Notes under the pieces: generated by a model
Told to the model about the DNA's origin: nothing
What the model saw: the letters and a program-made list of their open reading frames with translations, nothing else
The model's database searches: none
Shown: piece by piece, positions 1 to 64,000 of the stretch
Layout: each line of letters opens with the position of its first letter
Position numbering within the stretch: the stretch's first letter is position 1
Translations under genes and position numbers: made by a program
NCBI GenBank assembly: GCA_964525875.1
Contig: CAZGJS010000005.1
Location: forward strand, 143,184-207,183
DNA from: an uncultured Eubacteriales bacterium
GTDB taxonomy: Bacteria; Acidobacteriota; Aminicenantia; Aminicenantales; Saccharicenantaceae
Reading direction: 5' to 3'
Length of the DNA: 64,000 bases

Positions 1-403
1 CCATCACGGTCCTTATCCGTAGGAACGTATTCGGACCGTGATGACTAAATCACCGCTTTATGCTCCCTCCGACGACACCCCTCGGCCCCTTATGGCATCG
101 CGGGCAAGCGAGGATTGCGAATCTGTCCGTCGTTACCGATCTGACTAAAACAAGATATTTCCCGGAAGTGCGGCTCCGAGCTACTCCGCCGCGCTTTTAT
201 GAAATATCCGGATAAAGAAGGGCGATTCGTGCCGATCGGGGAAATTGCCGGCGCGAGCTTGAACCTCGGCGAGGAGGACAGCCGGACCCGACATTGGGAG
301 AGTTTAGCCGGGCAACGTGCCGGACGAAGGGAGTTTCAGGGGAAACCGCCAAAACGTGTTTGAGCTTGGCGTAGCGCACGCCAAGCGAGTTGTTTTGGCG
401 CCG
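1..403 (+). repeat. Composite palindromic repeat, copy R1 (left end cut by window edge): hairpin 2-43, module B 45-89, ~170-bp core, degenerate inverted B' ~262-307, module C 304-403
   Basis: Same module order and long direct matches to 18463-18903; module B also matches 31446-31490 and 62655-62700 (rc). Confidence 0.75.
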
Positions 404-490
404 AGGCCGGGACGCTGACCGGCGTTCCAAACTCTCCCAGGAGGGGGAGTGCTGCCCTCCGAGCTGAGCTTGCGAGCGCTGCCGCCCCCG

Positions 491-1132
491 TTACCGCTGT
501 ACTCGAAAAACTTTGACCTTCTTGAGGAAGCCGTCGCCGATGCTTTCGCTGCTGACGCCCCGGACCTCGTTGGCGACGATGTGGATGATCCGCCGCTCAT
601 AGGGGTTCATCGGTTCGAGGATCTCTTCCCGCCCCGTGTCCGACACCTGCTGGGCGACTTGTTGGGCGTATTCCTTGAGCTTCTTTTCTTTCCGCTTGCG
701 GTAGAATTCGCAGTCGACCTGGACCTTGATCGGCGAGACCTTGTTCAGGACGTGCTGGATCGCAAGGAGCAGCGACCCATCGTTCCTGAGAAGGATCGTC
801 TTGTCCGGGCCGTCGAAGACGATGAAGATGATGTCCGGGCGCTTCTTGACCTGGTAGCTCAGCTCCAAGGGAAAATGGGACATGAACCGGGCCAGAAAAC
901 GCTCGGCCGAGTTGTCCATATCCACGTCCTTGGCCCAGGCGCGGATGACGATCTCCTTGCACTTCAGGCCGAAGAGCCGGGTCTTCTCGGTGACGATCTC
1001 GTAATTAAATTTTTCCCGGGGAAGTTTGAGCCGATGCTCGGCCAGGCTGATGGCTTCTTCGAGGTTCCGGCCATTGTATTCCGGCCTCTCGTCAGCCGGC
1101 TGTCCGTTCTCGGGCTTAATTTCGTTTTCCAT
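491..1132 (-). CDS. jag: Jag/KhpB-type RNA-binding protein (KH + R3H domains)
   Basis: 213-aa ORF, ATG start; C-terminal R3H motif (NPYERRIIH); lies directly after yidC as in the conserved rpmH-rnpA-yidD-yidC-jag operon. Confidence 0.85.
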   Translation of the reverse strand: MENEIKPENGQPADERPEYNGRNLEEAISLAEHRLKLPREKFNYEIVTEKTRLFGLKCKEIVIRAWAKDVDMDNSAERFLARFMSHFPLELSYQVKKRPDIIFIVFDGPDKTILLRNDGSLLLAIQHVLNKVSPIKVQVDCEFYRKRKEKKLKEYAQQVAQQVSDTGREEILEPMNPYERRIIHIVANEVRGVSSESIGDGFLKKVKVFRVQR

Positions 1133-1138
1133 GGCAGC

Positions 1139-2779
1139 TCACTTGTTGCGGTGCATCATGCGGTTCATGATGGCCTGCTGGGCGATCTGAAGGACGTTCG
1201 TCGTCAGCCAGTAGAGGACCAGGCCGCTCTGGAAGTTCATGAAAAATATGGTCATTACGAAGGGCATGATGAGCATCATCTTGGCTTGGGCGGGGTCGGC
1301 CGAAGTCGGGGTCATCTTCTGCGAGACGAATTGAGTGATGCCCATGAGGACGGGCGTCACGTAAAAGGGATCTTTCACGGAGAGATCGGTGATCCAGAGC
1401 GCGAAGGGCGCGTGGCGGAACTCGATAGAGACGACGAGCATCCGGAAAACTCCCCAGAAGACCGGAAGCTGGATGAGCATGGGCAGGCAGCCGCCGGCCG
1501 GGTTGACGCCGTGCTCCTTGTAGAGCTTCATCATCTCTTCGTTCATCAGCCGCCGCTGGGCGATGTCGGACTTGGCCTTCTTGTACTTGGCCCGGATGGC
1601 CTTGACCTTGGGCTGAAGGTCGGCCATCTTGACCATCGATTTCGTCGAACTGTAGGTCAGCGGGAAGAAGATGATCTTGATGACTAAGGTCAGCAGGATG
1701 ATGTCGAGCCCCCAGTTGGGGATGATCTTGTGGAAGAAACGGACGACGACGAGGAGGATCTCGGCGATGCCGCCGAACATCCCGAAGCTGATGACCTTTT
1801 TGGCCTCGTTCCCGAAGGCCTTGAGCGCTGGGGCTTCCTTCGGCCCGATGTAGGCCCGGCGGGGTGCCGTCACGTAGACAAAGTAAGCTGGGACCTGGCC
1901 GGCCGTCTCCATGAGGAAGGCCGCTTGTCCTTTCTGGGACGGGAGGACGAACAGGGCGACGAAATAGTTGTCTTCGTAGGCGGCCCAGTCCACAAAATTG
2001 TAGTTGCTCTGCTCGGCCTTGTACTTCCTCTCGATCATCCGGATAACCTTGCCCCCGGTGTACACGGCCGACCCCGTGCTGACGCTGAAGCTCTGCTTCA
2101 GGTCGGCGGGGGAGGGATTGCCTATCCCGGGGCCCCACAGGACGGAGGGGGAAACCGACTGGCCGTTCTTCCAGACCCGGATCTCCGTTTCCAGGGCGTA
2201 GCTGCCGCCCGTGAAGCGGAAGGCTTTCTCGGCCTTGATCGAGGCCCCGTCGGAGAAGACGAAACGAAGCTCGCCGCTCGCCCCGTCGCGAAGGTCGAGA
2301 ACGGTCCGCGAGGCCTCGAAGAGCGAGGAGTTGAGGAGGCCGGCGAAAGCCGCATCGTCGAGGCCTAGAGAGAAGGGGTAGCGGCCGATCTCGCCGGCCA
2401 AGGCGGGGACGAGCTCGAGGTCTTCCTTTAGGCTGTTCTTGTGGTTCTTGAGCTTCCAGCTTTTGAGAACGCCGCCCTTGTTCGTCCAGACGGCCTTATA
2501 AAGCGATGTCTCGACGACGACGTCCGTCTCGGCCTGTCCGGCCACGGCGCCGAGGTCCGGGGCAGGAACGGCCTCGGCCGGGGCCGGCTTGGCCTCAGCC
2601 GGCGCGTCCGGCCTGCTTTCCCGGGCCGCTCCGACCGTCCCCGGCAGGGACGCGGCGGGGGTCGCGGACGAAGTTTCGACGGAGGGCAAGGCCGGCTTGT
2701 TGGGCTTGACGACAAGGTACTGGTAGCCCATCAACACCAAGAAGGACAGGACGATGGCCAAGATGAGTCGTTTTTCCAT
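1139..2779 (-). CDS. yidC: Membrane protein insertase YidC
   Basis: 546 aa; N-terminal TM segment, large periplasmic domain, conserved C-terminal insertase core (GGCLPMLIQLPVFWG, LYWLTTNVLQI). Confidence 0.95.
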   Translation of the reverse strand: MEKRLILAIVLSFLVLMGYQYLVVKPNKPALPSVETSSATPAASLPGTVGAARESRPDAPAEAKPAPAEAVPAPDLGAVAGQAETDVVVETSLYKAVWTNKGGVLKSWKLKNHKNSLKEDLELVPALAGEIGRYPFSLGLDDAAFAGLLNSSLFEASRTVLDLRDGASGELRFVFSDGASIKAEKAFRFTGGSYALETEIRVWKNGQSVSPSVLWGPGIGNPSPADLKQSFSVSTGSAVYTGGKVIRMIERKYKAEQSNYNFVDWAAYEDNYFVALFVLPSQKGQAAFLMETAGQVPAYFVYVTAPRRAYIGPKEAPALKAFGNEAKKVISFGMFGGIAEILLVVVRFFHKIIPNWGLDIILLTLVIKIIFFPLTYSSTKSMVKMADLQPKVKAIRAKYKKAKSDIAQRRLMNEEMMKLYKEHGVNPAGGCLPMLIQLPVFWGVFRMLVVSIEFRHAPFALWITDLSVKDPFYVTPVLMGITQFVSQKMTPTSADPAQAKMMLIMPFVMTIFFMNFQSGLVLYWLTTNVLQIAQQAIMNRMMHRNK

Positions 2780-2791
2780 ACTCTCTCACTC

Positions 2792-3001
2792 TCAGGGCAC
2801 GAGATCTATTCCGCCCTCGTGAAAAGGATGACACCGGAAAAGCCGCCTAACGCCCAAGCAGGCGCCCCTAAAGACGCCGTATTTCACGATGGCCTCCTGG
2901 GCGTAGGCCGAGCAGGTGGGATGGTACCGGCAACGGGTGCCGAGAAGGGGAGAGAGGGTCAACTGGTACAGCCTGATCAATAAGAGCGCGGCGGCTTTCA
3001 C
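2792..3001 (-). CDS. yidD: Membrane protein insertion efficiency factor YidD
   Basis: 69 aa with the CRYHPTCSAYA motif; GTG start overlaps the rnpA stop (GTGA). Confidence 0.9.
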   Translation of the reverse strand: MKAAALLLIRLYQLTLSPLLGTRCRYHPTCSAYAQEAIVKYGVFRGACLGVRRLFRCHPFHEGGIDLVP

Positions 3002-3354
3002 GATGATATCCGTTTTCGAAAAATCGGTGTCAACGACGAGAAATAAGCTTCCCGGAAATCGGCCCAGGGGGCGTCTCCCGACTCCGGCCGGGCTATGACA
3101 ATAAGGTCCGTCGGCTCTTTCAGGAGCTCCTTGTGCCGGCGAAAAAGCTCCCGGAGGCGCCTTTTGACCCTGTTCCTGACTACCGCGGAGCCGACTTTCC
3201 GGCCGGCGACGACCGCCAGTCGGGAATGGCCAAACTCGTTCCTGCGGAAGACCAAGTGGAAATATCTTCCCCGAATGCGGCCGCCGTCCCGATAGAGGCT
3301 CGCGAAATCGCTTTTTTTGCGTATTCTCTCGAGAGGCGTCAGGCGCTCATTCAT
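2998..3354 (-). CDS. rnpA: Ribonuclease P protein component
   Basis: 118 aa from internal ATG at 3354 of the 209-aa track ORF; basic RNase P protein motif ([16 protein letters not shown]); ATGA overlap with the rpmH stop. Confidence 0.9.
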
Positions 3355-3488
3355 CCGACAGAAACGCGCTTTCGACCCTTGCGCCTTCTGCTCTTGATGA
3401 CTTCCTGGCCGCCCTTGGTCTTCATGCGGACTCGGAAACCGTGCGTTTTCTTGCGTCTTCTGTTGTTCGGCTGAAACGTTCTCTTCAT
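3351..3488 (-). CDS. rpmH: 50S ribosomal protein L34
   Basis: 45-aa ORF below the track cut-off, read by hand: [45 protein letters not shown]. Confidence 0.92.
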
Positions 3489-3514
3489 GCTTGTCCAACA
3501 CCTTTAAAGGGTGT

Positions 3515-3543
3515 ATGTTACCCGAAGGCCGCCGGCCTGTCAA
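3515..3543 (-). promoter_or_regulatory. Sigma70-type promoter candidate for rpmH operon
   Basis: TTGACA (3543-3538) - 17 nt - TAACAT (3520-3515), 27 nt upstream of the rpmH ATG. Confidence 0.5.
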
Positions 3544-3650
3544 CCCCTGGACTCCCGGGGTTAACCCTGAGCCTCGCTTCTCATCCCCGCCTTGAAAGTC
3601 GGGGCTTAGCGTCAGCGAACGGGTCAAGGCCGTTCCCCCGGGGAATGGCG

Positions 3651-3679
3651 TTGACTCTTTTCCCCTGTTCCGGTATAAT
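3651..3679 (+). promoter_or_regulatory. Sigma70-type promoter candidate for carD (predicts leaderless mRNA)
   Basis: TTGACT (3651-3656) - 17 nt - TATAAT (3674-3679); ATG at 3688. Confidence 0.55.
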
Positions 3680-3687
3680 AGGGCAGC

Positions 3688-4206
3688 ATGAAATCACTTA
3701 AAATCGGCGATAAAGTCATTTATCCCAATCAGGGCCTTGGCGTCGTCGAAGGCATCGGCGAGGATTCCTACGACGGGGAACGGTTCACGGTCTTCCACCT
3801 GAGGATCATCTGCAACAACACCCTGGTCACTGTCCCGAGCACGACGGCCCTGGAGATCGGGATCCGCCGGCCGGTGAACGAGGGGTCCATCAAGAAGATC
3901 TACCACTTCATGGGGAACGGGGACGTGGACGTCACCACGGACTGGAAGGGGCGCTACAAGGAGCACCTCAACCTGATGAGATCGGGGACACTTTCCGACA
4001 TGGCCACCGTCTTGAAGAGCCTGTACTACCTCAGTCTCCACAAGCCGCTCTCCTTCCGGGAGAAAAAGATGATGGAGAAGGCCAAAGAGCTCATGGTCTC
4101 CGAGATCTCCGAAGCGGTCGCCTCGCCGTCGGCCAAGGTGGAAGAGAAGATCCTCGGCACCCTGTCCCGCTGTTTCAAGGCCGCCAAATCGCGCGTCGCC
4201 GCCTGA
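3688..4206 (+). CDS. carD: CarD/CdnL family RNA polymerase-binding transcription factor
   Basis: 172 aa; N-terminus MKSLKIGDKVIYPNQGLGVVEGI matches the CarD_TRCF RNAP-interacting domain pattern. Confidence 0.85.
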   Translation: MKSLKIGDKVIYPNQGLGVVEGIGEDSYDGERFTVFHLRIICNNTLVTVPSTTALEIGIRRPVNEGSIKKIYHFMGNGDVDVTTDWKGRYKEHLNLMRSGTLSDMATVLKSLYYLSLHKPLSFREKKMMEKAKELMVSEISEAVASPSAKVEEKILGTLSRCFKAAKSRVAA

Positions 4207-4216
4207 ACGGAGGCCC

Positions 4217-5485
4217 ATGCTCCTGCCGGGGATAATCGTATTCGTGTCTTGTGTTTTTCTCTATGCTTTTTTTTCAGCCGCCGAGACGTCCTTCATCGGG
4301 ACTAACCCCTACGCCCTCCAATACAGGGAAAAAGCCGGCTCCAAGCGGGCCGCCCTCGTCCGGAGGATGATGGGTAAGACGAACGAATTCCTGGCCGCCA
4401 TCATGATCGGAAACACCCTGGTCAACGTGGCCGCCTCGGCCATCTCGACATCCATCTTCATGACCCTGATCCCCGACAAAAACCGCGCCATCCTCGCCGC
4501 GACGGCTGCCACGACCCTGATCATTCTGATCTTTGCCGAGACCGCCCCCAAGACTTTCGCCGCGCAGAACCCACTTCGGACGGCCCTCTGGCTCAGCTAT
4601 CCTATCCGGGGACTCATGGTCCTTCTCTTCCCGCTCGTCAAGGTTCTTTCATTCCTGACCGCCCTCCTCGTCCCTTCCTCACGGAAGAGCGGCAAATTCT
4701 CAGCCGCCTATCTCAACGAAGAGGAGATCAAGATCGCCCTCCACGCCGGCGCGCGCGGCCTGTCCGCTCTCCGGCGCAGGATCGTCTCGGGCGCCCTCGA
4801 CATGGGCTCCCGCCCCGTGAAGGAGGTCATGGTCCCCCGGCCCGAGGTCAAGGCCATCGAAATCGAGGCCACGCTCAGCGACGTCCTGGCCGCGGTCCGC
4901 TCGGCCGGCTATTCTCGCTACCCGGTCTACAGGGGCCGGCTCGACAACATCGAGGGCATACTTCACAGCAAGGACATTATCGGCTATCTTATTGATAATA
5001 AAGATATTATAATCAAGGACATCCTGCGCAAGCCGTTCTTCGTCCCGGAGTTCGCCTCGCTCGAAAAAGTCCTCCTCCAAATGCAGGAGAAGGCCGCCCA
5101 CATGGCCCTCGTCGTCGACGAATTCGGGAACGTCGACGGCCTGGTGACGCTCGAGGACATCATCGAGGAGATCGTCGGCGAGATCCAGGACGAGCACGAC
5201 GGCCAGACAGAGGACTGGTTCTCCCGGCTCGACGGCGGGCGCTTGCGCATCACGGGGGCCGCTCCGGTCAAGAACGTCAACGCGCTCGTCGCCCTGGGCA
5301 TCCCGGAGAGAGGGGGCTACACGACGATCGCCGGCTTCTTCCTGTCCGAGTTCGGCCGGCTGCCGCGCGAAAAGGATTCGCTCGAATTCAACGGTTTCCG
5401 GCTGACCGTCGAAAAGATGAACAAGCGCCACATCAGCCTCATCGAGGTCGCCCCGTCGGGCTCGGCCCTCCTGCCGCCGCAATGA
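4217..5485 (+). CDS. CNNM/hemolysin-family membrane protein (DUF21 - CBS pair - CorC_HlyC)
   Basis: 422 aa; 4 N-terminal TM segments, CBS-like region, C-terminal CorC/HlyC-like transporter-associated domain. Confidence 0.85.
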   Translation: MLLPGIIVFVSCVFLYAFFSAAETSFIGTNPYALQYREKAGSKRAALVRRMMGKTNEFLAAIMIGNTLVNVAASAISTSIFMTLIPDKNRAILAATAATTLIILIFAETAPKTFAAQNPLRTALWLSYPIRGLMVLLFPLVKVLSFLTALLVPSSRKSGKFSAAYLNEEEIKIALHAGARGLSALRRRIVSGALDMGSRPVKEVMVPRPEVKAIEIEATLSDVLAAVRSAGYSRYPVYRGRLDNIEGILHSKDIIGYLIDNKDIIIKDILRKPFFVPEFASLEKVLLQMQEKAAHMALVVDEFGNVDGLVTLEDIIEEIVGEIQDEHDGQTEDWFSRLDGGRLRITGAAPVKNVNALVALGIPERGGYTTIAGFFLSEFGRLPREKDSLEFNGFRLTVEKMNKRHISLIEVAPSGSALLPPQ

Positions 5486-5934
5486 AGAACGTCGCCGTCA
5501 ACAAGACCGTCTCCCACGACTATCTCATCCTCGAGACCTTCGAAGCGGGCCTGGCTCTCGTCGGGAGCGAGGTCAAGTCCGTCCGCGCCGGCCGGGTCAG
5601 TCTCAAGGAGAGCTACGCCGAGGTCCGGAACGGCGAGGTCTTTCTCCTCAAGTGCCACATCAGCCCCTACGAAGCAGCCAATATCTTCAACCACGACCCC
5701 CTCAGGGACCGCAAGCTCCTCCTCCACCGCCGGGAGATCAAGCGCCTGGCCGGGAAGACCCAGGAAAGGGGCCTGACCATGGTCCCGACCAAGGTCCTGA
5801 TCAACGACAAAGGAAGGATCAAGCTCGAACTGGCCCTGGTCCGCGGGAAAAGGGAACACGAAAAGCGCGAGACCATCAAGAAGAGAGATGCGGACCGGGA
5901 GATCCGGGCCGCGCTTAAGAACCGCTCGCGCTGA
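5482..5934 (+). CDS. smpB: SsrA-binding protein SmpB
   Basis: 150 aa, typical SmpB sequence (NKTVSHDYLILETFEAGLALVGSEVKS...); ATGA overlap with the upstream gene. Confidence 0.95.
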   Translation: MKNVAVNKTVSHDYLILETFEAGLALVGSEVKSVRAGRVSLKESYAEVRNGEVFLLKCHISPYEAANIFNHDPLRDRKLLLHRREIKRLAGKTQERGLTMVPTKVLINDKGRIKLELALVRGKREHEKRETIKKRDADREIRAALKNRSR

Positions 5935-6892
5935 AGACCGCGGCCAACCGGAGCGCCTCCTCCATGCTGCGGGGATCGGCGATACTCTTGCCGGCGATGT
6001 CGAAGGCCGTTCCATGGCCGGGGGAAGTCCGAACGAAGGGCAGGCCGAGCGTCGCGTTGACACCCGTGGCGAACGCATCGAGCTTGAAGGCGATGAGCCC
6101 GTGGTCATGGGTCAGGGCGACGACGACGGCCCCCAACTTCCCCAGGGCCTGAAGAAAGACGGTGTCCGGGGGGAAGGGCCCGGTTATCGGGACGCCGTCT
6201 CGCCTGGCCGCGTCGATGGCCGGTCTGATCTCCTCATCCTCTTCGCGCCCTAGGCTGCCGTCCTCGCCGGCGTGCGGGTTCAGCCCGGCCACGAGAAGCG
6301 TGAACGGTCCGCCGGGAATTTTCCCGAGCGCCCGGTGAAGCATCATAAAGAAGTCGCCCAGGGCGTCCTTGCGGACGGCGTCGACCGCCTCGTGCAGGGG
6401 CCGGTGATGAGTGAACAGGGCGACCTTGAGCCGTTCCGACCAGAAGGACATGATCGCCCCCGGGTAGAACTTCTCCAGGTATTCCGTGTGCCCCCGGAAG
6501 GGGTGACCGGCGAGAGCCCAGGCGGCCTTCGAGATCGGGGCGGTCACCACCGCCTCGAGGCGGCCGTTTCGAGCCCCGGCTACGGCCGTTTCGAAAAACC
6601 GGAAAGACGCTTCTCCGTTCTCCGCCGATACGCGGCCATGGACGGCCGCCCAGCCCGGAGCCGGGACGTGCGCGATGTACACCCCCGCCTCCCGCGGACC
6701 ATCGGGACGCCACTCCCGGGCGGCGAGCCGGAGACCGAGCCGCTTTTCCTCGGCCGCGACGATCCGGGAGTCGGCGAAGAGGACATAGGCGGCCGGCGGC
6801 AGAACGGACGGGCGCGACAGCGTTTTGACGACGACCTCGGGACCGATGCCGCCCGGATCGCCGGGGGTCACCCCGATCCTGGGAACGGTCAT
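5915..6892 (-). CDS. pdxA: 4-hydroxythreonine-4-phosphate dehydrogenase PdxA
   Basis: 325 aa from internal ATG 6892 (MTVPRIGVTPGDPGGIGPEV...); GLNPHAGE and TSPGHGTAFDIAG motifs. Confidence 0.9.
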   Translation of the reverse strand: MTVPRIGVTPGDPGGIGPEVVVKTLSRPSVLPPAAYVLFADSRIVAAEEKRLGLRLAAREWRPDGPREAGVYIAHVPAPGWAAVHGRVSAENGEASFRFFETAVAGARNGRLEAVVTAPISKAAWALAGHPFRGHTEYLEKFYPGAIMSFWSERLKVALFTHHRPLHEAVDAVRKDALGDFFMMLHRALGKIPGGPFTLLVAGLNPHAGEDGSLGREEDEEIRPAIDAARRDGVPITGPFPPDTVFLQALGKLGAVVVALTHDHGLIAFKLDAFATGVNATLGLPFVRTSPGHGTAFDIAGKSIADPRSMEEALRLAAVFSASGS

Positions 6893-7233
6893 TTCTTGCC
6901 GGGCTCGTTTCCCTCGGCCTCGGGGGCCTCGCCCACCTTGTAGATGCAGCGGATGCTCGACTTGTAGATGAGGAGGTTCGGGGCGTTGTCGCGGTTGAGC
7001 TTGATGCAGTTGCGGTCGTACCATTCGACGTACCCCTCGACGATCTCGCCGTCCGTGTAGACGACGGCCATGGGGGTTTTCTTGTTCATCTGCTTGAGGT
7101 AGTAATAGCTCTCGGCGAAGGTGTCGGTCGGCGGGTGCATTCTCTTGTGGACCGCTTCCTTTTCCCGTTCCTTGTCCTGGCTCATGCGTTCCTTGATCTC
7201 GGTGAGATTGGGCCGGATCAGCTTTCTGTTCAT
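6889..7233 (-). CDS. Sm-fold, Hfq-like protein with N-terminal extension
   Basis: 114 aa from ATG 7233 (GGGAG 8 nt upstream); PMAVVYTDGEIVEGYVEWYDRNCIKLNRDNAPNLLIYKSSIRCI aligns by eye to the Hfq Sm1/Sm2 pattern; stop overlaps the pdxA start (ATGA). Confidence 0.55.
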   Translation of the reverse strand: MNRKLIRPNLTEIKERMSQDKEREKEAVHKRMHPPTDTFAESYYYLKQMNKKTPMAVVYTDGEIVEGYVEWYDRNCIKLNRDNAPNLLIYKSSIRCIYKVGEAPEAEGNEPGKK

Positions 7234-7374
7234 AGAAGCTTCTCCCAACGAAGGGTCGGATTAGGAGAGAATATCCTTTGATAAGGATTATAGCACGGCA
7301 TCCCGGCCGTTGCAAGATAAACCGCTGAAAGCCAAGGGGTAGCGGCACCCGCCCTAATCCCCCCCGAGGCCGCC

Positions 7375-9585
7375 TCAGGTCCTCCACCAGTAGGAGAACT
7401 TGACGAAAAGGTACCGCCCGGTCGAGCGGAAGACACCGGTCACGTCCTTCTCCCGGCCGTCGTCGTACCCGAAGTAGAAAACGGTTCCCTGGTTGAGCTG
7501 ATAGCTCAGCAGGAAGCTCATGTAGATCTTCCTGTAGTAATCGTTCCAGTCGGCGATCAGCCGGACGGAGAGCGGCTTGGAGAGCTGGTAGCTGACCCTC
7601 TCGCTGATGATGTTGACCCGGTATACACGCTCTCCTCCCCGCGTCATGCGGAAGTCGTTGTTCGTGTAGGACGTGAAGAGGCGCAGGCTGGCCAGGGGCT
7701 TGAGGGTCACGGTCGCCGACCAGCCCGCCTTGTAGCCGAGGAAGGGGTCGTCCGAATAATAGATCCCGTCGCCGAAGCCGTAGGAAAACCGGCCGCTGAG
7801 CCAAGCCAGGGGCTCGGCCGAGAGGTTGAACCGCCACTCCCGGGTCTTGAAATCGACGCCGTTGTATTTTTCGAAGGCATCCTGGTAATTCATCCAAAAG
7901 AAGGACTGCCCCCAACCGCTGACCATCAGGGAAAACTCGGTTTCCGTGTCGGTCAGCGTCCGGTTGAAGTCGTAGATCCGCCGATAGTTCAGAGAGGGCG
8001 TGACCGAAATGACATAGTCGTTTTGGGGAAGCAGAGAATACGCGACCCGCGCGGTCAAAGCATGGATGTCCTTGCGCCGCAGGAAACCGGCCGCCGCCTC
8101 GAAGTCGGGGTGAATGCTCGTCCAGTCGGCCGAGAGCTGGAGATGGCGCGACTGCCGGCTGAGGCCGAGGGTGAGGGCCGGAGCGAAGCCTGTTTTCGTT
8201 TCCCCCAGGCGGGTCTGGGAACCGAGCGCCTGGAAGGTGAACCGGTAAAAACGGGCGAATTTGAAAAGCCCGTCCACTCCGGCTACCCGGTTGTAGTTCC
8301 GGGTCAGCGACTCGCCCTCGTAGCCCATTTCCTTGTCCGTCAGGATGAACCCTATGGAGGACTCGGAAAAAAGGTCCAGCCTCATTCTGACGACGTTGAA
8401 CAGCCCGCGAGGCCTGACGTCGAAGACCTCCGGAGGCGTCGCCCCGGGGATGTCCAGGTCGGGCGAATTCTGGTCAAGAACGCTCATGAAACCGAGGGTT
8501 GTCTTGCCGATCTTGCCGGAAAGCTTAGCTCCCCATTGGGGGTCGACGAGCTTCCTCGTGTACAGAACTTCGATCGGAGTTTCGTAGAAATCCTTGCCTT
8601 CCAGGAAGAAGGGCCGTTTCTCCGGAAAATAGAGAGCGTATCGCTGGTTGACGTCGACCTGGGGGATGTCGGCTTCGATCTGGCTGAAATCAGGGTTGTA
8701 AGTGGCGTCCGCCGTCAGGTCGGACGTTATCCCGTATTTGAGGTTGAACCCGCCCTGAGGGTCGAGCTTTTCACCGCTGGCCTTGGCCCCGGTGACGACG
8801 GGCATGAGCTCGAGGTTTTTCCCTTTTTCGATCGGACCGAGGATGCGGACCCGGCCGGCCTGGACGAGGAACCCGTTGACGTTCCTCGACCGCGGCGACC
8901 AGTAAACCTCCTCGCTCTTCCTGCGGATGGACCGCATGACCTGGAAGCCCCAGCTCTGTTCCGCGGAGTTGGGGAAGCGGAGGCTCTTGAAGGGGATGGC
9001 CATTTCGACAGTATAGCCCTCGCCGTCGACCTCCGCAGCGGCCCTGAAAAACGTGTCCCAGCTGCGGTCGACGCGGTCGAAGCCCATTCCGCCGCCGCCC
9101 CGGCGGCCGGTCGGCTCGGTGTAGACGCCGTCGCTCTGGATGCCGCAGGGGTTGACCTGGAAGACGAAAGCCCGTTTCATATCGTTGAAGGTGTCGAGAT
9201 AGATCGACACCTCGTCGTCTCCCATGACCTTGTCCCGCTGGGTCAGAGAAGCCCGGATCGCCTTGGGGTCGGAATCGTAACATCGGATGGCGATGTAGAG
9301 GTTTTTGGCGTCGTGGCCGACGTAGGCGACGGTTCTTTCCGACGGCGGGGAGCCTTCCTGAGGCTCGTACTGGGTGAAGTTTTCAAGAACCGCGCCCGCT
9401 TCCCAGATCGCCGGGTCGAGCTTCCCGTCGATTACGGGCTCGCGCTCGAACCGCGGGGCCTCCAGGGTATAGGCAGCGAGACCGGGCCTAGTGGCAGCCC
9501 TTCCCCCCGCGGCCGCGGCGACGCGGATCCCCGCAAAGGCCAGGAGGGCCGCTATGATCAAGGATTTTCGGGTCGCCGCGTTCAT
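7375..9585 (-). CDS. DUF5916 / carbohydrate-binding family 9-like outer-membrane protein
   Basis: 736 aa, signal peptide; the N-terminal IDGKLD...W......F.Q.EP..G...SE.T.....D...LY pattern is typical of this family; beta-rich C-terminus ending in an aromatic residue. Confidence 0.7.
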   Translation of the reverse strand: MNAATRKSLIIAALLAFAGIRVAAAAGGRAATRPGLAAYTLEAPRFEREPVIDGKLDPAIWEAGAVLENFTQYEPQEGSPPSERTVAYVGHDAKNLYIAIRCYDSDPKAIRASLTQRDKVMGDDEVSIYLDTFNDMKRAFVFQVNPCGIQSDGVYTEPTGRRGGGGMGFDRVDRSWDTFFRAAAEVDGEGYTVEMAIPFKSLRFPNSAEQSWGFQVMRSIRRKSEEVYWSPRSRNVNGFLVQAGRVRILGPIEKGKNLELMPVVTGAKASGEKLDPQGGFNLKYGITSDLTADATYNPDFSQIEADIPQVDVNQRYALYFPEKRPFFLEGKDFYETPIEVLYTRKLVDPQWGAKLSGKIGKTTLGFMSVLDQNSPDLDIPGATPPEVFDVRPRGLFNVVRMRLDLFSESSIGFILTDKEMGYEGESLTRNYNRVAGVDGLFKFARFYRFTFQALGSQTRLGETKTGFAPALTLGLSRQSRHLQLSADWTSIHPDFEAAAGFLRRKDIHALTARVAYSLLPQNDYVISVTPSLNYRRIYDFNRTLTDTETEFSLMVSGWGQSFFWMNYQDAFEKYNGVDFKTREWRFNLSAEPLAWLSGRFSYGFGDGIYYSDDPFLGYKAGWSATVTLKPLASLRLFTSYTNNDFRMTRGGERVYRVNIISERVSYQLSKPLSVRLIADWNDYYRKIYMSFLLSYQLNQGTVFYFGYDDGREKDVTGVFRSTGRYLFVKFSYWWRT

Positions 9586-9651
9586 GGTTCAGCCCGCCAT
9601 TATACGCGAACAGCCCCGATTTACCATAAAGCTGCGGTGGATTCCCCCGGC

Positions 9652-11229
9652 TCAATCCAGGCCGGGGGCGATGTCCGAGAGCTTGATATTCTTCGTCTTC
9701 AGGTTCGTGCCCATCGCCTTTTCGAGCGAAGCCAGCGAGACGTTGTAGGAAATGATGGCGTTGAGCTCGGAGATGCGGGCGTTGGCCAGGTCCCGCTGGA
9801 ATTGAAGGACCATGTAGTTGGTGCTCAGCCCGACCCGCCGCTTTTCCTCCTCGGCCGCGAGCTTCTGTTCGGATAGCTCCCTGGCCGTCGTGAAGGCGAG
9901 GATCCTCTTGTAGTTGGCCTCGACGGACCGGACGGCGTTCTTGATCTCGAGATAGATCTGCTCCTTCTGGTTCTCGAGCTCGAGCATGGCCTGCCGCATG
10001 TTCAGCCGCGCCTGAGCCAGGTTCGCCTTGGAGAAGATGTTGGCCAGGGGGATGCTGAGCGTCAAGCCCAGGTTCCAGTTCGGGTATTGGAAACTGGTGG
10101 TCTGCTTCAGGGCGCCGCTGATGCCGCCCGGGACGGTATAGTCAACGATCCCATCGAGAGGGCTCCCGATATAGAAGATCCGGGTGCCGTCGATGCCGGG
10201 GGCGTATAACGACCCCGTGAGGGTGAGGTCGGGCAGGTTCTGGTTCTTGGCGTAGCTGAGGTTGAGTTTTTCCGTTTCGAGGCCGATCCGGGAGATCTCG
10301 AGGTCGGTCCTGTTCTGGATGGCCGTCGCCAGGGCTTCCTCGAGGTCGACCGTCTTCTGGACATACGTGGGCTTGTCCTTGGGCACGACGGCCGTGATCC
10401 TCTTGTCCTCGTCGCCGCTGATGTTGAGGAGGAGCTTGAGCTGGTCTTCGTCGCTTTGGATCTGGGTCTCCGCCTGGATGAGGTCGGCCTCGCGGGTGGC
10501 CACTTCGGCTCGGGCGCTCAGGACTTCCATGGGGGCCAGAGTGCCGACCTCGACCGACCGCTGGTTCTTCTCGAGGAGATCCCTGGCGAGCTGGAGGGAC
10601 TGGCGGCGCACGTCGAGGTTCTCGATACTGTAGACCAGGTTCCAGTAGGCGCTCTCGACATTGTAGACGGTGTCCGTCAGGGTCCTCTTGAGATTCTCCT
10701 CCGAGACCCCGAGGTTGTTCATGGCTATGCGGATTTCCCGGCGGGCCATTTTGAAGCCGAAGTTCCGGAGGAGGGGCTGGTTGAAATTGAACCGGATCGT
10801 CGTCCCGTAACGGGGGTTGATCGTCTGGCCGATCCGGTTGGTCGCCGTTTTATAGCCCGTGAAGTCGAGGCTGAACGTTCCTCCGGTCGGCAGGGCCTGG
10901 CTGGCATTGAGGAACGTGAAGTTCTGGGTTTTGTCGACCAGGCTTTCGCTAGCGTCGAGGTAGGAATAGGAGGCGTTCTCCGTGCTTCGGGTGCCGGCGC
11001 TCAGGCTCATCGTCGGGATGTATTTTTCCTGGGCTCGGGTGACGCCTTCGCTCGAGATCTCGGGGCCGAGGATCTGGATGGCGACGCCCAGGTTGTCCTT
11101 CAGGGCCTTGACGATGCATTCATCGAGGGACATCGATAGCGTGCTCTTGGCGTCCTGGCCGAAGCCGGGGGCCGCCAGGAAGAGGGCGAGAACCATCAGG
11201 GGGAACAGGGCTTTTTTTCTCATGTTCAT
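9652..11229 (-). CDS. TolC-family outer membrane efflux protein
   Basis: 525 aa, signal peptide, two-repeat coiled-coil/OEP architecture. Confidence 0.85.
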   Translation of the reverse strand: MNMRKKALFPLMVLALFLAAPGFGQDAKSTLSMSLDECIVKALKDNLGVAIQILGPEISSEGVTRAQEKYIPTMSLSAGTRSTENASYSYLDASESLVDKTQNFTFLNASQALPTGGTFSLDFTGYKTATNRIGQTINPRYGTTIRFNFNQPLLRNFGFKMARREIRIAMNNLGVSEENLKRTLTDTVYNVESAYWNLVYSIENLDVRRQSLQLARDLLEKNQRSVEVGTLAPMEVLSARAEVATREADLIQAETQIQSDEDQLKLLLNISGDEDKRITAVVPKDKPTYVQKTVDLEEALATAIQNRTDLEISRIGLETEKLNLSYAKNQNLPDLTLTGSLYAPGIDGTRIFYIGSPLDGIVDYTVPGGISGALKQTTSFQYPNWNLGLTLSIPLANIFSKANLAQARLNMRQAMLELENQKEQIYLEIKNAVRSVEANYKRILAFTTARELSEQKLAAEEEKRRVGLSTNYMVLQFQRDLANARISELNAIISYNVSLASLEKAMGTNLKTKNIKLSDIAPGLD

Positions 11230-11274
11230 TCTCCTTGTCTTCAGCCGGCGGCCCTCAGATGAGAGCGCCGAAGT

Positions 11275-12519
11275 TTATTCGTACCTCAGGGCTTCGATCG
11301 GGTCGAGACGGGAGGCCTTCCGGGCCGGGTAGAACCCGAAGAAAATGCCGATCGTCGCGGCGAAGAAGAAGGCCATCAGGACCGATTCGAGAGAAACGAC
11401 GGTGTTGAACGAGGCGAACATCTTGATCTTCTTGATGAGCTTGGACGCGCCGATTCCGAAGCCGATGCCGATAAGCCCGCCCATCAGGCTGAGCACGACG
11501 GCCTCGGTCAGGAACTGGAGCAGGATGTCCTTCTCGCGGGCGCCGACGGCCATACGGAGGCCGATCTCGCGGATCCTCTCCGTCACGGAGACCAGCATGA
11601 TGTTCATGATCCCGATCCCGCCCACGAGGAGCGAGATCGAGGCGATGCTGCCGAGAAGGACGGTCATCATCTGGGTCGCCTCGGCGGCCGTTTCGGCGAT
11701 CTCGGACATGTTGCGGACGGTGAAATCGTCCTCCGCGCCCGGGGCGATCCTATGCCGGACCCGGAGGAGTTCCTCGATCTGGGCCTGAGCCTGAGACATC
11801 TGGTCCGCCGAAACCGCCCGGACGTCGACCGACTGGATATAGTCGATGCCCTGCAGGCGGCGCATGGCCGTCGTATAGGGGATCGTGATCATGTCGTCCC
11901 GGCTGCCGAACCCTCCCGACTCGCCCCTCTTCTTCAGGACGCCCAGGACCTTGAACGGGATCTTCTTGATCCGGATGACTTTTCCGACGGGGTCATCGTC
12001 CTCGAACAGGTTCGTCTTGACGTCGGCCCCGAGCACACAGACCTTGGCCGCGGACTTGACCTGGTTCTCGTCGAAATAGCTCCCGAACTCGACGTCCCAA
12101 TTGCGGACTTCCGGGTAGCGGTCCCCCGTGCCCGAGATCGAGGTGTTCCAGTTCTTGTTGCCGTAGACGGTCTGGGCCCGGGCGCTGACGGAGGGCGAGA
12201 TGTACATGACGGCCGGGCATTCCTGCCCGATCGCCGCGGCGTCCTCCTCCTTGAGCGTCTGCATGCTGCCCCACCCGCCGTGGACGCCCCGGGCGGCCTG
12301 GCTGCCGGGCGAGACGAAGAGGAGATTCGTCCCCATGGCGGCGAACCGGCTTTCGATGCCGCGCTTGGCCCCCTCGCCGATGCTGACCATGGCGATCACG
12401 GCGCCGACGCCGATGATGATCCCCAAGGCCGTGAGGAAGGACCTCATCTTGTTGCGGGCCAGGGCCCGGAAGGCCACCCGGCACGTTCTGACGCCGTGCA
12501 TGAGGGCTCGTTTCATCAT
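11275..12519 (-). CDS. MacB-type ABC transporter permease (MacB_PCD + FtsX)
   Basis: 414 aa; N-terminal TM, large periplasmic domain, C-terminal FtsX-like 3 TM ending ...ARKASRLDPIEALRYE. Confidence 0.9.
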   Translation of the reverse strand: MMKRALMHGVRTCRVAFRALARNKMRSFLTALGIIIGVGAVIAMVSIGEGAKRGIESRFAAMGTNLLFVSPGSQAARGVHGGWGSMQTLKEEDAAAIGQECPAVMYISPSVSARAQTVYGNKNWNTSISGTGDRYPEVRNWDVEFGSYFDENQVKSAAKVCVLGADVKTNLFEDDDPVGKVIRIKKIPFKVLGVLKKRGESGGFGSRDDMITIPYTTAMRRLQGIDYIQSVDVRAVSADQMSQAQAQIEELLRVRHRIAPGAEDDFTVRNMSEIAETAAEATQMMTVLLGSIASISLLVGGIGIMNIMLVSVTERIREIGLRMAVGAREKDILLQFLTEAVVLSLMGGLIGIGFGIGASKLIKKIKMFASFNTVVSLESVLMAFFFAATIGIFFGFYPARKASRLDPIEALRYE

Positions 12520-12553
12520 GATGAATTCTCCTTGGTAGACCTTCCCTTCCGGG

Positions 12554-13243
12554 TCAAGTCCGCTCTTCCCGGACGATGAGGCCGTCCTTCAAGTAGATCC
12601 TCTTCCTGGCCCAGGCGGCGATGTCGGGCTCGTGGGTGACCATGATCATTGTCATGCCCTTCTCTTCGTTGAGGGTCTTGAAGATGTTCATGATGTCCGA
12701 ACTCGTCTTGCTGTCGAGATTGCCCGTCGGCTCGTCGGCCAGGATCAGGGCCGGGTTGTTGAGCAGGGCCCGGGCGATGGCCACCCGCTGCTGCTCGCCT
12801 CCCGAAAGCTGGTTCGTCTTGTGATGGGCCCGGTCCGTGAGCCCGACGGCGGCGAGCGCGGCCATGGCCCGCGCCGTCATGTCTTTGCCGTTCGTGCTCG
12901 AGTAGAGAAGAGGCAGTTCCGCGTTCTCCAGGGCCGTTGTCCGGGCCAGGAGGTTGAAGCTCTGGAAGACGAAACCGATCTTCTGGTTCCGGATGCGGGC
13001 CAGTTTGTTCTTGTCGAACTTGGAGACTTCTTCTCCATCGAGGATGTATTCGCCCGAGGTCGGCTTGTCCAAGCAGCCGATGATGTTCATCAGGGTCGAC
13101 TTGCCGGACCCCGAAGATCCCATGACGGCCAGGAAGTCCCCTTTCTCGATCGTGTAGGACACCCCCTGCAGGGCGTCGACGTGGGTCTCCCCGATGTAAT
13201 ACGTCTTGGTCAGATTCCTGAGCTCGATGATGTTTCCAGACAT
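12554..13243 (-). CDS. ABC transporter ATP-binding protein (MacB/LolD type)
   Basis: 229 aa; Walker A GSSGSGKST, signature LSGGEQQRVAIARAL, Walker B LILADEPTG. Confidence 0.93.
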   Translation of the reverse strand: MSGNIIELRNLTKTYYIGETHVDALQGVSYTIEKGDFLAVMGSSGSGKSTLMNIIGCLDKPTSGEYILDGEEVSKFDKNKLARIRNQKIGFVFQSFNLLARTTALENAELPLLYSSTNGKDMTARAMAALAAVGLTDRAHHKTNQLSGGEQQRVAIARALLNNPALILADEPTGNLDSKTSSDIMNIFKTLNEEKGMTMIMVTHEPDIAAWARKRIYLKDGLIVREERT

Positions 13244-13270
13244 GGTCGTTCTCCCGCTCCGGGACGGCGC

Positions 13271-14653
13271 TTAGCGGCGGCCGCCCGGAGACCCGCCCAT
13301 GAACATCATCTGGTTCATCTGGGGCTGGTTAGCGGCGGCCCGGTTGGCCGGCGTTTCCGTTCCGGTGATGACTATGTCGCCTTCCTTGAGCTCGCCCCGG
13401 AGGATTTCCGAGTAACTCGTGTCCGAAACACCCGTCCGAAGGAATGACATTTTCAGCTTGCCGTCTTTGTCCAGGAGCCAAACGCGCGGCGCCTGCTGGC
13501 GCGCCCGGCCGGCCTGGCCTTCGCCGCCGCCCGGCATCCCGCCCTGGCGGTTGAACGCCACCTGACCGCCCTGGCCGGCCGGCTGGGCGCCGGCCCCGGC
13601 CGTAGCCGCGCCCGGCTGTCCACCCTGCGCCTGGCGCTGGGCCATCATCCGGTCCCTCATCTCCTGGGCCATCTTGGCCAGCTCCTCGGGGCTCAGGTTG
13701 GGGGTGAACCGAAGGGCCGCGTTCGAAACCCGCAGGACGTCCTTGGCCTCGCCGACGATGATGGACACGGTCGCGGTCATGCCGGGGAGGAGTTTTTTTT
13801 CCGGATTTTCGACGTTGACGATGGTCGTGTAGGTGACGACGTTCTGGACGGTCTCGGGCGAGAAGCGGACCTGCTGGACGATGCCGTTGAACGTCTCGTT
13901 CTGGTAGGCTTCGACCGTGAACCGGACCTTCTGCCCTTCCTTGACCTTGCCGATGTCGGACTCGTCGACGCTGCATTCGACCTTCATCTTGGTCAGGTCG
14001 GTGGCCACCTGGAAGAGGACCGGGGCTGCGTAGTTCGACTGGAGCGTCTGGCCGACATTGACTTTCCGGGTGATGATGACGCCGTCGACCGGAGCGCGGA
14101 TGACGGCGTAGGCCAGGTCGACCTTGCTCAGGTCGAGCGTGCTCTTGGCTTGGGCCAGGGTGGCTTCGGCCGAAACGAGGTCGCTTTTGGCGCCCAAATA
14201 CGCGGCCTCGGACGCCTCGATCTCCTCGATCGAAAGGAGGGCCTTGGCAAACAGGGCCTTGGCCCGTTCGTAGCCTTTTTCGGCCTGGGACAGGTTTACC
14301 TTGGACCGCTCGAGCGAGGCCATCCGGCTCTTGAAGTTGGCCTCGTTCTGGTCGATCTTCATCTTCAGGGGCTCCTGGTCGAGCTCGGCCACGATCTGGC
14401 CCTTGGTGACGGGCGAATTGAAGTCGGCGTAGAGCTTTTCGATCTTGCCCGAGACCTGGGCGCCGACGTCGACGATCTCGATCGGGTTCAGGGTGCCCGA
14501 AGTGACAACGAGGGCCTCGACGTCGCCGCGGGCGAGCGTCTCGGTTTTGTACTTGATCTCGCCGTTCTTGCCGTTACGGAACACCGTCAGGCCGAGAATG
14601 GCCCCGGCCACGATGACCAGGACGACGATGATCCAGATGATTTTTTTCTTCAT
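13271..14653 (-). CDS. Efflux periplasmic adaptor subunit (MacA/HlyD family)
   Basis: 460 aa; N-terminal TM, coiled-coil hairpin, beta-barrel domains, low-complexity Gly/Ala/Gln C-terminal region. Confidence 0.9.
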   Translation of the reverse strand: MKKKIIWIIVVLVIVAGAILGLTVFRNGKNGEIKYKTETLARGDVEALVVTSGTLNPIEIVDVGAQVSGKIEKLYADFNSPVTKGQIVAELDQEPLKMKIDQNEANFKSRMASLERSKVNLSQAEKGYERAKALFAKALLSIEEIEASEAAYLGAKSDLVSAEATLAQAKSTLDLSKVDLAYAVIRAPVDGVIITRKVNVGQTLQSNYAAPVLFQVATDLTKMKVECSVDESDIGKVKEGQKVRFTVEAYQNETFNGIVQQVRFSPETVQNVVTYTTIVNVENPEKKLLPGMTATVSIIVGEAKDVLRVSNAALRFTPNLSPEELAKMAQEMRDRMMAQRQAQGGQPGAATAGAGAQPAGQGGQVAFNRQGGMPGGGEGQAGRARQQAPRVWLLDKDGKLKMSFLRTGVSDTSYSEILRGELKEGDIVITGTETPANRAAANQPQMNQMMFMGGSPGGRR

Positions 14654-14665
14654 GGTTTGTCTCCT

Positions 14666-15121
14666 TTATCTCTCGCGGTCCGGCGGCTGCCTATTCGGCT
14701 CCCACCGTTCGCGCGGATCGTTTCGGTTGGTACTCTTTCGATTGGACTCGTTTCTCCGCCGTTCTTCATGCCGGCGTATCATCTCTTCCATCTTCTTCTT
14801 CTGCTCGGGGGTGAAGACCGCGTCGAGCTCGCCCTTGAGCATCTTGCGGATTTCGCCGAGCTTGGCGAGGCCCTCGGTCCGGTAGGTTTTCATCCGCTCT
14901 TCGTTCTTCTTGAAGATCTCGCGGATCTTCGCCTGTTGGTCCGGCGTCAGCTGGAGTTCCTTGGCCCAGGCGTCAAGGGACGGGATGTGCGTCCGTTCCG
15001 CCGCCGGCCGGCGGTATTTCTTGTGGACTAAGTATCGTTCTCCCAGCACGCCGGCGGCGGCACCGAGGCCGAAGACGGCGAGAATCAGCAGAGCGGCGAG
15101 GATCTTGTGTTTCGTTTTCAT
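14666..15121 (-). CDS. Periplasmic Spy/CpxP-like (LTXXQ-motif) protein
   Basis: 151 aa from ATG 15121 (MKTKHKILAALLILAVF...); LTPDQQ and FTPEQK motifs; ATGA overlap with the anti-sigma stop. Confidence 0.5.
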   Translation of the reverse strand: MKTKHKILAALLILAVFGLGAAAGVLGERYLVHKKYRRPAAERTHIPSLDAWAKELQLTPDQQAKIREIFKKNEERMKTYRTEGLAKLGEIRKMLKGELDAVFTPEQKKKMEEMIRRHEERRRNESNRKSTNRNDPRERWEPNRQPPDRER

Positions 15122-15606
15122 GGCATCGGCCTCCTCTCCGGCGTTTTCTCCTCTAGGGAGGCGAAGAGGAGCATCATGTTCCTCGTGTCCGCCTTGTCCG
15201 CCGAGAAAATCTGGCCGGTTTCGGAGAACGGGTCGACGTTCCCGAGGAGAAGGGCCTCGGATTGGCTCAGCTCGGCGGCCTGCGGCGTGAAAAACAAGGC
15301 CCCCGCGGCGATGCACACCAGGACCAGGAAGACGGGGATGGCCCGCAGGCACGATCTCTCCCAGAAGACGAGAGGCGCGATCTCCATCTCCTCACGCAGC
15401 CGGGGCTCGAGGCGCTCCCAGAAACGGGGAAGAGGAGCGGCCTCCCCGCCGTCCCGCAGCAGGGCGAGCATCGACCGGTATTCCGTTTCCGCCTTCCGGC
15501 AGGACGGACAGGCTTCGAGGTGTTTCCCGAGGAGGCCCGCCGAGCGTCCGTCGAGGCGTCCGTCGAGGGACCTCAGGATCCGTTTTTCGGCCGTTTTACA
15601 GTTCAT
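15118..15606 (-). CDS. Anti-sigma factor (zf-HC2 type, one TM)
   Basis: 162 aa; HLEACPSCR zinc-finger motif, central TM segment; overlaps the ECF sigma gene by 11 nt. Confidence 0.7.
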   Translation of the reverse strand: MNCKTAEKRILRSLDGRLDGRSAGLLGKHLEACPSCRKAETEYRSMLALLRDGGEAAPLPRFWERLEPRLREEMEIAPLVFWERSCLRAIPVFLVLVCIAAGALFFTPQAAELSQSEALLLGNVDPFSETGQIFSADKADTRNMMLLFASLEEKTPERRPMP

Positions 15607-16171
15607 TTGCCCCTCCCTCTCTCAACAGATAAGGAACCAGCTTTTTGCGGAGCATCCTCCGCGCCCGGTGGAGTCTGGAGTCCACGGTCCCCGGCGAAAG
15701 ATGGAGGGCCTGGGAGATCTGTTCGTAGGCCAGGCCCTGGATGTCCCGGAGCGTCACGATGACCCGGTATTTTTCGGGCAGCCCCTGGACGAATCTCTGG
15801 ACGAGCGTCCGCCGGGCTTCCGTCTCCCGTTCCAGCTCGGCCCGTTCCGTCTGTTCCTTGTTGGAGAAGGCGATCTCCTGGACGTCATCCAGGGAGACTT
15901 CCTTGGCCCGGCCCTTTTTCCGGAGATAGTCCTTGATATGGTTGATGGAGATCCGGTACAGCCAGGTCCCGAACTCCGATTTCCCGTGGAAGCGGGGAAG
16001 AGCCAGGTAGGCCTTCAGGAAAACTTCCTGGGCCAGGTCGTCGGCCGCCTCCCGATTCCGGGTGAAACTCAATGCCATGCTGAACACCTTGGACTGGTAT
16101 TTCGCGACCAGCTCCTCGAAGGCCGCCGGGCTTCCTTCTTGAGCCAGTCTAACCAGCTGTCTTTCTTCCAT
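15596..16171 (-). CDS. ECF (RpoE-like) RNA polymerase sigma factor
   Basis: 191 aa from ATG 16171; region 2 (DDLAQEVFLKAY) and region 4 (GLAYEQISQALHLSPGTVDSRLHRAR) motifs. Confidence 0.9.
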   Translation of the reverse strand: MEERQLVRLAQEGSPAAFEELVAKYQSKVFSMALSFTRNREAADDLAQEVFLKAYLALPRFHGKSEFGTWLYRISINHIKDYLRKKGRAKEVSLDDVQEIAFSNKEQTERAELERETEARRTLVQRFVQGLPEKYRVIVTLRDIQGLAYEQISQALHLSPGTVDSRLHRARRMLRKKLVPYLLREGGANEL

Positions 16172-16251
16172 GCGGATATTCTCACTTGTCCTCCGCACCC
16201 TATTAGACGGGGGGAGGGGCAAATTCTTCCCGGAGCCGGATCATTTTCTTC

Positions 16252-16278
16252 AACGCCGGCCCTTCGGATCCGGTTTCA
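16252..16278 (-). promoter_or_regulatory. ECF-type promoter candidate (autoregulation)
   Basis: TGAAAC (16278-16273) - 17 nt - CGTT (16255-16252) on the minus strand, ~80 nt upstream of the sigma factor ATG; resembles the ECF -35/-10 pattern. Confidence 0.3.
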
Positions 16279-16432
16279 ACAGGGATAAAAGGGGGCTGAC
16301 CTCTTCGCCGGGGCCCGGCTGTCCCTCGCCGGCGCATCCTATTATACAGGAAATCGTCGGCCCCGAAAATTGGGCCCCCAGATTATTTCGTCCCAGCCGC
16401 CCCGAAAACCCCCGGCGCGGGCCCGGGCGGAG

Positions 16433-18349
16433 CTAGCCGATCTTCACTTTCGTCCGGGCGACGCCGCCGCGCGTCGAGAGGATGGCGACGTCGGCCTCGC
16501 CGGCCGTGCCCGGCTTGATCTTGACCTTCCAGCGGACCTCTTTTTTCTCGTTTTGTTTGAGAAAGCCGATTTCCTGACGCCCCCTCACGCCGACGAGCTC
16601 GGCGCCCGCGGGAAGGCGGACCTCCGCGGTGTCGGGCCGGACGATCTTGACCCGGTCGGCCATCTTGAGGGCCGTGGGCAGGAAGCCCTCGTTGGTGAAA
16701 ACGGCGACGACCTCGAACGTGTCGGCCTCTTTCTTGACCGGCTTGATTTCGGCGGAGACGATCTTCACCTGGGGCAGGGACTTGGCCATGAAAAGGTTGA
16801 ATAGGGCCTCTTCCCTGATCCACTCCTCGAGGATCTCGACAGGCGGGTTTTGCCGCCAGTACTTCGGATTGAAGCCGCCGATCTCGACCTCGCCGAGCGT
16901 CGGGTGGATGGACTTCGTCCAGGGCTTGAAATAGCGGCCGCCGAGCTCCTCGTCGATATAACGAAGGCTCTCGAGGTCGGTGATGCGGCCGTCGCCGTCG
17001 TAGTCCTTGACCCGGCCGCCGTTCCACAGCTCGTCGCCGTACCAGACGGCGCCGTAATAGAGATAGCCGAAGTCCGGCGAATGGCCGAAGAGCGGTGAGC
17101 CTTGGGGCTCGCGCGGCATCTCGAAGCCTCTCTCGGCGGTCCGGGCCCGCATGTCGCGGTCGTCCCGGCCCTGATTGGCGTAGTCCCAGTACGTGTCGCC
17201 GGCGCTCGGGTAGCCGGTGATCTTTTTCCCCTGCTCGTCGAAGTACTGGTAGATCTTCATGTCCTCGGGGAACATGGATTCGCTCATGCGGCTCGTCGAC
17301 GGACCGTGGAGCAGCATGGGCACGGCCGTGTCCATGGTCTGGACGACGCTGACGTTGGGGTGCTCGAGGAGGAACGTGAAGACCGCCCGCGTCTCGGTCT
17401 CGGAGAGCGGATACTCGCCCGCCCCGCCCTGCGTCCAGCCGCGGCCGGTCATATCCAGGCCGGGCATCGGACGCCAGTTCTCCGGGTAGTTGCGGTGAAG
17501 GTCCAGGCCGCCGATACCGTCCTCGTTGGTCCGTCCGTCGCCGTCGTTGTCGACGCCCTCGGCCGAGACGATGTAATCGCCCTTGCCGTCGGTGGCCCGT
17601 TTCATCAGCCGGCCCGACGGGTCGGCCGGGTCGAGGATCATCGCGCCCTTGCCGGGCTCGACCTTTTTCCGCATCTGAAGGATGAAACCGTCGCCGTTGA
17701 GGTCCTCGGGCGGGTCCTCATCGAGGAGGCCGTCCCTGTCGTCGTCGTACGGGCGGACCGTGCTGCGGTTCGACTGGGCCGTGTTGAGATAGAGCTCGGA
17801 GCCGTCGGGGTTGTTCTTGACCCTGACGTAGATGGCCTTGGTGTCGACGAGCCTGGTCATTTCGGGGTCCTTGCCGTACGAGGAGAGGATGTGCCAGGCG
17901 AACCAGAGGGCGGACTCCGCTCCGGTGACCTCGCCGGAATGCCGGTTCCCCTCGATGAACATGGCCGGCTTGTCGGTGTCCTTCCCCGTGGACTTATTGG
18001 CGATCGTGATCTGCCAGATGTCGCGGCCCTCGAAGCTCTTGCCCACGGAATAAAGATCGACCAGGTTCGCGTATTCGGTCGCCCATTTCCGGAGAAAGGC
18101 GTTGACCTCGTCGTAGGTGTGATAATGGGCGAAGTCCATCTCGCCGGCGACCTTGGGCTTGGTGAAGGGCGTGTCGATCCTCGGGAAGTAGCTGATCCCA
18201 TGTCGGATACCGCCAACCGTGTACATCTTCGACGGCTTTGACTCCTGAGGTCCCCGTTCTCGCGGCCCCGGTTCTTGGGCTGAGGCGACGATGATGACGA
18301 TCGCAGCGATTGCCGCGGCCGGGCCAAGCTTCAAGGCGCGCTTATTCAT
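16433..18349 (-). CDS. M14-family metallocarboxypeptidase, secreted
   Basis: 638 aa, signal peptide; M14 zinc-site context (FIEGNRHSGEVTG) and C-terminal beta-rich domain; GAGGAGG SD before the ATG. Confidence 0.85.
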   Translation of the reverse strand: MNKRALKLGPAAAIAAIVIIVASAQEPGPRERGPQESKPSKMYTVGGIRHGISYFPRIDTPFTKPKVAGEMDFAHYHTYDEVNAFLRKWATEYANLVDLYSVGKSFEGRDIWQITIANKSTGKDTDKPAMFIEGNRHSGEVTGAESALWFAWHILSSYGKDPEMTRLVDTKAIYVRVKNNPDGSELYLNTAQSNRSTVRPYDDDRDGLLDEDPPEDLNGDGFILQMRKKVEPGKGAMILDPADPSGRLMKRATDGKGDYIVSAEGVDNDGDGRTNEDGIGGLDLHRNYPENWRPMPGLDMTGRGWTQGGAGEYPLSETETRAVFTFLLEHPNVSVVQTMDTAVPMLLHGPSTSRMSESMFPEDMKIYQYFDEQGKKITGYPSAGDTYWDYANQGRDDRDMRARTAERGFEMPREPQGSPLFGHSPDFGYLYYGAVWYGDELWNGGRVKDYDGDGRITDLESLRYIDEELGGRYFKPWTKSIHPTLGEVEIGGFNPKYWRQNPPVEILEEWIREEALFNLFMAKSLPQVKIVSAEIKPVKKEADTFEVVAVFTNEGFLPTALKMADRVKIVRPDTAEVRLPAGAELVGVRGRQEIGFLKQNEKKEVRWKVKIKPGTAGEADVAILSTRGGVARTKVKIG

Positions 18350-18423
18350 GTGACCTCCTCGCGAGAATGTAAAGCGGAGGATATTCGGAATGCGCGGTCA
18401 AGTCAACCGCCGGCGATGCCTGC

Positions 18424-19008
18424 GGGTCCTCGGGGATCGTCTCCGTCCGCTGCGGTGATTCTTCACGCCTTCCCGGTCCGGAGTCGATGGGAGGAGTCCG
18501 CGTCTCCGGTCCGGAAAGTCTAAATCACCGCTTTATGCTCCCTCAGACGACCCCCCTCGGCCCCGCTTGGCATCGCCGCGCAGAGTGCAGCGAATCTAGT
18601 CCTTGTTGCTCTTCCGACCCGATCAAAATATATAAAAGTATTGTGGCTTCAAGACGTTCCATCACATTTCTTATTGTTGCTTCGAAGATTCCGCTCTCTG
18701 CATCTCCTAAATATCACCTCCCCATCGGCATCGGGGCGCTCGCAGGAGGAGGCCGCGGGATAAAGGGGCTGAGAGGATCATCGGAGTGAGCATAGGCGGT
18801 GATTTAGCCGGGCAGCGTGACGGACGAGGGCAGTTTCAGGGGAAACCGCCAAAACGTGTTTGAGCTCGGCGTAGCGTACGCCGAGTGAGTTGTTTTGGCA
18901 CCGCTGGGGCGTGTGGATCCCAGGCCCCAGCGGTGTAAAAAATCACCGCAGCGAACGAAGATAATCCCCGAGGCCCCTCAGCGGCCGATGGAGCGGCACG
19001 CCCCGAGC
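18424..19008. repeat. Composite palindromic repeat, copy R2: A(rc) 18424-18460, hairpin 18473-18514, B 18520-18564, AT-rich core 18565-18756, B(rc) 18757-18807, module C 18804-18903, hairpin 18901-18932, A 18941-19008
   Basis: Nested inverted repeats read directly; modules recur at 1-403, 31352-31667, 62655-62775. Confidence 0.8.
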
Positions 19009-19089
19009 AGAAAAGGTGGAATTCTTCCAGGAAACCCCTCGGCCTTTTTTTAAACCGTGGCGAGAACGCTGACTTCTGAGCTACTCCGC

Positions 19090-19569
19090 TCAGTCCGGGA
19101 AGCTGATGAGGGCGACGGCGTAGCAAGCGATGGCCTGCTTCTCGCCGACCGGCCCCAGCCCTTCGTTGGTCTTGGCCTTGATGCCCAGGCTGGTCGCGGG
19201 GATCCCGAGGACGGGACAAAGGACCGCCTTCATCGCCGGGATGTGCGGGCCCATTTTCGGCTCTTCGGCCACGATGACCGAATCCACGTTGACGATTGCG
19301 GCGCCGCGTTGCCGCAGGAGCCCGACGACGTCCCCGAGGAGCCCCACGCTCCGCGCCCCCTTGAAAAGGGGGTCTGTGTCCGGGAAGAGGCCGCCGATGT
19401 CGCCCTCTCCGAGGGCCCCGAGGAGGGCGTCGATGACGGCGTGGGCCAGGGCGTCGCCGTCGGAGTGCCCGGCGAGGCCCGCTCGGAAAGGGATGTCGAC
19501 GCCGCCGAGGACGAGCTTGCGCCCGGCTTCCAGCCGATGGATGTCGTAGCCGAAACCTATCTTATGCAT
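19090..19569 (-). CDS. ispF: 2-C-methyl-D-erythritol 2,4-cyclodiphosphate synthase
   Basis: 159 aa; GYDIHRL and GHSDGDALAHA motifs. Confidence 0.95.
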   Translation of the reverse strand: MHKIGFGYDIHRLEAGRKLVLGGVDIPFRAGLAGHSDGDALAHAVIDALLGALGEGDIGGLFPDTDPLFKGARSVGLLGDVVGLLRQRGAAIVNVDSVIVAEEPKMGPHIPAMKAVLCPVLGIPATSLGIKAKTNEGLGPVGEKQAIACYAVALISFPD

Positions 19570-20227
19570 CGAGAAGCCCCTCCGCGATTTTCAAGTCGAC
19601 CGGTGTGGTGATCTTGATATTGCGCGGGTCGCCCTCGACCGTGCTTACCGGGATGCCCGCCCGCTCGGCGAGCATCGCTTCGTCCGTGCCGTAGAACCTG
19701 TCCCGGCGGGCCTGATCCAGGGCTTTCTTCAGCACGGCGTAAAGGAACCCCTGGGGGGTCTGCGCCCGCGCGAGAAAGGTCCTGTCGACCGTCCCGACGA
19801 CACGACCGTCCCGGACCTCCTTGACGGTTTCTTCGAGCGGCAGGATGGGCACGGCCGCCCCGGCGGCGCGGGCCGCGGCGATGACCCGGCTGACGAGGCC
19901 GGCGCTCACGAGCGGCCTGGCCCCATCGTGGACCAGAACGACATCCGCCGTCGCGGCATCGAGAAGGCGGAAGCCCTGCCAGACCGAGTCCTGACGTCTC
20001 TCGCCGCCGCGGACGATGTCGACGATCTTGGGGTAGCGCATCCGGTAGTGTTTCAGGTCCTGTTCATCGGGGAGGACGAGGGCGACGGCGTCCACCTCGC
20101 CATGGGCCTGGAACGCTTCGAGCGTCCATTCGAGGACGGGTTTGCCCCGCAGGTAGGCGAACTGCTTCATCTCGCCGAAGCGCTTGCCGGCCCCGGCCGC
20201 GACGACGATGGCCGACGCCCGGCTCAC
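19562..20227 (-). CDS. ispD: 2-C-methyl-D-erythritol 4-phosphate cytidylyltransferase
   Basis: 221 aa from GTG 20227 (GTGA overlap with the upstream stop); [13 protein letters not shown] motif; 8-nt overlap with ispF. Confidence 0.9.
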
Positions 20228-21213
20228 TTGGACTCTCCGTTGAAGCGGCCGAAGATCATCTTCCCGACCGTCGTCTGGAGGACGGAGGTGACGGTGATGT
20301 CGACCGTCTGGCCGATCATTCGCCGCGAGTTGTCGACCACAACCATGGTGCCGTCGTCGAGGTAGGCGACGCCCTGTTCTTTTTCCTTGCCCTCCTTGAG
20401 AATGAACACGTTCATGGTCTCGCCCGGCAGGGCCACCGGCCGCAGCGAGTTGACGACCTCGTTGATGTTGAGGACCTTGATGCCCTGGATGCGGGCGACC
20501 TTGTTCAGGTTGTAGTCGTTGGTGACGATCTTGCCGTTCATGGACCTGGCGCATTCGATGAGCTTGGAGTCGACGTCGGGGGTCTCGGGGAAGTCCAGGT
20601 CGGAGATGACGACCTCCACCTGGGAGGATTTCTGGAGACGGTCGATGACGTCGAGGCCGCGCCGGCCCCGCTGCCGCTTCAGCCCGTCCGCGGAGTCGGC
20701 CACGAACTGGAGCTCCTTGAGGACGAACTGGGGGACGATGAGCGTACCCTCGACGAACCCGGTGTCGCAGAGGTCGGCGATTCGGCCGTCGATGATGACG
20801 CTCGTATCGAGGATCTTAAAGCTGCGGCCGGCCCGTTTCTCCTTGAACAGCCCGATGAGGTGGGCTGGGTCGAGCCACTCCGGCTTCCGCGTCCCGACGA
20901 GGAGCCCGATGTAGGGCATGATGGCCAGGAAGAAGATGCGGATGAAGGTGGCCATCTCCGCTGTGTGGACGACGGACTGGTAGATCGCGCCGAGCATCCA
21001 GCCGAGGAGGATGCCGGCGAGCAGGCCCATGCCGGCGCTCCAGATGACCCGGAACTGGGCCTTCCGTATTCGGGTCTCCAGGAACATCATCAGGGCGCCC
21101 AGGAAGAAGGCCGCGGCGGCCCCGTAGGCCCCGTTGAGCCTGAAGGGCGGATAGAAGTAGCCGCCGATCGTGATCAGACCGATGATGAAGAAGCGGAAAA
21201 TGAAAAGGCCCAT
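20224..21213 (-). CDS. PIN/TRAM domain membrane protein (YacL-like)
   Basis: 329 aa; 4 N-terminal TM segments, PIN domain ([12 protein letters not shown]), C-terminal TRAM-like domain. Confidence 0.85.
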
Positions 21214-21238
21214 AAGTTCTTTCCTTATATAAATGGGA

Positions 21239-22597
21239 TCAAAAAACGTGGTCGAGGGCTTGGCGGACGGTCTTCGCGCCCACGCACTGGATCGCCGGCA
21301 GGTCTTGTTTGTCCAGCCCGGCCAAGTTGCCGGCCGGGAGGAGGACGGTCCCGAAACCCAGGGAATGGGCCTCCTTGATCCGGACCAGCGGCTGGTTGAC
21401 GGAGCGGATCTCGCCGCTGAGGCCGACCTCCCCGAAGAAGACCATGTCCTGGGGCAAGGGCACGTTCTTGAGGGAGGAGACGACGGCCATGACGACGCCC
21501 AGGTCGACGGCGGGCTCGTCGATAGACATCCCCCCGGCTACGTTGAGGTAGATGTCCTCGCCGGCGAAGCTATATCCGGCCTTCTTCTCGACCAGGGCGA
21601 GGAGCATGGCCGCCCGGTAATGGTCGAGGCCGATGGTCATGCGCCTGGGGTTCCCCGTGAAGATCGTCGAGGAAACGAGGGCCTGGATCTCGGCGAGGAG
21701 AGGCCGGGTCCCCTTGACCGTGCAGACGACGGCGCTGCCGGCCTCCTCGCGCGGCCGTTCGCGCAGAAAGAAGGCCGAGGGGTTGAGGATGGGCTGGAGC
21801 CCCGCGGCCGTCATCTCGAAAACCGCCAGTTCCGACACGGGTCCGAACCTGTTCTTCATGGCTCGAAGGACGCGGTGGCTGTGGTCCCTCTCGCCCTCGA
21901 AAAGGAGGACGACGTCGACGATGTGCTCGAGGGATTTCGGCCCGGCCAGCGTCCCGTCCTTGGTGATGTGGCCGACCAGGAAGGTCGGGACCTGTCTGTT
22001 CTTGGCGTAGCGGATGATCTGGTTGGCCGCCTCCCGGACTTGGCTGATCGTCCCCGGTCCCGAGGTCATCTTGGCCGAGAAAACGGTCTGGATGGAGTCC
22101 ACGATGAGAATCTTGGGCGCGAGGCGCTCGGCCTGGGCCAGGATGCGCTCGAGGTTGGTCTCCGCCAAGAGGAAAAGACGGCCGTCCCGGACTCCCAGCC
22201 GGTCCCCCCTGAGCTTGATCTGCTCCAGGGATTCCTCCCCGGAAACGTAGAGGACCGTGGCCTCCCCGGCGGCCATGTCCCGGGCCACCTGGAGGAGGAG
22301 AGTCGACTTGCCGATGCCGGGCTCGCCGCCGACGAGGACGAGAGAGCCGGAAACGAGGCCCCCGCCGAGAACCTTGTTGAAGTCCTCGATGCCGACGGTG
22401 AGCCTCTGGCGAGGGATGTCCTGGATATCCTTGTAGAGGACGGGCTCGGTCGGGGCGTAGCTGATGCCGCCGGACGGGGTCTCGTCCTCGACCTCTTCGA
22501 CGAGGGTGTTCCACTCGCCGCAGGCGTGGCAGCGGCCCATCCACTTCGGCGAGCGGGAGCCGCAGCTCTGGCAGATGAAAACCGTTTTGTCCTTCAT
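21239..22597 (-). CDS. radA: DNA repair protein RadA
   Basis: 452 aa from ATG 22597; zinc finger CQSCG...CHACGEWN, Walker [15 protein letters not shown] motif, Lon-like C-terminal domain. Confidence 0.95.
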
Positions 22598-22611
22598 CCC
22601 CGCCCCATCGT

Positions 22612-23973
22612 TCAGTACTCCGGGGCGAACTGCTCCATGTCGGCGAAACGGGCGTACTCGCGGATGAAAGCCATCTTGAGGTTGCCGATCGGCCCGTTCC
22701 TCTGCTTGGCGATGCTGACCTCGGCGACGCCCTTGAGCGACTCGTCGTCGGGGTGGTAGAACTCGGGCCGGTAGATGAAGATGACGACGTCGGCGTCCTG
22801 TTCGAGGGCTCCCGACTCGCGGAGGTCGGAGAGCATGGGCTTGGGTTCGCGCCGCCCCTTCTCGGGGGCCCGGCTGAGCTGGGAGATCCCGACGACCGGG
22901 ATGCGCAGCTCCTTGGCCAACTCCTTGAGGGACCGGGAGACGAAGGACATCTCCTGGTTGCGGTTCTCGAACCGCCCGCCCGTCCGCATGAGCTGGATGT
23001 AATCGACGAAGACGATGTCGAGGCGCTGCTCCATCTTCAGCCGCCGGCACTTGGCCTTCATCTCCATAACCGTCAGGGCCGGCGATTCGTCGATGAAGAT
23101 CCGGGCCCGGGAGAGGGCCTCGCCGGCGAGCTTGAGCTTTTCGAACTCGCGGTCGCTGACGAACCCGGTCCGGGTCTTCTTGATGTCGATCTGGGACTCG
23201 GCGCAGAGGAGCCGGATGACGATCTGTTCCTGGGCCATCTCCATGGAAAAGAAGCCGACGGCCTTGTCCGTCTTGATCCCGACGTGGTGGGAGATGTTCA
23301 GGGCCAGGGCGGTCTTGCCCATGGACGGCCGGGCCGCCAGGATGATGAGCTCCGAGGGGTGGAACCCCGCGGTCAGGCCGTCGAGGTAGCGGAACCCGGA
23401 GGGGACCCCGGTGACGGCCTCCTTGCGCTCGGCCAGCATGCGGATCATCTCCAGGGTCGGCCCGGTCAGGGCGTTCATGGGCTGGAAGCCGGGTTTGATG
23501 CGCTGCTCGGCGACTTCGATGATGGCCGCCTGGGCGGCGTTGAGTAGTTCGTCGGCGTCCTCCTTCTGCTCGTAGCTCTCCTGGATGATCCGGGTGGAGG
23601 AGAGGATCAGCCGGCGAAGGAGCGCCTTCTCCTTGATGATCTTGGCGTAGTACTCGATGTTGATGTTGCGGGGGACGCCGTCGAGAAGGGACGAGAGATA
23701 GGAGGCGCCGCCTATCTCTTCCAGGATGCCCGCCCGCTGGGCGTCATCGGTCAGGCTGAGGAGGTCCACGGGGAGCCCCCTGTCGACGAGCCCGACGATC
23801 CGCTCCAGGATCTTCCGGTGGGCGTCCTTATAGAGGTCGTCCGGGGAGATCGTGGACAGGACGACGTTCAAGCTCTCGTTCTGGACGAGGATGCCGCCGA
23901 GGACCGTCCGTTCGGCCTCGAGGCTCTGCGGCGGCGTCTTTTTCAGGAACATCGTGTCGAGTTCCATGGCCAC
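22612..23973 (-). CDS. dnaB: Replicative DNA helicase DnaB
   Basis: 453 aa (GTG at 23973; ATG at 23967 equally possible); Walker A ARPSMGKTA, typical DnaB N- and C-terminal domains. Confidence 0.95.
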   Translation of the reverse strand: MAMELDTMFLKKTPPQSLEAERTVLGGILVQNESLNVVLSTISPDDLYKDAHRKILERIVGLVDRGLPVDLLSLTDDAQRAGILEEIGGASYLSSLLDGVPRNINIEYYAKIIKEKALLRRLILSSTRIIQESYEQKEDADELLNAAQAAIIEVAEQRIKPGFQPMNALTGPTLEMIRMLAERKEAVTGVPSGFRYLDGLTAGFHPSELIILAARPSMGKTALALNISHHVGIKTDKAVGFFSMEMAQEQIVIRLLCAESQIDIKKTRTGFVSDREFEKLKLAGEALSRARIFIDESPALTVMEMKAKCRRLKMEQRLDIVFVDYIQLMRTGGRFENRNQEMSFVSRSLKELAKELRIPVVGISQLSRAPEKGRREPKPMLSDLRESGALEQDADVVIFIYRPEFYHPDDESLKGVAEVSIAKQRNGPIGNLKMAFIREYARFADMEQFAPEY

Positions 23974-24005
23974 CTCGCTCCAGCCAGAACCGATCCGGGG
24001 AACGC

Positions 24006-24515
24006 TCAGGTCTTTCCGGTCGTCTGGTCTTCCGTCTTTCCGTCGGCTGCGCCGCCGTCCGTTCCCTCGGCCTCTTCGCGGGCCACGACGACCTTGATCT
24101 CCGCCCGGTCATCGTGGCTGATCTTGATGGGGACCGCGAAATTGCCGAGCCGCTTGATCGGGTCGTCGAGCAGGATCTTCTTCTTGTCGATGTCGTACCC
24201 CAGCCTGTCGAGGGCTTCCTTGACGTCGCCGGACGACACGGAGCCGAAGATGACGTCCTTTTCGCCGGCCCGGCGGGTGAACGTCAGGGAGACCTGGCTG
24301 AGCTTCTGGGCGAGCGACTGAAAGGCCTTCCGCTCGACCTCGACTTTTTTCTTCAGGGCCTGGCGTTCGATCTCGATCATCTTGATGTTCGTCGGAGTGA
24401 CGGCAAGGGCCATCTTCCGGGGGATGAGATAGTTCCGCCCGAACCCGGGGGCGACGTTGACCACATCGCCGCGCCGGCCCAGTTTTTCCACGTCCTGTTT
24501 CAGAATGACTTTCAT
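24006..24515 (-). CDS. rplI: 50S ribosomal protein L9
   Basis: 169 aa; MKVILKQDVEKLGRRGDVVNVAPGFGRNYLIP; acidic C-terminal tail. Confidence 0.93.
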   Translation of the reverse strand: MKVILKQDVEKLGRRGDVVNVAPGFGRNYLIPRKMALAVTPTNIKMIEIERQALKKKVEVERKAFQSLAQKLSQVSLTFTRRAGEKDVIFGSVSSGDVKEALDRLGYDIDKKKILLDDPIKRLGNFAVPIKISHDDRAEIKVVVAREEAEGTDGGAADGKTEDQTTGKT

Positions 24516-24516
24516 G

Positions 24517-24792
24517 TCAATCCTCGACGTAAGGGAGAAGGGCCATGAGCCGGGCCCGCTTGATGGCCAGGGCGAGCTTCCTCTGATGGAACGAACACGT
24601 CCCGGTGATCCGGCGGGGGGTGATCCTGCCCCGGTCGGGGATGTACTTCTTCAGGATCTCGACGGCCTTGTAATCGATGCCCCGGACGTCCCGCTGGCAG
24701 AACCGGCAGAATTTCCTCTTGGGCGTGAAATACTTCCTGTAGCCGCCCCGCTCGCTCCGTTCGCCTCTTTCGGATCTATCGTCTCTCGGCAT
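24517..24792 (-). CDS. rpsR: 30S ribosomal protein S18
   Basis: 91 aa; C-terminal [27 protein letters not shown]. Confidence 0.93.
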
Positions 24793-24793
24793 C

Positions 24794-25195
24794 TCACTTC
24801 TCCTCTTTCACTTCGGCGGGAACGGCGGCCGTCTGTTCGACGGCTGGTTCGACGGCGGCCTGGACGGCTTCCTCGGCGCGCTTTTTCCTCTTCCGCCCAA
24901 TGAGGTCCCGCGGGTCCCGGAGGACGGTCATGAACCGGATGACGGCGTCGGTCTGCTTGAACCGGCGCTCCAGCTCCGTGGAGATGTCGCCCGCGCCTTC
25001 ATAGGTGAAAAAAACGTAAACGCCCTCCTGGAATCTTTTGATCGGGAAGGCCAGCCTGCGCTTGCCCCAGATGTCCTGCTTGACCATGCGGCCCTTTCTT
25101 TGGGCGACGACTTCGACCATCTGCCGCACGAACTGCGCCGTCTCTTCTTCCGAGAGCGTGGGGGAGAGAACGAACCCCGTTTCGTATTGTCTCAC
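24794..25195 (-). CDS. rpsF: 30S ribosomal protein S6
   Basis: 133 aa from GTG 25195 preceded by AAGGAGG; (V)[11 protein letters not shown]... matches the S6 N-terminus. Confidence 0.9.
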
Positions 25196-25322
25196 TGAGA
25201 CCTCCTTATGGATGTAACAGCTCCTCCCCTCGGGAAGGAACAAGGAGTGCACCGACTATTCTAGCCGATTCTCCGGAAAATTCAACCTTCCGCCGCGCGC
25301 CGGCAGGGAATCCCTGTGTCCC

Positions 25323-25397
25323 GGGATTCCCAGTCATCGCCCGGCGATGGCAGGGGGTTCCTATTTTCCGGAATCCCCAGTCATCACCTTGTGATGG
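25323..25397. repeat. Tandem 47-nt duplication of a small hairpin unit at the 3' end of pth
   Basis: gggattcccagtcatcgcccggcgatgg (25323-25350) vs ggaatccccagtcatcaccttgtgatgg (25370-25397); stem pair G-C replaced by A-T. Confidence 0.45.
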
Positions 25398-25951
25398 TTG
25401 AAACGGGTCATGGCCCGGTCGATCGCCCCGTCGAGGATCATCTCCAGAGCCTCGCCGGCCGCTTCGAGGCTTTTCTCGAGAGACGGACGCTCGTCCCGCT
25501 TGAAGGGCTCGAGGACGTAATCGGCCGCGTCCCGGCCGCCGGGGAGCGGCCCGATGCCGACCCGGATGCGCGGGAACTCATCGGTCCGGGTTTCGCCCAC
25601 GACCGAGATCAGGCCCTTGTGCGTGCCGGGCCGGCCCTTCTTCCTGACCCGGATCTCGCCGAGCGGGATGTCGAGGTCGTCGTAGACCACGACGAGCCGT
25701 TCGGGCGGGATGCCCTTGCCGGCCATGGCCGCCCGCGCCGCCAGGCCGCTCCGGTTCATGTAAGTCTTGGGGAGGACCAGCAGGACGTCCTCCTCGCCGC
25801 GGCGGGCGACACCGGTCCTGGCCCGGAACAGCCGGCCCCGGAGAGGGACCTCCCAGGCGCGGGCCATCCGTTCGACGAGCATGAAACCGGCGTTGTGGCG
25901 CGTGGCCGCGTACTCGTCACCCGGGTTGCCCAGCCCCACAACCAGCCACAA
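25361..25951 (-). CDS. pth: Peptidyl-tRNA hydrolase
   Basis: 196 aa, TTG start; LVVGLGNPGDEYAATRHNAGF motif. Confidence 0.93.
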   Translation of the reverse strand: MWLVVGLGNPGDEYAATRHNAGFMLVERMARAWEVPLRGRLFRARTGVARRGEEDVLLVLPKTYMNRSGLAARAAMAGKGIPPERLVVVYDDLDIPLGEIRVRKKGRPGTHKGLISVVGETRTDEFPRIRVGIGPLPGGRDAADYVLEPFKRDERPSLEKSLEAAGEALEMILDGAIDRAMTRFNHHKVMTGDSGK

Positions 25952-25954
25952 GGA

Positions 25955-26617
25955 CTATTTCTCCGGCTCTTCCTTCTCGGCCCGCTCTTTCTTGATGACC
26001 TCGGGCTCCTTGGGCTCCTCGGCCACAACTTCTTCCGGCTTCTCGCCGGGGAATTCCTCTTCCTTGTGGGGAAGGGACACGAGGACGAGGACGGTCGCGG
26101 GCTCGGTGATGAGCCGGACGCCGGCCGGAATGGCCATGCCCTCGGCCTTGTACGACTGGTTGATGTGAAGCTCGGAGATGTCGATCGACAGGCTCTCCGG
26201 GATGTCCCTTGGCAGACACTCGACCTCGACTTCGCGGGTGACGAAATCGACGAAGCCGCCCTCGGTCTTGACGCCCACAGGCTCGCCGCGATGGACGATG
26301 GGGATCGTGACCCGCACCGGCTTGTCCATGGAGATGCGGATGAGGTCGGCGTGGAGCAGCTCGTCGGTGACGGGGTCGACCTGCAGGTCCTTGATCATGG
26401 CGTCGTACATGTCCGCGTCGACGGCGACCTTGAAGATCGTGTTCTCTCCCGACTCGAGCCTCAGGATCTGGACGATGTCCTTCTTGCTCACGACGAGGGG
26501 CCGGCTCTCCATCGATTCCCCGTACAGGACGGCCGGGACGAAGCCCTGCTTACGCAGGCGCCGCGCGGCGTTGGACCCCAGCCCTTGGCGTTTCTCGCTC
26601 TTGACGACGATGTTCAT
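25955..26617 (-). CDS. rplY: 50S ribosomal protein L25 / general stress protein Ctc
   Basis: 220 aa; L25 beta-barrel N-domain (RRLRKQGFVPAVLYG) plus Ctc C-domain and acidic tail. Confidence 0.9.
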   Translation of the reverse strand: MNIVVKSEKRQGLGSNAARRLRKQGFVPAVLYGESMESRPLVVSKKDIVQILRLESGENTIFKVAVDADMYDAMIKDLQVDPVTDELLHADLIRISMDKPVRVTIPIVHRGEPVGVKTEGGFVDFVTREVEVECLPRDIPESLSIDISELHINQSYKAEGMAIPAGVRLITEPATVLVLVSLPHKEEEFPGEKPEEVVAEEPKEPEVIKKERAEKEEPEK

Positions 26618-26627
26618 CTTGTTCTCC

Positions 26628-27560
26628 TTAAGCGAAGAGAGAGCTCACCGAGCTCCCCTCGTTGATCCTCCGGATCGCCTCTCCGAAGAGTTCGGCGACG
26701 GAAAGGACGGCGAATTTTCCGGAGGCGGCGGCCCTTTCCGTCAACGGTATCGTATTGGTCACGAAGACGCGTTCCAGCTTCGATTTGTCGATCCTGTCGA
26801 GGGCCGGCCCCGACAGGACGGGATGCGTGCAGGCGCTGAAGATCCTCTTGGCGTTTTCCTTGGCCAGGGCGTCCACGCTGAGGGTCAGGGTCCCGGCCGT
26901 GTCGACGATGTCGTCGAAGATGACGACGTTCTGGTCGGCGACCTCGCCGATGACGTGGAGGACCTTGGCCACGTTGGGCGCGGGCCGTCTTTTGTCGATG
27001 ATGGCCAGTTTGGCGTTCAGCCGCTGGGCGAACACCCGGGCCCGGCCGACGCCCCCGGCGTCGGGGGAAACGATGGTCAGGTCCTCGAGCTTCAGCGTCT
27101 TGATGTGGTTGGCCAGGACGGGCGCGGCCATGAGGTTGTCCACGGGGATCGAGAAGAAACCCTGGATCTGCGGCGAATGGAGGTCCATGGTCAGAATGCG
27201 GTTGGCCCCCGCCTTTTCGATCAAGTCCGAGACGAGGCGGGCCGAGATCGGGACCCGGGGCCTGTCTTTCCAGTCCTGCCGGGCGTAGGGGAAGTAGGGG
27301 ATGACGGCGGTGATCCGGCCCGCGGACGACCTCTTGAAGGCGTCGATCATGATGAACAGCTCCATGAGGTGGCTGTTCGCGTCGGTCGACCCCGATTGGA
27401 TGATGAACACGTCCTCGCCGCGGACGTTCTCGTCGATGTAGAAGTGTATCTCGCCGTCGCTGAAACGGTCGAGGACGCACCGCCCGAGGTCGATCTTCAA
27501 GTAGTCGACGATCTCCCGGGCCAGGGCCGTGTTCGATGATCCCGTGAATACCTTCATCAT
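26628..27560 (-). CDS. prs: Ribose-phosphate pyrophosphokinase
   Basis: 310 aa; PYFPYARQD and DIVDTAGT motifs. Confidence 0.95.
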   Translation of the reverse strand: MMKVFTGSSNTALAREIVDYLKIDLGRCVLDRFSDGEIHFYIDENVRGEDVFIIQSGSTDANSHLMELFIMIDAFKRSSAGRITAVIPYFPYARQDWKDRPRVPISARLVSDLIEKAGANRILTMDLHSPQIQGFFSIPVDNLMAAPVLANHIKTLKLEDLTIVSPDAGGVGRARVFAQRLNAKLAIIDKRRPAPNVAKVLHVIGEVADQNVVIFDDIVDTAGTLTLSVDALAKENAKRIFSACTHPVLSGPALDRIDKSKLERVFVTNTIPLTERAAASGKFAVLSVAELFGEAIRRINEGSSVSSLFA

Positions 27561-27586
27561 CTTTCCCTCGCCTTATATCGTCCGAA

Positions 27587-27658
27587 CTGGGGCGGGAGGA
27601 TTCGAACCTCCGAATGACGGAGCCAAAGTCCGTTGCCTTACCGCTTGGCTACGCCCCA
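27587..27658 (-). tRNA. tRNA-Gln (anticodon UUG)
   Basis: rc reads TGGGGCGTAGCCAAGCGGTAAGGCAACGGACTTTGGCTCCGTCATTCGGAGGTTCGAATCCTCCCGCCCCAG; cloverleaf and close resemblance to E. coli tRNA-Gln; CCA not encoded. Confidence 0.9.
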
Positions 27659-28515
27659 GCACCGAGCTGTGCCCAATAGCCCTCCCGCGGCAAGGTCGCC
27701 GCGAGCCGGGCGGCAGGCGTTCCGGGGAGCCTCCTCTGCGCTTCAAGGGCGCTCTCCGCATCGGCGAAAAGCCCATAAACCGCCGAGCCCGACCCGCTGA
27801 CCTGGGACAAGATGGCCCCCCGCTCCCCGAAAAACTTTTTCCAGCTCTCGAGCTCGGGATAGGCCCGGAGAATGACGTGCTCCAGGTCGTTTTCCAAAAG
27901 GCCGAAGTCTCCGGACTCCAGAAAACGCATAATTTTACTGACTTTGCCCGCGGAAGTCAAGGACGGCCCGATACCGGCGTAAATGGACGCCGTCGGGATG
28001 GGGAATGGCGGGAAGACGAGCAGGCAGGGGAGGGGGGCAAGGTCCGGGAGCCGGGTCAGGCGGTCCCCGATGTCCTCTCCCAGGCAAAGCCCCCCATGCA
28101 GGAAAAAGGGGACATCGGCGCCCAGGCGCCGGGCCAGCCCGGCCAGCCCGGGCGCGTCGAGGCCGAGCCCCCACATCCGATTAAGGCCCAGGAGCGCTGC
28201 CGCCGCGTTGGAACTGCCTCCGCCGAGCCCCCGGCCGGCGGGGACGCTCTTTTTGACCAGGATCCGGGCTCCCTGGTTAGTCCCCGATATTTCCCGGAGG
28301 AGACGGGCCGCTCGATGGACGAGATTCGTCTCGTCCCAGGCCACGGACGGGTCGTCCCCGGCGAGGTGGATGGCGCCGGCCGGGGCGGGCTCGAGATGCA
28401 GCTCGTCTGCGAGGGAGATCGTCTGGAAAAGGGTCCGGATGTCGTGGTAGCCGTCCGCCCTCTTGCCGACGATCTCCAGCCCGAGGTTGATCTTGGCGAA
28501 GGACTTGACGGTCAT
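27649..28515 (-). CDS. ispE: 4-diphosphocytidyl-2-C-methyl-D-erythritol kinase
   Basis: 288 aa from ATG 28515; KINLGL and PAGRGLGGGSSNAAA (GHMP kinase) motifs; last 10 nt overlap the tRNA-Gln 5' end. Confidence 0.9.
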   Translation of the reverse strand: MTVKSFAKINLGLEIVGKRADGYHDIRTLFQTISLADELHLEPAPAGAIHLAGDDPSVAWDETNLVHRAARLLREISGTNQGARILVKKSVPAGRGLGGGSSNAAAALLGLNRMWGLGLDAPGLAGLARRLGADVPFFLHGGLCLGEDIGDRLTRLPDLAPLPCLLVFPPFPIPTASIYAGIGPSLTSAGKVSKIMRFLESGDFGLLENDLEHVILRAYPELESWKKFFGERGAILSQVSGSGSAVYGLFADAESALEAQRRLPGTPAARLAATLPREGYWAQLGAGA

Positions 28516-29195
28516 CTGTCCCGGATCTCCAAGATCTCCGGCCACGTTTTCAGGACATAGCCGCGAAGAAAGGATACGTCGAAGGCCGCTTCCAGCAACG
28601 GCGGGTTGAAGCCGAGCTTGAGGACCTTCATCCGCCCGGCCGTCCCCGGCCCCGAAAGTCCGATGTCCCTCGGGACTCCCGCCCCCGGGAAGAACTCCCG
28701 GACCGTGAACGCGAAGCCGTCCCGCCCGCCGCGGGCGACCCGTCCCCGTTCGTCCTGTTCCACATCCCAGCCGCTCCCGGCGCCGGTGTCGGCCCAGGTC
28801 CCGCTGAGGAGGCGGAGGACCTCGTCGGGCGGAAGGGAGATCCCCAGGAACCGTTTCATCATGGCTTCCGGCCCCTCTTCGGCGTAGGCCTTTTTTCCCG
28901 GCACGACGAAGTAGGCCCGGTCCTCGCGGAAGATCATGAGGAAGGCCGTCCTGCCGATCGGGTCGACGGCTTCGACCCGGCCGAGGCCCGGCCGGCGGAA
29001 TAGGAAGGCGAATTTTCCCTTGACCGCCACGTCCTCTCCTCGCATGGAGGCCGAGCCGAACCCCTCGACGGCCTCGACGCCGCAGGACGGCGGGACGAGA
29101 ACGGGAACGCGCCCCGCGCACGCGGCGAGCGCCGCGAGAAGACCCACGAGCCCGGGCAGTCCGAAACGCCGGGCCGAAGGGCTAATGAAATCCAT
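28512..29195 (-). CDS. LolB-like outer-membrane lipoprotein (putative)
   Basis: 227 aa; lipobox LAALAAC; position directly upstream of ispE-prs mirrors the E. coli lolB-ispE-prs order; no strong motif recognised. Confidence 0.5.
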   Translation of the reverse strand: MDFISPSARRFGLPGLVGLLAALAACAGRVPVLVPPSCGVEAVEGFGSASMRGEDVAVKGKFAFLFRRPGLGRVEAVDPIGRTAFLMIFREDRAYFVVPGKKAYAEEGPEAMMKRFLGISLPPDEVLRLLSGTWADTGAGSGWDVEQDERGRVARGGRDGFAFTVREFFPGAGVPRDIGLSGPGTAGRMKVLKLGFNPPLLEAAFDVSFLRGYVLKTWPEILEIRDR

Positions 29196-29391
29196 AATCT
29201 TCGGTTTTCTGCGCCGCCTTCTCCCCGGCGCCCGTCGCCGCGCCGGCCTTTCCCTTCAGCCGCTTTTTCCTGAGGAGCGGATAGAACGGAGAGGTGATGC
29301 GTTTTCCGAAACAGGACATGTTGGGGTTGATGATGAGCAAAAGGACGAACGCCGCGAAGATGATCAGGATGACGTAGGTGCTCCAGCTCAT
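29182..29391 (-). CDS. Small membrane protein, hypothetical
   Basis: 69-aa ORF, one TM (VILIIFAAFVLLLII), basic tail; 14-nt overlap with the downstream gene. Confidence 0.35.
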   Translation of the reverse strand: MSWSTYVILIIFAAFVLLLIINPNMSCFGKRITSPFYPLLRKKRLKGKAGAATGAGEKAAQKTEDYGFH

Positions 29392-29464
29392 CGTTCGACC
29401 CCCGTCTTTTTCCCCGGGCGGGGAAAAAGGGATTTCGCTCTATGCCGGACGAACCGCGGACCGC

Positions 29465-29599
29465 TCAGTCGTGGCTTTCGGGCTCTTCCTGGAATATCGG
29501 GATCTTGGACTTTTCCTTCTCTTTCCCGAGGTAAAGACCGAGGAAAAACACCGAACCCAACGTCAGCACGGCCAGCAGAAATTTGAAGAAGCCTTTCAT
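29465..29599 (-). CDS. Small membrane protein, hypothetical (44 aa)
   Basis: Hand-read ORF MKGFFKFLLAVLTLGSVFFLGLYLGKEKEKSKIPIFQEEPESHD; weak AAGG SD. Confidence 0.3.
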   Translation of the reverse strand: MKGFFKFLLAVLTLGSVFFLGLYLGKEKEKSKIPIFQEEPESHD

Positions 29600-29840
29600 C
29601 GTAACCTTCCCCTATTATTCTATTAAAATCCTGGAAAAAGTCAATTGCCGAAATTGCCGTTCGCCCACCGTTTCGTGTGATGAGTCGGTTTAAAGTGTTC
29701 TGGGGAATTCCTGGTACACGATACGAAATCCGGAGATTTCGTTCATGTCCCGGAATTCCAGGTCACGTCCATGTGGCAATTTCGGGCTCATTTGCTTTTT
29801 CGTTCCGCCGCCGATATATTGAAAGCCGGGGAGAAGGCCC

Positions 29841-31352
29841 ATGAGAAAAAGCCTGTGGCTTCTGGCCGGGATGACGGTCGTGGCCTTGACCCAGGCGGCG
29901 GGCCAGGGCCTCCGGCCGGCGGCCTTCGCCGGCCTGTTCTACGCGGCCGACCCGGCCCGTCTGGCGGCCGAGATCGAAAGCTATTTCGCGGCCGCCGCTC
30001 CGGCCGACCCGCCCTCCGGCAAGATCTTGGCCCTCATCGTTCCGCACGCCGGCTACGTGTATTCGGGCCGGACGGCCGCCGCGGCCTACGCCCTGGTCCG
30101 GGACAGGGCGATCGACACGGTCGTCATCATCGGCCCGTCTCACCGTGTCGCGTTCGAGGGCTGTTCCATTTGGCCCGACGGCGGCTTCGAAACCCCGCTC
30201 GGAGTCGCCCGCGTCGACGCCTCCCTGGCCCGGGAAATCGCCAAGGCCTCGGGTTTCCGGTTCCGGCCCGAAGCTTTCGCCGAAGAACACTCGGTCGAGG
30301 TCCAGGTCCCCTTCATCCAGAAAGCCCTGCCCGGGGCGGCCATCGTCCCCATCGTCATGGGCCGCCAGACCTCCTCGACCATCCGGACCATGGCCGCCGC
30401 GCTGGGGAAAACCTGCCTCGCGAAAAACGTCCTCGTCGTGGCCTCGACGGACCTGTCCCATTTCCTGCCGAAGACCGAAGCGCAGGCGACCGACGCTGCG
30501 ACGGCCGCGCTCATCCGGGCCGTGGACACGGAAGATCTCATCCGCAAAACCGAGGCCGGGGAGAATATCATGTGCGGCGGCGGTCCCGTCGCCGCCGTCC
30601 TCCTTCTGGCCGGGAAAGCGGGCCAAGCCCGGGTCGAGGTCCTTGCCCGGACCGATTCGTCCGGCTTCGGCGGCCCGGTCGTCGGTTATCTCGCCGCAGT
30701 CGTCCTCTCCGGAACAGGCCCCGGCCTTGCCAAGGCCGGGACTGCCGGTTTCCAGCACCGGCACTGCAAAGCCGGTGGGAAGCCCGGTCCCGGAGAGGGC
30801 GACTACGGCGCGTACTCGCTCACGCCGGAAGAAAAAACCGAACTCCTCCGCATGGCCCGGGCGTCCGTGACCGCATCCTTTGGAAGGCGGGAGGCGATCG
30901 ATGACGCCTCCGGAAAGGCGAAGTTCTTGGAGCCGCGAGGCGTGTTCGTGACGCTCACGAAAGGCGGGGACCTGCGCGGGTGCATCGGATTCATCGAGCC
31001 GGTCGCCCCGCTGGGCCGGGCCGTCATCCGGGCGGCGGTCTCTGCGGCGACCGAGGATCCGCGTTTCCCTCCCGTCCGGCCCGCCGAGATCAGGGACCTC
31101 AAGTTCGAGATCTCCGTTTTGACGCCGGTCCGGGAAATCTCCGACCCGCGGGAAATCGTAGTCGGGAAGCACGGGCTGGTCGTTTCCAGGGGTGAGCATA
31201 AGGGCCTTATCTTGCCCCAGGTCCCGATGGAGAACAAGTGGGACCGAAAAACCTTTCTCGAGCAGGCCTCGCTCAAGGCCGGCCTGCCGCGGGACGCCTG
31301 GCGGCTGGGCGCCAAGCTCTACGTCTTCGAGGCCATCGTCTTCCACGAGTAG
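29841..31352 (+). CDS. Memo (AmmeMemoRadiSam protein B) - AMMECR1 (protein A) fusion protein
   Basis: 503 aa; N-half Memo (AGLFY..., IVPHAGYVYSG, STDLSH), C-half AMMECR1 (GVFVTLTKGGDLRGCIG, HGLVV...GLILPQV); halves joined by a repeat-encoded linker. Confidence 0.85.
   Translation: MRKSLWLLAGMTVVALTQAAGQGLRPAAFAGLFYAADPARLAAEIESYFAAAAPADPPSGKILALIVPHAGYVYSGRTAAAAYALVRDRAIDTVVIIGPSHRVAFEGCSIWPDGGFETPLGVARVDASLAREIAKASGFRFRPEAFAEEHSVEVQVPFIQKALPGAAIVPIVMGRQTSSTIRTMAAALGKTCLAKNVLVVASTDLSHFLPKTEAQATDAATAALIRAVDTEDLIRKTEAGENIMCGGGPVAAVLLLAGKAGQARVEVLARTDSSGFGGPVVGYLAAVVLSGTGPGLAKAGTAGFQHRHCKAGGKPGPGEGDYGAYSLTPEEKTELLRMARASVTASFGRREAIDDASGKAKFLEPRGVFVTLTKGGDLRGCIGFIEPVAPLGRAVIRAAVSAATEDPRFPPVRPAEIRDLKFEISVLTPVREISDPREIVVGKHGLVVSRGEHKGLILPQVPMENKWDRKTFLEQASLKAGLPRDAWRLGAKLYVFEAIVFHE
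30736..30793 (+). repeat. Hairpin repeat E, copy 1 (inside CDS, in frame)
   Basis: 35-nt core tgccggtttccagcaccggcactgcaaagccggtg (30743-30777) is 34/35 identical to 56762-56796; flanking stem ccgggac/gtcccgg. Confidence 0.65.
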
Positions 31353-31667
31353 GCCTCGGGGTATCATCGACGTCCGCGCGGTGATTCTTAACGCATTCCC
31401 GGTCCGGATCCGATGGGAGGAGTCCGCGTATCCGTACCGGGAAAGCTAAATCCCCGCTTTATGCTACCGTCGACGATACCCCTCGGCCCCGGAAAGCGAA
31501 AAAAGGGGACACGTCCCGCTTCTCTCGAAGCGGGGCATGTCCCCGGGCCCCCTTGGCGGTTTCCCCTGAAACTCCCCTCGTCCGTCACGCTGACCGACTA
31601 AATCACCGCAGCGAACGGAGACGATGCCCGAGGACCCTCAGCGGCCGATGGAGGGATTACCCCGAGC
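31352..31667. repeat. Composite repeat, copy R3: A(rc) 31352-31386, hairpin 31398-31441, B 31446-31490, hairpin 31505-31544, C 5' half (rc) 31551-31598, A 31601-31667
   Basis: Direct matches to modules of R1/R2/R4; begins at the last base of the upstream stop codon. Confidence 0.75.
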
Positions 31668-31778
31668 GTTTCCGGGCAATAGCGTCAGCGACCCCTGAGT
31701 CAAGCGGTTCGCGGCGGCAGGCCGATTTCTGTTATAATGTGTATTCTATCGAGCCATAAGGACCGGGAGATAGCCGCG

Positions 31779-32045
31779 ATGCCGATTTACGAATATCAGT
31801 GCACCGAGTGCCGCGAGGTCTGCGAGGTGCTCCAGAAAGCCAAGGACAAACCGCCGGAGAAGTGCCCCAAGTGCGGCGGTCCCGTCATCAAGATCACTTC
31901 CTCCCCGGCCATCCAGTTCAAGGGGAGCGGCTGGTATATCAACGACTACGCCAAGAAAAGCTCGGTGCCCGCCGAAACCAAGTCCGAGGCGAAGCCCGCC
32001 CCCGCCGAGGCCGCCAAGCCCAAGCCCGACAAGGCTTCATCTTAG
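31779..32045 (+). CDS. FmdB-family zinc-ribbon protein
   Basis: 88 aa from ATG 31779: MPIYEYQCTECREVCEVLQ...CPKCGG. Confidence 0.85.
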   Translation: MPIYEYQCTECREVCEVLQKAKDKPPEKCPKCGGPVIKITSSPAIQFKGSGWYINDYAKKSSVPAETKSEAKPAPAEAAKPKPDKASS

Positions 32046-32183
32046 CCGTCATATCGGAGGTCTTCGCCACCGGCGAACGCTTGTCATGCCGACACGCTGG
32101 GCCGTTTTCCTCGACCGCGACGCGTTCGGCCGCCACGGCCCTCGAAGCCGTCGGGATCCTTGGACAAGGGAGGCCGGCCGGCC

Positions 32184-34337
32184 ATGATCCGGTTTGACGA
32201 CATCCTCGACAAGGCCTCCTCCTACATCGGCGAAAAAGAGTCCCTCGTCCTCCAGAAGGCCTACGTGTTCGCGGGCAAGGCCCACAAGGGGCAGGTTCGC
32301 CGTTCCGGAGAACCCTATCTCAGCCATCCGCTCGAAGTGGCCGACTACCTCGCCGACATGAAGCTCGACAAAACGACGCTCGTCGCCGCCCTCCTCCACG
32401 ACGTTCTCGAGGACACCGACGCGACGGCCGCGGACATCCGCGAGAATTTCGGAAAAGAGGTCGCCGGCCTGGTCGAGGGCGTGACCAAGATCAGCCGGGT
32501 CCAGGAGGTGTCGCCCGAGGTCCGCCGGGCCGAGACCATCCGGAAGATCATCCTGGCGATGACCGACGACATCCGGGTCATCTTCATCAAGCTGGCCGAC
32601 CGGATCCACAACCTCAAGACCCTCCAGCACCTCGACGAGGGGAGGCGGCGGCAGATCGCCCGCGAGACGCTCGACATCTACGCCCCGATCGCCAACCGGC
32701 TCGGCATGGGGCGCATCCGGGCCGAGCTCGAGGACCTGTCCTTCCGCTACGTGGCCCCCGAGGAATTCGCCAAGATCGCCGCGTCCGAAGAGCCCGGGAG
32801 AAAGGCGGCCGAAACGGACCTCAAGGCCATGAAGAAGACGCTCGTGGAGCTCGTCCGGGAGAACGGCATCCCGGCCGAGGTTTTCTCCCGGATCAAGCGC
32901 GCCTACAGCGTCTGGAGCAAGATGAAGCGGCGGGACATCGCTTTTGACCAGGTCTTCGACTTCCTGGCCCTGCGGGTCATCACCGACTCGGTCAAGAACT
33001 GCTACGCCCTCCTCGGCATCATCCACCAGCGCTGGCCTCATCTGCCCCAGCGGTTCCGCGATTTCATCGCCATGCCCAAACCCAACCTCTACCAGGCCCT
33101 GCACACGACGGTCATCACCGAGGGGCGGAAGATGTTCGAGATCCAGGTCCGGACCCGGGAGATGCACGACCTCGCCGAGAACGGCATCGCCGCCCACTGG
33201 CGATACAAGGACGACTCGCCGGCTGGCCCGATGATAGAGGACCGCCGTCTCCACTGGCTCCGTGAAATGGCCGCCCTCTTCGAAGAGCAGAAGAACCCGC
33301 GGGAGTTCCTGCGGAGCCTGAAGACCAACCTCATCCCGGAGGAGGTCTACGTCTTCACGCCCAAGGGCAAGGTCGTCAACCTGCCGCCCGGCGCCACGGC
33401 CCTCGACTTCGCTTTCAAGATCCACACGGAGATCGGGCTCCACGCGTCCGGGGCCAGGGTCAACGGCTCCGCGTCCCCGCTCAAGACCGTTCTCAAGACC
33501 GGGGACATCGTGGAGATCCTGACGTCGGAGGAGAGGACGCCGACGCGGGGCATGCTCGCCGCAGCCGCGACCGCCGGCGCGCGCCAGCAGCTCAAGCGCT
33601 GGCTCAACCTCAAGAGCCGGACGACGAGCGTCGCCCTGGGACGGAAGCTTTGGGAACGGGAGATCCGCAAGTACATCCTCCCCGCCGAATTCCGGAAGGA
33701 AGAGGACCTCGCCCGGCAGCTGGCCGCGGCCCTCGGCCCGAGGGCCGGGTCCATGGAGGAGTTTTACCGGCTTGCAGGGCTCGGCAAGATCGTCGTCAAC
33801 CCCGCACTCATCGAAACCGTCTTCCCCGCCGGCCGGGTCACGCCGCGCCGGCCGGGCCTGCTCGGGAAAGCGGCGGCCCGGTTCGCACCGGGCCCGGGCC
33901 CGGGGGTCAGGATCAAGGACATCGACGGACAGATGATCAAGCTGGCGAAGTGTTGCTCTCCGGTCAAGGGCGAGCCCGTCGTCGGGTACATCACGGCGGG
34001 GAAGGGATTGAGCGTCCATTCCCTCCGCTGCCCGCTCGTGACCAAGGAGATCCTGGACGGTCAGCGGCTGGTCGAGGTGTCCTGGGACCCGGCCTTCGCC
34101 GGGACTTTCAAAGCCCGCCTCTTGGTCAAGTCCGAGGACTCGCCCGGGGTCCTGGCCAAGGTCGCCACCGCGGTCGCGGGGCTCGAGGGGAACATCTTCA
34201 AGGCCGAGGCGGCGATGCTCGCCGAGGGCAAGGCCAAGATCAGGCTGGACATCAGGATCCGGGACATACGCCACCTCGAGGACATCACCCGGCGCATCTC
34301 CGCGCTGAAAGAGGTTTTGTCTGTCGAGAGAGTGTAG
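32184..34337 (+). CDS. rel: Bifunctional (p)ppGpp synthetase/hydrolase (RelA/SpoT homolog)
   Basis: 717 aa from ATG 32184 (AAGGGAGG upstream; TTG at 32160 possible); HD domain (HPLEVA, HDVLED), synthetase, TGS and ACT domains. Confidence 0.93.
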   Translation: MIRFDDILDKASSYIGEKESLVLQKAYVFAGKAHKGQVRRSGEPYLSHPLEVADYLADMKLDKTTLVAALLHDVLEDTDATAADIRENFGKEVAGLVEGVTKISRVQEVSPEVRRAETIRKIILAMTDDIRVIFIKLADRIHNLKTLQHLDEGRRRQIARETLDIYAPIANRLGMGRIRAELEDLSFRYVAPEEFAKIAASEEPGRKAAETDLKAMKKTLVELVRENGIPAEVFSRIKRAYSVWSKMKRRDIAFDQVFDFLALRVITDSVKNCYALLGIIHQRWPHLPQRFRDFIAMPKPNLYQALHTTVITEGRKMFEIQVRTREMHDLAENGIAAHWRYKDDSPAGPMIEDRRLHWLREMAALFEEQKNPREFLRSLKTNLIPEEVYVFTPKGKVVNLPPGATALDFAFKIHTEIGLHASGARVNGSASPLKTVLKTGDIVEILTSEERTPTRGMLAAAATAGARQQLKRWLNLKSRTTSVALGRKLWEREIRKYILPAEFRKEEDLARQLAAALGPRAGSMEEFYRLAGLGKIVVNPALIETVFPAGRVTPRRPGLLGKAAARFAPGPGPGVRIKDIDGQMIKLAKCCSPVKGEPVVGYITAGKGLSVHSLRCPLVTKEILDGQRLVEVSWDPAFAGTFKARLLVKSEDSPGVLAKVATAVAGLEGNIFKAEAAMLAEGKAKIRLDIRIRDIRHLEDITRRISALKEVLSVERV

Positions 34338-34346
34338 TCGGCGGGG

Positions 34347-34541
34347 CTAGGCCGCTTTTACCACTTTCCCCGAGCGCAGGCATCTCGTGCAGACCCAGAT
34401 CTGGCGCACGCCCCCCTGCGGGGTCTGAGCCCTGACGTGCTGAAGGTTGGGCTTCCATTTTTTCGGGGACGACTTGTGGGAATGGCTGACGTTATGCCCG
34501 AAAATCGGGCCTTTTTGACAGATCTTGCAGGTTTTCGGCAT
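34347..34541 (-). CDS. rpmB: 50S ribosomal protein L28
   Basis: 64 aa; C.ICQKGPIFGHNVSHSHKSSPKKWKPNLQ. Confidence 0.93.
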   Translation of the reverse strand: MPKTCKICQKGPIFGHNVSHSHKSSPKKWKPNLQHVRAQTPQGGVRQIWVCTRCLRSGKVVKAA

Positions 34542-34667
34542 AGTCGTATCTCTCTCGTCTCAGGATGAGCCGAATTTATACCATAAAAACCGGCGCGCGG
34601 CAAGTTAGCGAAGTTTGTTCCGCTTGACCGGGCGGTCCGAAAGGCGTAGCTTTCCTTCGAGGCCGGC

Positions 34668-35345
34668 ATGAGACCCAATATTTTTCTGGCTCTCGTTTCT
34701 CTCTCTTTGCCCCTGGCTGCGGCCTGTCGGCCTCCCCTCGCCTCAAAACCCCTTGTGATCGGCGCCCAGGAGGAGAAGCCCGGCGTTCCGGTCTTTCCGC
34801 CCGGCCTCTTCAGCGAGATCATCGTGACGGATTTCCGCGACGACGCCCCGTCCCCGGATTTCGCGCTGGGCCGGGAACTCCAGGGCTATCTCGCGGCGGA
34901 ACTCGGTCGGTCCTTCAGGGGCACGGTCTCCCGCATGGATCTCTCCCGGGACGGCAAGGCCGCCGGGGACGATCCGGCGTTCTGGAAACAGGCGGCCGCC
35001 GGCCGTGAACGGGCGGTCTTCCTCACCGGCTCAGCCCGGCTCGTCGGCCAGACCCGCAAGGCCCTGGAGAAAAAAAACCTTCCCGTGGACGGTCCGTTCA
35101 ACCTCGACCGCCGCGGCCTCATCGAGCGGCGCCGCTGGACCCTCTCGATCGACCTCTCCGTCGTTTCCGCCGCGACCGGGGAAACCCTTTATAAAACAAC
35201 CTTCCGCGAGGAACGGGATTACAGCGACCTCGATAAACCGGCCGAATTCGCTTTTGCCGAGCTCGCCGACCGTATCCGGGCCCGCCTTTTCCAGGTCCTT
35301 TTCGGCGCCCCGACGATCGAGGAAAGGACCCTCCTCCGGCGCTGA
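34668..35345 (+). CDS. Hypothetical lipoprotein
   Basis: 225 aa; signal peptide with lipobox PLAAAC; no family recognised. Confidence 0.6.
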   Translation: MRPNIFLALVSLSLPLAAACRPPLASKPLVIGAQEEKPGVPVFPPGLFSEIIVTDFRDDAPSPDFALGRELQGYLAAELGRSFRGTVSRMDLSRDGKAAGDDPAFWKQAAAGRERAVFLTGSARLVGQTRKALEKKNLPVDGPFNLDRRGLIERRRWTLSIDLSVVSAATGETLYKTTFREERDYSDLDKPAEFAFAELADRIRARLFQVLFGAPTIEERTLLRR

Positions 35346-35526
35346 GCCGGTTCGTCTTCTAAGCGCGTAAAAACGAACGGTTTTCCCTGTCCCGCGAGGC
35401 CTTGCCCAGGCCCTTTTTTCGGCCCCTTTTTTGGCCCGCCGGGGACCTTCGGAAGCGCCTTTTCGGCGCCCCGGATCGGGGCCTTCCACAACGGCCCCCA
35501 AATACCGTTTTCCCCTAAAAAATAGC

Positions 35527-35555
35527 TTGAAATGACCTTCCCGTAGTGCTATGAT
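35527..35555 (+). promoter_or_regulatory. Sigma70-type promoter candidate for dnaA
   Basis: TTGAAA (35527-35532) - 17 nt - TATGAT (35550-35555). Confidence 0.55.
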
Positions 35556-35595
35556 TCGCAGGCCTCCCCCGGTCGGATCTATTGCCCGGAGAGGA

Positions 35596-35627
35596 TTTTC
35601 CACAGATGTGGAAAAATCTGTGGATAA
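35596..35627. promoter_or_regulatory. Cluster of three DnaA boxes in the dnaA leader
   Basis: TTTTCCACA (35596-35604), TGTGGAAAA (35607-35615), TGTGGATAA (35619-35627; rc = perfect TTATCCACA). Confidence 0.65.
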
Positions 35628-35640
35628 ATTAGCTGTACCC

Positions 35641-36972
35641 ATGGAACCTAAAGAAAATCAAAACCTTTGGACACAAATCCTCCGGGCCGTCGAAACCAAG
35701 GTCGACCCCAACTCGTTCGAGACCTGGTTCGATCCGACGAGCTTCATCGGCCAGGAACAGGATTGCTTGTACATCAAGGTCCCGAATTCCTATTTCCGCG
35801 ACTGGCTGTCCTTCCATTATTCGACCATCATCAACGAATGTTCCCAGGACCTCTTCGGTAAAACCTTTGACGTCCGCTACATCCACGACGACACGCCGTC
35901 GTCGTTCATGAGGCGCTCGCCGGACGAGAGGAAGACCAAGCCGGGCCAGACCATCAATCCTAACCTCAATCCCAACTACACCTTCGAGAACTTCGTCGTC
36001 GGCAGCTGCAACCAGTTCGCCCACGCGGCCGCCCTGGCCGTGGCCAAGAACCCGGCCAAGTCGTACAACCCTCTCTACATCTACGGCGGGGCGGGCCTCG
36101 GCAAGACGCATCTCATGAACGCCATCGGCCACTTCAACCTCCAGCAGAACGAGCGGAACAAGATTCTCTACGTCACCACCGAAAAATTCATGAACGACCT
36201 CATCAACCACCTCCAGTACGGCAAGGTCCTCGAGTTCCGCGAGAAATACCGGAGCGTCGACGTTTTGTTGATCGACGACATCCATTACCTCTCCGGCCGG
36301 GAGCGGACGAAAGAAGAATTTTTCCACACCTTCAACCACCTTTATGACAGCCAGAAGCAGATCGTCATTTCGAGCGACTGCCCGCCCAAAGAGATCCCCC
36401 ATCTCGAGGACCGTTTCCGATCCCGGTTTGAATGGGGCCTAATCGCCGACCTCAAGCCGCCGGATATCGAGACGCGCATCGCCATCCTCAAGAAAAAAGC
36501 CGAGGCCGAAGCGGTCTTCCTTCCCGAGAGCGTGGGCCTCTACATCGCCGATAAAGTCCAGTCCAACATCCGGGAGCTCGAGGGCTACTTGAGGCGGGTC
36601 ATCGCGTTCGCCTCGCTCAAGGGCGAGAAGATCGATCTGGACCTGACCAAGGAAGCTCTCAAGGGCCTTCTCGACTCGTCGACGACGATCGTCACTGTGG
36701 AAAAGATCCAGAAACTCGTCTGCCATAAGTTCAAAATCAAGCCTTCCCAGCTCAAGTCAAAAAACAACTCCCCCAAGATAGCCTTCCCCCGGCAGATCGC
36801 CATGTACCTGGCCAAGGAGCTGACCAAGTCATCCCTTCCCGAAATCGGCAAGAAATTCGGTGGAAAACACCACACGACGGTCATATACAGCGTCCGCAAG
36901 ATCGACAAGCTTCGGACCGACGATCCCGAATTCAACAAAGAGATCAACAGCCTCCTGGCCTTCATCCAATGA
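35641..36972 (+). CDS. dnaA: Chromosomal replication initiator protein DnaA
   Basis: 443 aa from ATG 35641; Walker A GGAGLGKTHL, box VII, C-terminal DNA-binding domain (HTTVIYSVRKI). Confidence 0.95.
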   Translation: MEPKENQNLWTQILRAVETKVDPNSFETWFDPTSFIGQEQDCLYIKVPNSYFRDWLSFHYSTIINECSQDLFGKTFDVRYIHDDTPSSFMRRSPDERKTKPGQTINPNLNPNYTFENFVVGSCNQFAHAAALAVAKNPAKSYNPLYIYGGAGLGKTHLMNAIGHFNLQQNERNKILYVTTEKFMNDLINHLQYGKVLEFREKYRSVDVLLIDDIHYLSGRERTKEEFFHTFNHLYDSQKQIVISSDCPPKEIPHLEDRFRSRFEWGLIADLKPPDIETRIAILKKKAEAEAVFLPESVGLYIADKVQSNIRELEGYLRRVIAFASLKGEKIDLDLTKEALKGLLDSSTTIVTVEKIQKLVCHKFKIKPSQLKSKNNSPKIAFPRQIAMYLAKELTKSSLPEIGKKFGGKHHTTVIYSVRKIDKLRTDDPEFNKEINSLLAFIQ

Positions 36973-37106
36973 GGATTAACAGTATGTTCGGCGGGATATG
37001 CACATTTCCAGAGGACTTTATTATTTCTCTTCTTGATTTTAGTTATCTTTATAAATTAAATAATAAGAATTAAGAGTATCGAGAATCCGGTTCAAGAGGT
37101 GGTCAA
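36973..37106. other. AT-rich dnaA-dnaN spacer, candidate DNA-unwinding element of oriC
   Basis: 37021-37080 is 50/60 A/T in a window that is otherwise GC-rich; the dnaA-dnaN position is classical for oriC; no perfect DnaA box seen inside. Confidence 0.45.
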
Positions 37107-38204
37107 ATGAAATTCTCAATCCCGAAGGAAGCTTTCCTGGAAGAACTCCAACTCCTCCAGGGGATCGTCGAAAAACGGAACACCATGCCCATCCTGGCCA
37201 ACATCCTGATGAACGTCTCGCCGTCGGACATCGAACTGACGGGAACGGACCTCGAGGTCGGGATGAGGACGCATCTCGGGGCGGCCATCGATAAAGCCGG
37301 GGCGATCACGGTTAACGGCAAGAAGATATTCGAGATCGTCAAATCCCTGCCGGAAGGGCAGACCGTCCAGGTGGAAAAGGTCGACGACAACATCGAGATC
37401 AAGTCGGGCGATAGCGAGTTCAAGATCATGTGCCTGCCCAAAGAGGATTATCCCCAGGTCCCTGAGCCGAAGTTCGAGAAGGGCATCCAATTGGCGCTAA
37501 AGGACCTCAACGACATGATCGACCGGGTTTACTACGCGATCACCCAGGAGCAGAGGTATTATCTCAACGGGGCCCAACTTACGCTCAAGAACCGGCAGAT
37601 CGAACTCGTCAGCACGGACGGACACCGCCTGTCGTATACGAAAAAGGCCCAGGACGGGCTGAAACTCGAGCAGGAAATCAGCGTCATCGTGGCCAAGAAG
37701 ACGCTCAACGAGATAAGGAAATTCGATGACGAAACGGTCGAGTTCGACCTCGACGAGAACAACCTTTTCTTCAAGGTCGGGCAGCGAACCCTCATATCCC
37801 GGATCATCGACAGCAAATTCCCCAACTATCAGGCGGTCATCCCCAAGGACAACCCCGGCCGGCTGGCCGTTTCGCGCGAAGAGCTGGCCAATGCCATCCG
37901 GCGCGTGTCCCTCCTCTCCGCCGAGCGGTCGAAGGGGATCAAGTTCACCATCGAGAAGAACCGGATGAGGCTGTTCTCCTCCAACCCCGAGATCGGGGAG
38001 GCGCGCGACCGGCTGGCCGTCGAGTACAAGGGCCAGGACCTGGAGATCGGGTTCAACGCCCAGTATCTGCTCGACTTCCTTACGGCGGTCGCGTCCGAAC
38101 GGGTCGTCTTCGAGATCAAGGACGAGAACAGCGCCGTCCTGCTCAAGCCGGAGGCCGAGGAAGGCATCACCAACATCTACGTCCTGATGCCGATGAAGAT
38201 CTGA
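37107..38204 (+). CDS. dnaN: DNA polymerase III beta sliding clamp
   Basis: 365 aa, three-domain clamp, typical N-terminus MKFSIPKEAFLEELQLLQGIVEKRNTMPIL. Confidence 0.95.
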   Translation: MKFSIPKEAFLEELQLLQGIVEKRNTMPILANILMNVSPSDIELTGTDLEVGMRTHLGAAIDKAGAITVNGKKIFEIVKSLPEGQTVQVEKVDDNIEIKSGDSEFKIMCLPKEDYPQVPEPKFEKGIQLALKDLNDMIDRVYYAITQEQRYYLNGAQLTLKNRQIELVSTDGHRLSYTKKAQDGLKLEQEISVIVAKKTLNEIRKFDDETVEFDLDENNLFFKVGQRTLISRIIDSKFPNYQAVIPKDNPGRLAVSREELANAIRRVSLLSAERSKGIKFTIEKNRMRLFSSNPEIGEARDRLAVEYKGQDLEIGFNAQYLLDFLTAVASERVVFEIKDENSAVLLKPEAEEGITNIYVLMPMKI

Positions 38205-38225
38205 CCCGGCCGCGGCGCCGGTTCC

Positions 38226-38720
38226 CTACCCCGCGTCGAGGGCGCTCCGGAGGGCGGAGACGACCCGCCGGACAGCCCGGCCGACGGCCGGCGATACCGG
38301 CGCCCCCTCCTTGAACGATGAGGGCTCTATCCCCAGGATCGAGACCCGGCAGTCCATCGTCTCCCGGATATAGCGGGCGAGGCGCGTCAGGGGTATGCGG
38401 TGGGTGGAAACGTCCTCATCGGCGACCTCGGCGGGGTCCAGGAGAAAGACCGCGCCCGGCGGCCGCCCGGCCGCGGCGGAATCGACGATGACCGCGAGGT
38501 CGGGGGCAAAGGCGCGGACGACACCGGTGAAATTCTCGGGGACTTCTCCGGCGTCGATGACCAGGGCTTTCTCCGGAAGGGGGAGGCGTCCGCCCAGGAG
38601 GTCCCGAGCGGCGAGCGCGCCGGCGGCGTCATCGCCCCGGGCCGCGTTCCCCACGCCGATGACGGCGACCCGGGCGGACCGGCGGATCTCCCGCCGGAGA
38701 ACTTGTTCCCACGATTCCAT
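38226..38720 (-). CDS. Hydrogenase maturation endopeptidase (HycI/HyaD family)
   Basis: 164 aa; GVGNAARGDDAAG motif and conserved H in STHRIPL. Confidence 0.85.
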   Translation of the reverse strand: MESWEQVLRREIRRSARVAVIGVGNAARGDDAAGALAARDLLGGRLPLPEKALVIDAGEVPENFTGVVRAFAPDLAVIVDSAAAGRPPGAVFLLDPAEVADEDVSTHRIPLTRLARYIRETMDCRVSILGIEPSSFKEGAPVSPAVGRAVRRVVSALRSALDAG

Positions 38721-38805
38721 GGCTTGATTCTATGGATTCCCGGGCCCGCCCGCAAGGCCCGGCGGCAACGGGAAGGGGATGTCCGCCGCCGGCGGGTCCG
38801 AGAGC

Positions 38806-39273
38806 TCAGGCTTTCGGTTCGGCGGCCTGGGGCGCCGCGGCCGGGCTTCCCAGTCCCGGTCCTGGCAAGGCCGGGGCCGGCGCCGCCGCCTTGGGCTTGA
38901 GCACGGCCCGGACGTAGACCCAGTCCTTTTTCATCTTGTGACGGTCGTCGTCGGCGATCTCGAACAGACTGTCCATCAGCATGGCCTTGGGGGTCGTCGG
39001 ACAGGAGTCGACACACTGGGCGCAGTGGATGCAGCGGTCGTTGTGGATGATCATCTTGAAACGCTTCTCGGCCTCGTTGACCGACGAGATCTCGATGGCC
39101 TCGGCCGGGCAATCGCGCTCGCAGGCCTTGCAGACGATGCACATCTCGGGATTGAGATAGGGCGTGCCCCGGAAATCCTTCGGGACCTTGAGTTTCTTGA
39201 AGGGATAGTCGACGGTGGCAGGCTTCTTGAAGAGATGGCGGATGAGTTCGGGGAGGAAGACCGCGATTTTCAT
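38806..39273 (-). CDS. Hydrogenase 2x[4Fe-4S] subunit (NuoI/HycF/MbhN-like)
   Basis: 155 aa from ATG 39273; CIVCKACERDCP and CIHCAQCVDSCP motifs; Ala/Pro-rich tail. Confidence 0.85.
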   Translation of the reverse strand: MKIAVFLPELIRHLFKKPATVDYPFKKLKVPKDFRGTPYLNPEMCIVCKACERDCPAEAIEISSVNEAEKRFKMIIHNDRCIHCAQCVDSCPTTPKAMLMDSLFEIADDDRHKMKKDWVYVRAVLKPKAAAPAPALPGPGLGSPAAAPQAAEPKA

Positions 39274-40241
39274 GACAGCAATCCCTTCAGGAGGATGGTG
39301 ACCAGGAGCTGGAGGACGGCCAGCGGGGCCAGGTATTTCCAGGCGAAGGACACGACCTGATCGATGCGTATCCTCGAGGTCAAGGCCCGGAGAAGGGACA
39401 GGAGGAAGATGACGAAGAGCGTCTTGACGACGAAATGGAGGAACCCGATGACGGCCCCGCCGGGGAACCCGCCCAGGAAGACGGCCGCGAGGAGGCCGCT
39501 CGAGACGACCATCTCGATGTCGAAGGTCAGGCGGAAAAGGGCCAGTTTCTTGCCCGAATATTCGGTGAACGTGCCGCCGACGATCTCCGTCTCGGCGTGA
39601 GGGATGTCGAAGGGGGTCCGCTCGAGCTTGGCCTGGACGGAGATGACGGCGACGAGGAAGCCCGGCAGGTTCGTCAGGAGGAGGAGGGGCTTCTGCTGGT
39701 AGAAGGCCGCGATCTCGGCCAGGCGCCAGGAGTCGGCCAGGATGGCCGGGCTGAGGACGGCCAGGAAGAGCGGGACTTCGTAGCCGAAGAGCATGGTCAG
39801 GACGCGGGCGCCGCCGATCGTGGAGAAGATGTTGGTCGAGGACCAGGCAGCCAGGAAGAGGATGAGGGTCGGCAGGCTGAGGAGGTAGAGGACGACGATA
39901 ATATCCCCCGAGAACGATGTAAAGCCCGGCGCGGCCAGGTCGAAGTTCCAGACGGGGAGCAGCAGCCCCGCCGTCGAGACGATGGCCAGGCCGATAATCG
40001 GCAGGACGCTGAAGAGGCGCTTGTCCGCGGCGTCGGGGACGACGTCCTCCTTGGCCAGGAGCTTGACGAAGTCGGCGATGGGCTGGAGGAGCCCGAACCG
40101 GCCCGTGTGGGTCGGGCCCATCCGGTTCTGGAGCCGGGCATAAACCTTGCGGTCGAACCACTCGCAGAAGGTCGAATAGACGAACAGGAAGAGAAGCCCG
40201 GGGTAAACGACGAGATAGAGGAGTGTTCTCAGAGCGGCCAT
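39270..40241 (-). CDS. Hydrogenase membrane subunit (NuoH/HycD/MbhM-like)
   Basis: 323 aa, ~8 TM; RKVYARLQNRMGP and ERTPFDIPHAETEI motifs of the NuoH family. Confidence 0.9.
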   Translation of the reverse strand: MAALRTLLYLVVYPGLLFLFVYSTFCEWFDRKVYARLQNRMGPTHTGRFGLLQPIADFVKLLAKEDVVPDAADKRLFSVLPIIGLAIVSTAGLLLPVWNFDLAAPGFTSFSGDIIVVLYLLSLPTLILFLAAWSSTNIFSTIGGARVLTMLFGYEVPLFLAVLSPAILADSWRLAEIAAFYQQKPLLLLTNLPGFLVAVISVQAKLERTPFDIPHAETEIVGGTFTEYSGKKLALFRLTFDIEMVVSSGLLAAVFLGGFPGGAVIGFLHFVVKTLFVIFLLSLLRALTSRIRIDQVVSFAWKYLAPLAVLQLLVTILLKGLLS

Positions 40242-41431
40242 ACGGCATTCCTTTTCACGGGAGCGTTTTGATGCCGGGCGATCGCCCGCCGGCGCAGATC
40301 GCTCATCCGGACGACCGACTCCTCGCCGCTTCCGGCGTTGATCAGGGTCACGGACCGCTCGGCGCAGCAGATGCAGGGGTCGATGGCGGCGAAGATGAGC
40401 GGGATGTCGGCGATGAAGCCTTTCCGGAGCATTTCCACCGTGGCCGGATAGTTGGCCAGCGTGGGGGCCCGGACCTTCAGCCGCTCGGGCTTGTCCGTCC
40501 CGTTGGACTTGATGTAGTGGATGTTCTCGCCGCGGGGCGCCTCATAGCGGCTGACGACCTCGCCGGGCTTGGCCTTGCGCGGGGCCTTGACGGCGATGTC
40601 CCCGGGCGGCAGTTTATCCAGGATCTGCTCGCAGATCTTGTAGGATTCGAGGAGTTCCTTGACCCGGACGACGACCCGGCCGAGGACGTCGCACGAATCC
40701 GCTGTCGCGACTTCGAAATCGACTTCGTCATAGACGGCGCACGGGTCATCCTTGCGGACGTCCCGGGCGACGCCCGAGGCCCGGGCGACGGGGCCGACGG
40801 CGCAGAGAGCGACCGCGTTTTCTTTGGAGAGATAGCCGACGCCGGCGATCCTGGCGACGAAGCTCGGCTCGTTGGCGCCGATGTAGAAATAATATTCGCT
40901 CCGCTTTCTCAGCGTGACGATGCCTTCCAGGATCTTGGCGATCTGGCCGGCGTCGAGGTCGCGTCGGACGCCGCCGATCGTGTTGATGGCGTAGTGGACG
41001 CGGTTGCCGGAGATCATTTCCAGGAGGTCCATGACGATCTCGCGGTCGCGCCAGGTGTACATGAAGAAGGAGTCGAAACCGGCCTCGTGGCCGGCGACGC
41101 CGAGCCAGAGGAGGTGGCTGTGGATGCGCTCGAGCTCGGAGACGAGGTAGCGGATGTAAAGGCCGCGGCGGGGCGGCGCGAGCTCCATGAGCTTCTCCAC
41201 GCCCTGGACGTAACAGGTGGCGTGGGAATGGGAGCAGATGCCGCAGATGCGTTCGGTAAGGTAGATGTTCTGGATCCAGTTTCTGTCCTCGGCGAGCTTC
41301 TCCAAGCCGCGGTGGTTGTAGCCGAGGCGCATATCGACGTCGGTGATAACCTCCCCTTCGACCGTCATGCGCAGGCTGATCGGCTCCTTCAGGGCCGGGT
41401 GCTGGGGACCGATGGGGATCTGAAAATTCAT
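40229..41431 (-). CDS. Group-4 [NiFe]-hydrogenase large subunit (NuoD/HycE/MbhL-like)
   Basis: 400 aa; N-terminal RICGICSHSH and C-terminal DPCICCAER Ni-Fe ligand motifs, followed by a 41-aa C-terminal extension. Confidence 0.9.
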   Translation of the reverse strand: MNFQIPIGPQHPALKEPISLRMTVEGEVITDVDMRLGYNHRGLEKLAEDRNWIQNIYLTERICGICSHSHATCYVQGVEKLMELAPPRRGLYIRYLVSELERIHSHLLWLGVAGHEAGFDSFFMYTWRDREIVMDLLEMISGNRVHYAINTIGGVRRDLDAGQIAKILEGIVTLRKRSEYYFYIGANEPSFVARIAGVGYLSKENAVALCAVGPVARASGVARDVRKDDPCAVYDEVDFEVATADSCDVLGRVVVRVKELLESYKICEQILDKLPPGDIAVKAPRKAKPGEVVSRYEAPRGENIHYIKSNGTDKPERLKVRAPTLANYPATVEMLRKGFIADIPLIFAAIDPCICCAERSVTLINAGSGEESVVRMSDLRRRAIARHQNAPVKRNAVWPL

Positions 41432-41901
41432 GACTTTCCTCCGGGGATGACTTCCTGGGGCCGCTCGAACTTCCAGTCCTTGCGCAGCGGATAATTGCCG
41501 GCCGGCCAGTCGTCGGGGAGGACCAGGGGCCGGGGGTCCGGGAGGCCCTCAACGAGGACACCGAACATCTCCTGGAGCTCGCGCTCGTACAGGACGGCGC
41601 CCGGGATGACGGCGCAGATGGACGCGATGCGGGGCTCGGATTTCGGGAATTCGGTCCGCAGGTTGATGTTGGCGACGGGTGACGCGAAATGGTAGAGGAA
41701 CTCGAACGCGTCGCCCTTATCGACCCCGCTGATCGTGGCCAGGTAGGCGCAGTCGTACTTGTCGCGGAGGAGCGTCACGGCCGGGAGGAGGTCCCGGGGC
41801 GCGACCCCCAAGAAAATGCGGCGGACGTCGGGGTTCGAGAGCTCGAGGGCCTTCTCCCCCAGGTCCCGCTTCAGATTATCGACGATTTCAATGTCGGACA
41901 T
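41428..41901 (-). CDS. Hydrogenase NuoC/MbhK-like subunit
   Basis: 157 aa from ATG 41901; ERELQEMFG motif of the NuoC family. Confidence 0.85.
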   Translation of the reverse strand: MSDIEIVDNLKRDLGEKALELSNPDVRRIFLGVAPRDLLPAVTLLRDKYDCAYLATISGVDKGDAFEFLYHFASPVANINLRTEFPKSEPRIASICAVIPGAVLYERELQEMFGVLVEGLPDPRPLVLPDDWPAGNYPLRKDWKFERPQEVIPGGKS

Positions 41902-41917
41902 GGCGGTTCCTTGATGC

Positions 41918-42337
41918 CTAGAGTTTACCCAGGAGCTTGACGACGCCGTCGACGATGGCGTCGGGCCGGGCCGGGCAGCCCGGGACGTAGATGTTGACCG
42001 GGATGACCTGGTCGATCCCTCCCAGACTATTATAAGCCCCGCGGTAGACGCAGCCGGACATGGCGCAGGCGCCCACGGCGATGACGAACTTGGGGTCGGG
42101 GACCTGATCGTAGATGCGGATGATCCGGTCCCGCATCTGGCGGGTGACCGGGCCGGTGGCGATGATGACGTCGGCGTGGCGGGGCGTGGCCTTGAGGAGG
42201 ATGCCGAAGCGCTCGACGTCAAACCGCGGCGTCAGCGCGGCGATGATCTCGATGTCGCAGGCGTTGCAGGCGCCGGAGTTGAGGTGGAGGATCCAGGGCG
42301 ACTTGATCCTGGCCCAGCGCGCGAGCTTGTTCAGCAT
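41918..42337 (-). CDS. Group-4 hydrogenase small subunit (NuoB/MbhJ-like)
   Basis: 139 aa; Cys ligands GACNACDIE, GACAMSG, VPGCPARP. Confidence 0.9.
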   Translation of the reverse strand: MLNKLARWARIKSPWILHLNSGACNACDIEIIAALTPRFDVERFGILLKATPRHADVIIATGPVTRQMRDRIIRIYDQVPDPKFVIAVGACAMSGCVYRGAYNSLGGIDQVIPVNIYVPGCPARPDAIVDGVVKLLGKL

Positions 42338-42338
42338 G

Positions 42339-42671
42339 TTAACTCCTTGTGACCAGGGCCATGACGGACAGGAAGATCATGAGAAGGTAGAAGCCGGCGA
42401 AAAAGACGATCTTGCCCGAGGGAACGGTGGCGATGACCAGGGCGGCCACGTGCATGATGGTGAAGAACAGGGCGACGAAAAAGAACAGGCGGTAGCCGAA
42501 CTGGATCTTGACGCCCGGGATGTCCTCGCCGCAGGCGTAGGTCTTGAGCTTGCCGCCGACCTTGGTCAGCTTGGGCCCCATTTTCGATCCCAGGCCGTAG
42601 AGGGCGAAGGCCGTCCCCAGGAAAAAGAGGAAGGCGACGGGCGGGGAGAGGAGGAAACCGATTCCCTTCAT
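42339..42671 (-). CDS. Small 3-TM membrane subunit (NuoA/MbhI-like?)
   Basis: 110 aa, 3 TM; position between the antiporter and NuoB-like genes; the assignment is positional. Confidence 0.5.
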   Translation of the reverse strand: MKGIGFLLSPPVAFLFFLGTAFALYGLGSKMGPKLTKVGGKLKTYACGEDIPGVKIQFGYRLFFFVALFFTIMHVAALVIATVPSGKIVFFAGFYLLMIFLSVMALVTRS

Positions 42672-42674
42672 GGC

Positions 42675-42983
42675 TCAACCTTTCAACCTGGACAGCTGCC
42701 GGATGTCCAGGCTCTTCGTCTGCCGGTAGATGTTGATGATCAGGGCCAGGGCCGTGGCCACAAGGCTGACCTCGACGACGATGAACGTGACGACGAGGGT
42801 CTGGGCGACGAGGATGTTATCCTTGGCGAACCCGGTCCCCAGGAGGAGCAGGCTGATGCCCTTGGCGATGACCTCGATGGCGATGAAGAGCTTGATGAGG
42901 TTCCGCCGGAGAAGGAGGCCGAGGATCCCGGCGAAGATGAGGGCGGCCGCGAAAAACAGGTAGAAGTACCAAATGTTAGTCAT
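42675..42983 (-). CDS. MnhC/MrpC (NuoK-like) membrane subunit
   Basis: 102 aa, 3 TM; NLIKLFIAIEVIAKGISLLL resembles NuoK/MrpC. Confidence 0.8.
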   Translation of the reverse strand: MTNIWYFYLFFAAALIFAGILGLLLRRNLIKLFIAIEVIAKGISLLLLGTGFAKDNILVAQTLVVTFIVVEVSLVATALALIINIYRQTKSLDIRQLSRLKG

Positions 42984-43458
42984 GTTTGTCCCTCTTGCGG
43001 AATAGGGCCAGGACGGCGAACACGCCGGCCAGGATGACGGCGATCTGGCCGACGAGGTCGAACGTCCTCCCTTTCCAGAGGACGTCGCCGAAGGTGCCCG
43101 TCTCCGCTCCCGAGGCGAGGGCCGGGATCTTCTGGAGGAGTCCCTTCATGACCAGGGCGTCGATGATGATGAAGGCGACGAAGAAGAGGGGGAAGACCCA
43201 GTTCACGGCCCGGGCTTCCCGGACCTCGTCGCCGGCCTTGGTCAGGGCGATGGTCAGGATGAAGAGGACCGTGATCAACCCGGCGACGACGGAGATCTCG
43301 AAGACGCCGGCGTACGGGGCGTTCATCCGGAAGAAGATGATCCCCAGGAGCAGGCTGGCGGCTGCGAGCGATATGGCCGACTTGAGCAGGTCGCGGAGCA
43401 GGATGGCCAGGACCGAGAACAGGACCAAACCGATAAGGAGAGCTGTTTGCACGATCAT
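42976..43458 (-). CDS. MnhB/MbhD-E-like membrane subunit
   Basis: 160 aa, 4-5 TM; 8-nt overlap with the next gene. Confidence 0.65.
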   Translation of the reverse strand: MIVQTALLIGLVLFSVLAILLRDLLKSAISLAAASLLLGIIFFRMNAPYAGVFEISVVAGLITVLFILTIALTKAGDEVREARAVNWVFPLFFVAFIIIDALVMKGLLQKIPALASGAETGTFGDVLWKGRTFDLVGQIAVILAGVFAVLALFRKRDKHD

Positions 43459-43461
43459 CGT

Positions 43462-44943
43462 CTAAAATCCCCACGATCCGATCACGGCGTGGACCCCGTC
43501 CGCGAGCACGTCGGCGGCGGGCTGGATCCAGGTCGTGACGGTCGACGAGAAGAAGATGCCGATCCCCACGCAGAGGAGGGCCAGGAAGACGGTCGCGGCC
43601 GTCATCCAGAAGGGCGCTTCCTTGACGGCGGCCCACTTCTCGTTGAGCTTGCCGAAGAAGGCCTTCCGCTGCAGGAGGAGGTAGTACCAGAGGGTCAGGA
43701 CAGAGGTCAGGACGGCGATCACGGCGAAGACGGGGTGGCCGGCCTGGATGAGAGCGACGATGATGATCAGCTTCGACCAGAACCCGTTGAGCGGCGGGAC
43801 GCCGGCGATCGACAGGGCCCCGACGAGGTTCGTCGCGGCCGTGACCGGCATGCGCTTGGCCAGGCCGCCCATCTCGTCGAGGTTCCGGGTGCCCGTGGCC
43901 TGCTGGACGGAGCCGCTGGTCAAGAACAGGAGCCCCTTGGCCAGGGCGTGGTTGAAGAGGTGGAAGAGCCCGCCGGCGATGCCAAGGGGAGTCCCGATGC
44001 CGATCCCCAGGACGACGTAGCCGACCTGGCTGATCGAGGAATAGGCCAGCATCCTCTTCATGTCCTTCTGGCCCAGGGCCAGGAAGGCGGCGACGACCAT
44101 GGACAGCGCGCCCAGGGACATCAGGACCGTGGACAGGGCCGGCGTCAGGCCGAAGACGTTGAGGAAGATCCGGGTCATGGCGTAGACGCCGGAGACCTTG
44201 ATCAGGAGGCCGGACAGGACGGCCGAGATGGGCGCCGGGGCCGAAGGGTGGGCGTCCGGAAGCCAGGCGTGGAACGGGACGAGTGCCGCCTTCAGGCCGA
44301 AGCCCATGAGGAAGAAGGCGGAGGCGACGCCGACCACGGCGCCGGCGTTGAGTTCCTGAAGGGCCTTGGCCACGGCCGCGAACTCGAGGCTCCCGGTCAT
44401 CCCGAAGATGACGGCGACGCCGGCCAGGATGAAGGCCGTGGCCACGACGGAGAGCATGAGGTACTTGAAGGCGGCTTCGAGCTCGTCCTGCCCCAGCCCG
44501 AAGGCGACGAGGGCGTAGGACGCGACGGCCGCCACCTCCATGAAGAGGTAGACGCTGAAGAGGTCCGTGGCCAGGACGAGCCCGTTCATCCCGGCGATCA
44601 TGACCAGGAACAGGGCGTAGTAATTGGCCTTGGCCCCGTAGTGCTCCATGTAGTCGATGGAGAACAGGCAGGCCGCCAGCCCGACGAGGGCGATGGCCAG
44701 GAGCATGAACAGGCTGAACCCGTCGAGGACCAGCCGGATGGCGATGGGCTCCCCGAACCAAGAGAGCTGCTGGAGGACGGGCCCGCCGGCGATGAGGTGG
44801 CGTCCGGCGACCGCGGCGTAGACGAGCAGGAAGAGAAGGGCCGCGTTGGCCAGCAGGTCCGGCACGACCCGCCGGGAGACCTTGCCGACGAGAGGGAGAA
44901 TCCCCGCCACGACAAGCGGCAGCGCAACGAAAAGTATGATCAA
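43462..44943 (-). CDS. Antiporter-like subunit (MrpD/NuoN/NuoM family)
   Basis: 493 aa, TTG start after GGAGGAG; ~14 TM; proton-conducting membrane transporter motifs (PFHAWLPDAH). Confidence 0.9.
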   Translation of the reverse strand: MIILFVALPLVVAGILPLVGKVSRRVVPDLLANAALLFLLVYAAVAGRHLIAGGPVLQQLSWFGEPIAIRLVLDGFSLFMLLAIALVGLAACLFSIDYMEHYGAKANYYALFLVMIAGMNGLVLATDLFSVYLFMEVAAVASYALVAFGLGQDELEAAFKYLMLSVVATAFILAGVAVIFGMTGSLEFAAVAKALQELNAGAVVGVASAFFLMGFGLKAALVPFHAWLPDAHPSAPAPISAVLSGLLIKVSGVYAMTRIFLNVFGLTPALSTVLMSLGALSMVVAAFLALGQKDMKRMLAYSSISQVGYVVLGIGIGTPLGIAGGLFHLFNHALAKGLLFLTSGSVQQATGTRNLDEMGGLAKRMPVTAATNLVGALSIAGVPPLNGFWSKLIIIVALIQAGHPVFAVIAVLTSVLTLWYYLLLQRKAFFGKLNEKWAAVKEAPFWMTAATVFLALLCVGIGIFFSSTVTTWIQPAADVLADGVHAVIGSWGF

Positions 44944-44953
44944 CGCTCCTCCT

Positions 44954-46822
44954 CTATTTCGCGAGCAGGCTGATCGCGCCCGCCACGATGATCAGGCCGG
45001 CCAGGCACCAGGCGAGGTAGTTCGCGTAATGCCCGTTGTGGGCCTTCTTCAGGATGGCCGTGAATTTCTCCCCGGCGACGGTGACGACCTTCTCGTAGAC
45101 GAAATCGATGGGCCGGTCGACGGCCTTGAACAGGACGAGCGACAGCCCTTGGAGGACCTTGACGCCCTGCTCGTAGGGGTCGAACACCCGGGCCTCGGCC
45201 AGGTCGTAGAGCTTGTGGACGACGGGGAGGTTGTGGATGGGTTCGGAGGCGAGGTAAGGCTTGCGGCCGGACTTCAGGAAGCCGTGACGGTGGAGGAGGA
45301 AGGCCAGGACCAGGCAGCCGATCGAGATGAGGGCCACCGGGTTAAAGATGTCCAAGGCGTGGCTCGAGAAGTCGAGGTGGGCGCCGGCCTCCACGTGACC
45401 CGCGAGGATCGGCTGGATGAAGAGGGTCAGGGGGAGCTTGTTGTAGACGCCGAAGAGAATGCAAAGGGCCGCCAGGACGAGGATGGGGACGACGATGGCC
45501 GGCTGGCTCTCCTTGACCGCCGGGACCTCGCGCGTCCGTTCGCCGAAGAACACGGAATGCCCGGCCTTGAGGAAGGAGGCGAAGGTGAAGATCGCCCCGA
45601 CCCAAGCCGCGATGGCGAAGACCGTGTAGCCCGATTCGAGGGCGCCGTGGAAGACCATCTCTTTGGAAACGAAACCGTTGAGCGGCCAGACGCCGGAAAT
45701 GGCCAGGGCGCAGACGGTGAAGCCGAAGGCCGTCAGCGGCATCTCTTTCCGCAAGCCGCCGAGCTTCTTGAGCTCGGTCGTGCCGGTCCGGTGCTCGACC
45801 GAGCCGGCGCTCAGGAAGAGGCCGCATTTATACAGGGCGTGGTTGATCATGTGGAAGATCCCGCCGGCGATACCGAATGGCACGGCCGTCCCGATGCCGA
45901 GGATCATGTAGCCGACCTGGCTGACGGCGTGATAGGACAGGAGTCTCTTGAAATCCTTCTGGACGAGGGCCATGAGGACGGCCAGGACGATGGTCACCGC
46001 CCCGACGACCATGAGCAGGATGGAGAGGCCGCTCCCCGGCCGGATCTTGAAGAAGTCGAGGGAGATCCGGGCCAGGAGGTAGATGCCCAGCAGCTTCTCG
46101 AAGGCGGCCGGCAGGAAGGCCATGAAGGTCACGGGCGCGTCGACGGCGGCGTCGGGGATCCAGGTGTGGAAGGGCATGGCCCCGGCCTTGCCGGCGGCTC
46201 CGATCATCATCAGGACGAAGGCGACCGCGGCCAGCCCCGTCGGCTCGACGGAGACCTGGGACATGGTCAGCGTGCCGCTCACGGTCCACAGGAGCCCGAT
46301 ACCCAGGATCATCGAGAAGTCGCAGAAACCGCTGATCAGGAGGGCCTTGACCGCGGTCCGGCCCGACGTCGGCCGGCCGCCGATCGTGACGAGGCCGTAG
46401 AGGGTGACGAGCAGCCCTTCCCAGAAAAAGACGAGGGGGACGAAGTTGTTGGCCAGCACCGCCCCGTTGGCGAAGGCCGCGGTCAGGAAGACGTAGGCGA
46501 AGAATTCCCGGGCCCGCGGCGCGTCCTTCATCTTGACCGTCGAGTAGAGCGTGATCAGGATGAGGAACCCGGCCAGGGCGAGCAGGATGAAGCTCGAGAA
46601 GTGGTAGAGGCGGAGGTCGAAGTCGATGCCCATGCCGAGCCAGGGGACGTTGAACCGGAGGTCCTTCAGGGAGAAGAAGACGATGCCGTAGTAGAGGAGG
46701 ACGGCCGCGCCGGCCAGGGCCAGGGCGTCCCGGACGAGGCGGAGCGTCCGCGGGATGACGAGGAGGACGACGGCCAGGACCGCGGGCAGGAGGATGGGGA
46801 GGAGAAGCATTTTGGGGGTCAT
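44954..46822 (-). CDS. Antiporter-like subunit (MrpA/NuoL/HyfB family)
   Basis: 622 aa from ATG 46822 (ATGA overlap with the upstream stop; TTG 46834 possible); PFHTWIPDA motif. Confidence 0.9.
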   Translation of the reverse strand: MTPKMLLLPILLPAVLAVVLLVIPRTLRLVRDALALAGAAVLLYYGIVFFSLKDLRFNVPWLGMGIDFDLRLYHFSSFILLALAGFLILITLYSTVKMKDAPRAREFFAYVFLTAAFANGAVLANNFVPLVFFWEGLLVTLYGLVTIGGRPTSGRTAVKALLISGFCDFSMILGIGLLWTVSGTLTMSQVSVEPTGLAAVAFVLMMIGAAGKAGAMPFHTWIPDAAVDAPVTFMAFLPAAFEKLLGIYLLARISLDFFKIRPGSGLSILLMVVGAVTIVLAVLMALVQKDFKRLLSYHAVSQVGYMILGIGTAVPFGIAGGIFHMINHALYKCGLFLSAGSVEHRTGTTELKKLGGLRKEMPLTAFGFTVCALAISGVWPLNGFVSKEMVFHGALESGYTVFAIAAWVGAIFTFASFLKAGHSVFFGERTREVPAVKESQPAIVVPILVLAALCILFGVYNKLPLTLFIQPILAGHVEAGAHLDFSSHALDIFNPVALISIGCLVLAFLLHRHGFLKSGRKPYLASEPIHNLPVVHKLYDLAEARVFDPYEQGVKVLQGLSLVLFKAVDRPIDFVYEKVVTVAGEKFTAILKKAHNGHYANYLAWCLAGLIIVAGAISLLAK

Positions 46823-48249
46823 CGGAGCCACCAACTCATCTCGGTCGTCGCGATGTTGATGAGCTTCATCGGGTAGGCGACGAAAAGCCCGGCCGCCAGG
46901 CTGAGGAAGGCCAGAACGGCGACGACAAAGACCATGGATTTCGTTTTCTCGGGAGCCGGGCGCTTGAGCTCACCCAGGAACACCAGGCTGAAAACCCTGA
47001 AAAGGTAGTACATCGTCAGGACGGCGGTGAAGAGGGCCGCGGCGGCAAGCCAGGTCCGGCCGGCCTGCACGGTCCCTATGATGACCAGGAATTTCGAGAA
47101 GAAGCCGCCGAAGGGCGGGATGCCGATGACGGAGAAGGAGCAGACGAGGAAGGCGATCGCCGTGACCGGCATCGTCTTGACGAGGCCGCCCATCTCCCGG
47201 ATGTCCTTGGTGTGGATGGCGTGGATGACGATCCCGGCGCAGAGGAAGAGCCCGGCCTTGGCCAGACCGTGCATCAGGATGAAGAGAAGCGACCCGGAGA
47301 TCCCGGCCGCGTTGGCCACGCTGAAGCCGAGGAAGATGTAGCCGATCTGGCTGATCGTCGAGTAGGCCAGGATCCTCTTGATGTCGTTCTCCACCGCGGC
47401 CGCGCCGGCGGCGACCAGGCTGGAGACGACGACGATGATGGGGATCGCCTGCTGCCAGCCGTCAGGGAGCCGGAAGGTATAGAGGAAGAGGCGGGCGAAG
47501 GCGTAGACGCCGATCTTGACCAGGACGGCCGCGTGGAGTAGGGCCGTGACGGTCGTCGGCGCGACGCCGGCGTCCGGCAGCCAGGTGTGGAGCGGTATGG
47601 TTGCCGATTTCGAGAACAGGCCGAAAAGGATGAGCAGGACGGCCGTCCCCGGGACCAGGGTCCCCCGCATGGCCGTGATGTCGAACGTGTTCGTGACGCC
47701 GTAGATCTGGATGAAGCCGAGGAGCATGACCACGGCGCCGAAGAACGTCACCAGGAAGGCCTTGTCGGCCTTGCGGACGTGAGCCGGCTCCCGGTAGAAG
47801 CCGATGAGCCGCCAGCAGCTGATGGCGATGATCTCCCAGAAGAGGTAGAGGAAGATGAGGTTCCCGGAGAAGACCAGGCCCATCATCGCCCCGATGAAGA
47901 GCAGGACCATCAGGTAGTATTCGTTCTGGTTCTCTTCCTTGTGGATGTAGCCGACGGAGTAGACGACGATGAGAAAGCCGACGAACGACGACACTCCGGC
48001 CATGAAGATCGACAGTGGATCGATGATCAGGACGAAGTCGAGGCCCAGGGCCAGGCTCTTGCGCGCGACGAGCTCCCCCCCTTGGAGAGCGAGGGGGATC
48101 AGGGTCAGCGGCAAGACGGCCGTCACGGCGCTTACCAGGATGGCCCAGACCGAGCGGGCACGCCTGGACAGCAGACCGGCCAGGGGGGCCGCGAACGAGC
48201 CGACGATGGGGACGAGGATCGTTAGGAGGACGATTGTTTCGGCATTCAT
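46819..48249 (-). CDS. Antiporter-like subunit (MrpD/NuoM family)
   Basis: 476 aa; PLHTWLPDA motif, ~14 TM. Confidence 0.9.
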   Translation of the reverse strand: MNAETIVLLTILVPIVGSFAAPLAGLLSRRARSVWAILVSAVTAVLPLTLIPLALQGGELVARKSLALGLDFVLIIDPLSIFMAGVSSFVGFLIVVYSVGYIHKEENQNEYYLMVLLFIGAMMGLVFSGNLIFLYLFWEIIAISCWRLIGFYREPAHVRKADKAFLVTFFGAVVMLLGFIQIYGVTNTFDITAMRGTLVPGTAVLLILFGLFSKSATIPLHTWLPDAGVAPTTVTALLHAAVLVKIGVYAFARLFLYTFRLPDGWQQAIPIIVVVSSLVAAGAAAVENDIKRILAYSTISQIGYIFLGFSVANAAGISGSLLFILMHGLAKAGLFLCAGIVIHAIHTKDIREMGGLVKTMPVTAIAFLVCSFSVIGIPPFGGFFSKFLVIIGTVQAGRTWLAAAALFTAVLTMYYLFRVFSLVFLGELKRPAPEKTKSMVFVVAVLAFLSLAAGLFVAYPMKLINIATTEMSWWLR

Positions 48250-48282
48250 TGGGACAGGTTGCCTTCCTTATTTTGAGGGCCA

Positions 48283-48311
48283 AGTATAGTTATGGACTTG
48301 GGGGTTGTCAA
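48283..48311 (-). promoter_or_regulatory. Sigma70-type promoter candidate for the hydrogenase operon
   Basis: TTGACA (48311-48306) - 17 nt - TATACT (48288-48283), ~34 nt upstream of ATG 48249. Confidence 0.5.
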
Positions 48312-48427
48312 GAATTTCCACATGCCGTCCTCACTTTTTTTAACAGGTTTTCCAGAAGCATAAATGGGTTGATATTTCCGCTGGAATGTAGGATAAATGG
48401 ACGAATCCGCCGAGGAGAGTGAACAGA

Positions 48428-49552
48428 ATGCCCGTCGAGATCCGCGAAGTCCTTTCCAAAAAAGACCTGAAGACGTTCATCTACCTGCCCGAGAAGATCC
48501 ACGCCGGGCACGAGAACTGGGTCCACCCCATCTACATGGACGACTGGAAGTACTTCGACAAGAAGAAGAACAAGGCCTTCGGCTACTGCGACACGATCCT
48601 CCTCCTGGCCTGGAAGGACGGACGGCCCGTGGGCCGGGCCATGGGCATCATCAACCATCGCTTCAACGAACACCGGAACGAAAAGACGGCCCGTTTCGGG
48701 TACCTGGACATTTACGAGGACAGGGAGGCGCTCCGCGCCATCCTCGGTTTCATCGAAGACTGGGCCCGGGCCAAGGGCATGACCAAGATCGTCGGCCCCT
48801 ACGGCTTTTCCGACCAGGACCCCGAGGGCTTCCTCATCGAGGGTTTCGAGCACCGGGCGACCATCGCCACTTACTACAATTTCGAATGGATGCCGCGGTT
48901 CCTCGAGGAGGAAGGCTACGCCAAAGACAACGACTGGTTCGTCTACAAGCTGGACGTCCCCAAGGAGCTGCCGGAATTCTATAAAAAGATCTACGAGCGG
49001 GCCATGAAGCGCGGCACCTACGAGATCATCGAGTTCCGCAAGAGGAAGGAACTCAAGCGCTGGATCCGTCCCATCCTGTCGCTCATGAACGAGTGCTACA
49101 TGGCCGGCAACATCTACGGCTTCGCCCCTCTCGAAGAGGAGGAGATGGACGACCTGGCCAAGCGCTACCTCCCGGTCGTCGACCCGCGCTTTGTCAAGGC
49201 CATCAAGAAGGACGGGGACGTCGTAGCCTTCATCATCGCCATGCCCGACATGACCGAGGGCATCCGCAAGGCCAAGGGCCGCCTGCTCCCCTTCGGTTTC
49301 ATCCATGTCCTTCGGGCGGCCAAGAAGACCAAACAGCTCGACCTCCTGCTCGGGGCCGTCAAAGAACAGTACCGGGGCCAGGGCCTCGACGTTCTCATGG
49401 GCGTCAAGACCCTCATGTCCGCCCACGAGGCCGGCTACGAGATGATGGACACCCACCACGAAATGGAAGCCAACGTCAAGGTCCGGGCCGAGATGGAGCG
49501 CATGGGCGGGACCATCTACAAGAAATACCGGGCCTTTTACAAGATGTTCTAG
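48428..49552 (+). CDS. GNAT-like N-acetyltransferase family protein (function unknown)
   Basis: 374 aa from ATG 48428 (GAGGAG upstream; GTG 48419 possible); resembles a widespread ~375-aa family usually annotated GNAT; C-terminal Q/RxxGxG/A-like YRGQGLD. Confidence 0.65.
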   Translation: MPVEIREVLSKKDLKTFIYLPEKIHAGHENWVHPIYMDDWKYFDKKKNKAFGYCDTILLLAWKDGRPVGRAMGIINHRFNEHRNEKTARFGYLDIYEDREALRAILGFIEDWARAKGMTKIVGPYGFSDQDPEGFLIEGFEHRATIATYYNFEWMPRFLEEEGYAKDNDWFVYKLDVPKELPEFYKKIYERAMKRGTYEIIEFRKRKELKRWIRPILSLMNECYMAGNIYGFAPLEEEEMDDLAKRYLPVVDPRFVKAIKKDGDVVAFIIAMPDMTEGIRKAKGRLLPFGFIHVLRAAKKTKQLDLLLGAVKEQYRGQGLDVLMGVKTLMSAHEAGYEMMDTHHEMEANVKVRAEMERMGGTIYKKYRAFYKMF

Positions 49553-49566
49553 CAGGGACTGCCTTC

Positions 49567-49628
49567 AGAGGGACTGTCCCCTTCAGAGGGACTGTCCCTC
49601 TGAAGGGGACAGTCCCTCTTTTATTTCG
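49567..49628 (+). terminator. Intrinsic terminator: perfect 53-nt palindrome plus T-run
   Basis: 25-bp stem 49567-49591/49595-49619 with 3-nt loop, followed by ttttattt; sits between the convergent GNAT-like gene and polA. Confidence 0.7.
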
Positions 49629-52308
49629 CGTCGGCCCAGTTCGGGCCGAAGCCCAGGCGGACCTTGAGCGGGACCAGGAGCTCGGCCGCTCCCTCCATGG
49701 CCTCACGGACCAGGGGCTCGACCTCCGCTTTTTCCCTTTCGGGGACCTCGAAAACGAGTTCGTCGTGGACCTGGAGGATCATCCGCGTCCGCAGCCTCCG
49801 GGCCTCGAGCTCCCGGGCGGCGCGAAGCATGGCCTCCTTGATGAGGTCGGCCGCCGAGCCCTGGATGGGATTGTTGAGGGCGATCCGTCGCCCGGCCTGT
49901 TGGAGGGACCTGTCCGGCATGCGCAGCTCCGGGACCTGCCGTTTCCGGCCGAAGATCGTCTCGGAATAGCCCCGCTCACGGGTCTCCTCGACGACCCTGT
50001 CGAGGTACGCTTTGACACCCGGGAGTTCGCCGAAGTAGCGGTCGATGAATTTTTGGGCTTCGGCCGCCGATGTCCCCAACTCCTTGGCAAGAGAAAAGGC
50101 CGAGGTCCCGTAGACGATGCTGAAATTGATGATCTTCGCCCGCCGCCGCGTCTCCTCCCCGGCATTATCCCCGAAGACGAGCCGGGCGGTCTCCTCGTGG
50201 ACGTCCCGGTCCTCGAGGAACGTGGCGATGAGCTTGGGGTCCTGCGAGAGATGGGCCAGGACGCGCAGCTCGACCTGGGAATAGTCGGCGGCCAGCAAGA
50301 CGTGCCCCTTGTCCGGGATGAAGGCCCGGCGGAAGCGCGCCCCCCACGGGCCCCGGGCGGGGATGTTCTGGAGGTTCGGGTCGCTCGACGACAGGCGGCC
50401 GGTGGAGGCCACGGTCTGGTTGTAAGAGGTGTGGATGCGGCCCGTGGCCGGGTCGATGAGCAGGGGCAGGGCGTCGGCATAGGTCGACTTGAGCTTGGAC
50501 ATCTGCCGGTAATCGAGGACGTGACGGGCCAGCGGATGGGCCGCGGCCAGCTCTTCGAGGATGTCGAGGGACGTGGAAAAACCCTTGGTGATCTTCGTCC
50601 GCCGGACGGATGGCAGACCCAGCTTGTGGAAAAGGATGTCGCCCAGCTGGCGGGGCGAGTTGATGTTGAAGGCGCCTCCGGCGAGCGCGTGGATCTCCTT
50701 CTCCAGGCGTCCGAGCTCCCCCCCCAACTCCTTGGACATGGACTTCAGCACCTCGGGGTCGACGCGCACGCCCCATATCTCCATCCGGGCCAGGAGCCCG
50801 ATGAGCGGCCGTTCGATATCTTCGTAGAGCCGGTCGAGCTTCTTGGCCTCGATTTTCTCCCAGAGGACGGCGCCGAGCTTCAGGGCCAGGGCGGCGTCCT
50901 GGCAGGCGTACGGGGCGGCCCGCTCGATCTCGACCTTGTCCATCGTCAGCTCCTTCTTCCCCCGGCCGACGATGTCCTCGTAGGGCGCCTTGGTCTCCTG
51001 GAGGTAATGGAGGGCCAGCTTCTCGAGGCCGTGCCGGCCCCAGTTCGGTTCGAGAAGATAGGACAGGACCATCGTGTCCCTGGAGACCCCGCCCAGGCGC
51101 ACGCCCTCGCGCTCGAGGACGATGAGGTCGTACTTGATGTTCTGGCCGATCTTTCGGACGGCCGGGTCCTCCAGGACGGAGCGGAGGATGTCCAGGGCGC
51201 GCTCCTTGGGGATCTGGAGCGGGGCGCCCAGGTAGTCGTGGCCGACGGGGACGTAGAAGGCCTCTCCCGGGACGAGGGAAAAGGACAGCCCGACAAGGCG
51301 GGCCCGGGTCGGGGAGGCGCTGTCGGTTTCCGTGTCCAAAGCCACTTCTCCGGCCGCGGCGATCCGGGCGGCCAGCGCCCGGAGCTCGTCCTCCTCGAGG
51401 ATCGTATGGAATTCTTTTTCGGCCGGGAGCCGCGGCTTCTTCAGAAAGTCGGCGAGGAGAGAGGAGAACTCGAGCTCCTGGAAAAGCCGGACGGTCTCCT
51501 TCTCGTCGGGCTCCTGGACGGCGTAACGCGCGAGGTCCAGCTCGAGGTCGAGGTCGCGGGTCACCGTGACCAGCCGCCGGCTGAGCTCGAGGAGCTCCCG
51601 GTTCTGGATGATCCTCTCCCGGACGCGGGGGTTTTTGACACGGTCGATGTTCCGGAGGAGGTTGTCGAGGGAACCGAACTCCTGGATGAGGGATTTGGCC
51701 GTCTTCTCGCCGATCCCGGGAACGCCGGGGACGTTGTCCGTAGGGTCGCCCCAAAGGGAGAGGACGTCGACGACCTCCCCGGCCCCGACCCCGAAGACGC
51801 CCTTGACGCTCCCCGCGTCGATGGTCGTTTCCTTCGACGGATTCCAGATGGACGTCATGGCGTCGACGACCTGGAGGAGGTCCTTGTCCGTGGTCACGAT
51901 GACGGTCAGGATCCCCTTCGCGGCCGCCCGCGCGGCCAGCGAGGCCAGGGCATCGTCGGCCTCGTACTTCGGGTACTCGGCCGTGGCCACCCGCAGGGCC
52001 CCGAGGACGTCCTTGAGGACCGGGAGCTGGGCGGCGAGGTCCTCGGGCATCGGCTTGCGGTGGGCCTTGTATCTTTCGGATTCCTTGCGGTCTTTGGTCT
52101 CCTCATGGCGGAACGTCGGTCCCTCGACATCGAAAACGACGCCCAGATAGTCGGGTTTTTCCTTGTCGACGATCTTCCGCAGGGCGTTGAGGAAGCCGTA
52201 GATGGCGCCCGTCGGGAAGCCGCCGGAATTGGCGAGGCCCTGGATGGCGTAGTAGGAACGGTAGAGGAGGGAATGTCCGTCGATGAGGAAGAGGCGTTTC
52301 GGACTCAG
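49621..52308 (-). CDS. polA: DNA polymerase I
   Basis: ~895 aa; 5'-nuclease (LFLIDGHSLLYRSYY), 3'-5' exo-like and polymerase (motif A DYSQVELR, motif B, QVHDELVFE) domains; start codon uncertain (CTG at 52308 is the only candidate near the conserved N-terminus). Confidence 0.9.
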   Translation of the reverse strand: MSPKRLFLIDGHSLLYRSYYAIQGLANSGGFPTGAIYGFLNALRKIVDKEKPDYLGVVFDVEGPTFRHEETKDRKESERYKAHRKPMPEDLAAQLPVLKDVLGALRVATAEYPKYEADDALASLAARAAAKGILTVIVTTDKDLLQVVDAMTSIWNPSKETTIDAGSVKGVFGVGAGEVVDVLSLWGDPTDNVPGVPGIGEKTAKSLIQEFGSLDNLLRNIDRVKNPRVRERIIQNRELLELSRRLVTVTRDLDLELDLARYAVQEPDEKETVRLFQELEFSSLLADFLKKPRLPAEKEFHTILEEDELRALAARIAAAGEVALDTETDSASPTRARLVGLSFSLVPGEAFYVPVGHDYLGAPLQIPKERALDILRSVLEDPAVRKIGQNIKYDLIVLEREGVRLGGVSRDTMVLSYLLEPNWGRHGLEKLALHYLQETKAPYEDIVGRGKKELTMDKVEIERAAPYACQDAALALKLGAVLWEKIEAKKLDRLYEDIERPLIGLLARMEIWGVRVDPEVLKSMSKELGGELGRLEKEIHALAGGAFNINSPRQLGDILFHKLGLPSVRRTKITKGFSTSLDILEELAAAHPLARHVLDYRQMSKLKSTYADALPLLIDPATGRIHTSYNQTVASTGRLSSSDPNLQNIPARGPWGARFRRAFIPDKGHVLLAADYSQVELRVLAHLSQDPKLIATFLEDRDVHEETARLVFGDNAGEETRRRAKIINFSIVYGTSAFSLAKELGTSAAEAQKFIDRYFGELPGVKAYLDRVVEETRERGYSETIFGRKRQVPELRMPDRSLQQAGRRIALNNPIQGSAADLIKEAMLRAARELEARRLRTRMILQVHDELVFEVPEREKAEVEPLVREAMEGAAELLVPLKVRLGFGPNWADAK

Positions 52309-52550
52309 TCGTACCTGCCTTCGACGATCTGTCCCAGGATCGTCTTGTGCTGGTCCTCCATCATCCGTTCGATCCGCTCCGCGACGTCGGGCAGGTTCAT
52401 GTAGGCGGTGTAAAAGGCCCTCTTGGAGGCGAGCAGCCGCCCCGACTTGTAGATGAACGATTCGACGTACTGGGCCGCGAGCCCTTTGTCCTGGGTCTGG
52501 ACGTTGTAGGCGTCCCCCCTGTATTCCACCCGGGTGTTGTAACCGCTCAT
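52305..52550 (-). CDS. Hypothetical 81-aa protein
   Basis: ATG with GAGGGGGG upstream; stop overlaps the putative polA start (CTGA); no family recognised. Confidence 0.5.
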   Translation of the reverse strand: MSGYNTRVEYRGDAYNVQTQDKGLAAQYVESFIYKSGRLLASKRAFYTAYMNLPDVAERIERMMEDQHKTILGQIVEGRYD

Positions 52551-52621
52551 GAAGGTCGTCCCCCCTCATTATACCTCTCCGGGCGGCCGGTTCAAGCCCG
52601 ATTTCCCCGGCCTGGGCGAAT

Positions 52622-52649
52622 TTGACAACCCGGTCCCACTTGGTATAAT
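52622..52649 (+). promoter_or_regulatory. Sigma70-type promoter candidate (extended -10) for yceD-rpmF-plsX operon
   Basis: TTGACA (52622-52627) - 16 nt - TATAAT (52644-52649), with TG at 52641-52642. Confidence 0.55.
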
Positions 52650-52677
52650 AAGGTGAAAATTTTTTGAGGACGGTCAT

Positions 52678-53208
52678 TTGGACACCACGATGCTGATTGA
52701 TATCGACCGCATGCCGAAGGAAGGCCTCCGCCTGTCCAGGGATTTCGAGTTCCTGAACCTGGACCTGGTCGAGGAGAACGCCGTCTTCCTCGAGCCGGCC
52801 CACGCCGAGGTCGCCGTCCGCCTCATCGGCGAGGAGATCCTCGTCCGGGGCGAGATCACGGCCCGGCTGAGCTTCGTCTGCTCGCGCTGCCTGACCCCGT
52901 TCGAATTCCCCGTGGCCAGCAAGTTCGACCTCGTCTACCTCCCCGAGGAGCTCGACGCTCTGTCCGAGGAGCTGTCCGACGAGAAGATCGACCAGAGGTA
53001 CTACAGCGGCCGCCAGCTCGACCTGCGGGCCGTCGTCCTCGAGCAGCTGAACCTGACCTTCCCGGCGAAGCCCCTGTGCGCGGCCGGCTGCGAGGGGATC
53101 TGCGCCGTCTGCGGCGAGCTCATCTGCGACGCCAAGTGCTCGTGCCTCGTCAAAGAGTCCGATTCCCGTTGGAATGAAATCAAATTCAACGTGAGAGACA
53201 AGAGTTAA
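52678..53208 (+). CDS. yceD: YceD/DUF177 family protein
   Basis: 176 aa, TTG start after GAGGA; Cys motifs CSRC...C...CAVCG; classical position before rpmF-plsX. Confidence 0.88.
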   Translation: MDTTMLIDIDRMPKEGLRLSRDFEFLNLDLVEENAVFLEPAHAEVAVRLIGEEILVRGEITARLSFVCSRCLTPFEFPVASKFDLVYLPEELDALSEELSDEKIDQRYYSGRQLDLRAVVLEQLNLTFPAKPLCAAGCEGICAVCGELICDAKCSCLVKESDSRWNEIKFNVRDKS

Positions 53209-53391
53209 ATGCCTAATCCAAAGAGACGCCATTCGCCGGCGAGAAAAGGGAAACGCCGGGCCCACGACGGGCTCACCCTTCCCACCTTCTCCGTCTGCCC
53301 CAAGTGCGGCAACCCCAAGCTGCCGCACCGGGCCTGCCCCGAGTGCGGGCACTACAAGGGACGGCAGGTGACGGAAGGGACAGAAGACTGA
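53209..53391 (+). CDS. rpmF: 50S ribosomal protein L32
   Basis: 60 aa; MPNPKRRHSPARKGKRRAH...CPKCG...CPECG. Confidence 0.93.
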   Translation: MPNPKRRHSPARKGKRRAHDGLTLPTFSVCPKCGNPKLPHRACPECGHYKGRQVTEGTED

Positions 53392-53405
53392 CCCGGGTCT
53401 CGTGC

Positions 53406-54419
53406 ATGAGAATCGCCGTCGACGCAATGGGGGGGGATTTCGGCCCTAAGGCCATCGTGCCCGGCGCCATGCGCGCGGCTGAGGATTTCGGCGTCGATAT
53501 CCTCCTCGTCGGCCTCGAAAGCGCCATTCGCCGGGAGGTCGCCCGAACCGAACTCAAGAAATCCCGGATAACCGTCATCGACGCGCCGGAGGCGATCGGC
53601 ATGGGCGAGAGCGTCCTCGCCTTTCGAAAAAAGAAGGCCTCCTCCATCCGGGTCGCGGCCCAGCTCGTCAAGGACGGCCGGGCCGACGCCTTCGTCAGCA
53701 TGGGCAACACCGGGGCGGTCGTCTATATCTCCCGCGGCGTTCTGGGTTCCCTCAAGGGCGTGGACCGGCCGGCCCTGGCCCTCCTCGTTCCCGGTGTCGA
53801 GGGGCAGACCCTGCTCATCGACGTGGGGGCCAACGCCAACTGTCAGCCCCACAACCTCGTCCAGTTCGCGGTCATGGGCAAGATCTTCATGGAGGCGGTC
53901 GTCGGAGTGAAGGACCCCCGGGTGGGATTGATGAGCATCGGCGAGGAAAAAGGCAAGGGCAACGACCTCGTGCGCGAGACGTTCGACAGGCTCCAGGCGG
54001 TGCCCATGCGCTTCATCGGCAACGTCGAGGGGAAGGACCTGTTCTCCGGCGTCGCCGACGTTATCGTCAGCGACGGTTTCACCGGGAACGTGGCCCTCAA
54101 GGTTTCGGAAGGGGTTGTCCAGAGTGTCCTGTCGATGGCCCGCCACGAGATCACCAAGAACATCTTCGCCAAACTCGGCTACCTCCTCATGAAGCGGCAC
54201 CTGAAAAAGATCTACAAGAAGGTGGATTACTCCGAATACGGTGGCGCCCAGCTCCTCGGCGTCGACGGCGTCTGCATCATAGGCCACGGCCGGTCCAACC
54301 CGGCCGCCGTCCGCAGCGCCGTCCTTCGGGCCCGGGAGTTCGTCGCGAACCGGGTCCAGGAGAAGATCCAGGCGGAGATACTGAGCTACGAGCACGCCCT
54401 CAAAGGAGTAAACGCATGA
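53406..54419 (+). CDS. plsX: Phosphate acyltransferase PlsX
   Basis: 337 aa from ATG 53406; MRIAVDAMGGDFGP and SDGFTGNVALK motifs. Confidence 0.95.
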   Translation: MRIAVDAMGGDFGPKAIVPGAMRAAEDFGVDILLVGLESAIRREVARTELKKSRITVIDAPEAIGMGESVLAFRKKKASSIRVAAQLVKDGRADAFVSMGNTGAVVYISRGVLGSLKGVDRPALALLVPGVEGQTLLIDVGANANCQPHNLVQFAVMGKIFMEAVVGVKDPRVGLMSIGEEKGKGNDLVRETFDRLQAVPMRFIGNVEGKDLFSGVADVIVSDGFTGNVALKVSEGVVQSVLSMARHEITKNIFAKLGYLLMKRHLKKIYKKVDYSEYGGAQLLGVDGVCIIGHGRSNPAAVRSAVLRAREFVANRVQEKIQAEILSYEHALKGVNA

Positions 54420-55159
54420 GACGCTTCGAAGGACGGGTGTCGATCGTCACCGGCGCCTCCCAGGGGATCGGAGAGGCCATCGCCCGCGACCTCGCCGCCG
54501 AGGGGGCGGCCGTCGTCCTCGTCGACGTCCAGCCGGAGAAGCTCGAGGCCGTGGTCCGGTCGATCGCCGACGCCGGCGGCAAGGCCGAGGCCCACCAGGC
54601 CGACGTCGCCGACGCGGCCGCCGTCGAGCGCGTCGTCAGCGCCGTCACCGCCGCGCACGGCCGGATCGACCATCTGGTCAACAACGCCGGCATCACCCGC
54701 GACGGTCTGCTCATGCGCATGCGGGAGGAGGACTGGGACGCCGTCATCCGGGTCAACCTGAAGGGGACCTTCAACCTCTCTAAGGCCGTCATCCGGACGA
54801 TGATCGCGGCGAAATACGGCCGGATCGTCAACATCGCCTCGGTCGCCGGACTCATGGGCAACGCCGGTCAGGCCAACTACTCGGCCTCCAAGGCCGGCGT
54901 CATCGCCCTGGCCCGGTCGCTGGCCCGCGAAGTCGGCGCCCGGGGCATCACCGTCAACGCGGTCGCGCCCGGGTTCATCGCGACGGCCATGACGGACGTC
55001 TTGCCCGAGGACATCAAGAAGGCTTACCTCGAGATCATCCCCATGAGAAAATTCGGGCTTCCCAAAGACGTGGCGTCTGCGGTATTATTCCTGCTCTCCG
55101 ACGAGGCTGCTTATATCACGGGCCAGGTGGTCAGCGTGAACGGCGGCATGTATATGTAG
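54416..55159 (+). CDS. fabG: 3-oxoacyl-[ACP] reductase FabG
   Basis: 247 aa SDR; [20 protein letters not shown] motifs; ATGA overlap with plsX. Confidence 0.93.
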
Positions 55160-55203
55160 GCGGTCCGCCATCATCTGTATCAATTCTTTTTGAGGAGGAC
55201 AGT

Positions 55204-55446
55204 ATGGAAAGAGCCGAACTGCTCAAGAAAGTCAGGGCGATCGTTTCGGACAAGCTGAGCATCAGCGAGGAGCAGGTCACTGAAGACGCGTCCTTCATCG
55301 ATGATCTCGGCGCCGACTCTCTGGATACGGTCGAGCTGGTCATGGCCCTGGAGGACGAGTTCGGGCTGGACATCCCCGACGACCAGGCCGAAAAGATGAA
55401 CACGGTGGGCAAGGCCATCGACTACATCGTCGGCCACGCCAAGTAG
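55204..55446 (+). CDS. acpP: Acyl carrier protein
   Basis: 80 aa; [21 protein letters not shown] phosphopantetheine site. Confidence 0.95.
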
Positions 55447-55481
55447 ATCCGCCCGCGCCTTTTTTCCTGATCGACCGTCAA

Positions 55482-56744
<1,263 letters not shown>

Positions 56745-56753
56745 GGCCGGGTT

Positions 56754-56807
56754 CCCGGTCTTGCCGGTTTCCAGCGCCGGCACTGCAAAGCCGGTGCTAG
56801 GACCGGG
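56754..56807 (+). repeat. Hairpin repeat E, copy 2 (intergenic fabF-etfB)
   Basis: 35-nt core 56762-56796 is 34/35 identical to 30743-30777; flanking stem cccggtc/gaccggg differs from copy 1 but still pairs. Confidence 0.65.
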
Positions 56808-56836
56808 GCGGGGCATTTCTCAAGAGGAGAGGACAC

Positions 56837-57619
56837 ATGAACATTCTCGTTTTCGTCAAGCGGGTTCCCGACACGGAATCCCGCATCCGGATCCAGCACG
56901 AGGCGAAATCGATCGTCGAGGACGGGCTGAATTTCGTCGTCAGCCCCTACGACGAATACGCGGTGGAGGAGGCCCTGAAGCTCAGGGAAGCCAAGGGCGG
57001 GACGGTCCGCGTCGTTTCGGTGGGAAAGGACGAGGCCGTCGCCGTCCTCCGCAAGTGCCTGGCCATGGGGGCCGACGAGGCCTTTTTGGTCAAGGACGAT
57101 TCCCTTGAAACCTACGACGGTCTGCGGACGGCCCGCATCATCGCCCGGGCGGTGGAGCGGAAGTTCGCCGGGACGGACCTGCTCCTTTTCGGGAAGCAGT
57201 CGGTCGGCGCCGACAACAGCCAGGTTCCGGCCATGGTCGCCGAGCTCCTCGGCCTGCCCCAGGCGACCGTCGTGACCAAGCTCGAAGTCGAGGGGACCTC
57301 CGCGACGGCCCTCCGCGAGATCGAGGGGGGGATGGAAAAGGTCGCCCTCGCTCTCCCGGCCGTCGTCACCGCCCAAAAAGGCCTGAACGAGCCCCGCTAC
57401 GAAACGCTCAAGGGCATCATGGCTGCTAAGAAAAAGGACATCCCCGTCGTCAAGCTCGAAGAGCTGGGCCTCGGGCCGGACGAGCTCGCCTCGCAGGTCG
57501 AGGTCACCGGCCTGGACGTCCCGGCCCAAAGACAGGCCGGGAGGATCCTGACGGGTGATCCGGCCGAGACGGCCCGCGAGCTCGTGCGTCTCCTCCGGAT
57601 CGAGGCCAAGGTTATATAA
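56837..57619 (+). CDS. etfB: Electron transfer flavoprotein beta subunit
   Basis: 260 aa; MNILVFVKRVPD..., typical EtfB. Confidence 0.92.
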   Translation: MNILVFVKRVPDTESRIRIQHEAKSIVEDGLNFVVSPYDEYAVEEALKLREAKGGTVRVVSVGKDEAVAVLRKCLAMGADEAFLVKDDSLETYDGLRTARIIARAVERKFAGTDLLLFGKQSVGADNSQVPAMVAELLGLPQATVVTKLEVEGTSATALREIEGGMEKVALALPAVVTAQKGLNEPRYETLKGIMAAKKKDIPVVKLEELGLGPDELASQVEVTGLDVPAQRQAGRILTGDPAETARELVRLLRIEAKVI

Positions 57620-57631
57620 AGGAGAAGGACG

Positions 57632-58609
57632 ATGATCGCCGTATTCATGGAAAAGCGGGACGGGAAGATCAAGAAGAGCTCCCTCGAAGCCCTCTCCGAG
57701 GCCAAACGCCGGGCCGGAGAGATGGGGGTCGAGACGGCCGCCGTCCTGGTCGGCGACGCCGTCGCGGACCTAGCGCCTGCAGCCTTCGGCCGCGGTGCGG
57801 CCAAGGTCTATATTATAGAAAATAATACTCTGATGGACTATTCCTCGCAAGCTTACGCGCTGGCCCTGGCCGATTTTGTCAGGGAGGCGAAACCCGCGGC
57901 CCTCTTTTTCGCGGCCACGGCCATGGGCCGGGACCTCGCGCCACGGGTCGCCGCCCGGCTCGGCGCGGGCCTCGCTTCGGATTGCGTGAAAATCGCAGTC
58001 AAGGCCGGAGCGCTCGAATTCACCCGTCCGATCTACGCGGGCAAGGCGTTCCTGTCCCTGACCCTGAGATCCACGCCCAAGGTGGCCACCCTCCGGCCGA
58101 ACGTCTTCCCGCTCGGCGAAGCCGTTCCCGGCGCCGGAGAAGTCATCAAGATGGACGTCACGGTCCCCGACGGAACGGTCAAGGGCCGCGTCACCGAAGT
58201 CATCAAGGAAGAGAGCGCGGAAGTCGACGTCACAGAAGCCGATGTGGTCGTTTCGGGCGGCCGCGGTCTCAAGGGGCCGGAAAACTTCGCCCTGCTCCGG
58301 GACCTCGCGGCCGTCTTCCCCCGCGCCGCCGTGGGCGCCTCGCGCTCGGCCGTCGACTCCGGCTGGATCGGCCATTCGCACCAGGTCGGGCAGACGGGAA
58401 AAACCGTCTCCCCCAACCTCTATATCGCCGTGGGGATTTCCGGGGCCATCCAGCACCTGGCCGGGATGTCGTCCTCGAAGGTCATCGTGGCCGTCAACAA
58501 GGACGCCGAGGCGCCGATCTTCAAGGTTGCCGACTACGGCATCCTCGGCGACCTCTTCGAAGTCGTGCCGCGGCTCAGGGACGAACTGAAGAAGGCCCTG
58601 GCGGAGTAG
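57632..58609 (+). CDS. etfA: Electron transfer flavoprotein alpha subunit
   Basis: 325 aa; C-terminal FAD-binding motifs ([23 protein letters not shown]). Confidence 0.92.
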
Positions 58610-58625
58610 CCTGCGCTTAAAGGTT

Positions 58626-58826
58626 CTTCTCCCGTTTTCAGGGACGCTCCGAGGGGTAGCTTGGCGACAGATATCGCCCTTAGCCCCCCGGCCCCCCCGG
58701 GAACCAGTCCCGGCGGTTCCCCCGTCCCGCTTCTCTCGAAGCGGGACGGGTCCCCCTCCGCTACGGGGGTCTTTAGGCCGATATCTATCGCCAGCTCTCG
58801 ATTCGCGTCCCCAATAACGGGAGAAG
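58626..58826. repeat. ~200-bp imperfect palindrome between convergent etfA and the polyferredoxin gene
   Basis: Arms cttctcccgtt (58626-36)/aacgggagaag (58816-26), gggacgc/gcgtccc, ggcgacagatatcg/cgatatctatcgcc; apex hairpin 58724-58747 shares 21 nt with 31514-31534. Confidence 0.65.
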
Positions 58827-58829
58827 TAC

Positions 58830-60443
58830 CTATTTATACGGGTCGGCGGACGTCTCCTTCGTAATGTCGAGGAGCAGCCTGTTCGTCGCCGACCGCGTCT
58901 CGCCGACGCTCGTGACGAAGATGGCCGGGTCGTCCATGACCGGGCACTTGTTCTCGCAGATGCCGCATCCGGTGCAGAGCTCGAGGTCGATAACAGGGGC
59001 CTTCTGGACGGCGACCGAGCCGTCGGGGAGCTTGGTCTCGACCTCAAGGAACTTGATGGCTTTCGGCGAGACGGGGCAGTGTTCCTCGCAGACGATGCAG
59101 GGCTTACCCAGGACAAAGGGGATGCACCGGTTCTTGTTGACCCAGGCCGTGCCGATCTTGACCTTGTTCTTCTCCTCGATCGAGAGCTTCTTGATGGCCC
59201 CCGTCGGGCAGACCTGGGTGCAAAGCGAGCAGTAGTACTCGCAATAGCCGACTTTGGGAACGAGCATCGGGGTGTAGATCCCCTCGGGCCCGGCCTCGGT
59301 CAGGACGGGCTGGAGCCCGCCCGTCGGGCAGGCCCGCATGCACTGGGCGCACTTGACGCACTTCGCCAGGAACTTGTCCTCGGGGAGCGAGCCGGGCGGC
59401 CGGATGAGCTTGGGCGAGGCCCGCTTGTGGAAAGGCGTCAGCCGGAAGAAGGGCACCGCGACAATGCCCAGCAGGGTGGTCAGGATAAGCTTGCGTCTCG
59501 AGAGATCGACGTTCGAGACGTTGGTCATTTTTTCGGGCCGAGCGGAAACCGGGAAACGTATGGCGCCGGTCGGGCAGATCGAGGCGCAGTTCTGGCAGTA
59601 GATACACTCGCCACTTTTCCACTTCTCATTCGGATAGGGCTGGGCCTGCGTTTCACAGTGCTGGGTGCAGAGGCCGCACTGGATGCATTTCTCTTGGTCG
59701 ATCTTGAGCTTGAACAGGTTCCAGCGGCTGAGGAGGCCGAGGAGGGCGCCGGTCGGGCAGAGATAGCGGCACCAGAACCTTTCCTTTCGGGCGTTGAGCG
59801 CGACCGCGCCGAGGAAGAGAAGGCCGACGGAGAACCCCTGGATGAACGTAACGCTGATGGTCCAGTTTTCGAGGGCCTGGGAGATCGAACGGGCCGGGCC
59901 GATGATCCCGAGGCCGTAGAGGACGCCGTTGAAGTTGGAAAGGGCGTAGGCTAGCGAGGGGAACACGGCCGTAGCGAAGGACCGGGTCAGGAAGGAAAAC
60001 GGGTCGAGGTATCCGGCCAGATCCAAACCGAACAGAGCTCCGGCCAGGACGATGATCAGGATGTAGTACTTCCAGGCCAGGCTCGTTTTCTCTTCCCGCG
60101 GCGGCTTGAGGAACTTCGTTTTCTTGAAGACGAAGGAGGAGAATTGGTGGACGGCGCCGAGGGGGCAGACCCAGCCGCAGAAGACGCGGCCGAAGAGGAT
60201 GGTGGCCACGACCGTGATCAGCGCGAAAGCGAAGTAGGCGTAGACAAGACGCGCCGAAACGATGGTGACCAGGGCGAGCAGAGGGTCGAAGTGGAAGAAA
60301 CGCTGGGCGGTCGAGCCGATGTCGTCCTGGCCCGTGTAGTGGGCGCCGAGCAGAAGATAGAGGAAGAGCCCGAAGAACGCCGTCTGGCCGGCCATCCGGA
60401 GGAGCTCGAGGACGCGGTGCTTCCTAGATTTTTCTCTTTTCAA
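58830..60443 (-). CDS. Membrane polyferredoxin (NapH/MauN-like N-domain plus multiple 4Fe-4S domains)
   Basis: 537 aa (TTG start); CGWVCPLG and CRYLCPTG motifs in the TM region, then six CxxCxxCxxxC(P) motifs. Confidence 0.8.
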   Translation of the reverse strand: MKREKSRKHRVLELLRMAGQTAFFGLFLYLLLGAHYTGQDDIGSTAQRFFHFDPLLALVTIVSARLVYAYFAFALITVVATILFGRVFCGWVCPLGAVHQFSSFVFKKTKFLKPPREEKTSLAWKYYILIIVLAGALFGLDLAGYLDPFSFLTRSFATAVFPSLAYALSNFNGVLYGLGIIGPARSISQALENWTISVTFIQGFSVGLLFLGAVALNARKERFWCRYLCPTGALLGLLSRWNLFKLKIDQEKCIQCGLCTQHCETQAQPYPNEKWKSGECIYCQNCASICPTGAIRFPVSARPEKMTNVSNVDLSRRKLILTTLLGIVAVPFFRLTPFHKRASPKLIRPPGSLPEDKFLAKCVKCAQCMRACPTGGLQPVLTEAGPEGIYTPMLVPKVGYCEYYCSLCTQVCPTGAIKKLSIEEKNKVKIGTAWVNKNRCIPFVLGKPCIVCEEHCPVSPKAIKFLEVETKLPDGSVAVQKAPVIDLELCTGCGICENKCPVMDDPAIFVTSVGETRSATNRLLLDITKETSADPYK

Positions 60444-61323
60444 GGCGGACTTTCTCCAGTTCGAATTCTCCGAGACCCCGCTCCCGGGCGAAACCGAGGT
60501 AGGGAAGCTCGCGCGGCGCGACCCCGAAGAACGAGGCGCCTAGGGCGTCCACGGCGACTGGGTCAGTCCCGGCGACGACGGTCTTGACGAGCTCGGTGTC
60601 CGATACCCGCCCGCCCTGCGGCCCGTTGCGGACGAGGATGCGGTAGGCGTCGAGGACGGTCAGCTGGGGTTTGAAGAAGGCGGCAAGATCGACCACGGCC
60701 TTGTCGAGGCTCTGGTGGAGCTGGTTGCGGGCGCCGCCGATCGCGCCGAGCCAGTTCTTCATGCCCAGGGTCAGACGGCAGAGCGAATGGTGCTTGGCGA
60801 TGGGGACGTTGATGATCTTGTCCGCTTCGACGACGTCGAGGACAACGTCCCACTCCTTGAGCCAGGCGCCCTTTAGGGCCATCTTCTTGATCCGGTAGTC
60901 GTCGACGAAAAGCATGTCGCCGCCGGCCTGCTTCACGGCCTCCTGGATGCCGGAGCGGACGTAGCACCTCTTGGCCTGGTTGGTCGTGTTGTCGATGACG
61001 ATGGCCGTCTTCGCCCCGGCATCTAGGACGAGCTCGACGAGGGCCTTGACCACCTCAGGGTTGGTGCAGGCGGCCATCTCCGGTGTCCGGTCCCAGCCGA
61101 TGTTCGGCTTGATGACGACCTTGTCGCCCTTGCCCACGAACCGCTTCATGCCGCCGAGCGCGGCGATGGCTTCCTTGGTGATGGCGTAAGGGGATTCGCC
61201 CTCGACCGCGGCGAGTTGAAGGGCCCGGCCCTCGGCGGAAGCCTGTCCCGCGAATACCCCCGGCCCGAAGCGGAGAACCAAGCTGCCCGCGGCCAGGTCC
61301 CTGATGAAATCGCGTCTCTTCAT
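60424..61323 (-). CDS. TAT-exported DUF362 domain protein
   Basis: 299 aa; twin-arginine signal MKRRDFIRDLAAG; DUF362-like core (VVIKPNIGW...). Confidence 0.8.
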   Translation of the reverse strand: MKRRDFIRDLAAGSLVLRFGPGVFAGQASAEGRALQLAAVEGESPYAITKEAIAALGGMKRFVGKGDKVVIKPNIGWDRTPEMAACTNPEVVKALVELVLDAGAKTAIVIDNTTNQAKRCYVRSGIQEAVKQAGGDMLFVDDYRIKKMALKGAWLKEWDVVLDVVEADKIINVPIAKHHSLCRLTLGMKNWLGAIGGARNQLHQSLDKAVVDLAAFFKPQLTVLDAYRILVRNGPQGGRVSDTELVKTVVAGTDPVAVDALGASFFGVAPRELPYLGFARERGLGEFELEKVRLEKRKI

Positions 61324-61328
61324 CGCTT

Positions 61329-62549
61329 CTATCCTTTCCCGAGGGAACGTATGTATCCCATGATCCCGTCGTAGATGCCCTGGGCGGCCAGCTCGCGGTA
61401 TTTCTTGGTCTTGAGCTTGGCTTCTTCCTTGGCGTTGCTGAGGTGGGAGATCTCGACCAGCACGGAGGGCATCTCGCCCCCGATGAGGACCCAGAAGGGG
61501 CCGCCCTTGACGCCCAGGTTCTTGATGGACGGGAGGTCCTGGGACAGGGCCCGGACGAGACTCTGCTGGATGAATTCGGCCAGCTCCCGCGATTCCTGGA
61601 TCTTGCTGTTCCGGACGATCTGCTGGAGGACGGTCTTCATCTCGCCGATGTTCTTGGTCGAGGTGGCGTTCTCGAACGCGGCCAGCTCGATAACCGAGGG
61701 GTCGGGGCTGATGTTCAGGAAAAACGTCTCGACGCCGCCGCGCTTCCTGTCCCGGTGGGCGTTGGAGTGGATGGACACGAAAAGGTCGGCCCGTTTCTGG
61801 TTGGCGATGACCGTCCGGTTCTCGAGGGGCACGTCGACGTCCGACTCCCGGGTCAGGATGGCGTCGAGGCCGGCCTTTTCCTTGAGCAATTTCCGGAGGG
61901 CCAGGGCGACGTCGAGGTTGACGGTCTTCTCCTGGAGCCCGCTCTTGCCGATCGTGCCGGGCCGCGGGCCGCCGTGGCCGGGGTCGATGACGATGGTCCG
62001 GACACCGAGCCCGAGCTGGCGGGCCATGGAGGTCCCCGCGAGGCTCGGGTCCCGAGGGGCGACCTCGCGTTTCACGGGCGGCTGGGTCTTATCGGCGGGG
62101 GGCGGCGCCTTGCCGGGCGGCGTCGCTGAGGGCGGGGCTTTCGTCTCGTGGGGGTAGATGTCGATGACCAGCCGGAACGGGTCGAAAAGATGATAGACCC
62201 TGTGGGATAGGATTCTGGAAAAATCGACGTCGACGGCGACCCGGACCGTCGAGGGCGTTTTCTGCGAGATCCGGACCTGGCTGATGTAATCCGCCTCGAC
62301 CGGGTAGGATTGGCCCTGGAGGATGGGGTTGAGCTTGGCCTGGAGGACGTCGACGTAGATCCGGCCGGGGTCTTGGAGCTCGCCGGGGATGTATTCGCGG
62401 AGCTTGCCGATGTCGAGGACGATGCGGGTGAAGTTCGTATGGGTGAAACGGCGGAGGTTGACGATCTCGACCCGCTGGTCGTCCTGAGGCGCGGCCGCGA
62501 GGAGGACAGAGAGACATGCCAGGACCGGAAAGAGCGGCCGTATCCTCAT
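61329..62549 (-). CDS. N-acetylmuramoyl-L-alanine amidase (AmiC-like, AMIN + amidase_3)
   Basis: 406 aa from ATG 62549 (TTG 62558 possible); signal peptide, AMIN-like N-domain, VIDPGHGG and SIHSNA motifs. Confidence 0.88.
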   Translation of the reverse strand: MRIRPLFPVLACLSVLLAAAPQDDQRVEIVNLRRFTHTNFTRIVLDIGKLREYIPGELQDPGRIYVDVLQAKLNPILQGQSYPVEADYISQVRISQKTPSTVRVAVDVDFSRILSHRVYHLFDPFRLVIDIYPHETKAPPSATPPGKAPPPADKTQPPVKREVAPRDPSLAGTSMARQLGLGVRTIVIDPGHGGPRPGTIGKSGLQEKTVNLDVALALRKLLKEKAGLDAILTRESDVDVPLENRTVIANQKRADLFVSIHSNAHRDRKRGGVETFFLNISPDPSVIELAAFENATSTKNIGEMKTVLQQIVRNSKIQESRELAEFIQQSLVRALSQDLPSIKNLGVKGGPFWVLIGGEMPSVLVEISHLSNAKEEAKLKTKKYRELAAQGIYDGIMGYIRSLGKG

Positions 62550-62654
62550 GGGCTTCAATTCATATTGATTTTATAGGACCGGTCGCCCGTTGTCCACCGG
62601 CAAGGCCGTGTCCGCTCATTAACGCTCGGGCCGCCCTCCCTAATACGGCGCCTT

Positions 62655-62775
62655 AAGGGGGCCGAGGGGATCGTCGGAGGAAGCATAAAGCGGTGATTTA
62701 GCCGTCATGGGCCGGAGCAGGCCCATGACGACGTTAGGAATCACCGCAGCGAACGGAGACGATCCCCGAGGCCTA
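62655..62775 (-). repeat. Minimal repeat unit U, copy R4: B(rc) 62655-62700, hairpin 62703-62730, A 62739-62773
   Basis: Folds as one long hairpin: outer stem 62660-75/62758-73, inner stem 62690-98/62739-47, apex 62703-13/62720-30; matches modules in R1-R3. Confidence 0.75.
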
Positions 62776-62777
62776 CT

Positions 62778-63980
62778 CTAGGCGCCGTATTTTTTCAACT
62801 TGAGGGCGTGGGCGAGCATCAGGGGCATGGCCGAGATGGAGCGGAAGCGTCCGAGAATTCCCTTGGCGCAGGCCCGCTCCGTGAACGCCGCGACGTCGTC
62901 GACGCCGGCCGTCGGCGAGACCAGGACGAAAGGGTTCGGATGCCAGGAGTGGCCCTTGAGCAGGGCCGGCGTCGAGTGGTCGGAGGTGACGACCAGGACG
63001 TCCGGCTTGAGGGCCAGGAGACGCGGGATGAAGGGGTCGAGGGCCTCGATCGCGGCGACCTTGGCCGCGAATTTTCCGTCCTCGCCGGCCGAGTCGGTCT
63101 TTTTATAATGGATGTAGAAGAAATCGTGCCCCGCCCAATTCTTCTCCAGGGCGTCGAAAAGATCCGTCGTTTCGCTCCCGACGTCCATCACCTCCATGCC
63201 GAGGAGCTTGGCCAGGCCTTTGTACATGGGGTAGTTGGCGATGGCCGCCGGACGGACCTTGAACAGCTCCTGGATAGCCGGGATGGAGGGGAATTTGGAG
63301 AAGCCGCGGAGGAGGGCCGCGTTGGCCTTGGCCTCGCCCGCGAGGACGGCGGCGGCGTCGTCGAGGAAGCGGTTGACGATGACCGAAGCCCTGGCCGCCT
63401 CGGGGACGAGAGGCGCCGTCGGGACCGGGGGCGTGCCCTCCTTCTGCGGGTCGGCGTCGGACAAGGCGTCGGCCAGGCCCTCGGCCGTGAACCGGGCGAC
63501 GAAGCGGTGCTCTTTCCCTGGAAAAACCCGGACCTCGACCCCGGCGCGCTCTGGAAGACCGGCATTCAGGCGCCCGCAGATGCGGATGTTTTCTTCGGTT
63601 GGGATGCGGCCGGCCCGGCGATCGACGACGAGGCCGCCCCGGACCGTGGCGAAATTGCCGCGGGCCACGAGATCGTTCCGGCCGACCTCGACGCCCGAGC
63701 CCAGGGCCTCGAGAATGCCGCGGCCGAGCTGGTAGCGGAGCGGGTCGTAACCGAAGAGGGCGAGATGGGCCGGGCCGCTGCCGGGCGTGATGCCCATCAT
63801 GACGGGATCGGATACCCCGCAAACACCGCGTTTCGCCAGCTCGTCGAGGTTCGGCTTGCGGGCCGTCTCGAGCTCGGTCTTGCCGTCGACGGGCAGGCCG
63901 CCGACGCCGTCCATGACGAGGAGGACGATCTTCGACTCGGTCGTTTGGCTCAATTCTCTGGCCAGGTCTTCCCATTCCAT
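62778..63980 (-). CDS. apgM: Cofactor-independent phosphoglycerate mutase, archaeal-type (ApgM)
   Basis: 400 aa; LLVMDGVGG, TSDHSTP motifs typical of the ApgM/metalloenzyme superfamily. Confidence 0.9.
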   Translation of the reverse strand: MEWEDLARELSQTTESKIVLLVMDGVGGLPVDGKTELETARKPNLDELAKRGVCGVSDPVMMGITPGSGPAHLALFGYDPLRYQLGRGILEALGSGVEVGRNDLVARGNFATVRGGLVVDRRAGRIPTEENIRICGRLNAGLPERAGVEVRVFPGKEHRFVARFTAEGLADALSDADPQKEGTPPVPTAPLVPEAARASVIVNRFLDDAAAVLAGEAKANAALLRGFSKFPSIPAIQELFKVRPAAIANYPMYKGLAKLLGMEVMDVGSETTDLFDALEKNWAGHDFFYIHYKKTDSAGEDGKFAAKVAAIEALDPFIPRLLALKPDVLVVTSDHSTPALLKGHSWHPNPFVLVSPTAGVDDVAAFTERACAKGILGRFRSISAMPLMLAHALKLKKYGA

Positions 63981-64000
63981 GGTCGCGTTCTCCTTGGAAA

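Follow-up and report, generated by a model that had tools for sequence, protein, structure and literature searches.

A nested mosaic of palindromic repeats between ispF and an M14 peptidase gene in Aminicenantia, and its likely place among REPIN/BIME/ERIC-like elements

Introduction

BIMEs are built from REP (PU) units of the E. coli type and are bound by IHF, gyrase and Pol I, and ERIC sequences have been linked to mRNA stability. REP and BIME sequences favor the 3' ends of genes and convergent gene pairs, ERIC copies have been reported with TA target duplications, Correia elements are often found close to promoters, BOX elements are modular (A-B-C), and MITEs are short non-coding elements whose inverted arms form a long stem-loop (PMC3184786). 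REPINs, described in Pseudomonas and Enterobacteria, are REP doublets that form hairpins and occur together with a RAYT transposase (PMC3337134, PMC3116915, bioRxiv 10.1101/2021.07.10.451892).

Neither the literature searched nor Rfam yielded a description of repeats from class Aminicenantia, the source of the 64,000-nucleotide stretch of DNA analyzed here (the window). We know of no cultured model for this class, and all genomes compared are MAGs. We describe a long-hairpin element of 140 to 240 nt, here called U, and interpret it as a previously undescribed family within a well-known type of short mobile DNA, not as an RNA gene.

Results

A nested palindrome between two housekeeping genes. 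The 740-base gap at 18350-19089 separates two minus-strand housekeeping genes identified with Pfam, an M14 peptidase gene (16433-18349) and ispF (19090-19569). A consensus scan places a sigma-70-like M14 promoter, TTGACT-17-TATCCT, on the minus strand at 18378-18406, in the stretch that separates the gene start from the repeat cluster and outside the repeats, and this promoter is conserved in syntenic loci L009, L095 and L069. The 3' flank of ispF on the other side (19009-19089, minus strand) is mostly unique, with a solitary B-end-like CCCCTCGGCC followed by a seven-T run at about 19036-19052 of the plus strand; it is wholly different in L009, which is nonetheless 94.7% identical in the flank on the ispF/ispD side (window 19088-22432). 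The initial annotation described the gap as lacking a credible open reading frame, and the sole 100-aa frame (18487-18789) indeed crosses the repeats and has no family match. The central part (18565-18756) is AT-rich as claimed, with 51.6% GC against 63.4% for the window, and a Pfam scan of about 70 window ORFs likewise bore out the reported lack of transposase, integrase, reverse transcriptase and Cas families.

Positions 18412-19008 form a nested palindrome made of interspersed repeats, as had been observed earlier. Two U copies lie tail to tail and enclose a decayed and AT-enriched copy of M2, a second hairpin repeat; the right-hand U has module C and a hairpin added within its apex. U corresponds to the arrangement first noted as A(rc) plus hairpin plus B. 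The first copy (18412-18577, plus strand; nhmmer match 18417-18577, E = 2.5e-46) is a long imperfect hairpin whose outer stem pairs GGCGATGCC (18412-18420) with GGCATCGCC (18569-18577), enclosing a left arm A(rc) at 18428-18460, an apical hairpin cassette H1 at 18473-18514 and a right arm B at 18520-18564; it is 84% identical to 31354-31491. The M2 copy on the plus strand (18578-18716) comprises a hairpin and tail at 18616-18708; ahead of these lies the M2 tail in inverted form (about 18578-18612), which makes this core itself palindromic. BLAST matches it to M2 copies in L026, L013, L091, L058 and L030 and at window 152-196, and 29 of its 37 substitutions relative to the M2 consensus run from GC to AT.

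The second U copy (18722-19008, minus strand; nhmmer match 18991-18743, E = 6e-23) is a long form whose hairpins were folded computationally. In plus-strand coordinates it consists of a right-end extension (18722-18756), B(rc) (18757-18807), module C (18803-18903, with an inner hairpin at 18864-18886), a further hairpin (18898-18937), A (18941-18975) and an outer extension (18976-19008). Its module C is 91% identical to 303-403 and is also present in L004, L005, L066, L013 and L053. The mirror symmetry proposed earlier holds for both pairs: the A(rc)/A arms, 50 nt each (18420-18469 and 18932-18981), are 82% complementary, and the B/B(rc) arms have an exact 12-mer in common within an alignment of about 45 nt with indels. 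The minus-strand order of the right half, A(rc), hairpin, C and B, was also read correctly, and the shared 9-mer AATCACCGC occurs 9 times against 0.55 expected, a count reached in none of 100 shuffles. The units reach further than the modules delimited in the initial annotation: outer stems extend the left unit (18412-18420/18569-18577), and 18722-18756 is part of the right unit.

The same modules recur, as noted before, at 1-403, 31340-31667 and 62641-62778, which together with the 18.4-kb gap are four among the largest intergenic gaps of the Pfam-supported gene map; by nhmmer, the window contains about 5.5 U copies. A plus-strand composite cut by the window start (1-403) carries cassette H3 at 2-44, B at 46-90, M2 at about 140-230 and C at 303-403, and 18501-18903 aligns with its positions 26-403 at 66% identity. 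A plus-strand U copy at 31340-31493 (E = 1.6e-43; conserved core from 31353) starts directly after the TAG stop of a Memo-AMMECR1 gene and is followed by a short REP-like hairpin, GGGGACACGTCCC...GGGGCATGTCCCC (31505-31545), a kind of hairpin also seen on the flanks of RAYT genes in this lineage. Beyond it lies a minus-strand half unit (31553-31667), in which a partial C (31553-31609) is joined to arm A and an outer extension (31601-31667; nhmmer match 31652-31599, E = 3e-9). The minus-strand copy at 62641-62778 (E = 1.9e-31), with a short apical cassette H2, lies immediately next to the stop codon of apgM; the last ∼16 nt of that gene recur in inverted orientation at the flank of the copy (62641-62657 versus 62776-62795), and its fold (z = -7.2) has a stem continuing into the flanks.

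It is barely credible that the composite at 18.4-19.0 kb is an assembly artefact that misjoins copies from different loci: short-read assemblies do break exactly at these repeats and 18458-18855 lacks independent coverage, but both composite edges (18350-18457 and 18856-19089) are matched base for base by independent short-read contigs that break inside the repeats (Logan contigs L097 and L098 show no difference over 19089 to 18856), the syntenic loci of four other genomes carry U between the same genes, and a parallel composite is present at 1-403.

The U hairpin and its maintenance. The suggestion that A(rc), the hairpin at 18473-18514 and B fold as one long hairpin is supported by a predicted energy of -94.5 kcal/mol (z = -4.9; opposite strand, z = -6.5), and the entire 18404-19010 stretch can alternatively fold as a nested A:A/B:B structure. 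The general plan of U comprises two conserved arms, each with the 9-mer (GCGGTGATT/AATCACCGC), a conserved asymmetric internal loop, an exchangeable apical hairpin cassette and up to three further outer stem layers; arm A contains a local 7-bp hairpin that arm B lacks. The automatic consensus of RNAalifold missed the long hairpin, and we folded the majority consensus instead and then tested the structure explicitly. Across 61 U copies, 88% of cells are paired, against 38 to 50% with the partners slid, and double changes in 28 pairs fill 141 cells versus 44 in shuffles, which indicates compensatory changes. Stem layers are lost symmetrically, as whole layers on both arms, and 155 of 185 9-mers are paired within about 110 nt. 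The apical cassettes fall into at least four types, every one a hairpin; we rejected the idea that they are independent elements, as they occur almost only inside U, and treat them as subfamily markers.

Sequence conservation in U peaks in the interior and unpaired loops and fades toward the ends, and the unpaired motifs are conserved across about 24 species among the matches listed. This pattern is the reverse of that in a typical transposon and hints at a selected function, with the qualification that the invariant arm B 20-mer was the search seed, so that its conservation partly reflects ascertainment.

Dispersal, polymorphism and the MITE alternative. The copy number of U bears out the dispersed repeat first proposed: the exact 20-mer seed matched at least 95 stretches, 94 of them in Aminicenantes-type MAGs and from about 24 species among the matches listed, and nhmmer found 118 distinct U matches in 0.74 Mb. 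U had no match in phage, plasmid or E. coli DNA, including an empty blastn search against 5,426 E. coli genomes; in viral contigs the arm B seed had no match, and the sole arm A match (L096), with no unit around it, was set aside as chance. A replication-strand bias in a GC-skew test (p = 0.047) was marginal and confounded by gene orientation, and was set aside.

Empty sites, which had been named as a check, were found. Directly after a stop codon, L001 and L025 are filled and L026 is empty, and window 52574-52618 is empty at a site that is filled in L038. The ispF-M14 gap itself holds a single U in opposite orientation in L009 (flanks 88 to 95% identical) and other arrangements in L095, L069 and L021, while in L059, a close relative, the U copy between apgM and amiC is inverted and its apical cassette is of another type. 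Exact-protein look-ups returned only short contigs ending in repeats, and a scan of metagenomes with the M14-promoter flank, intended as a comparison of orientations among near-identical strains, gave no match. Subfamilies are defined by diagnostic changes along the entire unit, with non-orthologous copies in one genome 96 to 98.6% identical, and relics and truncated copies are common. The filled and empty sites, the flipped or exchanged copies and the subfamilies point to mobile DNA.

Several of these properties would also suit an ordinary cut-and-paste MITE, that is, an internally deleted IS derivative with the same termini that is moved by a DDE transposase and leaves target duplications: U is a small non-coding unit with inverted arms folding into a long stem-loop, it shows presence/absence polymorphism, and it has near-identical paralogues. 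We nevertheless regard this origin as unlikely. Direct repeats are not visible at the L001/L025 versus L026 site or at 78 aligned copy ends, with the caveat that filled and empty sites are only about 87% identical and the true ends uncertain; the termini are the least conserved part and lie at several alternative layers, and no transposase was seen beside the copies in the sequence examined or in the window. A lack of target-site duplication is expected for HUH-type elements.

Gene context and the case for a promoter element. Intergenic regions with U are enriched between divergent genes and depleted between convergent ones (28/37/2 divergent/tandem/convergent versus 57/264/83; chi-square p = 2e-8, using gene calls from a home-made GC3 caller), with odds ratios of 4.4 and 0.12, a bias that weakens when the background is limited to intergenic regions of at least 100 nt. 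Such a promoter-region bias is not obviously expected of a neutral parasite. The earlier suggestion of a REP/BIME-like 3'-UTR element is thus half right: the likeness stands, but the "3'-UTR" label is too narrow, because the divergent regions (28 of 67) have no 3' end and copies lie mostly in promoter-bearing intergenic regions.

These observations could be taken to mean that U is a host-selected DNA element of promoters, such as a protein-binding platform, a supercoiling-sensitive cruciform or an invertible switch, kept by selection and not by transposition. The median distance from a unit end to the start codon that it faces is 109 nt, and the distance to the M14 -35 box is 18 nt. Unpaired motifs are conserved, and at two loci close relatives carry U in opposite orientations, in each case between flanking inverted repeats. 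In addition, AATCACCGCTTTA is a possible IHF site, with one mismatch to the IHF consensus WATCARNNNNTTR. Against it, the consensus scan found no promoter-like site within U, the window has no recombinase or invertase gene, the different apical cassette at one of the two flips implies replacement and not inversion, and relics and truncated copies are common; we judge it an improbable account. A sigma-54 reading of the GGCATCGCC flank was rejected by eye, since its spacing misfits the consensus. A bolder form of the idea, equally far from our preference and decidedly speculative, is that U is not selfish at all but a class-wide, selected hairpin or cruciform module by promoters, whose conserved asymmetric loops would be recognized by a protein of its own, perhaps a HUH enzyme that has been domesticated. 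It would then serve as a regulator that responds to supercoiling or can be inverted, with cassettes tuning individual loci.

No support for an RNA gene. The very stable hairpins (z = -4.9 to -7.2) and the compensatory changes are also what a structured RNA would show, with U or the whole locus being an sRNA gene or a cis-acting mRNA element for RNase cleavage or 3'-end protection, as for ERIC/REP. In tandem gene contexts, moreover, copies often begin 0 to 60 nt past a stop codon and are therefore probably co-transcribed. We consider this very unlikely, as U shows neither strand-specific wobble in its stems (G:U 80 versus A:C 97, with two apical pairs set aside) nor an orientation bias relative to neighboring genes (20 sense, 22 antisense), and about 40% of U-bearing regions lie between divergent genes. 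When the window, the gap and 11 related loci were compared with Rfam 15 at gathering and permissive thresholds, only tRNAs were returned. The plus-strand promoter (TTGCTC/TATATA) from which the AT-rich core had been proposed to drive a structured-RNA locus does not appear in the consensus scan, whose sole promoter-like site is that of M14 (minus strand, 18406 to 18378), and the core is a mutationally decayed M2; this proposal is not supported.

A candidate enzyme. PF01797 (RAYT) genes in Aminicenantia MAGs are single-copy and syntenic. The main RAYT gene, found at about 25 loci, is bordered by another repeat, AAATCGGGGACACAATACC, and U is absent near its orthologues L101 to L130, whose flanks carry GGGGACACAATAC repeats; we therefore rejected U as the repeat of this gene. 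A RAYT paralogue in L174, L176 and L179 is surrounded by GGGGACAYGTAC hairpins and copies of M2, and fragments or variants of U lie no more than about 200 nt away. This link is suggestive: it involves three of six loci, two of the three near-identical, so that chance is possible. The search for a full-length copy with a transposase, proposed earlier, found none adjoining U copies in 0.67 Mb and none in the window. The same 0.67 Mb holds no recurrent ORF family beside U copies, the only multi-locus cluster being the translated repeat itself, and the genes between two convergent copy pairs are ordinary.

Discussion

We conclude, with a probability of about 60%, that the cluster is a mosaic of non-coding, non-autonomous, palindromic repeats specific to class Aminicenantia that form a new REPIN/BIME/ERIC-like family, with a candidate RAYT acting in trans. 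Both the foldback/MITE-like and the REP/BIME-like options of the initial annotation were sound in that the repeats are dispersed, non-coding and palindromic, with subfamilies, insertion polymorphism and mosaic clustering. We hypothesize that U copies spread or exchange as DNA via a single-strand hairpin or cruciform intermediate, and that the enzyme would act in trans, with the leading candidate a REP-associated tyrosine (HUH/Y1) transposase as carried by these genomes. The nested symmetric layers and the flips in orientation would then result from template switching or recombination between copies. The cluster studied here probably has only side effects, placing long hairpins in the ispF 3' region and just upstream of the M14 promoter.

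The U family explains why short-read assemblies break at such sites and supplies strain markers, and the intergenic "structure" that it creates should not be annotated as RNA genes. Its concentric, symmetrically lost layers, exchangeable cassettes and promoter-region bias are unusual for REP/MITE-type repeats, and with its co-resident REP-RAYT system the lineage offers a natural test of how palindromic repeats grow and move and of whether RAYTs serve more than one repeat family.

Like Correia elements of Neisseria and BOX elements of pneumococcus, U is a small dispersed repeat with a long stem-loop, but it shows neither the 26-bp terminal repeats, TA duplication and own promoters of the former nor the tandem, non-nested modules of the latter. 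It resembles MITEs in being under ∼400 bp, in its many dispersed copies with no transposase gene inside and in the inverted repeats that fold into a long stem-loop, and differs in that its outermost ends are the least conserved. With ERIC/IRU sequences (∼127 bp) it shares the long imperfect palindrome, the occurrence in either orientation, the intergenic position and the family-wide conservation; the ERIC size variants of Wilson and Sharp (2006) reportedly arise by insertions or deletions at discrete internal sites, a further likeness. In contrast to ERIC, U belongs to another lineage, is unmatched by blastn in E. coli genomes and shows no visible target duplication.

As in the BIMEs of E. coli, mosaic intergenic clusters combine palindromic units in alternating orientation with other motifs, here U, M2, C and GGGGACA-type REP hairpins, but U units are far longer, share no sequence similarity with E. 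coli and, unlike REP and BIME sequences, avoid convergent gene pairs. Compared with REPINs, U is longer (140-240 nt versus ∼100), its arms A and B are not equivalent and differ in the conserved internal loop, it has several concentric stem layers, and the main RAYT is flanked by another repeat, with the paralogue link only suggestive. It is REPIN-like in having two conserved inverted units around a spacer that varies in length and sequence yet always forms a hairpin, and in being extragenic, present in dozens or more copies per genome and persistent across related species. The lack of visible target duplication, the palindromic by-products and the single-copy, syntenic RAYT genes of the host lineage extend this likeness.

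A long-hairpin repeat in the ispF-M14 gap

Two minus-strand genes assigned by Pfam flank the gap at 18350-19089: an M14 carboxypeptidase gene (16433-18349), whose start borders it on the left, and ispF (19090-19569), whose stop codon borders it on the right. The gap's sole 100-aa ORF lacks a Pfam family match, in agreement with the initial annotation, which saw no credible ORF here. The mirrored modules A and B were recovered by a repeat finder as an outer inverted pair (18420-18469 and 18932-18981, 82% complementarity) and an exact 12-mer common to B and B(rc). The 9-mer said to be common to all modules, AATCACCGC, occurs 9 times in the window against 0.55 expected, with 9/9 occurrences inside the four large gaps previously singled out. 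Alignment of copies demonstrated that A(rc), hairpin and B, already proposed as a unit, form a single element, U, an interspersed long-hairpin repeat of 140 to 240 nt with the layout [CGCTCGGGGTATTCCCGCCG][TCGGCCGCGGAGG]GGCCTCGGGGATCGTCTCCGTCCGCTGCGGTGATT-CTTCACGCC-[apical hairpin]-CTAAATCACCGCTTTATGCTCCCTCCGACGACACCCCTCGGCCCC[TTCTTCCGCGGCCTCC][TCTGGGAAYACCCCTRCGCG], where the outer bracket pairs are outer layers that long forms carry and short forms lack on both arms together. The apex is of at least four types, namely H1 (the commonest), H2 (at 62.7 kb), H3 (at 2-44) and, in the right-hand copy of this gap, a hairpin with the extra module C; these cassettes occur almost exclusively within U.

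A profile search placed U at 18417-18577 (plus), 18991-18743 (minus), 31340-31493 (plus), 62778-62641 (minus) and 2-100 (plus, cut by the window start), with a half unit at 31652-31599. BLAST self-comparison matched 18428-18565 to 31354-31491 (84%), 18501-18903 to 26-403 (66%), 18940-19008 to 31600-31667 and 18428-18564 to 62771-62658, so that the recurrence of the modules reported at 1-403, 31352-31667 and 62655-62775 holds. The suggested copy-number check, seeded with a 20-mer from module B, gathered at least 95 stretches from about 24 species-level genomes; one chance match aside, the matches listed came from MAGs bearing the label Aminicenantes, Aminicenantia or Acidobacteria, or from bins that hold the same sequences under a wrong label. 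Seed-pattern matches in a Moellerella MAG (L084, 544-560) and a viral contig (L096, 3731-3750) have no repeat unit around them and gauge the false positives.

Two further repeats were noted. A palindromic family at 58670-58790 (…GGGAACCAGTCCCGGCGGTTCCCCCGTCCCGCTTCTCTCGAAGCGGGACGGGTCCCCC…) recurs in 10 other loci (e.g., L090, L032, L082, L024 and L004), and part of it matches 31512-31544. The other (…CCCCCATCCGTGCTCGCCGCTCC…GCGCGGGTGGGGGGCCCCC…) is found in L014 (reverse complement of 6100-6660), L038 (2270-2820) and L021 (5640-6368), and in L014 the outer arms of U enclose it in place of their usual interior.

Across the gap, a minus-strand M14 promoter found by consensus scan (18406 to 18378) and kept at the homologous loci L009, L095 and L069 is followed by U copy 1 (18412-18577, plus), an AT-rich core, U copy 2 (19008 to 18722, minus; apex with module C and an extra hairpin) and ~80 nt of unique sequence flanking ispF on its 3' side. 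In this flank, at 19036-19052, stands a lone CCCCTCGGCC with a run of seven T after it, which resembles the terminus of arm B and, read on the plus strand, the tail of a terminator; there is no gene on the plus strand upstream of it. The edges of the composite match exactly independent short-read contigs that end inside the repeats, the match covering both edges and not the middle. Among them are Logan contigs of the same strain (L097, L098 and L099; SRR13723393 and SRR13723397), whose ends fall precisely within U arm A and module C; U-type repeats fragment Aminicenantes MAGs.

The AT-rich core is a relic of a second repeat

The core between the two U copies is indeed AT-richer (GC 51.6% versus 63.4% for the window), but rather than a special centre it is a copy of M2, another dispersed hairpin repeat, with the consensus AGATATTTCCCAGAAGTGCGGCTCCGAGCCGCTCCGCCGCACTTCTGCCGGTCGCTCC.AAGA.TCCGCTCCCTGCCGG. 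Intact M2 copies carry compensatory changes of their own, and at one site M2 is present in L058 and absent from L022. The window copy, bracketed by its own tail in inverted form, differs from the consensus at 37 positions, 29 of them GC to AT and 4 AT to GC. Such an excess is what one would expect of a relic decaying by mutation without constraint, and we attribute the AT-richness of the core to it. The promoter-like TTGCTC/TATATA pair, which sits in this relic, fails the consensus scan.

Mobility and turnover

Sites with and without U can be compared directly. U directly follows a stop codon in L001 and L025 and is missing there in L026, and a 44-nt empty site at 52574-52618 of the window is filled in L038 by U together with other repeats (about 470 nt in all). 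The empty counterpart falls in a divergent promoter region (52553-52677) with a perfect TTGACA-17-TATAAT; the 1268-aa mechanical ORF over polA (49621-53427) is over-extended, with Pol I domains from about residue 378. At the ispF-M14 locus, L009 (flanks 88 to 95% identical) has a 178-nt gap in which just one U, oppositely oriented, stands between the same inverted flanks, GCGATGCC...GCATCG, L095 has one U beside ispF and, enclosing other content, a truncated outer shell, L069 has a U resembling copy 1, and L021 has a U like copy 1 split by a 165-nt insertion. Between apgM and amiC, the close relative L059 carries an inverted, long-form U with a different apical cassette, and the more distant L077, L081 and L049 share its orientation but have a short apical hairpin.

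Changes diagnostic of U subfamilies are spread along the whole unit, and non-orthologous copies in the JAWOHF genome are 96 to 98.6% identical (all-pairs mean, 81%). Comparison of filled with empty sites and of aligned copy ends found no target-site duplications. At 62641-62795 the last ~16 nt of apgM are inverted-duplicated across U (62641-62657 versus 62776-62795), extending its hairpin into unique sequence, the kind of product that fold-back priming or template switching might give.

Candidate partner enzymes

In line with the initial annotation, Pfam scans of about 70 window ORFs detected no transposase, integrase, reverse transcriptase or Cas family and found only housekeeping genes, including rnpA-yidD-yidC-jag, dnaA, dnaN, dnaB, polA, ribosomal proteins, fatty-acid synthesis and a complex-I-like module. 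No ORF family recurs beside U copies, and the genes between paired copies are ordinary. With dnaA at 35551-36972 and dnaN at 37107-38204 (within 34.5 to 38.2 kb), rnpA-yidD-yidC-jag at 0.5 to 3.6 kb and a local minimum of cumulative GC skew near 36 to 37 kb, the window probably includes the region of the replication origin.

[quoted passage not shown] The gene (L101-L130; e.g., L101 2881-3675, L103 2914-3680 and L106 2863-3675) is single and syntenic in four Aminicenantes-type genomes, adjoining GH42, RlmN and an SSF transporter; such placement is a RAYT hallmark (bioRxiv 10.1101/2021.07.10.451892). It is flanked not by U but by AAATCGGGGACACAATACC, in one or two copies upstream and inverted downstream, an apparent arrangement of the REPtron type, undescribed in this lineage. 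Scanning metagenomes with an alignment of these PF01797 proteins added 80 loci, none of which contains the arm B seed.

A paralogue group (L162, L163, L174, L176, L179 and L181) is flanked by GGGGACAYGTACC...GGTACRTGTCCCC hairpins and, in L174 (2290-2450 and 3110-3260), L176 (1960-2480) and L179 (3100-3605), also by M2 copies and either a truncated U or a U-like unit that has diverged, the apex of the latter being a hairpin of the same GGGGACAYGTACC...GGTACRTGTCCCC type. There the paralogue is followed by a tandem array of ~19-nt direct repeats (AAAGACCGGGGACACGWA) and then by GGGGACAYGTACC hairpins, M2 copies and the U-like unit. Since hairpins, M2 and U pieces stand together at paralogue loci, and the same short hairpin lies between U modules at 31505-31545 of the window, the Aminicenantes lineage has a classic REP-RAYT system, with which U and M2 are physically interspersed in the manner of BIMEs. 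Co-occurrence at 3/6 paralogue loci, two of them near-identical, makes a specific link between U and a RAYT suggestive only.

Genomic placement and the level at which the hairpin may act

Gene contexts were counted with a simple GC3-based gene caller, whose calls on the window were compared with the genes that Pfam supports. Intergenic regions with U were divergent in 28 cases, tandem in 37 and convergent in 2, versus 57, 264 and 83 for regions of the same loci without U (chi-square p = 2e-8; divergent odds ratio 4.4, p = 6e-7; convergent 0.12, p = 1e-4), and the trend remains, though weaker, with the background limited to regions of at least 100 nt (35/88/18). Where U faces a stop codon it usually starts ~0 to 60 nt away; copies facing a start codon lie at a median of 109 nt from it. 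This placement differs from the reported bias of REP elements to 3' ends and convergent pairs (PMC3184786), and reflects either selection or a preference to insert into promoter-side DNA.

Across 61 full copies, 88% of cells in the long-hairpin model are paired, compared with 38 to 50% when partners are slid by 1 to 3 columns, an excess partly built in by deriving the structure from the consensus. The double changes (both sides altered in 28/56 pairs; 141 cells versus 44 +/- 6 in shuffles) and the symmetric layer deletions are free of this circularity. The strand-specific RNA that a structured-RNA locus would produce is not supported, given about equal G:U and A:C mismatches (80 and 97, two doubtful apical pairs set aside), no orientation bias in tandem contexts (20 sense, 22 antisense), ~40% of U-bearing regions between divergent genes, the failed promoter scan and no Rfam match for U, M2 or C at gathering or permissive thresholds. 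The palindromy of U is therefore best read as a property of the DNA, which could form a hairpin when single stranded or a cruciform; the propagation mechanism, quasi-palindrome template switching or the two together may maintain this structure.

Comparison with known repeat systems

We call U a real, undescribed repeat, neither a new category nor an RNA locus; a search of one literature collection found no paper on Aminicenantes repeats. It is unusual in that its concentric layers are lost symmetrically, its arms are nonequivalent and carry a conserved internal loop, its apices are exchangeable and its copies favour promoter-side DNA. U does not belong to the REPIN, ERIC, BIME or MITE families: it shares no sequence similarity with DNA of E. 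coli, plasmids or phages, it does not flank the main RAYT as the definition of REPIN/RAYT systems demands, and no target duplication, the MITE hallmark, was seen. The earlier proposal of a foldback/MITE-like or REP/BIME-like element survives in form rather than in membership: U clusters look like BIMEs, and U resembles REPIN/ERIC-type elements in being long, palindromic, noncoding and dispersed, with hairpin-preserving variation and long persistence.
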